Below are positions 1-64,000 of a stretch of DNA of 64,000 bases, one piece after another. The notes beneath the pieces were generated by a model that worked only from the letters and a program-made list of their open reading frames with translations, did not search any database and was not told the DNA's origin. Where the stretch lies: positions 1,488,001 to 1,552,000 of the forward strand of contig OZ218963.1 of NCBI GenBank assembly GCA_965112735.1. Direction: 5' to 3'. Position 1 is the first letter of the stretch, and the number at the start of each line of letters is the position of its first letter. Position numbers and translations under genes: made by a program. The stretch comes from Phaeosaccion multiseriatum. Taxonomy: Eukaryota > Protista > Ochrophyta, other classes.

Positions 1-214
1 GTGTCGCCGGGTGGGGTGCGGGGGACTGGTGCCGCTGCACCTGTCCCTCCTCTGCCCGAGCTGCTACTGCCACCTCTGCGGCTGCTGCTCGAGTTTACTC
101 TGGCCTTTGTGGCCCCCAACACTGTTCCTCCTCCCGAGGTCTTGCTGGCCGACGCTGCCGCGGTCTTATTTCCCCCGCGCAGTGCCCTAAGTGCTTTCGT
201 CTCGCTGTTCTCTG

Positions 215-3200
215 TGTGGTAGATTGTCCTGCCTGAGGGTTTCCGGTCACACATTCTGGGGTATAATAAGAATGTCGGTTTCCTAGGCACGCCCCGAGGG
301 GGTTCAACGGCTCTAGCGTTTCACCCTCCTCTTTGTGGGCACAAGCTTTGCATCAGCAAGTAGTAGAGATATATTATCAATACGGACACTGACGCCCCAC
401 CATAGGCGCAGCATATACTTAGTCCAAACCCCGCAACGTTTCTACTATCTTAGCTTAGCACAGAACTAGTTCTCGCTTTAGAAAAGCTTTGGAGAAGGAT
501 TTTCTCGGACCGATTGGAGGAGCGGCATCATGGCGGTTCAAGGCATCATCATGAGGGACCCAACCCATTGTCCGGAGATACGGACGCCTCTATGTGCGGA
601 AGTCGTCAGCGAGTTCTTACTGCAGTACGATCAGTCCGCGCTCAGGGATAGGGACAAGCCGCTGGATATCCCCAGCATGGTGCAGCTCATCGAACCAGCA
701 CATCGTTTTGGAATAGCCATCGCCAATAAAGTGTCGGAGGCTCAGCTAACGTCCAAGATGGTACGGGATTACTTGGAGAGGTGGTTGAAGAAGAATCGCA
801 GGGAGGACGTCAACGGCAACGCCACTCTTAATGAGATCATCAGGAGGACGGTAATCGAGTACGACCCAGACCCTCTTCAGTTCAAGCACAATCTCCAGTA
901 TATGTGCCAGCAATACCTTCGCGCGATTCACGAGTCGGCAGCAAGGAAGGAGTACCTGAACTTGAACCCCACCGATACGAATTACCTTGGTCCGAACGGA
1001 AAGCACGCTGCCAAAGGGATGCAGCGAGGCTTGCTTACCATCATCAAGAATTATGACCCATGCATGGAGAAGATGCTGGTGGACGCGTTCAAAGATGGAC
1101 AGAAGGACTGGGGAGAGCATCACGGGGAGTGGATGGAGAAATTCGTCAAACACTTATGCCAGTGGGCCACCATGAGAGCGGCAGCACGGCGTATCGGCGG
1201 TAAGGCCGAACATTTCCTTCCCGGACTCAAGGGTGACCAAGGGGCATCTGGAGGCGGCGGGGGGGGGGGGGTGGGCAAGGCAAAGGTGCAGGCGGCAAGC
1301 GCAAGTGGCAGCAGGAGCAGCAGCCAAAGCGTACGGGTGCAGAGACCTCCTCGAAGGAGACAGCGGCGGGCAAAGAGACAGCCAGCAACCCATTGAAGAA
1401 GGCCCGTACTCCGAAGTGCTGGGCCTGCGACAAGCCGCATCGGATTGACGACTGCCCTACAACCACTGCCGAAGACAAGAAACGCATCAAGGCAGAGAAA
1501 CAGAAGGCATGGGAGCAGAGGAAGGCTGAGGCGAAGAAACCGGGGGTGACGTCCGTCTCATCTTCTTCGGCTGCGGCAGGTGTTTCTTTGCCAGGGCCAG
1601 TTGCTATGGACCTCACGGGAGACCGCATGAGCGTGGTTCTCGTGAATGACACGACTCCGGAGGTGCGGATGTCGGCGCAAGCCCTGTTTGACAGCGGATG
1701 CGATGTGGGTATGGTCATGGGTGGTGACCTGGCTCGCACGTGGGTCGGAAAGGGTGGTGGCGTACTAGAGGCCTGTGAGCCTTCGGAGTGCGTCACTGCT
1801 GCTGGACCTGTGACTGCCAACGAAGTGTTGTGCGGCAGTCACCTTGAGATAGAGCTGAGTCATGGAAGCGTGAGTACAGCGCAGCTGGACAAGGAGTTCA
1901 GATCCATATTGGTTCTTGAGAGCTTGGGCAGCAGACTGATTCTGGGCCGGCCTTTGCATAAGGCACTGGGCTTGGAGTCTTTGACTGAGCAATTGCACAG
2001 AGTGCACGAGAAACGGTCGGAGGAGACCCTGCAGAGGGAGCGTGACGACGCTTCCCCTGCGACAGGGGCTGCCCCGACTAAGCAGCAGAGTGTTGAGAAG
2101 AGCGTGTGTTCTATGGGCGTTGAGACCATCCAAGACTTTGCGGATTTTGAGGCAAGCAACTTCCCCGTGCAAGTATTGGGGGTAGGAGCGCAGGAGGTTG
2201 CGGCCGAGAGCCCCCCTCCTGTCGCCAGTGCAGAGGCACCAGAGGTTAGCGCCATTGGCGGCCAACCGCTTAATAATAAAGACCGTGAAGAGTGTGAAGG
2301 TGTACCGGATACTATTCAAGGGCCATCAGAGGGAGTTCCCCCTTCTGAGGCACGCCGTAGAGAGGTGCTAGGTCCCATTGTGGACGAAGCAATCACTGAT
2401 CATGATTTCCCTGCGGAGCTGAGAGAGCCAATGATGGAAGCTCTCTTAGAGTTCGACGTGTGGCGGGAAGAGTTGCTCTTTAGCGACGGCCCCGCTAACG
2501 TAGAGCCAATGGAGGTGACGTTTACCAATAAGGTACCGAGCTCCCGTCTCCCCATAAGGCAACAAGGCGCAAAGGGTGCTTTTGTAAATGACTTTTGCAA
2601 CAAGTTGATAGACAAAGGCCTGGGTTATAGCAACCCGCAGAGCGCTCATGGCAGCCCGGCGTTTGCAGTGGGCAAACCCGGCAAGCCAGGCAAGTACCGT
2701 ATCGTCTGCGACTTTCGCGAAGTCAATGAAAAGGTACAGAAGGTCGATTTTGGGATGATGAACATTGAAGACGCCGTAGCCTCCATGTTGGGTTGCCTAT
2801 GGTTCATCGAGATAGATGGGGTTGACATGTATTGGCAATTCCCACTAGGCAAGTTGAGCCAAGTTGCTCACACCTATATATTCCCAAATGGCAAAGTGAC
2901 GCCAACTCGAGTACCCCAGGGGGCTAAGAACTCGGGCGCTTACGTCCAAGGCCAGATGACCCACCTCTTTCGCAAAGAGTTGTGCAAGACCCACGCCGTC
3001 TACATGGACAACGTAGCGTACTGGGCAAAGGTGGGAGAGGAGATGGTGAGTCTCACTCGACTGACGATGAAGCGCCTCCACAGCGCCAACATCAAGATAG
3101 GATTGAGCTCCTTCCGCTTCGGCAAAGAGCTTAAGTTCCTAGGCCGCGTGCACGACCGACGCGGCACACGACATGACCCCGCCAGAGTGCAGGGCCTGAC

Positions 3201-6010
3201 CAGTCTCGCGGCCCCAGAGACGGCTGGAGATTTGATGACTTTCCTCTGCAGCCTGCAGTGGTTTCATCGATACATCAAGGACTTCGCTAAGCTAGTGGGT
3301 CCTTTGAACGCGCTGTTGAACAAAGCCCTCGGGCAGGCTAACGCTAAGCCTCATCAGCACAAGCGCTCCAAGGCAGTGGCCAAGACGATTCCATTGGCTT
3401 CTGTGGGGTGGGACACAGAGCACGACGATGCTTTCTTCCAGATCAAGCGCGTTCTTGCACAGAACACGGTGCTGTCGCACCCAGACCCAACCAAACTGGC
3501 ACTGGTATTCCCAGATGCTAGTGACCTCTACTGGGGATGTATGATTACATACATAGACCTCAAAGAGCTGTGCCTTCCGGTACATGAGATGAACCACATC
3601 CCGGTGGCCTTCGGCTCAGGCGCCTTTGAAGGCGCAGAGCTGAGGCGTGCCACCATCGACAAGGAAGGAGACGCGACACTCCGAGGCTTGATCCAGAACG
3701 AGTACGCTTTGGTCGGGGCACAGAAAGTGCACATCTTTTGCGACCATCGCAACTTGGCGTTCATGATGAGCAACGACAGCAAGTACCCTGGCATGACTAA
3801 GCCTATGAGGGACAGGCTGCAGCGTCAGGCCGTGCGCCTTCAGAGCTTTGACTACGTCATTGTCCACTGCCCTGGTCATCTCCATGATTGGGCCGACCCC
3901 ATCAGCAGGCGGTACACGCACCCGGTGAGCCTCACCCCTAGTGTGCTCGCCTTGGGCAAGTTTGGACCTATGCAAGTGTTTGACACTATGTGTGAAGACT
4001 TCACTTGGCCCTCCACAACTGAGATTGCCAGTCTGCAGGCCGACGCTCTTCAGGAGCTCCAGCAGGCTAGCAAGGAGGTGGGAGAGAACGGGCGCCGCCT
4101 GCTCCTCTCATCAGTTGGCGACGACGGGTTGATTCGAGCGTGCCATCCGACGAGCAACCCCGCTGACAGCACCCGCATTTGGATTCCCTCGGTGGGAGCC
4201 AAGGCGGAAGACATGCACCTGAGGCTGTGTGTGACTGGCCATCAGGGTATGATGGGCCATCAGGGAGAGACAAACACCCTGAGTGCTCTTAAGGAGAAGT
4301 TCATCTGGCAGTCGCTAGACAAGGACGTGCGCAGCCTCGTTCAGAACTGTCTCCACTGCCTCACCAACGGCAAGGGCGAGAGAGTGCCTCGCCCCCTGCT
4401 AGCTCAATGGCACGCCACTGGACCCCAGCAGCTCATCTGGTTTGACTTCGTCAAGATTGGCGATGGAGTTATATGGGCAGAGTCCCCAGAAGGGTTCATG
4501 AAGCTTCAGGTCAAGCAAGTGCTGTGCATTTTTGATGACTTCTCGTCATTGTCAATGTATGAGCCATGCTTGGAAGCTACTGCACGAGTGTGTGCACGCG
4601 GTCTGTTGCGCTGGTTCGCACAGCATGGCGTAGTGCCCAGGTGGCAGAGTGACCGAGGCAGTCATTTTTTAAATGAGGTGATACGTGAGCTAAGTCAGCT
4701 CTTGCGGTGCAACCACCACTTTGTGGTAGCACACAACCCATATAGTCGAGGATTGGGCGAGCGTGGGGTACAGACACTGCAGAAGATCATGAGATCAATG
4801 ATGTCTGAGCTACGGCAACCGCCCGAGACATGGCCGCAGCTACTGCCAGTGATGGAGGCTGTTGAGAACAGCTCCAACAAGAGCAGTCGGTCTAGCATGT
4901 CTCCCATCCAGCTGCACAGCGGTCACGTACCACAGCGGCCCCTCGATACAATTTTGATCCACGACGCGGATCGACTGCAAAAGGTTCGGCTACTGCAGCT
5001 GACCCCGGCGCAGAGAGACACACTTGCGACACAACTCCATCAGAGGAAGGAGGGGCAGCGTGCCGAGGCGGCGCGCCACCTGACTACCCTCCGCGATCAC
5101 AAGCGCGATGGCATCAACCAGAGGTTGATGAGTGGCAGACGTGGTGCCGAGCATCGGCAGGACTTGGCCCGCGCTAAGCAGCTCAACAGCGAGACGCTGT
5201 TTCAGGTCGGAGTCTATGTACTCGTGGCAACAGTAGGGCCCACAAGCAAGATACTAGGCAAGTGGCATGGGCCCTGCCGAGTGCTTGAGGCCCTTGAGCA
5301 ACACGTGTACAAGGTGGAGGAGCTTGTGGGCAAGAAGCGTACCTATGAGGTCCACATCAGCCGGCTCCGCTACTACTGCGGTGCTCACGTTAACGTCACC
5401 ACCGACGTACTTCAACAGATTTCGTATAACACCCAAGACTTTGTGGTGGAGGCCTTTGAAGGCCTCGTTAAGCACGCAGATGATTCATGGCACGTCATTG
5501 TTAAGTGGCGTGGCTTTGACGCCCTCGAGAATAGCGAGGAGCCCATCGAGGCGCTGCACGAAGATACTCCACGTTTACTGGAGACCTACCTGCAGCACCA
5601 TCAGGACAAGCAGTTGATCAGCGCAGTCCGAGCCTATCTGCGCAAGACTACGACGCGATCGGCTACTAAGCCGCCGCGCTCCGCGCGCACACGAAAGCGG
5701 ACACAAACTAGATGATAGACACACTTACTTCCCAGTTGGCTCGAACTGTCGCTTGGGGGTAGTGTGGTAGATTGTCCTGCCTGAGGGTTTCCGGTCACAC
5801 ATTCTGGGGTATAATAAGAATGTCGGTTTCCTAGGCACGCCCCGAGGGGGTTCAACGGCTCTAGCGTTTCACCCTCCTCTTTGTGGGCACAAGCTTTGCA
5901 TCAGCAAGTAGTAGAGATATATTATCAATACGGACACTGACGCCCCACCATAGGCGCAGCATATACTTAGTCCAAACCCCGCAACGTTTCTACTATCTTA
6001 GCTTAGCACA
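215..6010 (+). mobile_element. Ty3/Gypsy chromovirus-type LTR retrotransposon, copy A1, essentially full length
   Basis: 248-bp TG..CA LTRs at 215-462 and 5763-6010, identical by eye. 4-bp TSD TCTG (211-214 / 6011-6014). PPT TGGGGGTAG before the 3' LTR. Domain order gag-PR-RT-RH-IN-chromo. Confidence 0.97.
530..5715 (+). CDS. gag-pol: Gag-Pol polyprotein of A1; probably one ORF broken by a 1-nt loss in the G run at ~1259-1271
   Basis: CCHC knuckle CWACDKPHRIDDC; protease ALFDSG; RT (IEIDGVDMYWQ, PQG, YMDN at 3001-3012); RNase H (FPDAS, CDHRNL); integrase HHCC + D,D,E (WFDF, QSDRGSHF, GLGER); GPY/F-like WHGPCRV; chromodomain (VIVKWRGFDALENSEEP). Copy A2 is continuous across the same Gly tract. 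Confidence 0.93.
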
Positions 6011-6525
6011 TCTGGCGTTGACGTTAGCTCCAACACCTGTTGTGCTGGCCTCCCCCCACTGGGAGCTTCTGTTCCTCCTCTCGAGGAAATGGTGACCGGC
6101 TCTGCGGCGGTATCTCTCCCCGCTTCCGTGGCCCCCGTCCCTACGATGTGATCCGTGACCGCTCGCATAAATCGCAAGAGAGGCATCACTCCCTCCGATT
6201 CTAACTTCTTGTCGAACTCGTTATTCTTCGGCTTGAACGTGAGTTCTAACAGCTGCTGTGCTGTACCCCCCCCCCTGCTGGGGGTCGCTACTCCTCCTGC
6301 TGAGGAAATAGTGACTGGTGTTGCGGCCGCTGCCGTGGGCACTCCTTGCTGTGGGATTTTGGCAAACTCTGCCGCTATCATCTCTTTCACCATTGCAGCC
6401 ATCTGCTGCAGTGCGTCTCCTTCTATCGCGGAACTCGCACTGACGGGCGCCGCTGCGTCCGCCTTTTCAACGCCTTCTTCTTCCGCGCCTGGCATGGCTA
6501 ACGAAAGGACTCCCTTCTCTCTCAC
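5998..6525 (-). pseudogene. Low-complexity, possibly gag-like ORF of an older element, interrupted by A1 and continuing in 1-214
   Basis: Internally repeated units (GG..QQ.LELT) run on both sides of the A1 insertion on the minus strand. No diagnostic catalytic motif. Confidence 0.35.
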
Positions 6526-7089
6526 TTGAGTTATCCGACCAAAACTCGCCTGTGTGCCGTCGCCGACTACTCGTAGAACCAGCTAGCTGTGAAGTGTCGC
6601 GACAGCTGTCGTGTTGCGATATCTCCTCTACGATGACAGGGACAAGCTAGAGTAGTGTCAACTCGTGTATTAATAATACCTACTGAGAGATGCGTTCAAG
6701 GAAGTGATGGCCGTGGCCATACATGAATATCGATATCCACATCGATATTGTACGTCGATATAGTGCTCAGTCACAACTGGCGATGCTCATCACAACAAGG
6801 GGCGACAAGTCATCCGAAAACGAGAGAGCCATCCGAATTTCGATAAGCCAAGGGAGCGGAGGGGAGGAGGGAGGGAACTCTATAGTGTGCACGGCGCGAG
6901 AGACCTCTCTCTTGCCCCGGTTTTCTCTTTGTCTCCCCACTTACTTGACCTTACGCATGTCCTTCGTCTGCGGCTTCCGCCCTTCGGTCACCATCATGCG
7001 CTGGGCGACCATGGCTCCAAATGCAGGGCCTCGCACGAGGAAGCGCTCGTGGCGGTCGAGCTCCATCTTCTCCCTAGGGTGTGGTGTCT

Positions 7090-7426
7090 ACAGCGGGCAC
7101 AGCTTTCGAGTGTGGCAGCAGCACGGATGTTGTTGTTGCACGGAGCTTGGTGGGACAGAGAAGGATACTCGCAAGGCTGCTTTAGGGACTGTCTGGGTGC
7201 CTTGTAGGCACACCAGTAAACACTTGAGCAGTCAGCATTAGTGGTGCGCAACGAGGCTTTGGCAACGCTGGTGGCGAGTAGGAGTGGAGAAAGATATGGC
7301 GCGGGTGAGTTTGAGTCGTGGGATCTTCTCATCCGTGAGCCTGTGTGGGTGAGTTTGAGTCGTGGGATTTTCTCATCAATACAGAGGGTGTGTGTGGGAG
7401 GAGCGGTCGCACACATCTGGGTGAGT
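7090..7426 (+). mobile_element. Fragment of E-family internal sequence
   Basis: Near-identical to the reverse complement of ~12025-12360; truncated by an H3 hairpin at 7430. Confidence 0.8.
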
Positions 7427-7429
7427 GTT

Positions 7430-7496
7430 TGTTGCCTTTATATAGGCTACACTACCCACTTAGATTAGTATTGCGCAATACTAATCTAAGTGGGTA
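7430..7496. repeat. Truncated H3 terminal palindrome
   Basis: TGTTGCCTTTATATAGGCTACA followed by TACCCACTTAGATTAGTATTGC|GCAATACTAATCTAAGTGGGTA; same unit at 26470, 27110 and 47973. Confidence 0.85.
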
Positions 7497-8031
7497 AGAG
7501 TAAAACCTGGATGGGCGGACACACCCGTTTTGCGGACAGGGCCTACCCCCCCCCCACCCCCCCCCCCCCTTTTTCTTCTTTAGCCACTACTGGCGCCTGT
7601 TGGAAGGCCTCAGAGTGAGAAGGACCATAAGTCAATGGTCGGTGTGTCCTATATTACGTAGATTCTGAGTGGAGGAGGACGTCAGAACGGTGATCTTGGT
7701 ATAAGGAGAGCCTAGCAGCAGGGCTTGCAAACGGGTTCCATCCCGTATAATATATCAAGGGTTACCACTTGTCTAAGCGGCTTAGGTCGCTTTTACAACC
7801 CGTTTTGACACAATTGCTGGTGAGGATATCCGAAAAACAAAGGAAGAAGAGGCAGGACAGGACAGGACCGGGAAGGCAGGAGGCACACAGGCCAGCTAGG
7901 ACCAGACTCGGAGGCGGTAGGCAGTACCAGCACACGGCATACAGGGGACAGTGGCTGCCACAGCGGTGGGCAGAGGATAGGCAGCAGGCAGGGAGCGAAC
8001 AGCAGAAGCGGCACAGCAGTGTGGAGGTGAC

Positions 8032-9651
8032 GTGAGGGGCTCTCGGTCGGCCACAGCGGCACCCATGGCGGATTCTCCCACCAGTGTGGTCCCGAGTGGT
8101 GTTCTGACTCGCGCCCAGCGCGCTGCCGCTGAGGAAACGCGGGCTGCAGGCGAGGCAACAGCGACGGTCACGCCCCCATCTACGCCTCGTACGTCAGGAT
8201 TTCTCCAGCGTCTCTCTGGTGGTCTCACTGGGCTCCTCTCTCGGCAGTCGGCGGCCCTATCGGCGGCTGACGAGGCGGAGGTGGACGCTCAGGCTGAGCG
8301 GGATGTGGACCGGGTTATCCAGGCGGGCGATCTGCATGCTGCTGCCCTCGAGGCTGATGCCGCGGAGGAGGAGGAGGAGGAGAATTCGGAGGAGGAGGAG
8401 GAGGAGGAGGAGGCGGAGGAAGGGACGGCTTCGGCGGCAGCGGGGATGGCAGGGGGTACTGTGGGCGCTGTGGCAGACGGCAGGGCTGCGCCTGACGGGT
8501 TGGGGGTGCAGCAGCGGTTGCTAGCGGCTCAGATGTTGGGGCTGCAGCAGCAGATGGCCAGTTTGCATCTCCAAGCCTTGCCGACCGGTGGCCCTGTACT
8601 GGGGGGGGGGGTGCAGACGATTCGGAGCTTGCCCGCTAAACTCTCTCTCATGCCCCCGCTCACCTGGGGCCTGACGCACCGGGCCACGTTGGAGGTCTTC
8701 TCCAAGTGGATGCAGCAGCTGGAGTCCTGGGGCTACATGCGGCACGGGGAGGTGAAGGAAGAGCAGTGGGTGGAGGTGCAGCGTCTCATGACTGAGGGTT
8801 TCTCGGTGATGGAGCGGAGTAAGCTCGAGACAGCGGTGAGGGTGGAGAGGTCTGCACCTGACACTCCGCCTTTCTACCACGCGGCCGTGAGGGCGCTATT
8901 CCGGTTCTTTCACACGGTCGAGCTGCAGAACGCCGCGGTGGTACGGAGCCTGGTGACGTCCGAGTTGACGGGCTGCATGGAGTCCAATCTCAAGCTGGTG
9001 ACGGGGGTGTATCAGGTTAACGGCCTCAGGGCCTTGTTGGCGCAGGTCGGCGGCGATGCGCTGGCCGCCCTCGTGGATCAGGAGGGGATGGCGGTTCTGG
9101 AGGCTCAAGCCATGCATCGGCGCAGGGGCATCAGTCCGCAGTCGCTCACCAACGCCATCCTGCAGGAGGTGAACATGGCGGTGGCACACAAGCACTCCTG
9201 GGCGGCCTTGGGGACTATGTTGGAGCGGAAGTGCCCCCAGGAGTTCGAGCAGGTGCTCATGGACCACAGCCAGTTGTCGTGCGGGGGTGGCGGTCGTGGC
9301 GGTGGTGGTGGGGGCGGTGGGGGTGGCAGGCCTGGGAGGGAGAGCATGGACATCAACGCCGTGGATCTGCCGGCTTCTGCTGCCGCTACCACCTCCATGG
9401 CGGCATCGGGTGCCACCCCGCAGACTGTGGGGGCCGTGGTGCCGGCTCTGCACGCGCCGGCGGATCGCTGCTATGGGTGTGGTCAGACAGGGCACTTCCG
9501 TTTTGGGTGTAATGTGGTGCCCCCAACCCCGGGTCTGAAGCGCGCGTTGATGAAGCAATTGAAGCGGAAGCTGGCGGAGGACCCGGATTTCGACGCCATC
9601 TCCGAGATGGTTAGGGGCGTGCAGGCAGAGGCAGCGGGTGGTCTGTTGTGA
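8032..9651 (+). CDS. gag: Gag of element D
   Basis: CCHC knuckle CYGCGQTGHFRFGC near the C-terminus, preceded by an MDINAV spacer; located after the LTR/PBS. Confidence 0.85.
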   Translation: MRGSRSATAAPMADSPTSVVPSGVLTRAQRAAAEETRAAGEATATVTPPSTPRTSGFLQRLSGGLTGLLSRQSAALSAADEAEVDAQAERDVDRVIQAGDLHAAALEADAAEEEEEENSEEEEEEEEAEEGTASAAAGMAGGTVGAVADGRAAPDGLGVQQRLLAAQMLGLQQQMASLHLQALPTGGPVLGGGVQTIRSLPAKLSLMPPLTWGLTHRATLEVFSKWMQQLESWGYMRHGEVKEEQWVEVQRLMTEGFSVMERSKLETAVRVERSAPDTPPFYHAAVRALFRFFHTVELQNAAVVRSLVTSELTGCMESNLKLVTGVYQVNGLRALLAQVGGDALAALVDQEGMAVLEAQAMHRRRGISPQSLTNAILQEVNMAVAHKHSWAALGTMLERKCPQEFEQVLMDHSQLSCGGGGRGGGGGGGGGGRPGRESMDINAVDLPASAAATTSMAASGATPQTVGAVVPALHAPADRCYGCGQTGHFRFGCNVVPPTPGLKRALMKQLKRKLAEDPDFDAISEMVRGVQAEAAGGLL

Positions 9652-9688
9652 CGATGCCCCGCCGCTACAGAGTCGGTAGCAGCGGGGC
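9649..9688 (+). promoter_or_regulatory. Putative stop-codon readthrough signal (UGA-CGA plus 13-bp stem-loop)
   Basis: The gag stop is in frame with pol. Stem 9656-9668/9676-9688. An equivalent signal is in B at 41858-41897. Confidence 0.75.
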
Positions 9689-11645
9689 CCGGAGCCCTGG
9701 GGCGGGGGGGGGTGGTAACGGCAAGTAGTAGGGCAGTAGATACGGGAGTTAGAGAGGGTAACAAATCACATAATGTAACACCTCATCGAGCTTGTGTATC
9801 GTCTCCCTTCAGCTTGCTAGCCACACCTCCTCCCTCCCCGAGGGGCGAGATTCACACAGTTGACAGCGGTAGGCACGTCGACAGCGGTAGGGGGTGGGTT
9901 GACGGTGATGGGGTGGAGCAGAAGGCGGAGAAGGCGAAGGAGGAGGAGGAGGAGGCGGCGGTGTGGGGTGCGGTAGGGGGCATGCCGTTGTGGCGGCAGC
10001 GAGCTTGCCGTGAGCCACGCCTTCCGCACCATATGCTGCGTATAGGGCGGCGGAAGCAGCAAGCGCTCACTCTGCGCGCAACAGCTGACGCCGCACGGGC
10101 TCGGGCGGCCGCGTTCCTACGTTGCGCAGTGGGGCTCCCAGCCGCTGGGGGTGCAGTCGAGGGTGCGGCCGTTGGAGGGTTGAGGGCTGCCCCGCTCCCG
10201 TTGGTGGCGGTGGAGGCGGAGGCAGAGGCGGAGGAGGTGGAGGTGGAGGAGGAGGAGGAGGATGAGGAGGAGGAGGCGGAGGAGGAGGCGGAGGAGCAGC
10301 AGGAGGAGGCAGCTGACGCAGTAACGGCAGCGGCACCGGAGGGGCCGGAGGAGGAGGAGGAGGAGGAGGAGGAGGAGGAGGAGGAGGCGGAGGAGCAGCA
10401 GGAGGAGGCAGCTGACGCAGTAACGGCAGCGGCACCGGAGGGGCCGGAGGAGGAGGAGGAGGAGGAGGAGGAGGAGGAGGAGGCGGAGGAGCAGCAGGAG
10501 GAGGCAGCTGACGCAGTACCGGCAGCGGCACAGGAGGGACCGGAGGAGGAGGAGGAGGAGGAGGCGGAGGAGGAGGAGGAGGAGACGGAGGAGGAGGAGG
10601 AGGCAGCTGCCGCAGTGACGGCGGAGGCACCGGAGGGGCAGGAGAAGGAAGAGGCTCAGAAGGCGAAGGCAGAGGAGACGGAGGAGGAGGCGGAGGAGGA
10701 GGAGGAGGAGGAGGAGGAGGAGGAGGAGGCGGAGGAGAAGGAGGAGGCGGAGGAGGAGGAGAAGGAAGAGGCTCAGAAGGCGACGGAGGAGGAGAAACCA
10801 ATGTCGGAGGGGCTGGAGGCGGAGGAAGAGGCGAAGGAGGCTAAGGAGGAGCCGACGGAGACGGTGGCGGATTACGGGCACGAGGCTCGACAGACTGGTG
10901 CAGCAGCCGATGCAGCAATAGCAGCAGCGCTCTTTGGGGCTGAGCTGCAGGCAGAGGTTGAGGCCGCTGCACAGGGGCCGGCATGCGGGCTGGTGGGGGC
11001 GACGGCGGAGGCACAGCGGCGGGTCTGGAGGGCCCGACAGGTGGTGGTCATGCGGCGGTGGCGTGAAGGGCATGTGTTCCGCTGCCCTGCGTCTGCGGCT
11101 GCTGACGTGCCCCGGGGGGTCATGGCTCTACCGCTCGGGGTCCCTCCATGGGAACAGTCTCTCCGTGACCCCAGCCTGCTTCGGGAGTGGGTGTGGGCGG
11201 CGCAGGAGTGGGTGATCAGCGACGCACAGACAGCTACGCAAGCTGCACAGCGCTGGGCGGCAGAGTGCGCGGCCGCTCAAGCGCGGGTGCTGACGTGGGC
11301 GGCCGAAACGTTTGTGATTCCGCCGGCTGGCCGTCGCGTGCCTTCGGGGGTGGGGGTTGGGCCTTCAGCCGCGACGGCAGGGCGTTCTGCTCTGCTGGTC
11401 GACGACTGCGATGATTTCGACGCGCTGCTCGCGGAGCACGTCACCCTGCTGCCGGAGTGTAGTGGTGCTCTTCCTGCATTGTCTCCGACGGCGAAGGCGT
11501 GTCGAGCAGCGGCGCTCCTGGCACCAGCTGCCGAATCGGTGGAGAGGGAGTGCGTCAGTGGGTGCTCTCTGAGTGCGGAGCGGGAGCCCTGTGAGGTGTG
11601 CGTGCAGCGAGCGAGGGTGGAGATGGCGGCGCTCTCAGTTACTGA

Positions 11646-13128
11646 TGTAAAGAGTCACGTTGCTCTCCACCTAGGATAGGAGTAGCCGCATGGACAAGGT
11701 AATAGCAACCCCAAAGCCAGCCTGGCAGCCAGCCTTGTCTCTATTAGCTTTATCCGTGAGCCATCCTAAACGACCAACCTGCTGGGAGGTGAGTGAGAAA
11801 CGGGCCACGCACCGTTTCTCACAGTATTTGCCTGGGCCTGGGCCATTGACATAAAACTGACTTTCAACATCCCCGTCAGCCATCCCTGCACTTCTAACAT
11901 CCCCCTGAACTAAACTATTGCGTGTCCCCACGCAACTCAAAGCGGGTTCGCCTACTAAAGCTCGACTTGTAGCAAAAGCCTCCATGTTGCTTCCAATAAA
12001 AACGGATGAGAAATATGCAAAACTCACCCAGGTGTGTGCGACCGCTCCTCCAACACACACCCTCCTGTATTGGTGAGAAAACCCCACGACTCAAACTCAC
12101 CCACACAGGCTCACGGATGAGAACATCCCATGACTCAAACTCACCCGCGCAATTCTCTATCTCCACTCCTACTCGCCACCAGCGTTGCCAAAGCCTCGTT
12201 GCGCACCACTAATGCTGACTGCTCAAGTGTTTACTGGTGTGCCTACAAGGCACCCAGACAGTCCCTAAAGCAGCCTTGCGAGTATCCTTCTCTGTCTCCC
12301 GCCAAGCTCCGTGCAACAGCAACAGCCGCGCTGCTGCCACACTCGAAAGCCGTGCCCGCTGTAGGGCACCGCTCTCGGCAATTCTCTATCTCCACGGCCC
12401 ACCAAGCTCCAGCAGCAATTTCCGTGCAACAGCAACATCCGTGCTGCTGCCACACGCGAAAGCCATGCCCGCTGACTAAGGCACCACTCCCGGCAATTCT
12501 CTATCTCCACGGCCCATCAAGCTCCAGCAGCAATTTCCGTGCAACAGCAACATCCGTGCTGCTGCCACACTCGAAAGCCGTGCCCGCTGTAAGGCACCGC
12601 TCCCGGCAATTCTCTATCTCCACGGCCCACCAAGCTCCAGCAGCAATTTCCGTGTAACAGCAACATCCGTGCTGCTGCCACACTCGAAAGCCATGCCCGC
12701 TGTAAGGCACCGCTCCCGGCAATTCTCCATCTCCACTGCCCACCAAGCTCCAGCAGCAATTTCCGTGTAACAGCAACATCCGTACTGCTGCCACACTCGA
12801 AAGCCATGCCCGCTGTAAGGCACCGCTCCCGGCAAACTCAAAGCTACCGAGCTGCTGCCTGAGCCTCTTGGCCAAGGTCAGCTGCCTTCGGGATTCTTTG
12901 GGGTTGTAAAGAGTCACGTTGCTCTCCACCTAGGATAGGAGTAGCCGCATGGACAAGGTAATAGCAACCCCAAAGCCAGCCTGGCAGCCAGCCTTGTCTC
13001 TATTAGCTTTATCCGTGAGCCATCCTAAACGACCAACCTGCTGGGAGGTGAGTGAGAAACGGGCCACGCACCGTTTCTCACCGTATTTGCCTGGGCCTGG
13101 GCCATTGACATAATACTGACTTTCAACA
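11646..13128 (-). mobile_element. Non-autonomous LTR element E inserted in D pol
   Basis: 224-bp LTRs at 11646-11869 and 12905-13128; TSD CTGA; minus-strand PPT and self-complementary PBS ACCCCAAAG; no pol motifs. Confidence 0.93.
12300..12835. repeat. ~113-bp tandem repeat (about 4.5 units) inside E
   Basis: GGCAATTCTC recurs at 12377, 12492, 12605 and 12718. Confidence 0.9.
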
Positions 13129-13826
13129 CTGACGATACAGGGGCAGCGTATCTGCGGCGGGAGGCGAGGCGGAAGCAGATTGAGATGACGCTGGCGATTA
13201 AGCAGACAGGGCGTACCGGGGTGACGGTCAACCCGCGTGGGCATACGGTATCAGTGGTGCTTCAGTCTGCCCTTCAATTGCGCGAGCAGCTGTCACGGGC
13301 TCCGGTGTCGCTCACGGTGCAGGCCTTGGTGGACACCGGCGCCACTCACACGTGTGCCTCACGTGCGACCTTTGATCGTGGCGTCGCCGCAGGGGTCTTT
13401 CAGGTGCGCGATTTGGCGGAGGAGCGAGTGGCAGTTCGGTACGCCACGACTCAGGCCGCTACTTCAGCCTCGCTCGGTCGGGTGTGGGTGCAAATCGCCC
13501 TCACGCCTACGTGTCAGCCGGTGGTGGCCATGTGGGTAGTGGAACACCTCGCCCGTCCCTTGATATTAGGCCAAGACGTGCTCACAATGGTGGGGGCGGT
13601 TACTGACCACAAGGTTCATCAGCTGTACGTGCATCCTACGGAGGCGAGTTCTTCGTCGTCGGAGCCGCGGTCGGAGGCGAGTTCTTCGTCGTCGGAGCCG
13701 CGGTCGGAGGTTAACGACACCATCGCCGTGGCCGCTGTCAGCTCGGGGGAGTGTCAGGTGCTGGCGACTGAGGCACTCCGACTCGCCCCGGGCGGCAAGG
13801 CCGCGCTCGTGCTGGCGGTGGACGGG

Positions 13827-13918
13827 TGTTACGATATAAGGCATCCCAATATGCCTTCAGTATTATCCAAACGTTTGGATAATACTGAAGGCATATTGGG
13901 ATGCCTTATATCGTAACA
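13827..13918. mobile_element. H1 solo 92-bp perfect palindrome insertion
   Basis: TGTTACG...CGTAACA is perfectly self-complementary; 5-bp TSD ACGGG; removal restores the D reading frame. Confidence 0.93.
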
Positions 13919-16900
13919 ACGGGGGCGTCGCAGGCGGGCGTCTCAGTGTGGAGTTGGGTGCCCACGGGTCGTTGCAGGCGCAGCAGGAGGCGTTGTGGTG
14001 GCTGAATCACGAGCAAGTCCTGGTGAGTCGTGCGGCGTGCGTGGTCGGTGCCACGCAGCAGTGGAGCATCGGTATACACAATCAGCATAATGAGACGATC
14101 GTCGTGGTCCCTGGGCAGGCTGTGGGCGTGGGCACGTATCTGCTGGCGGAGGAGGATCGGCGAGCAGCGGTGGAGGTGGCGTTATGTGAGCCGGCGCCTC
14201 TTGGTGCGCAGTGCACGCCGCTAGGGGCCCTTCGTCCGCTCCCGCGTCGATGGGCACGCTGGGGTGCGTCTCGTGCTGTGGTCGGTGGCGAGGAGCGTGG
14301 TGGTGGTGTCGGTGGCGGAAGTGCAGCAGCAGCCGGAGGAGGAGGAGGAGGAGATGGCGGAGGAGGCGGAGGCGAAGGAGGAGGAGGAGGAGGAGGAGAT
14401 GGCGGAGGCGGCGAAGGTGGAGGAGGAGGAGGCAACGACGGAGCGCCCCGACAGGCGTGGCTCGAGGCTGTGGCTTTGCGTGAGCGCTGGGGACGCGAGA
14501 CAGTGGCCTCCGAGCTGGTCGATGGGCCTGAGGATGTTTGTGCAGCAGCAGCCGGAGGAGGAGGAGGAGGAGGAGATGGTGGAGGAGGCGGAGGCGAAGG
14601 AGGAGGAGGAGGAGGAGGAGATGGCGGAGGCGGCGAAGGTGGAGGAGGAGGAGGCAACGACGGAGCGCCCCGACAGGCGTGGCTCGAGGCTGTGGCTTTG
14701 CGTGAGCGATGGGGACGCGAGACAGTGGCCTCCGAGCTGGTCGATGGGCCTGAGGATGTTTTCCGCCCTGTGCCGCTGGGGCCCGTGGCTCTGGGAGCCG
14801 TCCGTGCTCCGGTAGTGCAGGCAGTGCGGCCCGTGACGAGGGAGTCGGGCAAACACAGGCCCTGCAGGCCTGCTCGACTGGGGCTCGGTCGGGGTCTACG
14901 GGTGGCGAGGCGGCACGTCTCACTCTCAGTGGAGGGGCCTTTTACTGCTGGTCCTTGCATCTTGGCTCGACACGCACGGGCTGTAGCGGCCGCAGCCGCA
15001 GCTGACGGCGGCGGCGGAGGCGCAGCAGTCGCAGGAGGCGGCGCAAGGGGAGGAGGAGGAGGAGGCGGCGGAGGAGCCGCAGGAGGAGGAGCACCTTCCC
15101 TGTGCGTGTCTGAGGCCGCTGTGGCAGCGGTGGACGGGGGGCCCTCAATTGGCGACGCTGGGCCTGGAGGAGGAGGAGGCGATGGAGGAGGAGCCCGCGG
15201 AGACGCAGAAGGAGGCGGAGGAGGGGGAGGAGGAGGAGGCGGAGGAGGAGGAGGAGGAGGAGGAGGAGACGCAGGAGGAGGGGCACCTTCCCTGTGCGTG
15301 TCTGAGGTCGGTGTGGCAGCGGTGGACGGGGGGCCCTCAATTGGCGACGCGGTGACTGGGGAGGTGGAGGTGGTGCCGACCACGGAGTCTCCCCAGGCCG
15401 CCCTGCATGCATTGCAGGATGACGTGACGGCTGGGCAGCAGGTTGAGGCTACTCAGGGCTGTCTGCAGGGCCCGACCTGGACTATCGACGAGCATGGTGC
15501 CTTGACGTTGGGCGGCACGGGTGAGGGACGGCAGGCGGGCACACGGGAGGCCGCTCACAGCTTGATCGTGCGTGAGTGGGCGCCTCGTCTCGCAGCGAGT
15601 GGGCAGGAGCGGCTCCGTACGTGTTTGGCGGCTGCGGAGGTGGGTGCAGTTACGGCTCTCCTGCTCCTCCGCCCACACGTGCAGCAGACGCAAGGGGGCC
15701 TGGAGGGTGTCGATGATGTGGTGGTGGCTCAGTGGTTGGAGCAACTCTTGTCCATGTGGAGCAGTCACTCGTTGCTGAAGCAGGCCGGTGTGGAGACGGA
15801 GCTGAACGCAGCACTGCAGTTGTTTCTCACCATTCGGCGGCTCCTGTGGCAGTGTCGTGCCCTGCGGGCGGAGGTGGGAGGGTTGGCAGGTGGTGAATGT
15901 GTGCAGCAGCAGAGGCGGCGGGCGCAAGCAGCAGTGGCACGGGCCAAATTCTACCGGGCGCAGCTGCCCCAGCACATGCACGCAATGACTATCGGTGATG
16001 AAGGTTGGACAGAAGCGCAGCGGTGGGGCTTGGTGGTGGTGTTGAAGCAGCGAGTAGCGGCCTTCTGCGTGGATGGGAGCGATTACGGCCGCACAGATTC
16101 GGGCCGGTTTGGGTTTCCGTTGCTGGACCCGAAGCAGCCGCCAATTCGGAGTGCGGCACGGCGCTACCCTCCTCCGGTCCGGCGCGGTATTGAGATTGAG
16201 TTGAACAAGATGTTAGCAGCAGAGATCATCCGGCCCAGCACAGCAGCCTGGGCCACTCCACTCATGGCCGTGTTGAAGACGGACGAGCACGGCAACACCA
16301 AGTGCCACGAGGACGGCACTCCGATCGTGCGGATGACGTGTGACCTGTCGCAGCTCAATGACGCGTGCCGCACGGAGGCGCCCGCCATGCCAGTGGTGGA
16401 TGATTTGCTGGCGGAAATGCAGGGGTCTACGGTCTTTTCGGTGATGGACATAATGTCTGGCTACTTCAATGTGCCCATGGCCACCACGGAGGATGAGGAC
16501 ATCTCTACATTTGTTTGCCACAGTGGCACGTACGCCTGGAGAGTCATGCCACAAGGAGCGAAGAATGCACCCGCCACGTTCGTACGCCTTATGAACACGG
16601 TGTTGCAGGGCCTACAGGCATTCGTGGCGTGCTTCGTGGACGACATTGCAGTTTTCTCCGCCACGGTGGATCAGCACATTGGCCAGTTAGACCAAGTTCT
16701 CGGCAGGATGGTGCAGCACAAGCTCAAGCTGGCGCCGAGCAAGGTGGTGTTGGGGGCATCTCAGGTGCGCTTCTGTGGGCATTTGGTGGATAGTGAGGGG
16801 GTGCGGGCCGATCCAGCCAAGTATGCAGCAGTTCGAGCGCTGGCCAAGCCCACTGCGCAATCAGGCAATCAGGTGCGACAGGTCAGGCGATTTGTAGGCA

Positions 16901-18810
16901 TGCTCAGCTACTTCCGCAAATTCATTCCGGCGTTTGCCATGAAGGTGCGGCCGCTCAATGAGCTCTTGCGCAAAGGGGTGGATGTGCGGTCAGCGTGGGG
17001 GCCGAGGCACGACGCGGCGTGGGAGGGGCTCATCGAGGACCTGCTCCGCTCGCCCGCGTTGGCCTTCCCTCACTATGGCTCGGAATCGGTGTTCACGCTC
17101 AGCACCGACGCTTCAGCAGACGGGTTAGGGGGTGTGCTGACGCAGCGGGATGCCGAGGGGGTGGAGCGAGTCGTGACGTTCATCAGTCGTGCCACTACCC
17201 CCACGGAGGCTCGGCTAGGCAGTACGGAGCTCGAGCTCTTGGCGGTGGTTTGGTGTGTGCGCAAGTTGAGCATGTACATTTGCCACCATCCCTGCACGGT
17301 GGTGACGGACCACCAACCCTTGCTGTGGCTGGCGACGCACAAGGACACCAACTCCAAGCCCTTTCGGTGGTATGAACGGCTCTCTGCTCATCATCTCAAG
17401 TTTGTCCACAAACCGGGGCGGGAGCTTGTGGTGCCTGACTGCTTGTCACGCGACCCCTTGCCAGTGACCGAGTGGTGTGATGCGGTGGGAGTGGAGGTGG
17501 CGTTGGTGGATGTGGTGGGTGACACCCTCGCGTTAGGGTGGGAGGATCCGGTGGAAGGTGCGGTGCTGCGGTTTGTTGCCGCGGCGCAGCAGTTGCAAGG
17601 GGAGGCGGTGGCGGCTCAGTCAGTGCCTATGGAGGGACTCTCGTCGGTCACGGCGAGACAGCAAGCGTCGGCAGGTTTGGAGGCGCTGTGCGTGGACAGT
17701 GTGGCGATCGCGGCACCAGGCGGCTTCGGGTCGGCTCGGCTGCAGCACGTGGAGCAGATGCGGCAATGTGGCTGGGCTCCAGTGACCCTGTCCCACATCA
17801 ACGAGAAGAAACGGGTGATAGAGGAGTGGTCTCAGCTGCCGCTGTTTCTCAGCCACGTGCCAGCAGCGCGGTGCACGTACATACGCACGGAGGAGCAGGT
17901 GTGGGACATGCGAGCGGCACTGCGGGAGGCGACAGTGGTGGCCATGGACTCGGAGTGGGCTATACGCACTCCTCCTCGGCCGGCGTCTCTGCTGCAATTG
18001 GGTGTTCAGTATAGCGGCGTCGCCAATTCGGAGCGTGATTGTGGGTTCTGGGTGGATTTGGACAGTTTGAGTGGCAATGGTGGTATGGAGGCGCTGGCGG
18101 CGGTGCTGAGTGAGCTGTGGGGCGACGGGGGGATTATGAAGCTGGCGCATCACTGGAGTCACGACCAGCGTGCCCTAGGGAAGTGGCCGGCGTTGGCGCC
18201 GCATGTGTGGACCATCGCCAACTTGGTCGACACGACGCATTTATTCAAGGAGGTGTGGCCTGAGCACTGCCGTCCCATTGGCTTAGCAGACCTGGTTAGT
18301 ATGTTCCTGCAGCGTTTTATGAGCAAGGAGGAGCAGAAGACGGATTGGACTCAGCGGGAGCTCACTGCGGCCCAGCTCAGCTATGCCTTCGACGATGTGG
18401 CCGCATTACTACAGTTGCTGCCGAAGATGCGGGCTTGTGCAGTTCCGGTGCCGTCTGCGATGGAAGTGAGCGCGGTGGATAGCGGGGTGGCGGGTGTGAC
18501 GCGTGCTGAGATGCGCGCAGGACAGTTCGTCTCTGCCGGGGTGGGGTATTGGGCCGATCGGGAGCACGCCAGTCCACTCTTCATTTTCTCAGCGACCGCT
18601 AAGTCAGTGGAGATGATCGACCTGATCCTTCTTTCTTACCGACATCCCCAGTGGACCTGGACGGAGCTCATGGACGCAGTGGAGCAGTTCAGGGCGCGCT
18701 ATCGGCCGGCCGCGGCGCGGAGGCGTGGCAAGCTGTCACTACCTCGAGCGGTTATGATTGAGAAGACGTGGAGTGCCATCGCCGCAGATACGGGCGGCTA
18801 CTACACCATG

Positions 18811-21800
18811 TGTGGAAAGTCAGTCGTATGTCAGTGGCCCAGGCCTAGGCAACGCAGTGAGAAACGGTGCCCGTTTCTCACTATCCTCCTGTAGGTGGTC
18901 GTTTAGGACAGTGCATAGATAAGCTAATAGATACAAGGCCGGCTGTCAGGCTAGCTTTGGGGTGCTGCTACCTTATCTGTGTGTCTAGTCCGTTTCGTGG
19001 AGGTCTAAGCACGACTTTCCACAACCCCAAAGCTGAGAAAGAGAGACGGCAGCAGGCGCAACAAGCTGCCTTGGCTGAGGAAGCTCAGCGCAAGCTGCAA
19101 GAGGTACACACGCAGGCTCAAGCGGAGAGCACGCGGGTACAGCAAGTGCGGGACTGGCAAGAGCGGGAGGACGCACTGCGGGCTGTGGCTCAGCCTGTAG
19201 TGCGGGTGAATGGCGTTCTCAGTGGTCTTGGTTCCACTACCGAAGTTGGTGCGCGGCCAAAGAGGAGGGGGCGGCGGTCGAAGAAGCGCAAGGTAAGGCC
19301 CGACGGGGTCAGGGATCCGGCAGAGCGGCAGCTTGAGGAGGAGCGCCAGTGGCAGCAGGAGATGGACGCGATGAAGTGTGATCCGGCAAGGCAGCGCCGG
19401 TGGCAGCAGGAGATTGCAGCGGATCGTCCGGCCTGGTTGGACCGGCCTCCTCTCTCTCTGAAGGATCGGATGCAGCAAGTGGAAGCGGCGCAGGCGCGGC
19501 TGCAGAAGCTGATGGACGAGAAGGCGGCCCAGCTGCTGGCGACGGAGCAGGCCGCGCATGGAGTGCCTCGTACGGTTGCAACGCTGGGACAGCAGGTGAC
19601 GGTGGGGACGAGCCAGCGCTAGCGCAGCCGTGCGCAGCCACGGAGGGTGAGTTTGAGGCCTTGGGCTTTCTCACCCTGCCGTGGCAGGTGTGTGGCAGGG
19701 TGACCTGTGGAGTAACACGTCACACACTGGTGGGTGAGTTTTGCATATTTCTCATCCGGTTTTTTTGGAAGCAGCATAAAGGGGTTTGCTACAGTGTAGC
19801 TTCAGTAGGTGAAAACGCTTGAGTTGCGTGGGGACACGCAACAGTCTTGTCAGGGGAGTGTTAGAAGTGCAGGGATGGCTGACGGGGATGTGGAAAGTCA
19901 GTCGTATGTCAGTGGCCCAGGCCTAGGCAACGCAGTGAGAAACGGTGCCCGTTTCTCACTATCCTCCTGTAGGTGGTCGTTTAGGACAGTGCATAGATAA
20001 GCTAATAGATACAAGGCCTGCTGTCAGGCTAGCTTTGGGGTGCTGCTACCTTATCTGTGTGTCTAGTCCGTTTCGTGGAGGTCTAAGCACGACTTTCCAC
20101 AACCCCAAAGATCCTCCTGTAGGTGGTCGTTTAGGACAGTGCATAGAAAAGCTAATAGATACAAGGCCGGCTGTCAGGCTAGCTTTGGGGTGCTGCTACC
20201 TTATCTGTGTGTCTAGTCCGTTTCGTGGAGGTCTAAGCACGACTTTCCACAACCCCAAAGCTCGAAGACAGTTTGGCACTTGACCAATAGGCTCAGCAGA
20301 GGGAGACTTTGAGTTCATCGTGCGCTAGACTAGCACGTGGACGTTTTTGGTTAGTGTCCAAGGCACGGACACGCCACAGCTTGCTCCGTCAGGGGCGTTT
20401 AGCTTAATTAGCTTTGCTTGGCTTGGCTTTGCTTGGGAACCGGTGGGAGAATTTATTTGTGGGAGAATTTATTGCTTGGCTTTGAAAGAGTGGCACAGCA
20501 GCGCTACCGTGGATCGGCAGCAAGAGGTAGCTAGGGATATTGCAAGGAGCAGCTGCAGGGGCAGCAGCAGGAGGCACGGAAGGATTGGCGCGCAGCTGCA
20601 GGGGCAGCAGCAAAGGATTGGATACAGCAGCTGCAGGGGCAGCAGCAGGAGGCACGGGTATCCGCTATACTTAATCAGAGGGGACCGCTGATTTAGAGGT
20701 TAGCGGCAGGAGATACAGCAGGCTTGGCTGGAGAGGCAGGGGGCGCAGCAGCAGGTGTTGGATACCGCAGCAGCTGCAGAGGCAGCAGCAGCAGCAGCAG
20801 GCACGGATATCAGGCATAATTAGGCACGCTCGGAGGGAGCAGCTGCAGGGGCGCAGCAAGAGGGAAGATGCCGGCATGGCGCGGCGATCGGCTGGCACAG
20901 AGTAAGCGTACTGGCTGGTCCCAGGAGGAACCGATGGGGGATCACGACATGGTCAATCGGTTGATGGAGGAGCTGCATGGAATCAGGATGGACCTTGCAG
21001 CACTTCCGGTGCTACTGGGCCAGCTATTGGGTCGGGATCCAAGGCAGCAGTCGGAGGTGCAGGTAGCTGCTGCACAGGTGGGGTCGGGCAGCAAGCAGAA
21101 ACGATCTAAGGTCGACTGTGGGGCAGGGCAAGTCTTTTCGTGCTTTCACTGCAAGAAGGAGCACTGTCTCTCTCGCTGCCCTACCGAACCGACCACCGGA
21201 GCCATGGTGAGGAAGATGGTGGATGCAGGGAAGCGGTACGGCTTGGGTACAGCTTCCCAGGTGGTGGTGACGCTTGTGCAGCGCACTGAGCAATACAAGC
21301 GCGTCCTTGCTCAGCTGGTGAAGGCCGTGACGACGACAGGGCAGGCAGCACAGCGCAGAGCCTCGAAGGAGTTGCAGACGCTAGAGCTGACGGTGGCGGC
21401 CGCGGCGCAGTCTCGGCTTCGGGTGGCGCAAGCGCAGGCTCAGGAGGAGCAGGTAGAGCAGGCTGGCGTCACGCTTGCAGAGGGGTCAGTGTCTGCTGCG
21501 GTCCTCGAGCGGGAGCGGCAGGAGCGCGAGTCTGTTTGGCTGGAGGAGGAACAGTTGGAGCGGGCGCGTGTGTGTGCGGCTCAGGAGCGGGTGGAGAGGC
21601 GCCGCGTCGGGGAGAAAGAGAGACGGCAGCAGGCGCAACAAGCTGCCTTGGCTGAGGAAGCTCAGCGCAAGCTGCAAGAGGTACACACGCAGGCTCAAGC
21701 GGAGAGCACGCGGGCACAGCAAGTGCGGGACTGGCAAGAGCCTGTGGCATGGTGTTCTCAGTGGTCTTGGTTCCACTACCGAAGTTGGTGCGCGGCCAAA

Positions 21801-22586
21801 GAGGAGGGGGCGGCGGTCGAAGAAGCGCAAGGTAAGGCCCGACGGGGTCAGGGATCCGGCAGAGCGGCAGCTTGAGGAGGAGCGCCAGTGGCAGCAGGAG
21901 ATTGACGCGATGAAGTGTGATCCGGCAAGGCAGCGCCGGTGGCAGCAGGAGTTTAAAGCGAATCCTCCGGACGGGTGGGACGGGACTCCTCACTCTCTGA
22001 AGGATCGGCTGCAGCAATTGGAAACGGAGCGGGCCGCGCAGGGAGTGCCTCGTACGGTTGCAAAGCTGGGACAGCAGGTGACGGTGGGGACGAGCCAGCG
22101 CTAGCGCAGTCGTGCGCAGCCACGGAGGGTGAGTTTGAGGCCTTGGGCTTTCTCACCCTGCCGTGGCAGGTGTGTGGAAGGGTGACTTGTGGAGTGCCAA
22201 GTCACACACACACTGGTGGGTGAGTTTTGCATATTTCTCATCCGGTTTTTTGGAAGCAGCATAAAAGGTTTTGCTACAGTCGAGCTTCAGTAGGCGAAAA
22301 CGCCTGAGTTGCGTTGGGACACGCAACAGTCTTGTCAGGGGAGTGTTAGAAGTGCAGGGATGGCTGACGGGGATGTGGAAAGTCAGTCGTATGTCAGTGG
22401 CCCAGGCCTAGGCAACGCAGTGAGAAACGGTGCCCGTTTCTCACTATCCTCCTGTAGGTGGTCGTTTAGGACAGTGCATAGATAAGCTAATAGATACAAG
22501 GCCGGCTGTCAGGCTAGCTTTGGGGTGCTGCTACCTTATCTGTGTGTCTAGTCCGTTTCGTGGAGGTCTAAGCACGACTTTCCACA
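18811..22586 (+). mobile_element. Tandem array of non-autonomous LTR element E2 (related to E)
   Basis: 213-bp LTRs at 18811-19023, 19889-20101 and 22374-22586, plus a partial LTR at 20111-20251. PBS ACCCCAAAGCT and PPT present. Flanks CATG/TTTG do not match, so it is probably recombinant. Confidence 0.9.
20868..22104 (+). CDS. Gag-like/coiled-coil ORF of E2 (frameshifted near 21750; deleted version at 19030-19622)
   Basis: Knuckle CFHCKKEHCLSRC. Segment ESVWLEEEQLERARVCA resembles ESVWMDARGLERVRACA in the B spacer ORF. Confidence 0.6.
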
Positions 22587-23452
22587 TTTGGGACCAGAAA
22601 ATAATTTCCCTAATCTTTGCTTTTCCCAAATAAATTCGGGAAGGATTGGCGAGGATGAATAAATTATTTACGATTTAGGACTGGGAAAGTGGGTTTTCCT
22701 CAAATCGCAGACACCCTACTATACCTTCCCCACTATATTTTTCCTCTCTGCCGTTTCTCCGCTTCGTGTACGCCGTCTGTGCCCAAGGTTACGTTCAGAA
22801 AGAAAAAAAGGCTAAGCCCACTATCAATTGGTCATACACACACAACGTGACGAGTCAGCAACTGTCTGAAGGTAGACACACACAATCACACACAGCACAC
22901 ACACGTGTTGTAGATTACCACGCCCACACCGCTTTAGGCTTGCCCTGCGTCAGGAACAGGAGCGCAGGTAGGATTCGAACCCGGTACTACATACTACGAA
23001 GTACAAACATGGTGTTTGTAAAAAAATATAATTAAAAAATAAAACGCTCTGCCACCAAGAGACGTGCGTGGATTTGGGTGTCGGAGCGCGGCATGCCCAC
23101 TGACTTGTCGCCGCGCACGACGCCTACATTCAGAATCGAACCCGCACCCTTAACTGTCGTGTTTCCTTTACGTGTAGTACCCAAAATTCCAATTCCCTCA
23201 TTTTTTCCAGGGGGTCTCACATGCGCATCCTTTTCCTCTCCCATTTTTTTTTTTTTTTTTTCCTTTCTTCTCTACGCCTCCTGCATAGTCCCATTCACCA
23301 GCAACAGCACCATGGCGCCCCCTACTCGACAGAGCAACAAGACGAGCACTCCTACTCAAAGTGGCAAGGAAGCGAGGAGGGGCAGTGTAAGAAGGCATCC
23401 TTTTGCTAGGCTGGCAGCTATCCACTGAATATTCACGGGGGTAGCTGCCAGC

Positions 23453-24182
23453 TGTGGAGTCGTGCACTGAAAGGATGACTACCAATAGCAATAGACCCTA
23501 CCTGCACATAGCAGGAGGTCAGTCGCTATCCACCAGAGGTGGAGCACTCGTGAGAAAACGAAAGGACGAGAGATGAAGTAATATTTTAGGAGATGGAAAG
23601 AACTAAAAGGAAACTGAAACTGAACGAAGAAACTGAAACTATGAACTGACGACATTTGTGAGCATACCTCCACAGTCCCCCCTTTGAAAGCATGTGTGCA
23701 TACGCAGACATGATAAGGAAAGAGAAAGAGATGAACACAAATAGGAGGAAAGGAAGTAAGGAAAAGAGGGAAATCCACACAGACTGGCTACACCGACTTG
23801 GGAACAGAACAGATGGAGGGAAAAGCTGCCTCACACAAGGGGGAGGGAAAAAGCGGCCACACAAACAGTCCAGAAACACCAGAGAGTAGAGAGAATTAGC
23901 CCTAGCTACACCGACTTGGGAACAGAACAGATGGAGGGAAAAGCTGCCTCACACAAGGGGGAGGGAAAAAGCGGCCTCACAAACAGTCTAGAAACACCAG
24001 AGGGTAGGGAGAATTATTTCAGGGCACATTGGTACTCAGAAGGTATAGGAAAGAGTCCGAGGGAAACAGAAGAAGATTAGAAGTGAGGAGAGTAACGGTC
24101 ACGGAGAAAGGTGACAGGAAACTGAAACTGAACGAAGAAACTGAAACTATGAACTGACGACATTTGTGAGCATACCTCCACA
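23453..24182 (-). mobile_element. Internally deleted LTR element G inserted in an H4 hairpin
   Basis: TGTGGAG..CTCCACA LTR at 23453-23674 followed by GTCCCCCC (minus-strand PPT). Last ~66 bp of the LTR repeated at 24117-24182. TSD CAGC. Internal ~110-bp tandem duplication. Confidence 0.8.
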
Positions 24183-24596
24183 CAGCCCAGCAAAAGGATG
24201 CCTTCTTACATGCCTGTCAGTTAAGGTCGATCCTTCCCCCCCCTCCGAAAACTCCTCCGAAAACCTTGGGGGGGTAACTACCTAGGATTTCTCCCACACC
24301 GAGCCCGTTACCTCGAATTTCAGTGTCATGGCCAACTTTCGCCCTCGGAAATTTTCTCACCATCCTCAGAATCGAACCCCGTCTGGGCATGTAAGAAAGC
24401 ATCCTTTTGCTAGGCTGGCAGCTATCCACTGAATATTCACGGGGGTAGCTGCCAGCCTAGCAAAAGGATGCCTTCTTACATGCCCAGACGGGGTTCGATT
24501 CTGTGAATGGTGAGAAAATTTCCGAGGGCGAAAGTTGGGCATGACACTGAAATTCGAGGTAACGGGCTCGGTGTGGGAGAAATCCTAGGTAGTTAC

Positions 24597-24653
24597 TGTG
24601 CTGGCGCAATACTAGAGGTTCAGGATAATAAGACGTTATCTGAACTTAGCACA
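24597..24653. mobile_element. 57-bp TGTGCT..AGCACA mini insertion
   Basis: Absent from the mirror arm of the H4 dimer; imperfect TSD TTAC/TTTC; internal inverted repeat GTTCAG(G)ATAA..TTATCTGAAC. Confidence 0.65.
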
Positions 24654-25422
24654 TTTCCCCCCCAAGGTTTTCGGAGGTTTTTCGGAGGGGGGGGAAGGAT
24701 CGACCTTAACTGACAGGCATGTAAGAAGGCATCCTTTTGCTAGGCTGGCAGCTACCCCCGTGAATATTCAGTGGATCATCTTCAGCGCTGGAAAAACGCC
24801 CTCAAAACGAAAATTGAAATGGCCACTCCGGGGCGTCCTCACCACCTCCGGTACCTGGATCGATGTACTTTCAAGCATGCAGAAACGCCCTGCGGCAAGA
24901 AGACAAGAGTGACACTGACTATCGCACCCAGTGGAACCAGTCCAGGAAGGAGCAGAAGCGCTATGGCAGCGTGTGCTCTAGCTAAGGAGCAGCCACGTCC
25001 AAGAGACGGAGGATGAACTTCTTGCGGAACGAATGGAACAGGCCAACATCAAGACGCCGCCGGCAAAGAGGAGCGAGATACGGCATCGGTGGGCTTCGCT
25101 GGTGAAGGGGTCCAAGTGCGTATTACTCTCCCAAGGGTGTATCAGAGTCCGCGCGCAGCAAAGAAGAGGAAGCTCCGAGACGGCGATTGGGGGAAGGAGG
25201 GTCCAGCTGAGGATACGGCCGGCATGCTCTTCACAGAGGCCGCAAAGAAAAGCAGAGAAGCTGCGGAGGCGAGGGAGAGGCAAGAGGCAGCAAGCAAGAA
25301 AGCAGAGGGTCTTGCGGAGAAGCGCACAGGCCCTAAAACGGCGAGGAATGCAGCCTCAGAAGCGGAGCAGGGGGTGACGCAGCAGCACAGCAGCAGGAGC
25401 AAAGCCTTTCTTCTGCGACCAG

Positions 25423-26179
25423 GTGGAGTACTACGAGGGCGACGCCGAGCTTGCTGCGCTTCACTACGAGCTGTGCACCTACAAGGCGGCTTGTGTGAAG
25501 GGAGCCTGTGACGACTGCAAGGCCGGCGTGAAGGGTATCCCCCATTGTGAGTACAGCGACGGAAACTACACGCACACGGTGCAGGTGAAAGAGTGGGCGC
25601 CAGTGGTGACAGCAGAAGGGAAGAAGCACGACCGGCAGAACGTGCTTGTGGAGATGACTGTGGCCGAGCTCTTTGGGAGGGCCGAGCTGTGCCTCCGGCA
25701 GAAGTACATCCAGCATCATGTCGCGACGAAGGTGCAGAGGCTTACTGCCGAGGTGAGTCTGAAGCGACTCAAGCCCCATCAGATCATAATGGGGATGGAC
25801 TTTTCGGAGAAGCATAAGCTCAGCGGTACGTCAGAGCAAGAGGGGCGCTCACTTCTCTACCCTCCCGTCCTCCCCCCACCCTTCCTCCCTCCTCTCCCCC
25901 CTCCCCTGCTCCCTCCTTTCCCTTCCTAATGTATTCGTGTGTTTCTCTCCTGCTCTCGCTTTCATCAGGCGCGTTCTCTGTGACCTGTGGCACATGTCCG
26001 TACGCGACGCTCATGATTTGCTACGTGCACTGCAACCCCAGGATGTGGGGGGGGAAGCCCGTCCATGACGTGCACGCTCAGATTTTCATCTCCGACGACT
26101 CCCTTCAAGACCAAGCCTTCCATGAGCACTGCTCCAGCCTCATGCATCAGGAGTACAAGGGATACTTCGAAAAGCACGG
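25423..26179 (+). pseudogene. Probable DDE transposase remnant (DF[AS]EN-type motif, Sola-like)
   Basis: Cys cluster CVKGACDDC, then YIQHH, IMGMDFSEK and downstream IFISDDSLQD. Pattern recalled from eukaryotic DDE transposases. Truncated by H2. Confidence 0.4.
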
Positions 26180-26755
26180 TGTTAGAAGTCGTGCTTTTGC
26201 TAGACTGGTACCTACCCTCTGAATTCAGACCGGGAGGTACCAGTCTAGCAAAAGCACGACTTCTAACAAGCCCATTGCTAGAAGACGAACCCCCCCCCCC
26301 CCCCGCACATAGTGGAGAGAAGTAACTCGCAGTCTGGGAATCAGACTAATGGGTCAGCAAGCCAGCAAGCCGGTACCAGTTTTCGCCGAAAAACACGCTT
26401 TTTTCACAAGCTACAGCCAGGGTTCGAACTCGCAATTGCCTTGTTAGAAGTCGTGCTTTTGCTAGACTGTGTAGCCTTTCTGAAGGCAATACAATTGCGC
26501 AATACTAATCTAAGTGGGTAGTGTAGCCTTTCTGAAGGCAATAAAGATTTCTCCCACTCTCGGGTTCGATTCTCATCTGAGCTCTCTCTGCTACTATTTT
26601 CCTGTGGACTTGAGGTACTCATAGGACTTCTATATATTTTCCTGTGGACTTGGTGTACCCATAGGACTTCTACATCTTCTTGGATGGGTATCGATACCCT
26701 TGAATGGGCGATATTTTTATTGCCTTCAGAAAGGCTACAACTGGGACCTACCCTC
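26180..26755. mobile_element. H2 hairpin-capped element, copy 1 (right hairpin interrupted by H3)
   Basis: 89-bp TGTTAGAAG..CTTCTAACA palindrome at 26180-26268; internal Y 26269-26441; second hairpin from 26442. Confidence 0.85.
26470..26739. mobile_element. H3 element inserted into the H2 hairpin
   Basis: TGTAGCC..GGCTACA ends; TSD ACTG; internal Z with GGTTCGATTC. Confidence 0.85.
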
Positions 26756-27109
26756 AAGGAAAATATTTTGACCGAGCATTTTCCTTCATCCCAAATGGCC
26801 TCTTCTCGTCCCCCGTTACCCGTACAACTTTCTATACCGACTAAGGACATCTTGATCTTTCATTTTGTACGAGAGATGCATGGGTCATCTCCGACGGGAT
26901 CACCTGCTTTTGGGCCTCCAAAGTTTAAGACCCACTTTAGTGGGTCTTGTAGACCCACTTTTGTGGGTCTTCAATTTGGTTTAGGGATATAGCGCTCCCT
27001 CACTTTCTTCATGAGAGATTGTGCCTTCTCCAACTCTGTCCAGGCTGCCAATTCCTCTGTCAATACCTCCAGTTCTTTCGCGTAAGCAGCTAACTGCCGC
27101 TCCGATTCG

Positions 27110-27326
27110 TGTTGCCTTTATATGCGCAATACTAATCTAAGTGGGTAGTGTAGCCTATATAAAGGCAACAAAAATCTCTACCACTCTCGGGTTCAATTCC
27201 CATCTGAGCATTCTAAGCTACTATTTTCCTGTGGACTTGAGGCAACCATAGGACTTCAACAACTTCTTGGATGGGTATCGATACCCTTGAATGGGCGATA
27301 TTTTTGTTGCCTTTATGTAGGCTACA
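27110..27326. mobile_element. H3 element (partly deleted)
   Basis: TGTTGCC..GGCTACA ends; TSD TTCG. Confidence 0.85.
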
Positions 27327-27435
27327 TTCGCTTTCATTGTCAGGAACGGCTGTCTCTCCAACCGTTCCTTCTTTCAGCTCGGAAGAGAAGGTTTGCACCT
27401 TTGACTTGTAGCTCAAACAAATCAGAGAGCTGCTG

Positions 27436-27813
27436 TGTTAGAAGTCGTGCTTTTGCTAGACTGGTACCTCCCGGTCTGAATTAGACTGGTACCTACCCTC
27501 TGAATTCAGACCGGGAGGTACCAGTCTAGCAAAAGCACGAGTTCTAACAAGCCCATTGCTAGAAGTCGACCCCCCCCCCCCCCACCGCACATAGTGGAGA
27601 GAAGTAATTCGCAGTCTGGGAATCAGACTAATGGGTCAGCAAGCCAGCAAGCCGGTACCAGTTTTCGCCGAAAAACACGCTTTTCTCACAAGCTACAGCC
27701 AGGGTTCGAACTCGCAATGGCCTTGTTAGAAGTCGTGCTTTTGCTAGACTGGTACCTACCCTCTGAATTCAGACCGGGTAGGTACCAGTCTAGCAAAAGC
27801 ACGACTTCTAACA
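27436..27813. mobile_element. H2 element, copy 2 (hairpin-Y-hairpin)
   Basis: Hairpins at 27436-27549 (internally duplicated) and 27724-27813 flank Y. Confidence 0.88.
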
Positions 27814-27962
27814 CCGTGCTTTTCGAAGTATCCCTTGTACTCCTGATGCATGAGGCTGGAGCAGTGCTCATGGAAGGCTTGGTCTTGAAGGGAGTCCCCG
27901 GAGAGGAGAGGAGACCTCCAAGTTTTTGACGCTTCTTCAAGCAAGGAGGACACAGGGCTTTA

Positions 27963-28770
<808 letters not shown>

Positions 28771-29437
28771 GGGAAAGGGTGGAGCGCCGCTTAAAAAAGA
28801 GTTTGTACAACGTTACGGATACGAGAAGTTGGGATGGCTGGCACTCCATCTCACCTTTTCTTCCCCTCCCTTCTTGTGTAATTCTAAACTTCGGTAAAGC
28901 TCTCGAGCCAACGAAGGTGCCCACAACGCTCTCTTCCCTTGCTCGCGCTCCTAAGTGCCCACAACTCGCTTCCCTTCCTCCCCCTCTCAATTCAGGTCCT
29001 AAAAAGTGTAGCTACGTATGTTACGCTTTGTATCTTTGCGCGACTACACGCTGATTGTGGCCGATGAAAGCCATACCCATTTTATATATGAATACATGGA
29101 CGCAATGGTGAGTAGCAAGACGTGTGGTAGATTGTCCTGCCTGAGGGTTTCCGGTCACACATTCTGGGGTATAATAAGAATGTCGGTTTCCTAGGCACGC
29201 CCCGAGGGGGATCAACGGCTCTGGCGTTTCACCCTCCTCTTCGTGGGCACAAGCTTTGCATCAGCAAGTAGTAGAGATATATTATCAATACGGACACTGA
29301 CGCCCCACCATAGGCGCAGCATATACTTAGTCCAAACCCCGCAACGTTTCTACTATCTTAGCTTAGCACAGAACTAGTTCTCGCTTTAGAAAAGCTTTGG
29401 AGAAGGATTTTCTCGGACCGATTGGAGGAGCGGCATC

Positions 29438-31968
29438 ATGGCGGTTCAAGGCATCATCATGAGGGACCCAACCCATTATCCGGAGATACGGACGCCTCTA
29501 TCTGCGGAAGTCGTCAGCGAGTTCTTACTGCAGTACGATCAGTCCGCGCTCAGGGATAGGGACAAGCCGCTGGATATCCCCAGCATGGTGCAGCTCATCG
29601 ACCCAGCCCATCGTTTTGGAATAGCCATCGCCAATCAAGTGTCGGAGGCTCAGCTCACGTCCAAGATGGTACGGGATTACTTGGAGAGGTGGTTGAAGAA
29701 GAATCGCAGGGAGGACGTCAACGGAAATGCCACTCTCAACGAGATAATCAGGAAGACGGTACTCGTGTATGATCCGGACCCTCTCCAATTCAAGCACAAT
29801 CTTCAGTACATGTGCCAGCAATACCTTCGCATGATCCACGAGTCAGCAGCAAGGAAGGAGTACCTGAACTTGAACCCCACCGATACGAATTTCCTTGGTC
29901 CGAACGGAAAGCACGCTGCCAAAGGGATGCAGCGAGGCTTACTCACCATCATCATGCATGGAGAAAATGCTGGTGGACGCGTTCAAAGATGGACAGAAGG
30001 ACTGGGGAGAGCATCACGGGGAGTGGATGGAGAAATTCGTCAGACACTTGTGCCAGTGGGCCACCATGAGAGCGGCAGCACGGCGTATCGGCGGTAAGGC
30101 CGAACATTTCCTTCCCGGACTCAAGGGTGACCAAGGGGCATCTGGAGGCGGCGGGGGAGGCGGTGGTGGGCAAGGCAAAGGTGCAGGCGGCAAGCGCAAG
30201 TGGCAGCAGGAGCAGCAGCCAAAGCGTACGGGTGCAGAGACCTCCTCGAAGGAGACAGCAGCGGGCAAAGAGACAGCCAGCAACCCATTGAAGAAGGCCC
30301 GTACTCCGAAGTGCTGGGCCTGCGACAAGCCGCATCGGATTGACGACTGCCCTACAACCACTGCCGAAGACAAGAAACGCATCAAGGCAGAGAAACAGAA
30401 GGCATGGGAGCAGAGGAAGGCTGAGGCGAAGAAACCGGGGGTTACGTCCGTCTCATCTTCGGCTGCGGCAGGTTTTTCTTTGCCAGGGCCAGTTGCTATG
30501 GACCTCACGGGAGACCGCATGAGCGTGGTTCTCGTGAATGACACGACTCCGGAGGTGCGGATGTCGGCGCAAGCCCTGTTTGACAGCGGATGCGATGTGG
30601 GTATGGTCATGGGTGGTGACCTGGCTCGCACGTGGGTCGGAAAGGGTGGTGGCGTACTAGAGGCCTGTGAGCCTTCGGAGTGCGTCACTGCTGCTGGACC
30701 TGTGACTGCCAACGAAGTGTTGTGCGGCAGTCACCTTGAGATAGAGCTGAGTCATGGAAGCGTGAGTACAGCGCAGCTGGACAAGGAGTTCAGATCCATG
30801 TTGGTTCTTGAGAGCTTGGGCAGCAGACTGATTCTGGGCCGGCCTTTGCATAAGGCACTGGGCTTGGAGTCTTTGACTGAGCAGTTGCACAGAGTGCACG
30901 AGAAACGGTCGGAGGAGACCCTGCAGAGGGAGCGTGACGACGCTTCCCCTGCGACAGGGGCTGCCCCGACTAAGCAGCAGAGTGTTGAGAAGAGCGTGTG
31001 TTCTATGGGCGTTGAGACCATCCAAGACTATGCTGATTTTGAGGCAAGCAACTTCCCCGTGCAAGTATTGGGGGTAGGAGCGCAGGAGGTTGCGGCCGAG
31101 AGCCCCCCTCCTGTCGCCAGTGCAGAGGCACCAGAGGTTAGCGCCATTGGCGGCCAACCGCTTAATAGTAAAGACCGTGAAGAGTGTGAAGGTGTACCGG
31201 ATACTATTCAAGGGCCATCAGAGGGAGTTCCCCCTTCTGAGGCACGCCGTAGAGAGGTGCTAGGTCCCATTGTGGACAAAGCAATCACTGATCATGATTT
31301 CCCTGCGGAGCTGAGAGAGCCAATGATGGAAGCTCTCTTAGAGTTCGACGTGTGGCGGGAAGAGTTGCTCTTTAGCGACGGCCCCGCTAACGTAGAGCCA
31401 ATGGAGGTGACGTTTACCAATAAGGTACCGAGCTCCCGTCTCCCCATAAGGCAACAAGGCGCAAAGGGTGCTTTTGTAAATGACTTTTGCAACAAGTTGA
31501 TAGACAAAGGCCTGGGTTATAGCAACCCGCAGAGCGCTCATGGCAGCCCGGCGTTTGCAGTGGGCAAACCCGGCAAGCCAGGCAAGTACCGTATCGTCTG
31601 CGACTTTCGCGAAGTCAATGAAAAGGTACAGAAGGTCGATTTTGGGATGATGAACATTGAAGACGCCGTAGCCTCCATGTTGGGTTGCCTATGGTTCATC
31701 GAGATAGATGGGGTTGACATGTATTGGCAATTCCCACTAGGCAAGTTGAGCCAAGTTGCTCACACCTATATATTCCCAAATGGCAAAGTGACGCCAACTC
31801 GAGTACCCCAGGGGGCTAAGAACTCGGGCACTTACGTCCAAGGCCAGATGACCCACCTCTTTCGCAAAGAGTTGTGCAAGACCCACGCCGTCTACATTGA
31901 CAACGTAGCGTACTGGGCAAAGGTGGGAGAGGAGATGGTGAGTCTCACTCGACTGACGATGAAGCGCC
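29438..31968 (+). pseudogene. gag-pol: A2 gag-PR-RT 5' half
   Basis: Colinear with A1 530-3076; YIDN at 31893-31904. Confidence 0.9.
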
Positions 31969-32202
31969 TGTCGAAACTACCGACAGCTAGCCTCAAAGCC
32001 AAGCTAGAGCAGAGCAGAAGCTGAAGCAAGCACCCGGAAGCCAGCCCACACGCAGGCTGCGCTTCCTTTCTTTTATTACTGATTTACCGTCTAGTTGGCC
32101 CGTTTTCCGGCCGTTACACTACTGATTGGGTCCCCAAGGGACCCCAACTAGGCCACTTCTAACATCCCCCTCACTACACCCCCGCCTCTTCCGCCAGCTC
32201 CC

Positions 32203-35200
32203 TCAGAAGCCGAGATGCGAGCGATAGAATTGCGTCTCGTGCGCCAGCCCGCTGCCCCACTTCTCATGTTGCCGCAGACGGATCGTGCTTTCCCGTTTAG
32301 ACCTATGCCCTCTTTTGACATTCACTCCTGGATCAAGGGCAGTGTGCGGGAGGGCGTTCTCGAACGCCTCTATGGCCTTGGCGTGTCCCCGCTCCAGTAA
32401 CCACTCAGCCCATTCCCAGGTCTGGAAAGTGCCGCCGTCCGACACCGCCCACCGCACGTTATACTCTCGCCGCAGTGGCAGCCCCGTGGCTTTGCGCCAG
32501 CGGAACTTCACAATCCTCGCCAGCGTGGGCACTTTCCCTTCACTCACCTCGTCCAGCTCTAAGCTACGCTGCTCCTGCATTGCGCTGGTAGCCCACTGAG
32601 GAGAGCACCAACGGATATGATACCTGGCGAATCCTTCCGGGAGACCGAAGGGTCGCTCGCTCACCCCATCGATGAACGGCTTCGTCAAGTCTCTGTGGTA
32701 CGCCCGTTGCAGCTGCTCCACACCATTGCCGCGCACCCGTTTCATAGACAGATACACTGCGCTGCGCTGCATGACCTGGTAGTGCTCTTCACTCACCCGC
32801 CCATGCTGAGCACAGTAGGCCCCCAGAGCTGGCCAAGGCAAGACTGTATAAGGACCATCCCACGAGTGCTGCAGAGCCTTGAGTTGCGCTGACGGGGGCC
32901 CTTCGAGTTCTTCCCCTTCTTGCTGGGCGGCGGCACCAGGACGATACAACATCACCTTGGTTCCGGGTCGCAGGGGCGTCGGCCAACGGCGTGAGGCGTT
33001 CTTCAGCTGCAATCTCCCGTGGTAGTCGCAGCGCCTCCCATTGACCACCGCCGCAGCCGCAGCCAGACGTGCCCGCAGTTCGTGGACCCATGCCGAGGCA
33101 GACGAAAACGACCCGTCCTCCACTAGCGCCGGAAGCATCGCCTGTAGAGGCACCGGGGGGTGCCGACCGAACAAGGCGTAGAATGGCGCCATCCCCGTGC
33201 TCTCCTGCGAGCGGCAGTTGTACGCATAGGTGAGCCCGGCGACGTAATCTGGCCACTGCTGCATCTGTGACTCCACGGTCGTCGCCAACATGTCCTTGAT
33301 CGTGGCCATGAAGCGCTCCACCTGCCCATTGGCCTGTTGGTGCATCGGCGTCGTGAACACTTGCGACGCCGATAGAACTCGCATCACATCGCCCATGAGC
33401 GCACTGGTGAACTGCGAGCCTTGATCACTCACCAGCACTCGGGGCACACCCAGGGTGGTGACGACATGCCGCACGAAGGCCCGAGCAATACCTTCCGCCG
33501 TATAGTCCTGTGCCCTCAAAGGCACCACCACTGTCCACTTCGTGAACCAATCCTGAAACACCAAGAGGTACTCCTCACCGCCCATGCCCATAGGAAAGGG
33601 GCCAGCCACATCAGCGCCCATGACCGCCCAAGGTCCATCCACCTTGGAAATGGACGACAGCGGCACAGGCTTTGGCTGCCGGCGAGGAGTCTTGCGTGTC
33701 TGGCACGCCAGACAGGAGCGGGCCCAATACAGCGCATGTGCATTCATCTTCTCCCACCATACGCGCTCTTGCAGCGCGTCTAGCATACGTCCCGGGCCTT
33801 GGTGCCCACCTGCGATGGCATCGGTGTGGGCGGCATGCAGCAAGGCTGGCCGCATCTCCTTGGGCACACATACTTGTAGCCGAGTGTGCCGCACCCGCCA
33901 CCGAAAGCCCCCAGGAGCCCACTTACGCATCAAGAGCCCGTCCTCATCCACAAAGAACTCACCCCCACCTGCATCCACCACGCCGCCGGTGGGCCCAGCC
34001 TGAACACGGCGACGGAGTGCTTCCAGCTCCGCATCAGCCCGCTGCGCACGCACCCACCACGCGGCCTCGACATGCAGACTGCCACCCAAAGCTCCAGCCG
34101 CTCGTCTGTGCGCCGCGGCAGCAGGCACCGTGCCTGGTAGAGACCACCCAAACTGTCGCTCTGCCTCTCGTCGATGCCCATCAAGCTCGCGCTGCAAGGT
34201 GGACTCCTGCTCCACCGGCTCCTTGGAAACTGAATCCACTGCCTCCTCAGCTTCATTATCCACTGCATCCGCAGCTTCATCACCTGCATCCCCCGCTTCT
34301 TCCGTGACCAGTAGATCTGCCGTACCAGGCTCCGACGGCGACTCCGCAGCAGGCGGCTCCCCAGGGTGGGTGATGCGGCCCTCCTCCGTAACAAGCTCCT
34401 CCGAGGGCAGACGAGACGCATCCTCCTCAAGCTCGGCCTCCCATGCAGCCCACGCATGAGCGGCCGCGGCACCCGTTTGCTGAGCCTCCGCTGGTGTGCA
34501 CATCGAGAAGTAGTCACGCGACACCTGACGGACTTGCTTCCATGGCAACTCGATCATGGTATCTAGATGACTGGCCAACGCGCCCACCACCTTCCGCTGG
34601 CGCTTATATGTCCGCGTGAACCGCTCCACCATCTGCATCATTGTCTCCCACGAGCACTGCAGTTTGAATTGCAGTTTGGCCAGGTCGAATACCTCCAACG
34701 TCTTGGAGTGGACACCAAAGATGTAGAGCGGTGACACGTGGTCGCGATCGCCCCAATAACCAACCGCGGCCTGCATGAACCTGCCGACTTGCATCTCCTC
34801 CTGCTCCGCAGGGGTGTGAGCAGGGCTCATCGCGCTAAGCTCCACCCCCGGGCCACCATGGACGAACGGCACACACTCCGCCATGCGAGGCCAGAGGCGG
34901 AGGAGCGCCGCAGCGTCAGCAAACGCGTACTCCCGTTGAGCGGCGGACAGCGGCCGCTTCGTCCAATCGGTGGCCCGCTCCTCCTTGCTAAGGTGTTGCT
35001 CCAAGAACATGCTGACAAGGTCCTGGAGTCCGATGAACTGAGTATGTTCGGGGCACACGCGCTTAAAGAGGTCACTGGTGTCCACCAAGTTGACGATGTG
35101 CTGGACATGCTCCGCGAGCTCCGGCCATCGGCCCAGGGCACGTTGGTCGTGACTCCAGTGGTGAGCCAGCTTCACAATCGAGGGTTCGGTCCACAGGTCC

Positions 35201-38200
35201 CGCAACACTTGCGCCAGTACCATCATACCCCCCGCCTTCTGAAGCGCGTCTAGATCAATCAAGAGCCCATAGTCACGCGCCACATCCGGCAGCGGCCCAA
35301 CCTGCACGGCCAATTGCAGCAGCGACGCGCGCCGTCGGTGACGCGCCCACTCCGAATCCATAGCGACCACTTTGGCTGAGCGCAACTGAGTCGATAGAGC
35401 CTGCACGTGCCTCGGCGTAGACACGTACGTGCACCTCGCTGCGGAAATGTGACTCACAAATGGCGGCATCTGACCCAGCTGCCAGGCCTCTATCACAGCC
35501 TTCTTCACACCCAGCTGGGGTGCTCGCGTAGGCTGCCATCCACATTGCTGAAGACGCTGTGTCCAAGCACGCCGAGCAGTACCCCTGCGTGACTGCGTCG
35601 CCGCCAAGTCCACCTCTGCAGTCTGCCAGGCTTGTAGGGCCTCCGCTCCGCTCTGCTGCTGGTGGTGGCACCGTTGCTGCTGTTGCTGGGCCGTCACGGC
35701 AGGCACAGGAATAGGAAGGCGTGTGTCGGCTTCGCCCTGCAGCTGTTGCGCCACTGCGAGAAAGCGAAGCAGTGCGCCCTCCGTGGGCTCCTCCCAATGA
35801 AGGCTGCACTCGTCCCCTACCATCTCCACCAGGTTCAACTGCACCCCCATCGAAGCACACCAGGTGTGCAAGGGCGACGGCCACTCGCACGCAACCATGG
35901 CCAAGTCTACCCCCGCATGCGTCTCCCACTCCTGCACCGGAAGCGCGTTGCGAGAGAGGCAGTCAGGCACCACCATTTGCTTCCCGGGACGATGCACAAA
36001 CTGCAAGTGGTGCGTAGAGAGCCGCTCGTACCATCTGAACAGCTTGGAATTGGTATCCTTGTGCCCAGCCAACCACAACAAGGGCTGATGGTCCGTCACC
36101 ACTGTGGTGGGGTAGTGGCAGATGTACATGGCCAGTTTGCGCACACACCACACCACTGCCAGCAGCTCCAGCTCCGTGCTGCTCAGTCGCGCCTCCGTCT
36201 CCGTGGTAGCCCGACTGATGAACGTCACCACACGCTCCTCCCCGGTCGCATCTTTCTGAGAGAGCACTCCTGCTAACCCTTCCGTCGAGGCATCGGTACT
36301 CAGGGTGAAAGTCGTCGCTGGCCCGTACTCCGGAAAAGCCAGTGCAGGGGAAGACAACAAGTCGGCAACGAGTCCATCCCAAGCTGCATCGTGCGAGGCA
36401 TTCCAGGCGGTGCTCACGTCGACGCCCTTACGCAGCAGCCCATTGAGGGGCCGCACTTTGCGCGCAAACTCCGGAATGAAACGGCGAAAGTAGCTGAGCA
36501 TGCCAATGAAACGCCGCACCTGCTTAACTCGATTGACGCCGCCATCCTTCGCAAGCAACCTCAACGGCTTGACCAGCTCTTGCACCGCCGCATGCTTGGC
36601 CGGGTCTGTGCGCACCCCATTCTGATCCAGCAAATGCCCGCAGAACCGCACCTCCGGTGCACCCAATACAGCCTTACTCGGCTCCAACTTGAGCTTGTGC
36701 TCCACCAACCGCGCAAGCACAGCATCCAAATGCTCCAGATGCTGCTCAACCGTAGCCGAAAACACAGCAATATCGTCCACAAAGCATGCCACATGCTCCT
36801 GAAGCCCCTTGAGCACCTTGTTCATAAGCCGCACAAAGACTGCAGGCGCATTCTTCGCGCCCTGCGGCATCACTCGCCAAGCGTAAGTTCCACTGTGGCA
36901 CACAAAGGTGGATATGTCCTCTTCCGCTGCTGATGCCATCGGCACATTGAAGTAGCCCGACATGATGTCCATCACCGAGAACACCTTGGAGCCATGCATC
37001 TCTGCCAGCAGATCATCAATCACCGGCATCGCAGGGGCCTCCGTGCGACACGCATCATTCAGCTGAGACAAGTCACACGTCATACGTACCACAGGCGTCC
37101 CATCCTCATGACACTTGGTTTTGCCAGCTGCGTCCGTCTTCAAGACCGCCATCAGCGGAGTAGCCCAGCTGGAAGTGCTGGGGCGAATGATGGCAGCCGC
37201 GAGAAGCTTGTCAATCTCAATCTCAATCCCCCGCCGCAAATGTGGAGGATACCGTCGAGCGGAGCTCCGAATGGGCTGCTGATTCGCATCCTTCAGTCCC
37301 CACTCAAAGAAGAGAGTATCCGTCCGACCGTAGTCACCAGGCCTCTGACAGAATGCTTGCGACCGAGCGCGAAGGATCGCCACCAGTCCCCAGCGTTGCA
37401 CCTCCGTCCAGGCACCGTCGCCAATCGTGATAGCGTGCAGGGGCGACGGTAGCTCCCTGAGCCAGAACTGAGCCCTCTCCGTAGTGAGCTTGGCACGGCG
37501 CCGCTGCTCCACCACAAGCTCTCCTGCATCCCACGACTCCACTCCCCCACCAAGACAGCGACTCTCCTGCAGCACCGTTCGCAATTGGATGAGGAGCAGC
37601 AGCGCATTGGTCATATCCTGCTCCACCTTCTCCTGCTGCTGTAATGGGCGACTAGACCACAACGACAAGAGCTGTTGGGCCCATGCGGCCACAGCAACGT
37701 CCCCAACGCCGCTCAGACCCGTGCCAGCGGCTTGGTGTACATGGGGGCGCAGGAGCAGTAGCGCGGTCACAGCCCCTTCCTCTGCCGCAACCAAGCACTC
37801 GCGCAGACGTCCATACACTCGCTCTGACAGGTGAGGGTACCACTCCTTGATCAACTGCACTCCTGCCATCAGAGTCCCACCGGACGTGTCACTCTGGCTA
37901 CCGAGTCGCAAGGCACCATCCGCATCCAGTACCCACCCATCACCGCGTAGGTCAGTCAATGATGTGCCCACCGCCGCCGACGATGAACCTGCCTCGGACC
38001 GTAGTGGCGGTTCCTCCGACGCCACTGACGATGCCGCCCCTGGCGCAGGCCTGCTGGTGGAATCATCAGCCCCCGCCACGTGGTGGACCTGCAGCTGGCC
38101 TGTACGAGGCGGTCGGGGCTCCTGCAACTGTGTCTGACGGCGTCGCGCTACCGCCGCCGGAGCCACCTGCTGCTGTACCGCATTGGACCGCTGAACCTGC

Positions 38201-41200
38201 TGAGCTGCCGACGAATCCGCTCGCTTAAAGAGCTCTTCCCGCTGGGCCTTGTGCCGTCGCTGCAATGCCCACTGGCGTTGCTGCCGTGCCTGCTGCTGTG
38301 CCGCTTGTAACCGCTTGGCCTGCTGCGTTGCCAACCAGGCTGCTGTCTCCTCCTTCGAGTCCACTCGTGGTGTGTCAGCTCGTCTGGCCGGCACTCGCAC
38401 TGTCCCCCCCCAGGAGGGCGCCAAGGGCACGCGACGCTCCCGCGGCACCTGTCGTTGCCCCAAGTCGCTCCCCCAAGCGAGACGAAGCCCTCGGTGATGC
38501 CAGGCGCAGGAGCCGTCAGCGCACAGCTCCCGTCGCAGCGGCAAAACTTGTCGTCGCACTTGCTCATGGCGCTCCAACACTGCTTGCCGATGAACCTGGT
38601 CCCACAGCACAGGAGACTCCACAAGCATTGATGCCACTCTCCGACGTTGCCGCTGCAACCGCCCAGCACCCACTCGACTCTGACGACACTGACTCCCCTT
38701 CTTGCCGCTGCGCTGCAAATGCTGAAACCGGGCCTTCACTGCCGGCTGAGGCACCAGAGTCGATGGCACCCCCACCTCAGTCCGTGGGTGCGTCAGGGCC
38801 TGCACCTGCACAGCTTGCAGCGGAAGCGCCGTAGCCCCCAGCTCAGCCTCCTCTGGTACCACCGAGCAGCGAACTACAGGCCCCTGCGGTGGGCACCAGA
38901 CCGGCTCAGCTCCTGCTTCAGCTTCAGCCGGCTGCTGCGACGCCTCCTCCTCCACCACAGACTCAACCGCCTCCCGCGCCTTGGACCATGGCAGCCTGCG
39001 CTTCACCACACGCCTCACCATCCCGCCAAGAGCACCAAGCCAGGAGGAGGGGGCCGCTGCAGTCTCCGGCATGGTATCTGAAGAAGCCGGCTCAGCGAGC
39101 ATGAGCGCGGCCACCTCAGCGCTCGCCTCCGAGTCGAGCAAGCAAGAAGCGGTGCCGATGACCTGCCCAGGAACGACCACAATGACCTGATTGTGGTGAT
39201 TCTGCACTGTGATTCGGTAACTCTGCCCCCCAGCATACACACCATCTTTGTGCGCCACTAGAACCTGCTCGTGCTCCAGCCACCATAGAACGTCCGCCTC
39301 TGCCGCCAAGTGTCCGTGAGCGCCCAGCTCCACCACCGCCTGGACACCCTCAACGATACCCGTAAGCTCGAGGAGAAGGGACCCCGTCTGTCCAGGTCCC
39401 AAGCTCAAAGCCTCCACAGCACGTACCCCCCCAACAGCAGCGTTGCCGTCCACCACTGCCAGCACTTGCACAGCCAAGGCATCGGACGGACGAGCATCCG
39501 ACGTGGCCTCCTCCGAAGGAGTCGGAAGCACGTAGAGCTGCTTCGCACGATGATCGACGACTGCCCCTACTTGGGTGAAGAAATCCTGCCCCAAGAAGAT
39601 GGGCCGCGCCAAGTGGTCCACCACATGAAAGGGTAGCACCGGCTGGCACGTCGGCGTGAGTCCCACCTGAAGCCAAACAAGCCCTCTGGACATAGTCTTG
39701 GCACGATTGTCAGCGTAAGACACCTGCACCCCCTTCTGCGTGGCGAGCTCTGACCGCTCCACCGTGCCATCCGCCACCAGTTGATTGAAGCAGGCTGTCG
39801 AGATGCAGCCCGCTCCTGTGCACCCACTGTCCATCAAGGCTGTAAAGGCGCTCTTCTCCACGGCGTCGGCGGCACTGGCATCCCGTGGAGCGGTAGCAGC
39901 CAAGCAATGCCGAGCGTCACTGACCTTCACTGGCGAGCGCACCGTAACCTCGATCGTGTGGCCCCGCCCTGCTGGGACTGCCGTACGACCCGTGGCAGCC
40001 ACCGCTTCGGCAATCTCAGCTCTCCGCACTGCTGTCTGCAAGGCGGCCACCCCCCCGGAGCGTCCTCCATCCGCACACGGTAGAGAGCCAAGGCAGCGCG
40101 TTGCACACACCCCTCACACATATCACACTCACTGTCAACAGCCGACGCACAGGCACAAGCTCCCGGACTGGGGGGCTCCTTGAGCAGAGCGACTCCCGCG
40201 CCAGGCTCCAAGGCTACTGCATGACAAGCACGTACAAACGGATCAAGGGCAAGCGTGTGCAGCCCCGCCTCCTCCGTCAACACCGCCGTGAAAGCAGCCT
40301 CCTGCTGATGCTGCTGTGCTGCTGCTGTCGCACGAGCACGCTGCCTCCGCTGCTTCCTCCGCACCCGCCGTCGAAGAGCTACTGCGCGCCTCGCTGCATC
40401 CTGCTGCTCCTGTGCCGCCTGCTCGTCACCCTTGCGCAGCGCTGCCTTCGCCTGCTGGGCACGCCGTCTCAACCACTTTGCTGCCACCCTCTGCTCAGTC
40501 CTGCTCCGCCCCTCCGCCGGAGGCACCGCTGGAGACGTCAGCGGCAGGGTCCGAAGGCTCTGCTCCTGCTGCTGAAGCTGAACCTCCTCCTGCTGCTGAA
40601 GCTGAACCTGCCACGCCCACTGTTCATGTTCCCCCGTGGGAGTGAATGGCGGAAGAGATGCTGCCCCGAGCGGTAAGGCCCGCACGAGGCCCATGGCCTT
40701 GGCCTGGCGAGGCGTCACCAGGGAGCACAGCTGCTGAGGCTGAAGCTCATCGCTTGACGGTGGGCTGGCTTTTGCAACCTGGACGGCAGCCTCGACAGCA
40801 TGACCCTGCTGCTGCTCCAATTGCTCCTGCTGCCCCCCCGCCACCTGCGGCTGCTGCTGCAGCAGCTGCTGCTGCTGTCCCAGCCGCTGTTGCCGCTCCT
40901 TCGCCGCACGCAGTGCGCGCTGTTCCGGGAAGGCACACGCACGCACCCGCTCCAAACCCCTTGCATCCATCCAGACAGACTCGTGTTGCGCAACGGTTGC
41001 CGCCTCGCACTCAACCTCCCCCACTGCCGACGGTGGCACCTGCTGCTCCGGACACTCACCCGCAACGACTGCATCCTCCTGGCGCAGAGGCAGCGGCAGC
41101 GCGACGTCAGGTCCGCTCGACGGCTCGACGGCAGAGCCGGGCTGCGGTGCTTCGACTAAGCACACGGAGCGTACCACTGGACACGGCTGCTGCTGCTGCT

Positions 41201-41572
41201 GCTGCTGCTGCTCCGGCGGCGGCAGCTGCTCGACTGCGGAAGCCGCTGGCGCAGCCTCCTGGTGCGCGCCCTCCACGACTACCTCTACTGCACGCTGCGC
41301 CTGCTGCTGTACCGCCGTCATCGCCGTGTGCTCACCAGCAACGACTGCATCCGGGCCGTCAGTGCCCCGCGACTGCTCGACCACAGAGCGTACCACAGGA
41401 CCCGGCTGCTGCGCTAGCTGCCGCTCCGGCTGCTGGCGCTGCGGCTGCGGCAGCTGCCGCTCCGACGCTGGCAGCTGCTCGACCGCGGACGGCGCAGGCA
41501 CAGCCTCTCTGTGCGCACCCTCCACGACTGCCTCTACGACACGGCGCTGCTGCTGCTGCTGCTGCTGCTGCA

Positions 41573-41604
<32 letters not shown>

Positions 41605-41894
41605 TGTTGCCGTTGTAGCCGAGCACGTTTGAGTCTGTCGCCACACCACATGTCACTCCGATAAACTCTGATGGCAGGTGACTCCTGCTCTACACGACTA
41701 GCCTGACCGCTCCTACGCTGAGCGTCGGCATGGGGCAAAGGTGGGTCTGACAAACAAGATAGGTGCGAAGTACATTCATTATCTTCTACACTGCTCTTGC
41801 CCGCCCTCCCCCCCTGTTCCCCCACGCCGACGCTATCCTCACGCGCTGCGGTCGTGGGCCCCAGGGCTGCTGGCCAAGCAGCCCCGGGGCACCG
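32203..41894 (-). CDS. pol: Pol of B: Q-rich spacer, Cys motif, protease, dUTPase-like, helical domain, RT, RNase H, DEDDy exonuclease, unknown domain, integrase, chromodomain
   Basis: ORFs 39927-41825 and 32203-40110 join if the G7 run at ~40050-40056 is G8; homolog D is continuous there. Motifs: ALMDSG; FVDD; STDAS; MDSEW/HHWSHD/YAFAD; HTDAIAGGH..CLAC; GADVAG, VSDQGSQF, NGQVER; WDGPY; EYNVRW..TWEW. Confidence 0.93.
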
Positions 41895-42195
41895 TCAGCC
41901 TTCGAACTTGAACCCGTCCTGCGCCGCCAGAGTGCCCGCCACCATTGCTGCTACGGCTTCAGACATGTCGGACTCCTGGTGCTGCGCTCTGACCGCCTGC
42001 CGCCGCTGCACGCGACTCACAATGCCGAGCAGCTCCTCACGCGTAGCGGGGATGGCGTTGCATTCTATCCATCCATGGCCGGCGCGGCGACAAGTCATGC
42101 AGTTAAATGGGGCATTGCCGTTGCCACGCTGCTTCACCGAGCCGTGGAACAGCAAGGGCCGCTGCTGGGTGGGCGTGAGCCGCGGCTGCTGCGCC

Positions 42196-42230
<35 letters not shown>

Positions 42231-44103
42231 TGCATTCACCCCCACCTCCTGTGACGGCTGATGGTCCAGATGCTGCTCCACCGAATTCACGGCCACTTCC
42301 AGATGCTGCTCCACCGCATTCACGGCCACTCCCCCGCGCGGAGTGCGCAGACCACCACCACCACCACCACGGGCCCGCGTAGCCCCACCAGTAGAAGAGA
42401 GCGTAAGTGGGCTACCAGCCTGGAGCACCCGAGTCGCGGAAGGAAATGCCTTCTGGAAGGCGGCGTAGAAATCACTCCACGAGGGAGTCGCCGACTCCCA
42501 GCGCAGCCAGAAGTTGGTCATGCCGTCAGTTAATGGCAACGAGCCGTGACGAAGCCGAATCTCGACCTCTGGCCGCAGCACCGCCAGCAGGCCCGTAACC
42601 AAGGCTTGCTCATCCGTGGCCTGCCCCGTCACCTGCGCCAGACACAGAGAGAGTTCCGCCAGCTTGGTGAGCAGCCTGGCGAGCGCCTGGTTCACCTCGG
42701 CAGGAACGGTGGACGCTTCCAGAGGCTTGGCCTCCCGCACCAACGTCTGGACAAGCTGCTGGAGGCCGTCTCGCGCAACAGGAACGCCGAAGAGACGCAA
42801 CAGACACCTCGCGAGCAATTGGAACTGTGCACTCTCCGTCTCCCACTCCAATGTGACGTGCTGGTCGCCCTCCATCCACGACGCACCCTTCTGAGCCTCC
42901 GCCAGGACAGTGGCCCGATCCACTGCACCCAAGTCGGCCAGCACTCGCTGCTCCATCACCCGCCCTTGGCCCGGAAGCACGGACCCAGTAGAAGTCAAGA
43001 TCTCCTGTCCTTGCAGAATGCTCACCCAGTTGTACATGCGTGCGAGCACCACAGCACGAGGATGAGGCTGTCCAGCCGCATCGAATAGAGAGGGAAGTTT
43101 CTGCTCCTGGAGCACACGGATAGCACCCACGGGCAGCGTGATCGTCTGCACCGTATGACGGGCGGGCGCCTGCAGCACATCCAGGGCCTGCTGCCGTGCC
43201 CGCTCCCGCTCCCGTTCCATGTCCCGCTGTAGCATATCCTTAACCTGCTGCTGCAGCACCTCTACCCCCCCGGTGCGGCATCCTTAACCTGCTGGAGCTG
43301 CGCCGCTAACAGCTCCCGCTGCAACGTCTCCACCTCCAACTGGGCAGCACCCTCAGGCGGCCGCTTCGGCGGCGGCTGCGCCGCCATCTGTCGCTGCAGC
43401 TCCGCCGCCACCTGCTGCTGCAGCTCCACCGCAAACTCCCGCTGCTGCTCCGCCCCCGCGAGAGCCGCAGCACCTCCAGTTCCCGCTGGAGGGCCGCCGT
43501 CTCCGCCTTGCTCTCCCGCAGTTGGGCCGCCATGAGCTGCGCAGCTTGGTGCTGCGTCAGCATCTCAAGCCCCTCCTGGAGAACCCGCGTGTCCTCCTGC
43601 TCCGGTGTCTTCTCTCCCTCCGCTGGCTGATCCACCACCCGAGCCCCGCCAGACGCACCAACAAGAGGGACCAAGGGCGTGCCAACCACATCCCACACCG
43701 TGCTCTCCTCCTGGCCCACCGACTCTGCATCCCCCGAGTGGAAGGAAACCTCCGACGCCGCCACCGTCAGCGGCCTCACCCCAGCAGCAGGAGGGGAAGC
43801 GGCAGCAGCCGTAATCGCAGACCCCTCAAAAAAAGAGGGCGACTCCAGGGACTCCTCCCCCCGACGCAACGCCGCCCGCACACGGTCCACAGCCCCAGGG
43901 CTGGCAGTGACCTCCGCAGGAGGAGCAGCAGCTTCCGATACCACAGACCCCACGTCCGCAGCACCACCATCAGCTCCACCGCCCTCAGCGTCACTCGTAG
44001 CGCCCTCCGCCGATGAAAGACTCAGGAAGTCCCCCTCCTCAGCCCTGGCCACCCTAGCAGCGTGGAACCGCAGGAAGTCCATCCCCGCCTCAGCCAGTGC
44101 CAC
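41895..44103 (-). CDS. gag: Gag of B (two apparent 1-nt frameshifts in G runs near 43455 and 43268)
   Basis: CCHC CMTCRRAGHGWIEC; triplicated V.VN[AS]VEQ spacer; the stop is in frame with pol. Confidence 0.82.
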
Positions 44104-44424
44104 CCTAGCAAGCCCAAAGCTGTCTACGGCCTAAAGCTGGGCAGCTGGAAGCAAAGCTCAAGCCAACACAATAAATCAGCCTCAAAGCTGGATCTCAGAC
44201 CTGTGTCTTTCGGGTCTTCCGGGTTGTCGAAACTACCGACAGCTAGCCTCAAAGCCAAGCTAGAGCAGAGCAGAAGCTGAAGCAAGCACCCGGAAGCCAG
44301 CCCACACGCAGGCTGCGCTTCCTTTCTTTTATTACTGATTTACCGTCTAGTTGGCCCGTTTTCCGGCCGTTACACTACTGATTGGGTCCCCAAGGGACCC
44401 CAACTAGGCCACATCTAACACGCC

Positions 44425-47063
44425 TCCACAGCGCCAACATCAAGATAGGATTGAGCTCCTTCCGCTTCGGCAAAGAGCTTAAGTTCCTAGGCCGCGTGCA
44501 CGACCGACGCGGCACACGACATGACCCCGCCAGAGTGCAGGGCCTGACCAGTCTCGCGGCCCCAGAGACGGCTGGAGATTTGATGACTTTCTTCTGCAGC
44601 CTGCAGTGGTTTCATCGATACATCAAGGACTTCGCTAAGCTAGTGGGTCCTTTGAACGCGCTGTTGAACAAAGCCCTCGGGCAGGCTAACGCTAAGCCTC
44701 ATCAGCACAAGCGCTCCAAGGCAGTGGCCAAGACGATTCCATTGGCTTCTGTGGGGTGGGACACAGAGCACGACGACGCTTTCTTCCAGATCAAGCGCGT
44801 TCTTGCACAGAACACGGTGCTGTCGCACCCAGACCCAACCAAACTGGCACTGGTATTCCCAGATGCTAGTGACCTCTACTGGGGATGTATGATTACATAC
44901 ATAGACCCCAAAGAGCTGTGCCTTCCGGTACATGAGATGAACCACATCCCGGTGGCCTTCGGCTCAGGCGCCTTTGAAGGCGCAGAGCTGAAGCGTGCCA
45001 CCATCGACAAGGAAGGAGACGCGACACTCCGAGGCTTGATCCAGAACGAGTACGCTTTGGTCGGTGCACAGAAAGTGCACATCTTTTGCGACCATCGCAA
45101 CTTGGCGTTCATGATGAGCAACGACAGCAAGTACCCTGGCATGACTAAGCCTATGAGGGACAGGCTGCAGCGTCAGGCCGTGCGCCTTCAGAGCTTTGAC
45201 TATGTCATTGTCCACTTCCCTGGTCATCTCCATGATTGGGCCGACCCCATTAGCAGGCGGTACACGCACCCGGTGAGCCTCACCCCTAGTGTGCTCGCCT
45301 TGGGCAAGTTTGGGCCCATGCAAGTGTTTGACACTATGTGTGACGACTTCACTTGGCCCTCCACAACTGAGATTGCCAGTCTGCAGGCCGACGCTCTTCA
45401 GGAGCTCCAGCAGGCTAGCAAGGAGGTGGGAGAGAACGGGCGCCGCCTGCTCCTCTCATCAGTTGGCGACGACGGGTTGATTCGAGCGTGCCATCCGACG
45501 AGCAACCCCGCTGACAGCACCCGCATTTGGATTCCCTCGGTGGGAGCCAAGGCGGAAGACATGCACCTGAGGCTGTGTGTGACTGGCCATCAGGGTATGA
45601 TGGGCCATCAGGGAGAGACAAACACCTTGAGTGCTATTAAGGAGAAGTTCATCTGGCAGTCGCTAGACAAGGACGTGCGCAGCCTCGTTCAGAACTGTCT
45701 CCACTGCCTCACCAACGGCAAGGGCGAGAGAGTGCCTCGCCCCCTGCTAGCTCAATGGCACGCCACTGGACCCCAGCAACTCATCTGGTTTGACTTCGTC
45801 AAGATTGGCGATGGAGTCATATGGGCAGAGTCCCCAGAAGGGTTCATGAAGCTTCAGGTCAAGCAAGTGCTGTGCATCTTTGATGATATTTCATCATTGT
45901 CAATGTATGAGCCATGTTTGGAAGCTACTGCACGAGTGTGTGCACGCGGTCTGTTGCGCTGGTTCGCACAGCATGGCGTAGTGCCCAGGTGGCAGAGTGA
46001 CCGAGGCAGTCATTTCCTAAATGAGGTGATACGTGAGTTAAGTCAGCTCTTGCGGTGCAACCACCACTTTGTGGTGGCACACAACCCATACAGTCGAGGA
46101 TTGGGCGAGCGTGGTGTACAGACACTGCAGAAGATCATGAGATCAATGATGTCTGAACTACGGCAGCCGCCCGAGACATGGCCGCAGCTACTGCCAGTGA
46201 TGGAGGCTGTTGAGAACAGCTCCAACAAGAGCAGTCGGTCTAACTTGTCTCCCATCCAGCTGCACAGTGGTCACGTACCACAGCGGCCTCTCGACACGAT
46301 TTTGATCCACGACGCGGATCGAATGCAAAAGGTTCGGCTACTGCAGCTGACCCCGGCGCAGAGAGACACCCTTGCGACACAACTCCATCAGAGGAAGGAG
46401 GGGCAGCGTGCCGAGGCGGCGCGCCAACTGACTACCCTCCGCGATCACAAGCGCGATGGCATCAACCAGAGGTTGATGAGTGGCAGACGTGGTGCAGAGC
46501 ATCGTCTGGACTTGGCCAGAGCTACGCAGCTCAACAGCGAGACCCTGTTTCAGGTCGGAGTCTACGTACTCGTTGCAACAGTAGGGCCTACAAGCAAGAT
46601 ACTAGGCAAGTGGCATGGGCCCTGCCGAGTGCTTGAAGCCCTTGAGCAACACGTGTACAAGGTGGAGGAGCTTGTGGGCAAGAAGCGTACCTATGAGGTA
46701 CACATCAGCCGACTCCGCTACTACTGCGGTGCTCACGTTAACGTCACTACCGACGTACTTCAACAGATTTCGTATAACACCCAAGACTTTGTGGTGGAGG
46801 CCTTTGAAGGCCTCGTTAAGCACGCAGATGCTTCATGGCACGTCATTGTTAAGTGGCGTGGCTTTGACGCCCTCGAGAATAGCGAGGAGCCCATCGAGGC
46901 GCTGCACGAAGATACTCCACGTTTACTGGAGACCTACCCGCAGCACCATCAGGACAAGCAGTTGATCAGCGCAGTCCGAGCCTATCTGCGCAAGACTACG
47001 ACGCGATCGGCTACTAAGCCGCCGCGCTCCGCGCGCACACGAAAGTGGACACAAACTAGATAG
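44425..47063 (+). pseudogene. pol: A2 RT-end, RNase H, integrase, chromodomain
   Basis: Nearly identical to A1 3077-5715. Confidence 0.92.
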
Positions 47064-47972
47064 ACACACTTACTTCCCAGTCGGCTCGAACTGTCGCTTG
47101 GGGGTAGTGTGGTAGATTGTCCTGCCTGAGGGTTTCCGGTCACACATTCTGGGGTATAATAAGAATGTCGGTTTCCTAGGCACGCCCCGAGGGGGATCAA
47201 CGGCTCTGGCGTTTCACCCTCCTCTTTGTGGGCACAAGCTTTGCATCAGCAAGTAGTAGAGATATATTATCAATACGGACACTGACGCCCCACCATAGGC
47301 GCAGCATATACTTAGTCCAAACCCCTTAACGTTTCTACTATCTTAGCTTAGCACAGACGAGATTTACTTCTTCTGCTATTGGAGTCGCCTCCTTGCTCGC
47401 TCTGCCGCTGCTTCACAAACTCTTCGCCCCCCCCCCGTCTCCCCCTCTCCCCCTCTCCCCCTCTCCCCCTCTGTACATTCCAGCATCAAGCTCGAGTGTA
47501 TCATTGAGAGGTGTGCTGTCTGGGTCTAGGTCGATATCGATACTTGCCCGGGGTTAAAATAGGGCTATGTCAGTATTGGTGTCAGGACCTCTTTTCTGGA
47601 ATGTCCTTTGGACTTCCACTTTCCTTTCTTTTATTCAACAAGGTACCCCCCCCCCCCCCGCTCGACGAGCAGGCTACAAGATTATAATAGGAGGCTTCAC
47701 ACATTGGCACAGAGCCTGTGGAGTATTCTCTAAACCCCTTGTAGAGCTTGTGGGCACAGCATAGTTTAAACTTAGCTTTACTAGAGGAAGAAAAGCTTGG
47801 AGCGGGTGTCAAGCAGTGCGGAGCTGTAGTCAAGCTCGCAGGCGAGACGCTAGCGCTCAGTACTCGAAGGAGAGCGGGCAAGCGCCCTGTGCGGACTCGC
47901 CGAGGAGGCTGGAGAACGCAGGCGGTGCGCTAGCGCTCACCGGAGAGGCAAGTAAATCATGTCCTCGGAAGC

Positions 47973-48262
47973 TGTTGCCTTTGCCTAGATAGGCTACACT
48001 ACCCACTTAGATTAATATTGCGCAATATTAATCTAAGTGGGTAGTGTAGCCTATCTAAAGGCAACAAAGACTTCTCCCACTCTCGGGTTCGATTCTCATC
48101 TGAGCTCTCTCTGCTACTATTTTCCTGTGGACTTGAGGTACCCATAGGACTTCTATATATTTTCCTGTGGACTTGGTGTACCCATAGGACTTCTACATCT
48201 TCTTGGATGGGTATTGATACCCTTGAATGGGCGATATTTTTGTTGCCTTTAGATAGGCTACA
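47973..48262. mobile_element. H3 element inserted in C
   Basis: Full hairpin, internal Z and a terminal 22-bp box; TSD AAGC. Confidence 0.9.
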
Positions 48263-50589
48263 AAGCGGACGCTCGTAATCGGGTTGCGGACGTGATGGTG
48301 CGGCCCTTGACCAACCCAGAGAGCCAGCGGGCGGCTCTAGAGTGGGTTCGCAACGACAGCGGGAGCAGCAGCGTCAGCAACAACAACAGCAGCCTGTCAA
48401 GGATTCGCAGCAGCAGAGGGGAACCAAACGGGGTCTTGATGAGGCCGAGGCACCTGGTACTGAGGAGCCGGCCAAATCTATCCAATGCTGGGCTTGCCGC
48501 CTTGACAACAGGCAGGGAGATATCTCCCACAGGATGAATGACTGCCCTCATGGCTACAGTGAAGAGCACAAGAAGAAGGCAGTAGACAAGTTTGCCAGAC
48601 GGCGTGCGAGGAAGAGGGGCGGTGGCAGGCATGGCAGGGTCCAGGCGCCTACCCTTCCTCCTCTGGCACCCGTGGGGGCAGACGGCAAGAGATTTGCCGA
48701 GGTGAAGGTACCGCAGAGTGAGTCGGCGGCTGAGGATGTCCTCGCCCTTGTGTCGATTCAGCCTGAATACCGAGCCGGCTTTGGAGAGAAGAGCAGCCAG
48801 GCCAAGCAGGTCAATGGAAGTGTACAATTTCTCACGACGCTTGATGAGGCTTGCGACTTCAGTCTCCTCATTTCCAGTGACCAAGTTGAGGCACTAGTTC
48901 AGCAGGCAGGACTCTCCCGGGAGCGGGCAGTAGTCGCCACTGAGCCAACCAACGCGGTCTTTCTTCGAGGAGAGTTGCCTTCTTTGAGCAAAGTTGTTCA
49001 GGGACTCAACCTCACTTTGAAAATGGCACACGGTGATATCCAAACGAAGGAGTTGGGCCCCGAGTATGGTTGCGCTTGGATATACGAGGCGGGGGACGCC
49101 CCACTTGTTAATCAGCGAATCATCATTGGCCGACCTTTTTTGGAGAAGCTGCAGGTGCCTAGCAGCCGTGCTACTCTTGAGGAGAGGGCACTGGCACAGA
49201 AGAGAGCAGAGTTGGCAGAGGCAGCCACTCTCAACCCGCAGGGTGTTGAGGCGGTGCGTGTGAGTCGTATCACAGCGCAGACCGCGAGTCATGCCCTGGC
49301 GGCATCTAATGAGGCCCGGCAGTCGACAGAGGAGGTAGCGTTTGATGAGGTATTTCCATCCGCTCCTCAAGGTCCACAGCTGGATGCCCAATATTGTAAT
49401 ATAGACAGTCAAGATTACTTTGCGCCTCATCCTGTTGATGCGCCTGTGAAGGCACAGCCGCCAACAGTGGAAGAGTTGCGCGTGACCCTTGGTGCCCGTG
49501 TTGATGAAGCAGTCAAGAATGGGACCTGGCCACTTGAGTATCGAGAGCCCTTGTTAGATGCTCTCCTGTCTAAACCCAATGTGTGGAGGAACAAGCTCCT
49601 CCTCACAGATGGACCAGCTAGGGTCCCCCCCATGGTAAATGAGTTTACCACTTCTGAGCCTGTCTCTCTGGCGGCCATCAGACAGCCTGGCGCAAAGGGT
49701 AAGTTCGTCAAGACGTTTGGTCAAGAGTTGATCGATAACGGTCTGCGCTACGACAACCCTCAGAGTACGAGCAGTAGTCCTGGCTTTGCGGTCCCAAAGC
49801 CAGTGGTGGCGGGGCAGCCCTTGCTTGGCCTATCGATTGTGTGTTGATTTGAGAGCGATCAATGCAATCACACTCCCGGCCAAGTGGTATATCCCCAACC
49901 TACTCGATGATGCGCAGTGCTTGAGAGGCTGTAAGAATTTTTTGGCGCTGGATTTGCGAGACTATTATTGGTAGCTATTGATGCGTGCTCGTGATGCGGT
50001 ACGTTTCACCATCATTACGCCCTACCATAAGATGACTCCAAGGCGAGTACTGCAGGGCAGCAAGAATGCAGCGTACTACGCTCAGTGGGTGATCAGCGAT
50101 ACGTTTCGCGAGGAGATCGGCAAGACTATGGTCAATTATATGGACAATTTGGCACCGTGTGCGAAGCAGCCTCAGCAGTTGGTGATTCAAGTCACTGACT
50201 TACTGGCCAAGCTGGATGAGCGAGAAGAACTTGAAAGTCAAGCCAACTTCTCTGGAGCTTACGGATAGCATGCATTTCTGCGGCAGGGTCTACAATAAGG
50301 ATGGCTTTCGTCAAGACATGAGTCGCGTGCAGGGCTTGCTGGAGCTGCAGCGACCTCAGACAGCAGCAGATTTGCAATTTTTCATCTGTGCGATGGGTTG
50401 GTGCCGAGACTTTATGCTCAACTACGCGCAGGAAATTCAGCCTTTGGTGGATCTTCTCAACTTGGCCTTCAGCAAAGTCAAGGTGCGGCGTGGTAGGCAC
50501 CCGCGTTCTCGCAGTGCCGCGCGCACAGTTTCATTGGAGGCAGAACACCCATGGTCCTGTAGCACGCAGTGGCAACGTCAATGTCATTC

Positions 50590-52313
50590 AGCAAGTGCAG
50601 CCCATGGCCGTGTATGACTCAATGGCGGAGGACTTTGGTTTCCCACAACTTGAGGAGATTCAGCAGGCTCAGCAGGCCGCTATTGCCCCAACTTCTTTCA
50701 CTCAGATGGAGGCTACCCTGCAAAAGTCTGGCATTCATCTGGAGGCGGATACTGACGGTCTTCTTCGTGCCCCAGCTTCAGATGGTACACGTCGTGTTTG
50801 GCTTCCAACCGAGTCACTCCAGGCCCGAGCTATAGTAGTGGCACATCAAGGCAGCTGTGGTCATCGCGGCAGTACTTCTACGCTTACTGCCCTCTCTCAG
50901 CGATTCGTTTGGCCCTCTATGAAGGCAGATGTGGAGAGGCTATGCAACTTATGCCTCCACTGTCTATCCAATGGTTCTGGAGAGAGAGTGCCACGACCTT
51001 TGCTGGGTCAGATCCACGCAGACAGGCCTAACCAGCTGATCTACATGGACTGGGTTGATGTAGGGCCCGGACAGCAGCACGTCCTCTCAGCTGAAGGCAC
51101 GCTCACTGTTGACGTCAATTACGTGTTGGTGGTGACTGACGACTTTTCGCTTGAGGCCCAATACAGTGCAGCACCTGAGCCCACAGCAGAGGCAACAGCC
51201 AAAGCGCTCATGCAGTGGTTCAGTGTGTTTGGGGTGGTGCCCCGCTGGGCAAGCGATAGAGGTTCTCATTTCCTCAACCGAGTCATGGAGCTTCTACGAG
51301 GTTGGTTGCGGTGCGACCACCACTTTGTCGTGGCTCACAACCCTTACTCTCGTGGACTAGGGGAGAAAGGTGTGAGGGATTTTCTGAGTATTGTGCGGCC
51401 TGTTCTCAGCGAGTTTCGACTGCCTACCACGGAGTGGCCTCAGCTATTGCCGGTGGTAGAGGCGGCGCACAATTCTACTCCGAGCCCTTCACGCGACGGT
51501 CTCTCTCCTATTGAGTTGCACACGAACAACAAGCCTGTGCACCCTCTGGACGCGATTTTGGTGAACGACGCTGATCTTATCAAGGAGATGCGAGTATGCA
51601 AGCTACCGGAGGGCATGTTTAAGGCGATTAGAGAGGAGTCTCATCGCCAGCAGCAGGCAGTCCATCAGCGCATTTACGACCATCTGCAGGCAGTGCGTGA
51701 GAAGAAGCGTGTCTTCCACAACGATGCGCTGCGAGGGCGTAAAGGTGCGCAACACCGGAAGGAGACGGACTTGACGCGCAAGCTTGGTCACACTGGCGTC
51801 TTCGTTCCTGGTATCTTTGTCAATATGGCCAATGTTTCGGCCCATAGCAAGCTGCGTGGAGTGTGGAGTGGGCCCTACAGAGTGATCTGTGAGGTGAGCC
51901 CCATGGTATATGAAGTGGAGGAGCTGATTGGCAAGAAGAGGCGCTTCACTGCTCATGCTTCACGGCTACGCTACTATTGTGATGCGAGTGTTGGTGTCAG
52001 CACTGACGCACTCGCCCAGATCCAGTACGACACTCCCTTGTGGACTGTGGAGAGACTTGTCGACCTCGTCGAGGATGAGGGTGGCGACTTTCTCGTCCAA
52101 GTTCAGTGGGTTGGCTTTGAGCCGGAGGAGAACAGCATGGAGCCCATCCGTACGCTTGCGGCTGATGTGCCTGTCCTTTTGGAGACCTTTCTTAAGAACT
52201 TCCCAGACCAGGAGCTTGTCAGTCGAGCTCGGGAGTTTCTGTCTCGAGGCTCAGGACCGCCGACGAAGAAGGTACGCAAGAGAGCTGCGCGTTCACGGCA
52301 TTGCTGTACGTAA
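50590..52313 (+). pseudogene. pol: Integrase-chromodomain region of C (still open)
   Basis: HQGSCGH..CLHC, YMDW, ASDRGSHF, NPYSRGLGEK, WSGPYRV, VQWVGFEPEENSMEP. Confidence 0.88.
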
Positions 52314-52648
52314 AGCTTAGTCTTGAGGGTAGTCCCTCCCGAGCTCGCCTTGGGGGCAGTGTGCTGTCTGGGTCTAGGTCGACATCGATACTTGCCCGGG
52401 GTTAAAATAGGGCTATGTCAGTATTGGTGACCTCTTTTCTGGAATGTCCTTTGGACTTCCACTTTCCTTTCTTTTATTCAACAAGGTACCTCGCTCGACG
52501 AGCAGGCTACAAGATTATAATAGGAGGCTTCACACATTGGCACAGAGCCTGTGGAGTATTATCTAAACCCCTTGTAGAGCTTGTGGGCACAGCATAGAGG
52601 AGCAAGAGCTGGATTGGCAAGTCAATCGCCCCCTTCGCTCTCCTCTGC

Positions 52649-52902
52649 TCGGCTCCAGGCGAGGTTTCTCGGGCTTTAGGCTTCTGGGCCGTAGCCCCCT
52701 CCAGGCTTCGGGCTTCTGGCCGCAGGCCAGTGGTCAGGCTTCAGGCTTCGCAGGCTGGGAGAAAAATGGGGGACTTGGCAGGCTTTTCGCTACTTTCTGA
52801 AGGCTTCTGGCCGCAGGCCAGCCGCAGGCTTCTTACTTTCGGCCGCAGGCCGCCGCAGGCTTCTGCTTGATCGGGGGCTCGAGAAACCTCGCCTGGAGCC
52901 GA
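52649..52902. mobile_element. MITE with 23-bp TIRs and 6-bp TSD
   Basis: TCGGCTCCAGGCGAGGTTTCTCG ... CGAGAAACCTCGCCTGGAGCCGA; TSD CTCTGC; internal GGCTTCTGGCCGCAGGCC repeats. Confidence 0.85.
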
Positions 52903-53079
52903 CTCTGCCGACCAGCAGAGCGCGGCCCAGTTTAGCCGGCATGGCCGTGAATGAGGACTGAAATGGACCCAATACATGGTCGCACTGGCTATTCAGCGAG
53001 TCGTGGAGCAGGAGCAGCTCGTCAAAGGCGCCTTGATCTTCGAATACGAGTCTTCACTTCCTCTTCCCGGTGAGGCTGG

Positions 53080-53383
53080 TGTAAAAGCGCTGAAGTCGCT
53101 TAGACAAGTGGTAACACTCGATATATTATACGGGATGGAACCCGTTTGCAAGCCCTGCTGCTAGGCTCTCTCTCTCTCCTTACCAAGATCACCTTTTCTG
53201 ACGTCCCCTTGTTACGATATAAGGCATCCCAATATGCCTTCAGTATTATCCAAACGTTCGGATAATACTGAAGGCATATTGAGATGCCTTATATCGTAAC
53301 ACCCCTTGCCACTCAGAATCTACGTAATATAGGACACGCCGACCATTGACTTATGGTCCGTCTCACTCTGAGGCCTTCCAACA
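53080..53383 (-). mobile_element. Isolated D-family LTR carrying an H1 palindrome (53210-53301, TSD CCCCT)
   Basis: Reverse-complement homolog of 7598-7797; its own flanks show no TSD. Confidence 0.85.
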
Positions 53384-53819
53384 TCCGTAGCGCTCCAGCG
53401 GGCCCGACACGAACGATCGGTTCGACACAGGATCCTGGCTGGTATCAACTTTGTTCCAATGGGGAGAACTGATGAGTCAGAGGGACACGACCTCGAGGGC
53501 TAAGTTCCCCGGGGCGGTGAGACATTACTTTTAGACAACCATAGATGGCACTTAAGGTTGTAATATATATCTATTGATGACCGGTTTTGGTGGGGCGAGA
53601 TGCCCCACTCGGTGAAAGTGGGTATTTTTAGTACCCAATTTTTTTAAAAGTGGGTATTTTTAGTACAGTACCCAATATGGACCAGTAGCGCCCCTTCCCC
53701 CCCCCCTCCTTTTTTTGTGTGTGTATCTCTCCCCTCCTCCTCCAAAATATACTACGCTATGATATGACGATTTAATGGTATTACCACGATAACAATGGTA
53801 TTCATATTTACAGACACAC

Positions 53820-56800
53820 TTAGTGTCCGTCCTCAATCATGCATGGCTTACAGTAGTAGTCAAAATCGCCTTCCACAAAACCCTTGCTGTCGCAAAACTC
53901 GACGGTGCACATGTGGTGCACGAGGTTTCCACACGCTCTTTCGGATGGGCAGAGGAACAGCTTGACTTGCGAGGGCTTAGTACAGCCATACGAGCATGTG
54001 AAGGCCATGTCTCCCTCTCTCAAGCCGCCCAACGACGGCGCTGCTGACGCGGCAGCAGCGGCAGTAGCGGCCGCAGCGGCCGCATCAGAGGCAGCAGCAG
54101 AAGCAGCATCAGAAGCAGTACCAGTACCAGTACGCTGTTTTTTTTGGGCCCCCCTTCCCCTACCCCTTCCTCCTCGTCCTCCTCCGGCTCCGCCTCCTCC
54201 TGTTGCAGCAGCAGCAGCAGCAGCATTGCTGCTGCCACCTCCCTCCTCGTCGTCCTCTGCACCGCTATCACCTCCATCCCCCTCCTTCGACTCGTCTGCA
54301 CCAGTGCCACTTTCCTTCGCCCTCGCCCGCTTCGCCCGTTTTTTCGCGTCCGCCTGCTGCGCGCTCCATAAATTATACACGGTGGTCCACACCAGCTGAT
54401 TGAAGCGGCGCTTGTGAGAATCAGAACGAGACTTGATGTCAAAGGCGTCTTTGACTGCGTCAAACATGCTTCGCGCTTCTTCAAGCGTCGGCTTGTCCTT
54501 CCAGAGCCCCTTTTCTTTCGCCGCGGATTCAATCGCACCCATCAAACAGCAAAATTTTGACATCCTTCGCTTCTCCGCCCTCCCCTGCACGTCTGCTGTC
54601 GTGAATTCTCGAAGGCGAGGAGTGCCTGTCATCCAAGCATCCCAAGCAGCGCGCACAGTGAAGCTAGGGACCTCAAAGTGCTCGGGAAGGGTATGCCACC
54701 GGCCGTTGTAGAGATACAGAGGTGGCTGATCTGCACCTGCACAAGAAGAAGAAGAGGGCGGGGCGCTGCTCGAACCCTCACCAAGGCCCAGAGTGCCTGC
54801 CTGGTGAGCCGCGAGAAGGTCGCTGAGCCCACTCTTAGAAAAGGCTGCGTCGAGGGTCGTCTGCAGGGCCCTGCTCACACCCAGACTGGTGACAGTGCCA
54901 GAGGCCTGTGCATTCTCCTCCAGAACGTCACGGATCAGCGTCTCCAAGTCGACCTTGATCGTCTGGCCCAACACCTCAAGCTTGCCGCCTAGAGAGGCCA
55001 CGCTGTCCGCCACGACTTGGAATTGCCTCAGCTGCACGACGTGGGGAGGAATCCCGGTTGCAGAAATCTCGTCCGTCTCGTCCGGATACTTCAGCACGAC
55101 ATGCTCTGAAAGGTCCGCCAGCAACCTTTGATCTCGGAAGAGCTGTGTCGTGAAAAGAGGGTGATTCTCCTGAAGAGTGTTGCGCAGAAAGCCGGCGTGG
55201 TACACCACACTGGCAAGACAGAATTCAGCCACCTTCCTCAATCTCAGCGGCACGTCCCTGAAGCAGCTCACAATGGCTCCCGCGAGCACGTCTTCAATGC
55301 CCTCCTTCGCTGTGCCGTCCACCTTGAGGCGCTGAAAAAAGGGAGGAAGCAATGCAAACTCCTTCGCTGAGATGTTCGCGCCGGAGGCAGCCCGGCCCAC
55401 ATACTGATCTGCTGCATTGATGGGGTTGAAGTAGATGCCCTGCACGCCGGGAAGAGACCATCCCATTCGAAGTTGCACAGCAATTGGGTTGGGAGCAGCG
55501 GATGAGCCGCTTGTGACATGCGAGGCAGCGCCCTTGCGCCCAGAATGAGTGCCGAGGTCCTCTGGAGTCAGCCCCATGCCTTCCAAAATGGACGAGTTCG
55601 CCGCCGCCGTACGTCTGAGGAAGCCGCAATACCTATCGTACTGATTGTTGCCAGCGAACAGCGCGTTCTTCTCAAAACCAAAGCTCAGGAGGTAAACACC
55701 AAGCGCGAGGACGGGGCAGATCTCCGGCATGATTGGATTCGCGTAGACGTGGCGAGGATGTCGGGCCTTCTCTCCCAGCTGGTCGCCCTTTTGCTTCCCA
55801 AAATAGACGCAGAGCGCGTCCCCCTTCCACTCGAGATGATCGAGACAAATCTCCACACAGTTGGTGGCGCGGCACATCAGATTCCAGGAGAGAACGAGGA
55901 AGGGGTGGCCAAAGGCGCCCTGTCTGTGCCCGTTCTCACAGACTGCCGAGCTCAGCATTGCTGCGATGTACACAAGCGAAGGAAACAGTGGCAACCAAAG
56001 ACGGCGTCAGGGCTAGGAAGTGAGTGGGGGGCATTCAATGCATCAGCCACTTGTCTCCACCCACTCCACTAGTTTCCACTGTCCACTGACTCCACACAGC
56101 TGGGAATTTACCTTTGGCAAGAGCGCGGTAGAGAGCGAACGGCATGGGAGCCTTCCCTTCTCTGACTTCGACATTTCCCTCCTGCTTCTCTCCTGCGATC
56201 GTCCTCTTCAGCCCCTTGGTGAGCGTCGCAAGGTCGCTTTGCAATTTGCGGTGCTGTTCCTCCTGATGGTAGTCTCTGTACAGATTGAAGAGTGCAGAGC
56301 GTTTCGACTGTGCACCGGCCTTGGATAAGCCCTTCGGCCCCTTCTTGACTTCAAGCAGCCACCCGAAGAACGCGTCGGCTGTCAGCAGATGGAACAGCAA
56401 AGGGTGCGGCGCCCGAGGTGCTTGGATCAAGTGTGCCTTCACCCGCTTCGTCCACTGCGCCTCAGCCTTCCTCTTGGCCTTTGCTTGGGCTTTCGCTGCT
56501 CTCGACACCTCAGCCGGCGTCTGCTGTGCCGCTGCAGTGGCACCACCCGCTCCGCCAGGTGCGGCGGCTGCTGCGGCTGCTGCTGCTCTCCTCTGTGCTT
56601 CCTCCTCTTCCCCATCTTCCCCGTCTTCCTCCTCTTCCCCTTCCGGTGGAGCAAATGCTGTCCTGAAGTCAGGGTCCAGAAGCTCCGGGTGCTTGCGGAA
56701 GAGGTATCGGATCAGCATGGTGGAGGCGCATGCATATCCACTTCTCGAGCGTGGGGCGATGGTGTTGTTTCGGAGGTTCTGAATCTGCTGCTGCTCTGCA

Positions 56801-56868
56801 GTAAGCGGTGCTTCTTCCCCCTCTGCTGCTGGTGCTTCCGGAACCGTAGCAACAGCGACGTCAGCCAT
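53820..56868 (-). CDS. Crypton-type tyrosine recombinase, two exons (56868-56112, 55960-53820), 965 aa, C-terminal PHD-like finger
   Basis: GT-AG intron 56111-55961 joins the two ORFs in frame. Catalytic set R (WNLMCR), K (KQKGDQ), HxxR (GTHSGRKG), W (RMGW), Y (VQGIY). Also HVYANP..ICP and LLPPFF motifs typical of CryptonS. Confidence 0.88.
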
Positions 56869-57649
56869 GGTATGCTCTGTTCTCCTGCAAATTCACGTGG
56901 GAGATGCCCCTCCCACCACTGGCATCAGCTGTTACAGCCGGGTATCGTCCGCGCAGCCGCTGCTCCTCTTACATAGCTGCCCTGTGCAAATATGCTGATG
57001 CTGTGAATGAATAAAAATCCATGTGGGGAGGGGGGGGAGAATGCCCCACAACCAAAAAATATTGGATAAAAAACTTGAAAAACGAGCATTTGTGGCCCAT
57101 AAAATATCCAAAACCATAATTTCGTGGGGCAGGTGCCCCACATCACGGTACTATTAGACATACGGACTACAGAGAACTTAATACATCCCCAATGCCTATC
57201 CCGTAACCTTCCAACATCCCCAATGCCTATCCCGTCTCTGCGACCACCACCACCGTGTGGTGGAGGTGGGACAGGCTCAATTACGTATTATTAGGTAGGC
57301 AGAGTAGTAAGTCAATGATGTGGGACGCGGCCTTTTTTTAAAAACTTGGCCCCTCCGCACTCCTGAACCCGTATAGACCAAGTGGATAGCTCTCCTTTCT
57401 TCCAATCTTTTGGTGGGATAGTCCTTGCTAGTAATATACAATATACTTGGTGCCAACATTGTTCTCTTCTCTCCCCTATTGGGACCCCGAACGCAGCGCT
57501 CAGCTTGGGGGTGCCTTCCTACTCTTAGGCAGAGGGAGGTAGCGGCCCCACACGTGGCAACGACGGAGAGACTTGAACTCTCTCTTCTGAAGCACAATCC
57601 CTGTCGCTGGGTGTTCTTTGTCGCGTTCCGCGTCAAGGGGGGAGGGAGT

Positions 57650-60303
57650 ATGGACGCCTCAGCTCCGTCCGGAGATGACGACGAGGAGGATGAAAAGTAT
57701 GGATGGATGGTGGGAGAGGATGAGGAAACGCGCATCAGGCGTCTGATGATGCGGAACCGTTATCCTTTTATCTCCTACGCCCAAGGCGGATTCTGGTATT
57801 CGGAAGAGGACGAACAGACGAGGCGCCAAGAGGACGAACAGACGATGCGCCGGCTCAAGATGTTTTATCGGGAGGAGAAGGCGTGCTGGCTTCAGGTTTG
57901 GGAATGGAGCCGGATACTTGACTGGAGCAGCGTGACAGTGAATGGGTGGACGTACACTCTTTCAGACTTCAGGTATCGGAGTGAGCAGCATGAGAAGGAG
58001 CTGCGCCGACGGAAATCCGAAGAAGAGGCTCGGACGAAGGACGAGGCCGAGCAGGAACGACAGCGAAGGAAACAATGGGAACGAGAGATGGCTTCAGACA
58101 TCACCTACTACGTCCAGGGCTATACCTATTGGCAATACAGCACAGAAGCGGATCAGCGGCGCAGACGGGAAGGAAGAAAGCCGTTTGGGATTGAGCTTTG
58201 TGAGGAGCTTGAGCGCAGAGGATATGATAGCAGCAGTGATGTGACAGTGAACGGATGGTGCCAGTCATTCGCATGCTTTAGGGGCTATGCGGAGCAGGAA
58301 AAGGAGAGGTTGCGTCAGCAGACACCAGAGGAGGAAGAAGCAAAATTGCGTCAGTCGTGGCCAGAGCAGTCTGATGGGCCGCGGGCTGCCATGCATTGGC
58401 AGCAGCAGCAGTCAGAGTATCAACCGCCGCTACAACAACCATACTCTCCTCAAGGTCCTCAGTGGCAACCTCGGGCCGCTCAGCATTGGCAACAACACAA
58501 ACGGACACTCGACACGGGCCCAACCCAGCAGCAGATGGAAGAGACGACGATGCTTCAGCAGCCCAGTGAGCGAAGAGGGTCTTCCCATCACGGACACTGC
58601 AGCGACAGTGGCAGCTCATCATCCAGCAGAGCCGTCCGTGACAGTCACGCTTGTAGAGGACGGCAGTCGAGGGATGAGCAGCACTCTCTGCCTCAGCTTC
58701 AGCATACAGAGAGCTCTCAATCGCGACAGCAAGAAAGGAAGGAGCAAGAACAGAAGCGTCGTAGACTGCTGGAAATGGTGCTGCAGATGAAGGAAAACGC
58801 TATGAAGCGCCTTGACTCCATGGAGAGTTCCATGAAGAGGATACTGCAAACAACAGCCAGACACCAGCAACTTTCTCCCCACCGGCAGTCCTCTCCTCTT
58901 TCTCAGCGTATGGAGCGGACTCCGTCACCGTCAAGAGGACGCACCCAACGGTGGCGATCTCCACAGCCTTTGCAGCTTCAGCCACAGCAGCAGCAGCATC
59001 AGCAGCTGCAGGAGGAGAAGGAGAAGGTGTGTTACGTTTGGATAATACTGAAGGCATATTGGGATGCCTTATATCGTAACAAAAGAGGGGTTCGAGTCCT
59101 ACTTGAGGAAAGAGAAAAAAAATGATATTTCCCGAGGGGGGTTACCAGAGGGTCGTACCCTAGGGAAAAAGCACGGAAAACTGGTGGGGATGAGGGACAG
59201 TATTTAGGGTCGAACGTTTCGGTAGCACCAACCCCCCGGTGTGAAGGTAGGGCTCACCGAACCCACCTTTTGTTACGATATAAGGCATCCCAATATGCCT
59301 TCAGTATTATCCAAACGTTTGGATAATACTGAAGGCATATTGGGATGCCTTATATCGTAACAAGGTGAGACAGCAGCAACAGCGCTCACAGCGCCCACAA
59401 CAACAGCCGACCAGTGGCGGGCCACAGCAGTGCCCGCAGCCCTGTCAGAAGCAGCTGCTGCAGCGGAAACAACAGCACTCTCGGCCATTGTCGACTCGTC
59501 CGTCGCGACAAGAGCAAGCACCGCAGCAGCAGAGACTGGAGCAAGACCAGAGGCGTGGGGGGCAGATCGAGGTGCTGGTGAAGCGGGAGCAACTGCAATT
59601 GGAGGAAGAGAGAGTGAAGGAAGAGCAGCTGCAGCTGGGGGGAAAACTGGAGGAATCTGAGCAGCTGCAACTGGAGAAAGAGATGGTGAAGCAGCAGCTG
59701 CAGTTGGAGGATGAGAAGGTGAAACAACAGTTGCAGCTTGAGGAGCTGAGGTCTCAGCAGCTGTTGCATGAGAAAGAGGAGAAGGTCAAACAGCAGTTGC
59801 AGCTGGAGGAAGAGGAGAAGGCGCAGCGGCTCAGTAGGGAGCCAGAGAAGACACTCGCCCAACAGTGACTGCACGAGAATGAGCAGCAAGAGACGAAGAG
59901 TAGATTGCTGGAAGATGTGAAGTGTAAAAGTGAGTGGCAACTGCATCAGACAGACATGCAGGAGAAAGAAAGGCAGCTGTATGAGGAGGTGGAGGAGCGT
60001 GTTAGACAATTGCAAGAGGTGAAGCTTGAGGAGGGGCAACAGCTGCGGTTGGGGAAGGAGGAGTCAACACTGCAGTTGTCTCCGCAGGTGGTGCAGCAGA
60101 AACGCCTTCAGCGAGAGACGGAGTTGCAGGCCTCTCTGCAGCAGGATGTGGAGGAAGAGGAGGGCAAGGAAAGCTCCGATGAGTGGGAGGAGCTTCACTT
60201 GTCTTTGGGCTTGCCGATGGTGGACGCGAACGGGCCTCAGCGCTTGGGTCAGCTGTACCCTGGGCGGCTAGCTCCAGTTGGCATTGGTACGCGGGGAGAC
60301 TAG
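57650..60303 (+). pseudogene. Coiled-coil Q/E-rich protein of F, with a duplicated Trp-rich module
   Basis: 57425-59125, 59365-59868 and 59905-60303 form one frame after removing H1, with a single internal TGA at 59866-59868. Confidence 0.6.
59030..59362. mobile_element. Complete H1 element (deleted hairpin, ~190-bp core, full hairpin)
   Basis: TSD AGGTG; right hairpin 59271-59362 identical to 13827-13918; B-box GGTTCGAGTCC at 59089-59099. Confidence 0.92.
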
Positions 60304-61433
60304 CTACCACTCGTCAGTCAATGGAAGCTTCGTACTGACAGCTTCTGCGGCAGTGTTTGTGGATCATGGATGGGCATGCAAGGACGTGGAAGCTCGTGGA
60401 GAGAGATGGCAGCAAACAGCGGTATGAGGAATGAATGACGAGGTGGGTGGCGGAGCAAAGGGAGGGTAGGCAAGGACTTGAGGGACGGCAGGGAGTAGCT
60501 CCTGTGAGGAGACAGCAAGTGGTTCAAAGGGGACGGGTTGGTGCTTCACAGCAGCAGGAGCAGGGAGGGGCAGCTGATAAAGGTGATGGTGTGCCTCTTC
60601 CACACATTGTGTATCGTGGCTCACAGCTGATAAGGGAGAGACAATACCAGCGGGGAGTGGTCGTGTTGGTACGAGGTTCGGTGTGGGGGGATGCTTGGGC
60701 GACGGGGGCTTGGCCTTGTCTGGTGGTGCATGTGCAGCCTGATCGTTCGCTTGAGTTTGTCCCTCTGGATTTTCGTGTAGGGCTCACAGGACGTGAGGCT
60801 CTGCAGCATCTGGAGGGAGTGTTTCGTGGGTACACTCGGCGGAATGGGCGGTTTACAGCAGAGCAGAAATGGTTCACCAATCAGCGACTTATTTCGATTC
60901 GACCGCTTAACTCCGCCGATGTGGTGGGCTGTGACCCCGAGTTTGGAGGAGAGCAGCTGTGGACCTAGCTTGCGATTGGAGGGAGACGCGAGAGGCTGGG
61001 ACCTCTCTAGCATGGCGGTGCTTATCTGCAAGCGAGGGTGAGCATCGGTGACTAGTAGGACCTTCTGGTGAGTAGGTATCTACGACTGTAGCTGCGGGTG
61101 TGTGCTAGAGGTGTTGGTTGCTCTCTGGGTATTGGGGTTGCTTGATTTATCTTTCATATAAACGGCCTTGGGTTGGCTGGACATGTTTTCTTTTCACATA
61201 AACGACTGAGTGTGTCGGACTTGTTTGCTTTCATATATTTAGCATGTCAGTGACGTATTGAGCCTTTGACTGGTTGCCTCCACACAGAGTGTCTCGGCAA
61301 GGGGGGATCTGTGGTGGAGGTGGGACAGGCTCAATTACGTATTATTAGGTAGGCAGAGTAGTAAGTCAATGATGTGGGACGCGGCCTTTTTGAGGGCTTG
61401 GTTGGCCCCTCCGCACTCCTGAACCCATGGCCT

Positions 61434-61725
61434 TGTTAGAAGTCGTGCTTTTGCTAGACTGGTACCTCCCGGTCTGAAGAACCCTGGCTGTAGCTTGTGA
61501 AAAAAGCGTGTTTTTCGGCGAAAACTGGTACCGGCTTGCTGGCTTGCTGACCCATTAGTCTGATTCCCAGACTGCGAGTTACTTCTCTCCACTATGTGCG
61601 GTGGGGGGGGGGGGTTCGTCTTCTAGCAATGGGCTTGTTAGAAGTCGTGCTTTTGCTAGACTGGTACCTACCCGGTCTGAATTCAGAGGGTAGGTACCAG
61701 TCTAGCAAAAGCACGACTTCTAACA
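61434..61725. mobile_element. H2 element, copy 3 (inverted)
   Basis: Partial hairpin from 61434, reversed Y, full hairpin 61636-61725. Confidence 0.85.
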
Positions 61726-61994
61726 AGGTATGTCAGTGAAGGGTAAGATGGGGTCCAGTGATACCCAATTAGGCACTGACGTTAGTGGAATCGATGGCTG
61801 CCTCTCGGGCACTATTGTAGGTGAGACTGTTATCAAGACAATACATTCATTGGCACTCTATGGAGCCCTGTTGGTAACTGCGCTAGGGACATCGCAACAA
61901 GGGGTACGTATTTTAGCCTGCCTGTGTTGTACAGCCGCGTCTGGGTGGCTGCAACTGATACATCGCCTGCGCTCGGCGTAGGCTACCTCGGATT

Positions 61995-63049
61995 TCAATC
62001 GCACACGGTTTGGACCATCTGCTCCAATTGCTTGAAGCGACCTCCAAAGAGCTCACTGTCCGCCCTGCGTGCATCCTCCATCAATGTCTCTCGGATGTTT
62101 CCCTCGCGGGTCGTGCTGTGCTTGACCGGATGCGAGATGTTTGTGTAGTCGAGCACTTGCAGCCTATCCAACAGCGTGGTCATGAGGTGCGACGGGAAGC
62201 TCCACAGCTCGAAGAGTCCCGTCATGGAGCTATTGAAGGCGACATTGTCTGTAATCTTGTGCATGCAATAGGCGTACATTTCGTGGGCCTTGGAGCATAT
62301 CTCGAGCGTAGAAAGCCACATGAAGCGTTCGAACGCCTCAAACCTAATCATTTCCGCCACCACCGCATCGTGCGTGCGGTTGGTATGGAGCATTCTGGTG
62401 AGATACTCAGCGTATGACTCCTCCTCTAGTGTAGGCTCGACTGATTGGCACCACCTCGCGAAGTCCTCGTTGTTCGCGTCTGGGCAGCCAGCATTCTTCG
62501 ATGGTCCGAGCTGGCCGACGCTAAAGTGCGTGGGAGGAAGAATCGCGCATTTCGTCAGTGCCTCGCCATTAATGCAATTTCTGCTATAGTTATATCTTGT
62601 CGGGAGTGGTCTCTCCGTCCAATACGCCTCCTCTCCTGCAGCGTGATAAAGGACGCCTGCGGACAGCGTAGGGCAAGGTGCAAGGTTTAGTATAGGAGGA
62701 GCACCTACCTACTAGACTTGTCCCCCCCCCCCCTTCTTCTTATGCACTCACCACTGAGGATGGCCTGGAAGGGGTCCCGGATGAAGTGGCCGACAGCGAG
62801 CGAGTCGAGATCGGAAGGAAAGTGCTGCCGCCCACATGGCCCTGACCTCCGTGGGCCCTCCCAGGTTTCAGCAACCATACGCGCCGTGCTGATAGCGTGT
62901 TTGGAGAGAACGAAGCCTGTCTTGTGATGGGCACAGACAATGGGCTCCAAGCCGACTGAGTTGTCCACAGCGGCGGACACGAGCATGATCTTCGGCACGC
63001 TCATTGCAAGCACCGCTGCGAGCATGAACGTCATCCACAGTGCCATCAT
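61995..63049 (-). CDS. Sulfotransferase-like protein with N-terminal signal/anchor, two exons (63049-62752, 62656-61995), 319 aa
   Basis: PAPS-binding-like motifs IVCAHHKTG and HFIRDPFQAILSG|VLYH are joined in frame by GT-AG intron 62751-62657; hydrophobic N-terminus. Confidence 0.72.
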
Positions 63050-63134
63050 CCCGGTTTTATTTCAACAAGGGGTACTAATTAGAAAAGAAAAGTAATCGGT
63101 GGAAAAAAATCGGTGGAAAAAAGGGGGGGGGGTA

Positions 63135-63238
63135 AAAAAAATACGCTTTATTCACAAGCGACAGCCAGGATTCGAACTCGCAATAGTCTTGTTAGAAGTC
63201 GTACTTTTGCTAGACTGATACCTCCCGACTATTCTAAC
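63135..63238. mobile_element. Diverged H2 fragment with a collapsed hairpin
   Basis: GGATTCGAACTCGC..TGTTAGAAGTCGTACTTTTGCTAG..TTCTAACA. Confidence 0.7.
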
Positions 63239-63471
63239 AGGCGGCCTAAGACTTAGGCGGGGGCCGGAGGCCCGCGGCCTAGGGCAGGAGACGCCAACTA
63301 GGCGCAGGTCCAGGGCGGGAATATGCTCATATGCCCCTGGGCTGGCCCGGAACCCGCCCGTGTCTTCCCTTTCCTTTTTTTTTTTTAACACTCGATTTCG
63401 TAAGGATCGCCCAAATCGCCCGATTTCCCCCCCAATTTTTTTTGGCACATACTCGACCCCTGACACGCTAT

Positions 63472-63696
63472 TGTAAAGAGTCACGTTCCTCTCCACCTAG
63501 GATAGGAGTAGCCGCATGGACAAGGTAACAGCAACCCCAAAGCCAGCCTGGCAGCCAGCCTTGTCTCTATTAGCTTTATCCGTGAGCCATCCTAAACGAC
63601 CAACCTGCTGGGAGGTGAGTGAGAAACGGGCCACGCACCGTTTCTCACCGTATTTGCCTGGGCCTGGGCCATTTGGCATAATACTGACTTTCAACA
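63472..63696 (-). mobile_element. Solo LTR of family E
   Basis: Near-identical to 12905-13128; TSD CTAT. Confidence 0.93.
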
Positions 63697-63809
63697 CTAT
63701 CCACTATCCGCTATAGCCGGCGCGCTAAGTAAAACGACATGCGCACGACCGACATGCGCTGTCGTGTAAAACGACGTACGCACAACCGACATGCCATCAC
63801 AAAAACGAA

Positions 63810-64000
63810 AACCCTTAAATAGGCCAAATTGGGGCTAAATTAAGGGCTTAATTAAGGATCCGATTGGCAGCTTAATTTCAGCTTATGTGGGAGACCTTTA
63901 GGCCTTAAATAAGCCCGCCTGGTTCTGCTTATTTAACACCTTATTTAAGCCCGCCTTATTTAACATCTTATTTAAGCCAGCCTAATTCAATTAATTAAAA
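63810..64000. repeat. AT-rich TTATTTAAGCCC / TTAAATAAGCCC short repeats, possibly a subterminal region of a TE running off the window
   Basis: The motif recurs in both orientations. Confidence 0.4.

Follow-up and report, generated by a model that had tools for sequence, protein, structure and literature searches.

The window (the whole 64,000-nucleotide stretch of DNA analysed here) contains two retroelements, A1 and A2, whose reverse transcriptase (RT) has asparagine in place of the second aspartate of motif C. We consider it probable that both belong to an autonomous Ty3/gypsy clade of a stramenopile microalga that is replicated by its own Asp-Asn RT, and that the substitution has a single origin, is maintained by selection and has its cost offset by linked changes elsewhere in the active site. 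A triad of three aspartates is textbook for reverse transcriptases.

Element A1 and its motif C

In the long pol frame of A1, motif C reads TAC ATG GAC AAC at 3001-3012, which encodes YMDN with AAC as the Asn codon. A2 carries YIDN (31893-31904), and the degraded copy C carries YMDN with AAT as the Asn codon (50137-50148). All three motifs had been reported in the preliminary description of this DNA and were recovered when the sequence was re-read. Two alignments place the asparagine at the second Asp of RT motif C: in a phmmer comparison with the sequences of solved structures (PDB) the foamy-virus RT segment 'svyvddiyf' pairs with 'avymdnvay' of A1, and in a comparison of a 70-sequence profile with the PDB the profile residues D140 and N141 fall on 'VYLDDILIF' of Ty3. 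The methionine of YMDN is private to A1, the rest of the A family being YIDN. Contigs from four public runs read ATT-GAC-AAC around 3004-3012, that is, Ile as in the family, and among the differences listed for these contigs there was no change at 3010-3012.

A1 spans 215-6010, with LTRs ending in TG...CA. Its features in the window are:

211..214, + strand: target-site duplication TCTG, left copy; the same 4 nt stand at 6011-6014
215..462, + strand: 5' LTR (TG...CA), 100% identical to the 3' LTR
463..495, + strand: palindrome-rich stretch at the primer-binding-site position, containing GAACTAGTTC and AAAGCTTT
530..1396, + strand: gag frame, an open reading frame of 288 aa
1258..1270, + strand: G-run, 1 nt shorter than in the sister copies when aligned with A2 and four other copies (L006-L010)
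1393..5715, + strand: pol frame of 1440 aa with protease (DSG), RT, RNase H, integrase and a chromodomain-like tail
2674..3144, + strand: RT domain (Pfam RVT_1, pol residues 428-584, E 6.7e-14)
2809..2832, + strand: motif A, E-I-D-G-V-D-M-Y, with the catalytic Asp at 2815-2817, Glu at -2 (2809-2811), Asp at +3 and Met at +4 in place of Gly/Ala
3001..3012, + strand: motif C, YMDN, with Asn (3010-3012) in place of the second Asp
3106..3111, + strand: motif D, Ser-Ser, where relatives have a conserved Lys that aligns with HIV-1 K220
3409..3849, + strand: RNase H domain (Pfam RT_RNaseH / RT_RNaseH_2; pol residues 673-819 for RT_RNaseH)
4243..4740, + strand: integrase, zinc-binding part and core (Pfam Integrase_H2C2, 950-992; rve, 1040-1116, below its cut-off)
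5763..6010, + strand: 3' LTR, identical to the 5' LTR
6011..6014, + strand: target-site duplication TCTG, right copy, matching 211-214

The Pol domains of A1 are arranged as protease - RT - RNase H - integrase (Pfam), with the DSG protease motif upstream of the RT, and the same order is found in the A65 and W families described below. The best PDB match of the RT profile was the Ty3 RT (4ol8, E 2.9e-52). On the grounds of domain order and content together with RT similarity, A1 is of the Ty3/gypsy type, and all Pfam and PDB affinities of its clade are of gypsy/retroviral type. Like the chromodomain-bearing elements of Ty3/gypsy (Metaviridae), it combines TG...CA LTRs, a 4-bp duplication, the protease-RT-RNase H-integrase order and an integrase H2C2 domain; a putative chromodomain-like tail at the C terminus scored below threshold (Pfam Chromo 20.6 bits, E 4e-4; cut-off 25.1). 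At E 0.001 neither A65 nor W gave a Pfam Chromo match, and the A1 gag frame had no match in Pfam. Unlike Metaviridae, the A1 clade has YMDN, YIDN or WIDN at motif C where F/Y-x-D-D is usual, together with an altered motif A and, in most families, no motif D lysine. An AF2 model of the A1 RT reached a pLDDT of 94.9 and superposed on the RTs of CaMV, foamy virus, MMLV and Ty3 with TM scores of 0.73-0.80; from this model we are confident in predicting the canonical RT fold.

A1 had been described as having identical LTRs and otherwise intact motifs. The LTRs (214-462 and 5762-6010) are indeed 100% identical over 249 bp, one shared flanking G included, but the element is not wholly intact: the G-run at 1258-1270 is 1 nt short, which puts gag and pol in two separate frames. 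Other A copies have a single gag-pol frame of 1730-1784 aa, and the extra base at the G-run of A1 is present in contigs of the public runs.

The remaining relevant features of the window are:

29122..31969, + strand: A2, left part, 97.7% identical to A1, carrying YIDN at 31893-31904
31970-44420: nested LTR element of 12.45 kb with a 5-bp duplication, splitting A2
44421..47355, + strand: A2, right part; the duplication of A2 itself is GACG
about 48471..52283, + strand: copy C, a degraded relative in the Asn clade, with many frameshifts and stops, the RNase H part missing and YMDN at 50137-50148

The nested element interrupts A2 65 nt past motif C. By itself copy C is weak evidence, since it is a heavily frameshifted relic and its sole other copy in the genome has a frameshift exactly at motif C.

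Census, activity and origin of the Asn families

The census covered the 67-Mb genome in 22 contigs. Families are given with their RT identity to A1, the number of places and the motif C found:

Family A, 95-100%: 18 places; 16 YIDN, 1 YMDN, 1 YIHN
Family A65, 65%: 8 places; YIDN in 8 of 8
Family A58, about 60%: 1 place, degraded; YIDI
Family W, 37%: 10 places; 9 WIDN, 1 WIDS
Next family out, 33%: 5 places; WLDD
More distant gypsy families, lower identity: YIDD, FVDD

Although it is only one transition away, an Asp codon at the second motif C position was absent from all copies of the Asn families in this genome census. The Asn codon itself varies, being AAC in A and W and AAT in A65, in C, in one A copy and in P0001, a protein introduced below. 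Since the asparagine is present in 17 of 18 A, 8 of 8 A65 and 9 of 10 W copies, with no Asp copy, it is not a product of decay. The preliminary description had spoken of two divergent families. Conservation of the asparagine holds, but the number was too low: there are at least five Asn families, all in one clade, and they have diverged to 37% RT identity with the asparagine kept. It had also raised the prospect of a YxDD majority or a YxDD helper within the family; no YxDD copy shares these LTRs or belongs to these families.

LTRs, duplications and reading frames were compared in eight full elements. The two LTRs were 100% identical in A1, in L052 (A65) and in L053 and L054 (W), and the latter three have uninterrupted frames of 1726, 1882 and 1872 aa, respectively. 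Duplications of 4 bp were present in A1, A2, L051, L052 and L053. The insertions are recent and were made by integrase, and the three families A, A65 and W count as currently active. Between A sublineages 4-6% apart, dN/dS was 0.11-0.16 for pol and 0.07-0.16 for the RT alone. Identity between the two W subfamilies is 68% overall and 90% in the RT. No part of the W polyprotein is better conserved than the RT, whose dN/dS is 0.027 at saturated dS; between A and A65 dS was saturated to the point of giving no dN/dS ratio. Throughout the clade the Asp of motif A and the first Asp of motif C are invariant, as are the Lys and Arg of the fingers and the Gln of motif B. By these measures the RT of the Asn families is under strong purifying selection. 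Helper-driven trans-mobilisation is unlikely in view of the missing Asp copy, the single clade, the identical LTRs, the 4-bp duplications, the intact frames and the low RT dN/dS. The earlier proposal of a lineage that transposes with Asn gains support from the same census, LTRs and duplications, from purifying selection and from a single origin.

Searched exhaustively with HMMER, 1.84 billion representative proteins gave 24,795 matches. With DD in 189 RT domains and DN in only 3 among the best 150 of the 24,795 matches, the Asn clade is more than a chance occurrence. One of the three DN domains is that of P0001, a member of the clade with an intact 1727-aa polyprotein and YIDN, found in another public run; it comes from another genome, as its best match in the present one is only 88%. 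The other two are isolated WLDN proteins, one with ordinary motifs A and D and the other with Ser at motif A +4 and the motif D Lys one residue earlier. Word-index searches with the A and W RTs yielded DD relatives only, and the matches of the W RT were all WLDD or WIDD, one of them from an oomycete.

For a maximum-likelihood RT tree the columns of motifs A and C were dropped, and copy C entered it with its stop represented by X, a reading used for its placement only. A1, A65, P0001, L026, both W subfamilies and C formed one clade (98 ultrafast bootstrap / 97 SH-aLRT), nested among DD (YxDD) lineages of gypsy-type polyproteins. This single Asn clade indicates one old Asp-to-Asn change, which would have arisen once, deep in the clade.

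Changes linked to the asparagine

The active site of the Asn clade differs from that of its DD relatives at further positions. The 65 nearest DD relatives were compared in a common alignment, and 183 DD domains as aligned to the query. The differences are:

Motif A, -2 from the catalytic Asp: Glu or Asp in 0 of 183 DD domains; in the Asn clade Glu in every intact family and Ala in the relic C
Motif A, +3: mostly Ser or Lys in DD; Asp or Asn in the Asn clade
Motif A, +4: Gly or Ala in 176 of 183 DD domains (96%); Met, Phe, Cys or Tyr in the Asn clade
Motif C, two after the Asn: Leu, Ile or Val in DD; Ala, Thr or Phe in the Asn clade
Motif D lysine: present in essentially all DD; Ser-Ser in A (A1 3106-3111) and A65, Ser-Gly in W, and Lys one residue earlier in P0001/L026

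This set of linked changes in motifs A, C and D is new here. Loss of the motif D lysine is not uniform: three of the four intact Asn families have lost it, and P0001/L026 keep it in shifted position. Motif A +3 to +5 we take to be the counterparts of D113, A114 and Y115 of HIV-1 RT, residues lining the pocket that accommodates the incoming dNTP's sugar and triphosphate. The motif D lysine, which is also kept by the RTs of Ty3, CaMV and foamy virus, is profile position 174, and in the comparison of the profile with the PDB the local alignments to HIV-1 RT end at this position, corresponding to residue 220. It is thus probably equivalent to HIV-1 K220, an assignment taken from the ends of profile alignments and not from superposed coordinates. 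K220 has been suggested to act as general acid on the pyrophosphate leaving group (PMC11618517).

Because all of these changes lie on one branch and represent one event, they are phylogenetically confounded with the asparagine and cannot show compensation. That they compensate for it is our hypothesis, and the motif A Glu at -2, the lost Gly at +4 and the lost motif D Lys are concrete candidates for compensation or for altered pyrophosphate handling.

Known relatives and explanations for the Asn enzymes

A natural YxDN motif is not new as such, since nematode Bel/Pao elements with YVDN and identical LTRs have been published (PMC554778, PMC9094657). YVDN occurs in Cer7-Cer12 of C. elegans, whose activity 'remains to be determined' (PMC554778, citing Bowen & McDonald 1999), and it distinguishes the nematode belpaoviruses (PMC9094657, Fig. 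S1). One of these, the Ancylostoma Atlas virus, combines an intact polyprotein with LTRs that are 100% identical (PMC9094657). In the nematode elements as in the A1 clade, the second motif C Asp has become Asn in an apparently active LTR element. The superfamily differs, however, being Belpaoviridae there and Ty3/gypsy here, and the hosts there are animals whereas ours is a protist. The Pao peptidase (PF05380) had no match in this genome, and the control genomes were equally without signal. The Asn clade is of independent origin from the nematode Bel/Pao YVDN elements, and with it natural YxDN retroelements are known from a second superfamily and from a protist. Apart from the two Bel/Pao papers, text searches of the literature for YxDN-type motifs, directed at gypsy-type elements, came back empty. 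Should the nematode elements share the linked changes, compensation would appear convergent and rule-like.

The same residue has been exchanged experimentally in yeast elements, of which Ty3 belongs to the same superfamily. Ty3 D214N retains polymerase activity at lower processivity, and the mutation is lethal for transposition (PMC5371799). In Ty1 D211N kpol is 223-fold lower, Mn is preferred and pyrophosphate handling is defective; transposition was regained to 5-10% only through RNase H suppressors (PMC2148107). This bears out the background given in the preliminary description, namely that the Ty1 mutant polymerises without transposing (PMC2148107). From both mutants the second Asp would seem to be auxiliary or not a ligand, and in HIV-1 RT the corresponding D186 is often not touching metal A (PMC11618517). 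In contrast to the mutants, the elements described here proliferate naturally and have further active-site changes. Since the same substitution abolishes transposition in both yeast elements, activity of the Asn elements is read here from their evolution.

In the mechanism we propose, the Asp of motif A and the first Asp of motif C, both invariant, would hold the two metals, and the second motif C position, having an auxiliary role, would tolerate Asn as it does in Ty3 D214N and Ty1 D211N. The cost would be that seen in the yeast mutants, with slow turnover, poor processivity, altered pyrophosphate handling and no transposition. The lineage may offset this cost by the linked changes around the dNTP/pyrophosphate site: Glu at -2, Asp or Asn at +3 and a bulky residue at +4 of motif A, a smaller or different residue two past the Asn and, for three of the four intact families, Ser or Gly where the motif D lysine would be.

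Several other explanations were weighed against this one. The asparagine might reflect chance decay, G-to-A hypermutation of dead copies or an assembly artefact, as a change from GAY to AAY takes a single transition and copy C is a wreck. The genome census rules this out, and we regard it as virtually impossible: Asn stands in at least 36 places in three families, with intact frames and identical LTRs, is seen in independent public runs, and is accompanied by synonymous variation of its codon and strong purifying selection. A YxDD helper from the same family was likewise rejected, no Asp copy existing in the families. A helper from another family would fit polymerase-dead Asn elements that are copied in trans, for instance by the WLDD RT, their own RT being kept as an RNase H scaffold or dimer partner. 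The failure of Ty1 D211N and Ty3 D214N to transpose (PMC2148107, PMC5371799) is what this would lead one to expect, active WLDD, YIDD and FVDD gypsy families share the genome, and the motif D Lys is missing as well. We nevertheless judge it improbable, because no YxDD copy has the LTRs in question or belongs to these families, the RT is the most constrained part of the W polyprotein (dN/dS 0.027), the other catalytic residues are invariant across the clade, and each of three families would need a helper only about 33% identical in the RT.

If the Asn RT is active, the linked changes could still be neutral lineage markers, the second Asp being dispensable in this RT background; all of them map to one branch, HIV-1 D186 is often away from the metal (PMC11618517), Ty3 D214N stays active (PMC5371799), and motifs A and D are largely of the usual kind in the two singleton WLDN proteins. 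The changed positions are nevertheless among the most conserved in the 183 relatives (Gly/Ala in 96%, Lys in about 100%, Glu/Asp never at -2) and lie at the dNTP/pyrophosphate site, and engineered single mutants lose transposition, so that this account seems to us rather doubtful. Tentatively, one may also go further than an offset of cost and envisage an alternative catalytic solution with no third carboxylate and mostly no motif D lysine, which might use the motif A Glu, a reshaped dNTP/pyrophosphate pocket and perhaps another metal preference, and which may be coupled to the palindromic priming site.

If replication by their own Asp-Asn RT is accepted, the Asn families offer a natural test case. 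In yeast Ty1 and Ty3 the Asp-to-Asn exchange separates polymerisation in vitro, which is kept, from transposition in vivo, which is lost. The Ty3/gypsy Asn enzymes, to judge from their sequences, evidently finish the whole cycle, and the neighbouring WLDD family, with Asp-Asp retained, lives alongside them in this genome. What the second Asp and the motif D Lys do should be directly testable by swaps of a few residues between natural enzymes, which opens questions of metal A binding, processivity and pyrophosphate handling. Asn is also the natural residue in the GDN(Q) motif of L polymerases. This motif C of non-segmented negative-strand RNA viruses, set in a right-hand palm (PMC5648267), is an analogy only: unlike the RT of the A1 clade, the L protein is an RNA-dependent RNA polymerase, and the two are unrelated in sequence.

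A1 further departs from Ty3/gypsy elements in having a palindrome (GAACTAGTTC) where a tRNA primer-binding site is expected. No tRNA gene was found within the window. A check for self-priming, in which the LTR was compared with the site 3' of the 5' LTR, gave one weak inverted repeat (71%). Related palindromes occur at the same place, after the 5' LTR, in the A65 and W families.

Palindromes at the expected primer-binding site

In every family whose reverse transcriptase (RT) carries Asn in place of the second Asp of motif C (A, A65 and W), a short perfect palindrome immediately follows the 5′ LTR, at the expected position of a tRNA primer-binding site. The sequences and sites are as follows.

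A and A65: GAACTAGTTC
W: AAAAGCTTTT and TAAAGCTTTA
Sites: window 463-495; L051 (a further element copy) 2867-2890; L053 and L054 (full W elements) 3636-3660 and 3866-3890, respectively

No palindrome follows the 5′ LTR in the WLDD sister family (L055). The palindromes may be a sign of unusual priming tied to the altered RT of the Asn families.

Motif C reads WLDN in two unrelated gypsy-type proteins from public databases, P0129 and P0143. Motifs A and D are ordinary in one of the pair; in the other, Ser occupies position +4 of motif A, and the Lys of motif D is shifted one residue towards the N-terminus. These proteins represent either sporadic dead copies or additional natural Asn lineages.

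Reading frame of A1 and the insertion in A2

In the A-family copy A1, the poly-G run (window 1258-1270) lacks 1 nt relative to A2 and L006-L010; gag and pol consequently occupy two frames that overlap, in contrast to the single long frame of the sister copies. This shortening could be either a true mutation or a homopolymer assembly error.

The copy A2 is interrupted by a nested element with 196-bp LTRs (99% identical), an RT of the FVDD type and a 5-bp duplication.

Window 31970-44420, minus strand: nested LTR element, 12.45 kb, inside A2

Repeat arrays and genomic placement

Long degenerate repeat arrays, whose periods are multiples of 3 and range from 9 to 15 nt, occupy window 8336-8464 and 10173-10750, in very GC-rich (65%), G-skewed surroundings; their probable product is a low-complexity protein repeat.

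Several copies of these elements, as in L057 (contig 3, 1-10000), lie <10 kb from contig ends (listed by contig:position, C3:5534, C3:9731, C9:8790, C10:8715, C11:5750 and C5:15553), and there is also a cluster at 2.3-2.75 Mb of contig 14, a placement that suggests subtelomeric or centromere-like transposable element islands.

What the first reader, a model, noticed from the sequence alone, without database searches (positions are those of the whole stretch)
34880..35460. Gypsy Pol carrying an intact DEDDy 3'-5' exonuclease between RNase H and integrase (element B; also D 17850-18430)
Seen: both divergent copies have an in-frame ~190-aa domain with ExoI VVAMDSEW..ASLLQL, ExoII KLAHHWSHDQRAL and ExoIII DW..R.L..AQ..YAF[AD]D. 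All catalytic residues are kept while the surrounding linkers have diverged. Established: this is the RNase D/WRN/Mut-7(EXD) DEDDy signature, and canonical LTR-retrotransposon RTs lack a 3'-5' exonuclease; the extra Pol domains I know of are a second RNase H, dUTPase or chromodomain. Inference: a captured, selected enzyme. It could proofread an unusually large 12.5-kb genome, trim the self-primer 3' end, or counter small-RNA silencing. Flanking VxAV-like stretches (EVSAVD/ELSAMS) could be protease sites that release it. B has near-identical LTRs, so the architecture was recently mobile. I know of no description of it but cannot search.
Basis: partly seen in the sequence, partly recalled or inferred. 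Interest (0 to 1): 0.93.

Follow-up and report, generated by a model that had tools for sequence, protein, structure and literature searches.

The report
Gypsy retrotransposon with built-in exonuclease
A family of jumping genes in a brown-alga-related microalga carries, inside its replication protein, an extra and apparently working 3'-to-5' nuclease that selection has kept; this arrangement was not found in any paper or protein database searched here.

Summary
Element B (window 31969-44420, minus strand) has one 2635-aa pol frame in the order protease, RT, RNase H, DEDDy exonuclease, integrase. The exonuclease is Pfam PF01612 (E 1e-20), at window 34879-35427. Element D has the same domain at 17875-18432.

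All five catalytic residues (D, E, D, Y, D) are present. The predicted fold (pLDDT 92.5) matches Nibbler/Mut-7, RRP6, RNase D and WRN exonucleases.

The genome, an ochrophyte alga, holds about 30 scorable copies in two families that are 58% identical. A full family-D copy elsewhere has the same order in one frame. At unsaturated divergence within families, dN/dS of the domain is 0.08-0.24. Of 29 copies, 27 keep every catalytic residue.

No exonuclease-free close sister family exists in this genome. No related polyprotein turned up among billions of public proteins; the only close relative is one 186-aa environmental homologue.

DEDDy exonucleases were described in 2017 as separate ORF3s of bdelloid rotifer LTR elements. 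I found no description of an in-frame Pol position.

The function is untested. I favour 3'-end trimming of replication intermediates.

The scan had already noted this architecture 19 times on other pieces of this genome.

The parts
31969..44420 (-). Element B, a complete Ty3/Gypsy-type LTR retrotransposon of 12,452 bp
   Evidence: Two 196-bp direct repeats 12,256 bp apart with TG..CA ends, flanked by GGCG on both sides.
44225..44420 (-). 5' LTR of B
   Evidence: 196 bp, 1 mismatch to the 3' LTR.
31969..32164 (-). 3' LTR of B, preceded by the purine run GAGGGGGA
41895..43259 (-). ORF1 (454 aa), in the gag position, no family match
   Evidence: Pfam finds nothing significant.
39927..41825 (-). 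ORF2 (632 aa), in the same frame as ORF1 after one stop codon. In other copies it is continuous with pol.
   Evidence: Open frames of 3274-3303 aa occur in other copies. There is a 1-nt indel relative to the C1 copy within 39400-40900.
32203..40110 (-). Pol frame of B, 2635 aa without a stop
39577..39834 (-). Protease region (MDSGCTG ... LGQDFF motifs)
   Evidence: Read directly from the sequence. The D-family counterpart gives weak aspartyl-protease Pfam hits.
36634..37074 (-). Reverse transcriptase (RVT_1), B aa 1013-1159
   Evidence: Pfam E 1.9e-27.
36016..36405 (-). RNase H (RT_RNaseH / RT_RNaseH_2), B aa 1236-1365
   Evidence: Pfam E 2.9e-28.
34879..35427 (-). DEDDy 3'-5' exonuclease domain, B aa 1562-1744. 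The catalytic residues are the D and E of MDSEW, the D of SHDQ, and the Y and D of YAFAD.
   Evidence: Pfam PF01612 E 1.1e-20. Catalytic columns are invariant in a 26-sequence alignment. AF2 pLDDT 92.5. Foldseek matches Nibbler, RRP6, RNase D and WRN exonucleases at E about 1e-10.
34456..34797 (-). Conserved post-exonuclease module 'X' (B aa about 1772-1885), fold unknown
   Evidence: Conserved between families B and D. Omega is 0.07 within family D. No Pfam or Atlas match. The AF2 model has low confidence.
33355..33867 (-). Integrase (Integrase_H2C2 aa 2082-2141 and rve aa 2166-2252)
   Evidence: Pfam E 1.4e-14 and 3.7e-06. The rve hit (27.6 bits) is under Pfam's gathering cut-off of 32.6.
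13948..18894 (+). Element D pol fragment, 1648 aa (RT, RNase H, exonuclease, module X). This copy is truncated and has no integrase.
17875..18432 (+). DEDDy exonuclease domain of D (aa 1310-1495)
   Evidence: Pfam PF01612 E 6.2e-15; motifs located.

Best explanation
SHOWN. An old lineage of Ty3/Gypsy LTR retrotransposons in an ochrophyte (stramenopile) alga carries a DnaQ-like DEDDy 3'-5' exonuclease as an integral part of Pol. It is translated in one frame between RNase H and integrase. The domain was acquired once, before families B and D diverged (their synonymous sites are saturated). It has since been kept by purifying selection with all five catalytic residues, and the lineage has been mobile recently. 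I put about 0.9 on this part.

INFERRED. The domain is an active nuclease that is packaged with RT-RNase H and integrase in the virus-like particle. There it trims 3' ends of replication intermediates: non-templated or mismatched 3' nucleotides on strong-stop and full-length cDNA, or leftover RNA primer and template ends. This would let strand transfers and integrase end-processing succeed more often for a long (12.5 kb) element. I put about 0.4 on this mechanism. The overall confidence figure reflects the mechanism, not the existence of the domain.
For: The domain order lies in one uninterrupted frame in B and in a full family-D copy. The PF01612 hits are well above the cut-off. D41, E43, D111, Y184 and D188 are invariant in an alignment with 23 cellular homologues. 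The AF2 model has pLDDT 92.5, and its closest solved folds are Nibbler/Mut-7, RRP6, RNase D and WRN exonuclease domains. By shape, the nearest Atlas clusters include a MUT7 exonuclease cluster (TM 0.82) and a green-algal 3'-5' exonuclease cluster (TM 0.83). The genome gives 45 matches, about 30 of them scorable copies in two families; 27 of 29 keep all catalytic residues. Omega of the exonuclease core is 0.08 (family D, dS 0.19, p 7e-10), 0.15 and 0.24 (family B, p 1e-6 and 4.5e-4), and about 0.22 between families. The only close RT-RNase H relatives in the genome are these two families; the next Gypsy lineage is 33-34% identical. The LTRs are near-identical and there is a target-site duplication. 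Nine copies have an identical exonuclease protein sequence, spread over six contigs. The region is contiguous in contigs of three samples from at least two studies. A position in cis between RT-RNase H and integrase fits a role on the particle's own nucleic acids; this last point is inference.
Against: There is no biochemical, transcript or protein evidence. No RNA run was on record. The closest cellular relatives by sequence (34-36% identity) carry Mut7-C domains. From general knowledge, not tested here, that family and the WRN-like exonucleases work mostly on RNA 3' ends in silencing pathways. This points as much to an RNA or small-RNA substrate as to cDNA. Many longer LTR elements manage without an exonuclease, so element size alone does not demand one. 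Constraint on the domain is weaker than on RT and RNase H (omega 0.04-0.06).
Confidence: 0.45

Rival explanations
1. Counter-silencing enzyme. The element carries a Mut-7/Nibbler/WRN-exo-like nuclease that degrades or trims host small RNAs (or their precursors) aimed at the element. This would be comparable to siRNA-degrading exonucleases and viral nuclease suppressors of RNA silencing.
For: The best-scoring cellular homologues carry Mut7-C. The best solved-structure match is the Nibbler EXO domain, and a MUT7 exonuclease cluster is among the nearest Atlas clusters by shape. From general knowledge, these enzymes act in small-RNA pathways. Rodriguez et al. 2017 also raise a silencing-related role.
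Against: The domain has no Mut7-C partner. In the tree the element clade sits on its own long branch, not inside the Mut7-C group. A Pol-embedded enzyme is made in small amounts and is likely enclosed in particles, which is a poor place to attack cytoplasmic small RNAs. No small-RNA data were available.
Confidence: 0.2
2. True proofreading. The exonuclease removes nucleotides misincorporated by the element's RT during cDNA synthesis and so lowers the error rate, as nidovirus ExoN does for an RNA polymerase.
For: PF01612 is the fold of the proofreading domain of family-A DNA polymerases, which also appear among the structural matches. The domain is in the same polyprotein as the polymerase. The element is long, and many copies are identical or nearly so over 3.6 kb.
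Against: No test of fidelity was possible. Near-identical copies equally fit very recent bursts. The domain lies beyond RNase H and is separated from it by a poorly conserved linker of about 195 aa. No reverse-transcribing element is known to proofread (general knowledge).
Confidence: 0.15
3. Non-catalytic module. The fold is kept as an RNA- or DNA-binding or scaffolding domain, as in EXD1 and Maelstrom, and not as a nuclease.
For: Such inactive DEDD derivatives exist (cited in PMC5408684). Selection alone does not prove catalysis.
Against: All five catalytic residues are invariant between two families whose domain is only 58% identical, and in 27 of 29 copies. Inactive derivatives typically lose them.
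Confidence: 0.1
4. Passenger or artefact. The domain is a host gene fragment picked up by one copy, or an assembly chimera, with no role in the element.
For: None beyond the general fact that LTR elements sometimes transduce host sequence.
Against: The domain is present in both families and in about 30 copies on many contigs. It is under purifying selection. It is contiguous in contigs from independent samples. Host paralogues are similar only at motif level.
Confidence: 0.02

Closest known systems
DEDDy-type exonuclease ORF3 of bdelloid rotifer LTR retrotransposons (Juno, Vesta) and of Athena/Terminon Penelope-like elements (Rodriguez, Kenefick & Arkhipova 2017, PMC5408684; Arkhipova & Yushenova 2019, PMC6431247)
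   Same: An RNase D/WRN/Mut-7-like DnaQ-fold exonuclease carried by LTR retrotransposons. Its function is unknown, and 3'-end processing of RNA or ssDNA has been suggested.
   Different: In rotifers it is a separate ORF3 downstream of pol. The motif is altered to DEED, the authors detected no departure from neutrality, and the hosts are animals. Here it is in frame inside Pol between RNase H and integrase, DEDDy is intact, omega is 0.08-0.24, and the host is a stramenopile alga.
Mut-7 / EXD3 / Nibbler exonucleases (PF01612 + PF01927 Mut7-C)
   Same: These are the best cellular sequence matches (34-36% identity), the best solved-structure match (Nibbler EXO 7jw2) and, as a MUT7 exonuclease cluster, one of the nearest Atlas clusters by shape (TM 0.82). 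They share the same DEDDy residues.
   Different: The element domain has no Mut7-C domain. It forms its own long-branched clade with one environmental homologue. It is part of a retrotransposon polyprotein.
WRN exonuclease domain and plant WRN-like stand-alone exonucleases
   Same: The size is similar (about 200 aa). The fold matches 2fbv and 2e6l (TM 0.67-0.81). The nearest clusters by language-model features are plant 3'-5' exonuclease proteins.
   Different: Identity is only about 22%. There is no RecQ helicase.
Accessory Pol domains of Ty3/Gypsy elements (chromodomain, PHD finger, DNA methyltransferase, dUTPase, second RNase H)
   Same: An extra module inserted in frame in Pol of an otherwise canonical element. 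PHD, methylase and chromo domains do occur among this element's nearest Gypsy relatives.
   Different: None of the 104 nearest Gypsy polyproteins carries PF01612. Unlike most of those accessory modules, this one is a nuclease acting on nucleic-acid ends rather than a chromatin reader.
Nidovirus nsp14 ExoN and arenavirus NP exonuclease
   Same: An exonuclease of the DEDD superfamily acquired by an element that replicates through an error-prone polymerase.
   Different: Those are DEDDh enzymes of RNA viruses with demonstrated roles (proofreading; immune evasion). This is DEDDy, in a reverse-transcribing element, and its function is untested.

Membership tests
DnaQ-like DEDDy 3'-5' exonuclease (Pfam PF01612 DNA_pol_A_exo1) | Profile match above the curated cut-off | tested here: met
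   74.6 bits in B and 55.9 bits in D against a cut-off of 23.6; 55.7 bits in a full family-D copy.
DnaQ-like DEDDy 3'-5' exonuclease (Pfam PF01612 DNA_pol_A_exo1) | ExoI D-x-E, ExoII D, ExoIII Y-x3-D catalytic residues | tested here: met
   D41, E43, D111, Y184 and D188 are invariant in alignment A2 and present in 27 of 29 genomic copies.
DnaQ-like DEDDy 3'-5' exonuclease (Pfam PF01612 DNA_pol_A_exo1) | RNase H-like alpha/beta exonuclease fold | tested here: met
   AF2 pLDDT 92.5, pTM 0.88. Foldseek probability 1.00 to Nibbler, RRP6, RNase D and WRN exonucleases. This rests on a predicted model only.
DnaQ-like DEDDy 3'-5' exonuclease (Pfam PF01612 DNA_pol_A_exo1) | Metal-dependent 3'-5' exonuclease activity | not testable with these tools
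   Needs a biochemical assay.
Mut-7 / EXD3 / Nibbler subfamily | C-terminal Mut7-C (PF01927) domain next to the exonuclease | tested here: not met
   No PF01927 hit in either polyprotein. The downstream 322 aa match no family.
Mut-7 / EXD3 / Nibbler subfamily | Phylogenetic placement inside the subfamily | tested here: inconclusive
   The element clade (B, D, P0001) is 100/100 supported but sits on a branch of length 2.96 outside both the Mut7-C group and the other cellular group. The tree is unrooted and has long branches.
RNase D / RRP6 | HRDC domain after the exonuclease | tested here: not met
   No HRDC hit. The fold of the post-exonuclease module is unresolved.
Ty3/Gypsy (Metaviridae) LTR retrotransposon | LTRs with TG..CA ends, target-site duplication, polypurine tract | tested here: met
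   196-bp LTRs with 1 mismatch, GGCG duplication, GAGGGGGA before the 3' LTR.
Ty3/Gypsy (Metaviridae) LTR retrotransposon | Pol order PR-RT-RH-IN, with integrase after RT | tested here: met
   Pfam order RVT_1, RT_RNaseH, (PF01612), Integrase_H2C2, rve. The rve hits (27.6 and 31.2 bits) are under the gathering cut-off of 32.6; Integrase_H2C2 is well above its cut-off. Protease motifs lie upstream.
Chromovirus branch of Ty3/Gypsy | Chromodomain at the integrase C-terminus | tested here: not met
   No Pfam hit in the C-terminal 335 aa at E up to 1. A Y..V.W...TWE-like stretch at 32446-32463 is only a visual resemblance.
Rotifer-type retroelement DEDDy ORF pool (Juno/Vesta/Athena) | Separate ORF3 downstream of pol; DEED variant; sequence kinship among retroelement copies | tested here: not met
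   Here the domain is in frame within pol and DEDD is intact.

The most novel reading that the evidence does not exclude
The exonuclease works with the element's reverse transcriptase as an editing or proofreading activity, removing mismatched or non-templated 3' nucleotides during cDNA synthesis. That would make this the first reverse-transcribing element with built-in error correction, a retroelement counterpart of nidovirus ExoN.
Probability: 0.15. Interest if true: 0.9.

Novelty: new variant of a known kind. Interest (0 to 1): 0.62.

Why it matters
Reverse transcriptases are regarded as polymerases without editing, and the accessory modules known inside Ty3/Gypsy Pol are mostly chromatin readers, dUTPase or a second RNase H. 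Here a nuclease with an intact active site has been kept under selection for a long time, in cis with RT, RNase H and integrase, in a lineage that is still moving. That gives a natural system for asking what a 3'-5' exonuclease can do for a retroelement: clean cDNA ends, edit errors or blunt small-RNA defence. It also gives a second, independent and better-supported case beside the rotifer ORF3s, which suggests that retroelements recruit DEDDy nucleases repeatedly. If activity is confirmed, an RT-RNase H-exonuclease polyprotein would also interest enzyme engineers.

Tried and rejected
- Long proteins (1450-4600 aa) sharing the exonuclease region: none found.
- The 104 nearest Gypsy polyproteins: none carries PF01612.
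- Exhaustive phmmer against 1.84 billion representatives: one close hit only, P0001 (186 aa, 47% identity); the rest are 36% identical or less. Cluster look-ups gave no names or organisms.
- JGI metagenome scan with a B/D/P0001 profile: only weak, unrelated exonuclease hits.
- Host donor gene: about ten non-element PF01612 loci exist in the genome. The three I fetched share only the ExoIII motif region with the element domain, so no recent host donor was found.
- Post-exonuclease module: no hits in Pfam or the Atlas. The fold of exonuclease plus module X from a 5-sequence alignment was too poor to use (pLDDT 49.5).
- Protease-site idea: only one E[LV]SA[MV] motif, on the C-terminal side.
- Expression: no run on record as RNA. 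The runs are contigs of unknown kind, so they show presence only.
- Exact look-up of rbcS failed because of its GTG start; I used a homology search instead.
- Seven successful literature searches for an in-frame exonuclease in LTR-element Pol found only the rotifer ORF3 work. Repbase, Dfam and GyDB could not be searched.
All comparisons were between natural copies.


Full report
**Observation**

Pfam places PF01612 (DNA_pol_A_exo1) at B aa 1562-1744 (74.6 bits, E 1.1e-20) and at D aa 1310-1495 (55.9 bits). The gathering cut-off is 23.6 bits. In both, the domain follows RVT_1 and RT_RNaseH. In B it is followed by Integrase_H2C2 and rve.

**The element**

- B is bounded by 196-bp LTRs (44225-44420 and 31969-32164) that differ at one base.
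- The LTRs start TG and end CA, and both are flanked by GGCG. A purine run lies before the 3' LTR. The element is 12,452 bp long.
- Two upstream ORFs (454 and 632 aa) have no family match.
- Protease motifs sit near the start of the pol frame.
- Other copies have open frames of 3274-3303 aa. The window's copy differs from one of them by a 1-nt indel in 39400-40900. So here a longer frame is split into 632 + 2635 aa upstream of the protease.
- The window's D copy is a fragment. Its protease is in another frame and no integrase follows.
- A full family-D copy elsewhere (L046) has RVT_1, RNase H, PF01612, Integrase_H2C2 and rve in one frame.

**The domain**

I aligned the B and D domains with the one close homologue and 23 cellular homologues. 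The ExoI Asp and Glu, the ExoII Asp, and the ExoIII Tyr and Asp are all invariant.

AlphaFold2 on that alignment gives pLDDT 92.5 and pTM 0.88. Foldseek against the PDB returns the EXO domains of Nibbler (a Mut-7 homologue), RRP6, RNase D, WRN and EXD2, and the proofreading domains of family-A polymerases, at E around 1e-10. Sequence search of the PDB gives the same families weakly. By shape, the nearest Atlas clusters include a MUT7 exonuclease cluster and green-algal 3'-5' exonucleases; none of them carries RT or integrase. By language-model features the nearest are plant stand-alone 3'-5' exonucleases.

**Copies and selection**

The genome is 67.1 Mb in 22 contigs. It gives 45 matches to the domain:
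- about 20 copies at 89-100% identity (family B), nine of them identical in protein sequence and spread over six contigs;
- about 10 copies at 58% identity (family D);
- fragments.

Searching with RT-RNase H finds the same two families (94-100% and 77-82%), and then nothing closer than 33-34%. So this genome has no exonuclease-free close sister, and the capture predates the B/D split.

Between B and D, synonymous sites are saturated (dS about 1.75). Non-synonymous divergence is still much lower in the domain (omega about 0.22) than in the linkers (0.35-0.44). RT and RNase H are tighter still (0.04-0.06).

At unsaturated divergence within families, for the 183-codon core:

| Pair | Family | Omega | dS | p (excess of synonymous changes) |
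|---|---|---|---|---|
| L022 vs L023 | D | 0.08 | 0.19 | 7e-10 |
| L011 vs L018 | B | 0.15 | 0.17 | 1e-6 |
| L003 vs L018 | B | 0.24 | 0.12 | 4.5e-4 |

A few copies clustered on contig 14 show omega above 1 on very few changes, as expected for decaying insertions. Twenty-seven of 29 copies keep all catalytic residues.

Contigs from three samples in at least two studies carry the RNase H-exonuclease region contiguously, so it is not an assembly artefact. The kind of these runs is not on record, so nothing can be said about expression.

**Relatives elsewhere**

- A search restricted to long proteins found none sharing the domain.
- None of the 104 nearest Gypsy polyproteins carries PF01612. Some carry PHD, DNA methylase or chromo domains.
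- An exhaustive search of 1.84 billion representatives found one close relative, a 186-aa protein (47% identity) on a 917-bp metagenome contig. The next hits are 34-36% identical, and several carry Mut7-C.
- On that short contig the homologue looks like a stand-alone exon: a pyrimidine tract and CAG precede the ATG, and a stop follows ExoIII. What follows it is unlike the element's downstream module.
- In a maximum-likelihood tree, B, D and this homologue form a 100/100 clade on a long branch, apart from both cellular groups.
- Host PF01612 loci exist, but the three I fetched resemble the element domain only around ExoIII.
- A metagenome scan added nothing.

**Host**

rbcS is an uninterrupted red-type gene on two small contigs. 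Its best named relatives are Schizocladia, Vaucheria and brown algae at about 80% identity. The host is therefore an ochrophyte alga. This agrees with other notes of the scan.

**Literature**

Rodriguez, Kenefick and Arkhipova (2017, PMC5408684) described RNase D-like DEDDy exonucleases as separate ORF3s in the rotifer LTR families Juno and Vesta and in Athena elements. The motif there is changed to DEED, and they detected no departure from neutrality. They suggested 3'-end processing. Later reviews repeat this.

Seven successful searches found no description of an exonuclease in frame between RNase H and integrase, including in the Chlamydomonas and Ectocarpus transposon surveys. Repbase, Dfam and GyDB could not be searched. 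The finding is therefore a new variant of a known kind, not a new kind.

**Mechanism**

What is shown: a selected Pol domain with an intact active site, in an active lineage.

What is inferred: because it is made in cis with RT-RNase H and integrase, it most likely acts inside the particle on 3' ends of replication intermediates. It could trim non-templated or mismatched cDNA ends before strand transfer and integration, or clear RNA remnants (about 0.4).

Rivals:
- a counter-silencing nuclease, given its kinship to Mut-7/Nibbler/WRN-like enzymes (0.2);
- genuine proofreading (0.15, the most novel reading);
- a non-catalytic binding module (0.1);
- a passenger or artefact (0.02, rejected by copy number and omega).

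There is a single conserved E[LV]SA[MV] motif, just after the domain. It remains a candidate cleavage site.

**Earlier notes of the scan**

Nineteen first-reader notes describe the same architecture on other pieces of this genome. The listings returned to me showed no follow-up for any of them. My genome-wide search confirms that these are copies of the two families.

Noticed in passing
window 34456-34797 (-); D counterpart about 18520-18860 (+): A module of about 110 aa just after the exonuclease is conserved between families B and D (omega 0.07 within family D). It has no Pfam or Atlas match, and the predicted fold is of low confidence. It could be a partner domain of the exonuclease.
   Followed up: partly
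window 39400-40900 (-): The window's B copy has a 1-nt indel relative to a copy on contig 1. This splits a frame of about 3274 aa into ORF2 (632 aa) and pol (2635 aa). The apparent ORF2/pol overlap is therefore probably a mutation of this copy, not a programmed frameshift.
   Followed up: partly
G000 contig 14, about 2.32-2.75 Mb (0.8-1.2 Mb beyond the window): Many fragmented and decaying copies of both families pile up in one region of about 0.4 Mb. This may be a centromere-like or heterochromatic sink.
   Followed up: no
L031 (917-bp JGI metagenome contig, sample 3300045918): The only close homologue of the element's exonuclease (47% identity) looks like a stand-alone exon of an unknown environmental eukaryote. 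It could represent the donor lineage or a domesticated copy.
   Followed up: partly
window 34398-34401: Contigs of three of the four runs laid (X1, X2, X5), and most other genomic copies, carry extra letters here (35 letters between joints that overlap by 4 bases). This is a length variant in the linker after module X; the window's copy is the shorter form.
   Followed up: no
window about 14200-15700 (+): The N-terminal part of the D frame holds long Gly-rich coding repeats (GGGGGGDGGGG-type), duplicated in tandem, between the protease and RT.
   Followed up: no
window 32446-32463 (-): The C-terminus of B Pol has a stretch that resembles a chromodomain core by eye (Y.V.W ... TWE), but no Pfam hit supports it.
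   Followed up: partly
G000 contigs 18 and 21: The same uninterrupted red-type rbcS gene occurs on two small contigs, so the plastid genome seems to be present twice in the assembly.
   Followed up: no

Follow-up and report, generated by a model that had tools for sequence, protein, structure and literature searches.

Miniature TG..CA elements with palindromic ends in Phaeosaccion multiseriatum may be TRIM-like parasites of resident Gypsy retrotransposons

Four families of miniature sequences, H1-H4, lie in a 64,000-nt stretch of Phaeosaccion multiseriatum DNA (hereafter the window) and end in long palindromes, which raises the question of what kind of mobile element they represent. A preliminary description of the window had claimed that the termini are palindromes of ~90 bp, and for all four families we found the hairpins in the sequence as described. 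The two-arm pattern of H2 and H4 has 4 matches in the window against 0.00 in 100 shuffles; the expectation of such hairpins arising by chance is nil. The inverted arms measure 44-47 nt each, and the units, which are 290-380 bp long and contain no ORFs, have TGT..ACA termini with the terminal pentamers TGTTA (H1, H2), TGTAA (H4) and TGTTG or TGTAG (H3). A folded single strand of an element consists of two terminal hairpins and a closed core, with z-scores of -19 for the H2 element and -17 for the H1 element.

H1-H4 are true insertions. Target duplications were readable for six events in total, three in H1 and three in H3, and both their lengths (5 bp in H1, 4 bp in H3) and their sequences (Table 1) agree with those given previously. 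The hairpins also host further elements, with H3 nested inside H2 copy 1 and a 730-bp element inside H4. Hairpin patterns taken from the window, exact or gapped, had no match in the metagenome contigs, viral contigs and prokaryote genomes scanned, and we found no matching description in the literature on palindromic LTRs, hairpin TRIMs, self-priming non-autonomous elements and Dictyostelium 'thug' elements.

Table 1. Positions of H1-H4, nested insertions and relevant Gypsy features in the window.
Feature	Positions	Strand	Details
H1, sole complete copy in window	59030-59362	.	Target duplication AGGTG at 59025-59029 and 59363-59367; left hairpin remnant 59030-59081, core 59082-59270, right hairpin 59271-59362
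H1 solo hairpin	13827-13918	.	92 nt; target duplication ACGGG at 13822-13826 and 13919-13923
H1 solo hairpin	53210-53301	.	Target duplication CCCCT at 53205-53209 and 53302-53306
H2 copy 1	26180-26755	+	Left hairpin 26180-26268, core 26269-26441
Left flank of H2 copy 1	26089-26179	.	Reverse-complemented copy at 27814-27904, directly right of H2 copy 2
H2 copy 2	27436-27813	+	Left hairpin 27436-27549, core 27550-27723, right hairpin 27724-27813
H2 copy 3	61434-61725	-	Inverted; half hairpin 61434-61478, core, full hairpin 61636-61725
H2 remnant	63137-63239	+	3' part of core and 50-nt hairpin (63190-63239)
H3 copy	26470-26739	+	Nested in right hairpin of H2 copy 1; target duplication ACTG; begins with inverted 22-nt box
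H3 copy	27110-27326	+	Target duplication TTCG at 27106-27109 and 27327-27330; left arm of hairpin partly deleted
H3 copy	47973-48262	+	Hairpin 47973-48066, core, right-end 22-nt box 48241-48262; target duplication AAGC
H3 partial hairpin	7430-7496	+	Box and most of inner palindrome; at repeat breakpoint
H4 array	23386-24776	.	Three hairpins; two unrelated TG..CA insertions nested
H4 hairpin 1	23386-23452 and 24183-24210		Two pieces; followed by core 24211-24389
H4 hairpin 2	24390-24480		91 nt; followed by inverted core 24481-24719
H4 hairpin 3	24720-24776		Centre flipped, right arm absent
Unrelated TG..CA element, 730 bp	23453-24182	+	Nested in H4 hairpin 1; target duplication CAGC
TG..CA micro-element, 57 bp	24597-24653	+	In right H4 core copy only; target duplication TTAC/TTTC
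Gypsy C	31969-44420	-	196-bp LTRs; 4-bp duplication CGCC; candidate integrase source
E2 LTR	18811-19023	+	Further copies 19889-20101 and 22374-22586; last ~19 nt match H2 hairpin end

All three H1 loci listed earlier (13827, 53210 and 59030) are real; the first two are solo hairpins, not full elements, and with their target duplications they bear out the claim that such solos exist. In the complete copy the left hairpin is reduced to a 52-nt remnant by a 40-nt internal deletion that kept the first 6-7 nt, and the right hairpin is a perfect palindrome of 92 nt, 100% identical to the solo at 13827. That solo pairs in 46 of 46 positions, has a single-strand DNA fold of -50.4 kcal/mol and has a protein match to a paralogous Gypsy pol on either side, the two being collinear. 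The solo at 53210 carries two substitutions acquired after insertion, and its empty site is represented by the uninterrupted paralogous repeat 7598-7797. Two H1 loci lie around a tyrosine-recombinase gene; that they are the ends of one large element was rejected on their separate target duplications.

For H2, the positions 26180, 27436 and 61434 proved to be copies, the last ending at 61725, and the fourth position listed, 63135, corresponds to a remnant whose hairpin has lost its right arm save the last ~10 nt. The palindromes measure 89-90 nt (left hairpin of copy 1, right hairpin of copy 2 and full hairpin of copy 3). The right hairpin of copy 1 was split by the H3 insertion into 26442-26469 and 26744-26755 and is truncated past its centre, and the left hairpin of copy 2 is aberrant, with a flipped half fused to a normal hairpin (114 nt). 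Positions 26089-26281 are 95.4% identical to 27904-27711. Target duplications were unreadable in every H2 copy.

In the 94-nt H3 hairpin a palindrome of 48 nt is enclosed by a 22-nt box and its inverted copy, and the right end has the box alone. These unequal ends (94-nt hairpin versus 22-nt box) are kept in three independent insertions, and the terminal inverted repeat comprises only 8 bp and is imperfect. It may be that H3 is simply a 290-bp LTR. The H4 sequence, previously listed as a family, is real but proved to be an array of three hairpins with nested insertions. The array consists of one unit and an inverted copy of the sort that fold-back priming at hairpin 2 should produce, and both the order of its parts and the orientations of its centres are exactly those predicted for such priming. 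A 324-nt palindrome (24274-24596, 95.7%) is centred on hairpin 2. The right end of the 57-bp micro-element resembles the end of the Gypsy A LTR. No target duplication was readable for H4.

Hairpin arms co-vary. The homology that had been noted between H2 and H4 arms was upheld, with 7 fixed differences within the outer 34 nt, and at these stem differences the family's own state was found in 10 of 10 H2 arms and 5 of 5 H4 arms. A slight off-centre asymmetry marks the hairpin centre. In H2 and in the H4 unit it points the same way in both terminal hairpins, and the two families also agree in how it is oriented relative to the core. Conservation of this asymmetry shows that an H2 element, like the H4 unit, carries its two hairpins as direct copies; the statement that a terminus is at once a direct and an inverted repeat therefore holds for the arms and not for these whole hairpins. 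H1 is uninformative on orientation because its hairpin is perfectly symmetric.

Inside the hairpins, stretches of 12-25 nt form inverted repeats between the two ends and carry a G-run and a TTCGA motif. These subterminal repeats are 65-80% alike, whereas the adjoining arms are perfect. Such inverted repeats with a common motif are present in H1, H2 and H4, and all four families have, 9-19 nt inward of the hairpins, a GGTTCGA-type motif, which we take to resemble the B box of a polymerase III promoter. The order of hairpin, subterminal repeat, core, subterminal repeat and hairpin is conserved in three families (H1, H2, H4), and the cores of the four families have motif islands in common and no alignable homology. 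Two independent hairpin insertions around a random core were rejected as an origin, the subterminal architecture being common to H1, H2 and H4 and absent beside solos.

The earlier proposal of integration by a retroviral-type DDE integrase, Gypsy or Ginger-like, stands in that the elements are mobile and non-coding, with TGT..ACA ends and 4-5-bp duplications, and in that Gypsy A, C and E of the window make 4-bp duplications. The pol of Gypsy C contains RT, RNase H, 3'-5' exonuclease and integrase domains, and its LTR start, in its own sense, matches the H2 hairpin start at 11 of 12 nt. At its end, H2 agrees with the E2 LTR end in ~15 of 19 nt, and the two share an 11-nt exact word, a score reached in 0 of 300 shuffles. 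Derivation of a hairpin arm by fold-back copying from the R-U5 part of a Gypsy LTR was rejected, as the similarity is limited to the last ~19 nt. The LTRs of Gypsy A, C and E are 196-249 bp long and their pairs are 99.5-100% identical, and therefore the machinery was recently active. Five integrase domains are present in the window, all in RT-containing Gypsy pol genes or degenerate copies. The best pol relative is 60% identical, and named matches are from green algae at ~34% identity. Judging from the words in their sequences, resident Gypsy C, E and E2 appear to be self-priming: a word adjoining the LTR on its downstream side and another 69-72 nt before the LTR end are complementary, and where the families differ the changes compensate each other. 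This clade also carries a 3'-5' exonuclease domain. Element D (47512-52597) was considered as Ginger-like and rejected, as it is a degenerate Gypsy related to A.

We tentatively read H1-H4 as non-coding elements that depend on an integrase and parasitise the resident Gypsy clade C/E/E2 in a TRIM-like way, with the use of a Gypsy integrase, an RNA route and the mode of priming of reverse transcription all inferred. The enzyme inserting linear double-stranded copies of the element would be a retroviral-type DDE integrase, and most likely Gypsy C/E/E2 supplies it. The terminal repeat would then be a miniature LTR of ~90 bp, made of two inverted integrase-recognised ends around a short asymmetric centre, and recombination between the two terminal repeats of one element, as direct copies, would leave a solo hairpin comparable to a solo LTR. 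Complementarity of the arms may be upheld by repeated copying or correction of one arm from the other, through gene conversion within the hairpin or templated synthesis. The hairpins would also cause secondary damage, namely deletions that spare the extreme ends and fold-back inverted duplications, and might attract further insertions. H1 has the attributes by which TRIMs are operationally recognised (PMC4717578): it is shorter than 1.5 kb, encodes no proteins and is represented by one complete copy and differently duplicated solos. The 290-380 bp units likewise have the size, the lack of proteins and the direct repeats, with direct orientation seen in H2 and the H4 unit.

Several observations count against the TRIM-like reading. 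No word complementary to a tRNA 3' end follows the left hairpin, although the window offers no tRNA gene for this comparison, and no polypurine tract directly precedes the right hairpin; the sequence before the right hairpin of H1 is pyrimidine-rich, and H2 and H4 have G-runs 22-28 nt away, in one orientation only. A self-priming word pair like that of C, E and E2 is absent from the H elements in the required position. The inverted subterminal symmetry suits a DNA transposon; a primer-binding site and a polypurine tract have distinct roles, which such symmetry does not fit. The unequal ends of H3 would be made equal by canonical LTR replication; those of H1 and H2 could have arisen after insertion. 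The H1 duplications are 5 bp, versus 4 bp for every LTR element measured in the window, and an LTR of ~90 bp leaves little space for a promoter and a repeat (R) region.

Among the alternatives, a Ginger-like DNA transposon (MITE) remains a serious rival, even if we consider it unlikely. The 46-nt arms would be the terminal inverted repeats and the transposase would be encoded elsewhere in the genome; a solo hairpin would be a minimal element of two inverted repeats with nothing between them, and hairpin-core-hairpin would move as DNA. In Ginger1 and Ginger2 (TDD-4, TDD-5) the termini read TGTNR, as in Gypsy LTRs, the terminal inverted repeats span 40-270 bp and the duplications measure 4 or 5 bp (PMC2836005), a description that the H elements fit. 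The motif-bearing subterminal inverted repeats of H1, H2 and H4, the unequal, rearranged ends passed on in H3, the absence of primer-binding and polypurine signals and the occurrence of very small TG..CA insertions (57 bp; 92-bp solos) also agree with it. However, the window holds no RT-less integrase gene, resident Gypsy LTRs have termini that match those of H2, and the hairpin centres of H2 and H4 are direct, not inverted. Furthermore, Ginger1 duplicates 4 bp, CCGG/CCGT, and Ginger2 targets AT-rich sites with duplications of 4 bp, TDD-4/5 having 5 bp (PMC2836005). The H3 duplications ACTG, TTCG and AAGC differ from the former and the GC-rich H1 targets from the latter. Over six events, the H1 and H3 duplications fit Ginger in length and neither Ginger1 nor Ginger2 in sequence. 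It is improbable, to a greater degree, that the whole 290-380 bp unit is the (mostly solo) LTR of absent full-length retrotransposons, with internal hairpins and with solo hairpins as deletion products. Unit lengths do equal those of ordinary LTRs here, and H3 has an imperfect terminal inverted repeat like normal LTRs and a 4-bp duplication like the resident Gypsies. Against this, no pair of H units encloses a gag-pol or coding region in the 64-kb window, neighbouring H3 copies carry different duplications, and a five-part architecture conserved in three families with unrelated cores would be odd for U3, R and U5.

Replication through hairpin-ended DNA is more doubtful still. A hairpin together with its adjoining subterminal repeat could, with very low probability, be the end module of a new kind of element that excises or replicates as hairpin-capped linear DNA and is then inserted by a Gypsy-type integrase, leaving solos at donor sites; hairpin-end replication and retroviral integration would be combined in one element. 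We rate slightly lower the proposal that H elements replicate or excise as hairpin-ended linear DNA, by fold-back synthesis or cruciform resolution, and are then integrated, solos being the remains of donor sites. Such an intermediate is consistent with the contrast between perfect arms and diverged subterminal repeats, with the single hairpin common to both halves of the H4 inverted dimer, with the flipped half-hairpin joined to the left end of H2 copy 2 and with the folding of single strands into two terminal hairpins and a closed core. Perfect arms, however, are what gene conversion of the ordinary kind within a palindrome would give. In H2 and the H4 unit the centre keeps one orientation with respect to the core instead of a random one, and the window contains neither a nickase gene nor a Rep-like ORF. 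Together with H2, 91 nt of flank were duplicated in inverted form, so that this rearrangement, at least, took place in the chromosome. Fold-back chimeric long reads typically yield palindromes and inverted dimers, but we give almost no credence to the palindromes being assembly artefacts from such reads or from collapsed repeats. The hairpins occur at independent loci with distinct target duplications and an empty paralogue, one copy bears post-insertion mutations, nested elements within hairpins have their own duplications and the inverted copies are just 95-97% identical.

If the TRIM-like reading holds, an integrase-dependent parasite can pare its LTR down to the integrase-binding end in two inverted copies and can dispense with recognisable primer-binding and polypurine signals. 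The boundary between TRIMs and Ginger-type MITEs would then be blurred, which bears on the origin of integrase-derived DNA transposons from LTR elements. Arms that co-vary perfectly offer a clean, naturally occurring case of concerted evolution within a palindrome. The hairpins are also hot spots for deletions and fold-back duplications and an assembly hazard and, if transcribed, would be ready-made double-stranded RNA precursors.

Among known systems, a ribozyme-bearing element (retrozyme) was rejected, with no hammerhead and no Rfam match at the gathering threshold in the window; permissive Rfam settings gave merely sub-threshold generic hairpin (miRNA-precursor) matches. A tRNA-derived element was unsupported, as ARAGORN found 0 tRNA genes and Rfam no tRNA or SINE in the window. 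Parvovirus or AAV-type terminal repeats consist of a hairpin and a short non-palindromic stretch inverted between the ends. In architecture, the H elements resemble these repeats and Foldback elements in their terminal palindrome, inverted subterminal stretch and palindrome-sharing inverted dimers. Unlike either, they have clean TG..CA ends, target duplications, a fixed centre, no replication gene and a length of 0.3 kb. The flip and flop centres of a rolling-hairpin replicon were not seen, the orientation being fixed in all informative H2 hairpins and the H4 unit; the single flipped H4 hairpin agrees with the flipped centre predicted for a fold-back copy. In Tf1-type self-priming Gypsy elements, the inverted repeat is renewed mechanically in each cycle. 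Resident C, E and E2 resemble these elements in their complementary word pair, and such renewal is a possible precedent for arm-to-arm copying in H hairpins, but the H elements have no positioned word pair and a loopless hairpin leaves nothing to copy.

Like Ginger elements and MITEs, the H elements have TGTNR ends and inverted arms and subterminal regions; unlike Ginger1 and Ginger2, they carry the inverted repeat twice per end, head to head, and their hairpin centres are direct. TRIMs are known from green and red algae (PMC4717578). Compared with TRIMs, the H repeats differ in being near-perfect palindromes of ~90 bp, accompanied by neither a primer-binding site nor a polypurine tract, and the regions inside them are inverted copies of each other. 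The ends of H3 are unequal, and the shared-repeat array of H4 is head-to-head, not head-to-tail. As in TRIMs, including the tandemly arrayed TRIMs and Cassandra, the H elements are non-coding, shorter than 1.5 kb and bounded by terminal direct repeats around a 170-190-bp core. They also share with TRIMs the TG..CA ends, 4-5-bp duplications, solo repeats, repeat-sharing arrays and ends like those of resident autonomous LTR elements. The initial judgement that they fit neither TRIM nor MITE cleanly was borne out. Because their ends match those of the neighbouring Gypsy elements, we regard H1-H4 as an unusual variant of miniature LTR elements and not as a wholly new class.

The approximately 90-bp palindromes of the preliminary description are real, with hairpins of 92 nt in H1 and 89-94 nt in H2, H3 and H4. 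The H1 hairpins at 13827-13918 and 59271-59362 are perfect, mutually identical palindromes, and that at 53210-53301 carries two substitutions; such hairpins cannot have arisen by chance. We recovered the 5-bp target-site duplications reported around H1 copies (ACGGG, CCCCT, AGGTG) and the 4-bp duplications around H3 copies (ACTG, TTCG, AAGC), while no H2 copy in the window had a readable duplication. At one H1 solo hairpin (a hairpin with a duplication, lacking core and partner), the paralogous site elsewhere in the window is uninterrupted, and the other has on either side a protein match to a paralogous Gypsy pol, the two matches being collinear. Additionally, an H3 copy with its own duplication is nested within an H2 hairpin. 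Together, the duplications, the uninterrupted paralogue, the collinear flanking matches and the nested insertions indicate that H1-H4 are insertions and not local oddities.

Several copies required revision. Of the H1 copies listed earlier, only 59030-59362 is complete, and even there the left hairpin has an internal 40-nt deletion, keeping the first 6-7 nt. An H2 entry at 63135 proved to be a remnant, in whose hairpin only the last ~10 nt of the right arm persist, and the end of H2 copy 3 was corrected to 61725. H3 is made up, in order, of a 22-nt box, a 48-nt palindrome, a second box in inverted orientation, the core and a final box. The box alone is nearly palindromic, with TGT at its start and ACA at its end, and one H3 copy starts with the inverted box.

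H2 and H4 hairpins differ at 7 positions in the outer 34 nt. Because the family-specific state was present in all arms compared (10/10 for H2 and 5/5 for H4, left and right, at both element ends), every change is compensated across the stem. A 2-nt bulge a few bases off centre in H2, and a small internal loop at the corresponding point in H4, make every hairpin directional. The two hairpins of one element share their direction, and this direction with respect to the core is alike in the two families, so the terminal repeats of H2 and H4 are direct, like LTRs. The 12-25 nt just inside paired hairpins are inverted repeats of one another, only 65-80% alike, and when H2 was folded as a single strand, two terminal hairpins formed and the subterminal repeats closed off the core. 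In all four families the subterminal regions contain a G-run and then TTCGA, 9-19 nt from the hairpin; this motif looks B-box-like (polymerase III box consensus), which is only a lead. The cores are otherwise unrelated. Split hairpins were compared piece by piece, unjoined, and collections were scanned with short patterns (15-31 nt) taken from the window, one being an IUPAC motif, degenerate at a single base in each arm, that fits both H2 and H4. Hairpins 27449-27537 and 59269-59364 matched many miRNA-precursor models, well under thresholds. If transcribed, the hairpins would yield long perfect double-stranded RNA.

In the H4 array, hairpin 1 is followed by a core, hairpin 2 by the inverted core, and hairpin 3, with a flipped centre, comes last. 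The array resembles a fold-back product: this order would arise if a strand with hairpin 2 at its end folded back and copied itself. At the H2 locus, 91 nt flanking the pair are duplicated and inverted (26089-26179 and 27814-27904, 95% identity), so such rearrangements happen in the chromosome too. These flanks and the aberrant left hairpin of H2 copy 2 together point to palindrome-driven chromosomal rearrangement. The 730-bp element nested in H4 carries a second, internal copy of its last 67 bp (23608-23674), a pattern suggestive of a small LTR-type element whose right repeat is truncated. The 57-bp insertion resembles the Gypsy A LTR end at its right end and could be a minimal solo repeat. 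Two of about 12 small insertions with readable duplications fell inside hairpins, which occupy ~2% of the window (roughly p = 0.03), a weak hint of targeting.

Coordinates of elements and other features in the window
Feature	Position (strand)	Remarks
Gypsy A	215-6010	both ORFs open; LTRs 100% identical; duplication TCTG
Gypsy A'	29123-47355	interrupted by nested element C
Gypsy C	31969-44420 (-)	196-bp LTRs; duplication CGCC
Gypsy E and E2	between 11646 and 22586	fragments and LTRs
E/E2 solo LTR	63472-63696	duplication CTAT
Gypsy D	47512-52597	degenerate relative of A; duplication length ambiguous (4 or 5 bp)
Word pairs, presumed self-priming type (C, E, E2)	44225-44420 (-), 12905-13128 (-), 18811-19023, 19889-20101	
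H4 array	23386-24776	
Non-coding TG..CA element, 730 bp	23453-24182	nested in H4 hairpin; duplication CAGC
TG..CA micro-insertion, 57 bp	24597-24653	4-bp duplication, one mismatch
H2 copy 2	27436-27813	
H2 remnant	63137-63239	
GC-rich short-period repeats	8350-10800, 14300-15300	within long ORFs without Pfam match
113-bp tandem array	12308-12835	
C or G homopolymer runs, 13-14 nt	26290-26304, 27570-27583, 7545-7570, 47655-47668	

The window is eukaryotic and rich in repeats (GC 0.49-0.68), with no ordinary host genes recognised in it and several Gypsy LTR retrotransposons. No broken gene was seen in A. In A', gag has at least one frameshift and pol is interrupted by one nested element; E pol contains one nested insertion, and its 3' part, integrase included, has been lost; D pol has three frame changes and one internal deletion, with one H3 nested in D outside the ORFs. 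The pol of C (32203-40110, minus strand) and E (13948-18894, plus strand) contains a DEDD-type 3'-5' exonuclease domain (Pfam DNA_pol_A_exo1, E-values of 1e-20 and 6e-15) after RNase H; C retains integrase, and the domain lies between the two. This combination looks rare, the domain being listed in 0/74 homologues found. Two adjacent minus-strand ORFs (724 and 277 aa, 53820-56868) look like a Crypton-type tyrosine recombinase. They have ~80 eukaryotic homologues (Phytophthora, a chytrid, a cryptophyte, a diatom), labelled "integrase" by some sources; the upstream ORF weakly matches a phage-integrase SAM-like domain, and Pfam at default settings gave no match. The homopolymer runs recur in unrelated repeats (H2 core, D LTR, an intergenic stretch).

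We lean tentatively towards H elements being TRIM-like and spreading by an LTR-type route via RNA. It is favoured by integrase-type ends and duplications, by ends shared with resident LTRs, by the direct orientation of the hairpins, by solo forms, by Gypsy machinery that was active recently, and by the features by which TRIMs are operationally recognised. That they are instead DNA MITEs using a Ginger-like route is less likely but a serious alternative: missing priming signals, subterminal regions in inverted orientation, the transmission of unequal ends by H3, and an H1 duplication of 5 bp versus 4 bp in the measured Gypsies speak for DNA and against RNA. However, no RT-less integrase gene was found in the window, the target sequences do not match those of Ginger elements, and the hairpin centres are direct.

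We doubt still more that whole H units are LTRs of elements outside the window, a reading most plausible for H3. Perfect arms and the dimer make a hairpin replicon attractive, but the fixed centre orientation and the evidence for rearrangement in the chromosome render it improbable. An assembly artefact is hardly credible given the insertion evidence and the 95-97% identity of inverted copies. Literature searches found no description of the H1-H4 families, which may be undescribed.

The start of the Gypsy C LTR, in the element's own sense, equals the H2 hairpin start at 11/12 nt, and the E2 LTR agrees with the end of the H2 hairpin over its final ~19 nt, including an exact 11-mer (score reached by 0/300 shuffles). 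Because the E2 likeness ends there, we ruled out that the H2 arm was copied from a larger LTR segment. H elements contain neither a complement of a tRNA end, nor a purine tract at the polypurine-tract position, nor a word pair of the C, E and E2 kind. In those three Gypsies, the LTR is immediately followed by a 9-11-nt word whose complementary partner is located 69-72 nt before the LTR end, and the pairs differ by family in a compensating way. We take this layout to be a self-priming signature, as in Tf1-type elements.
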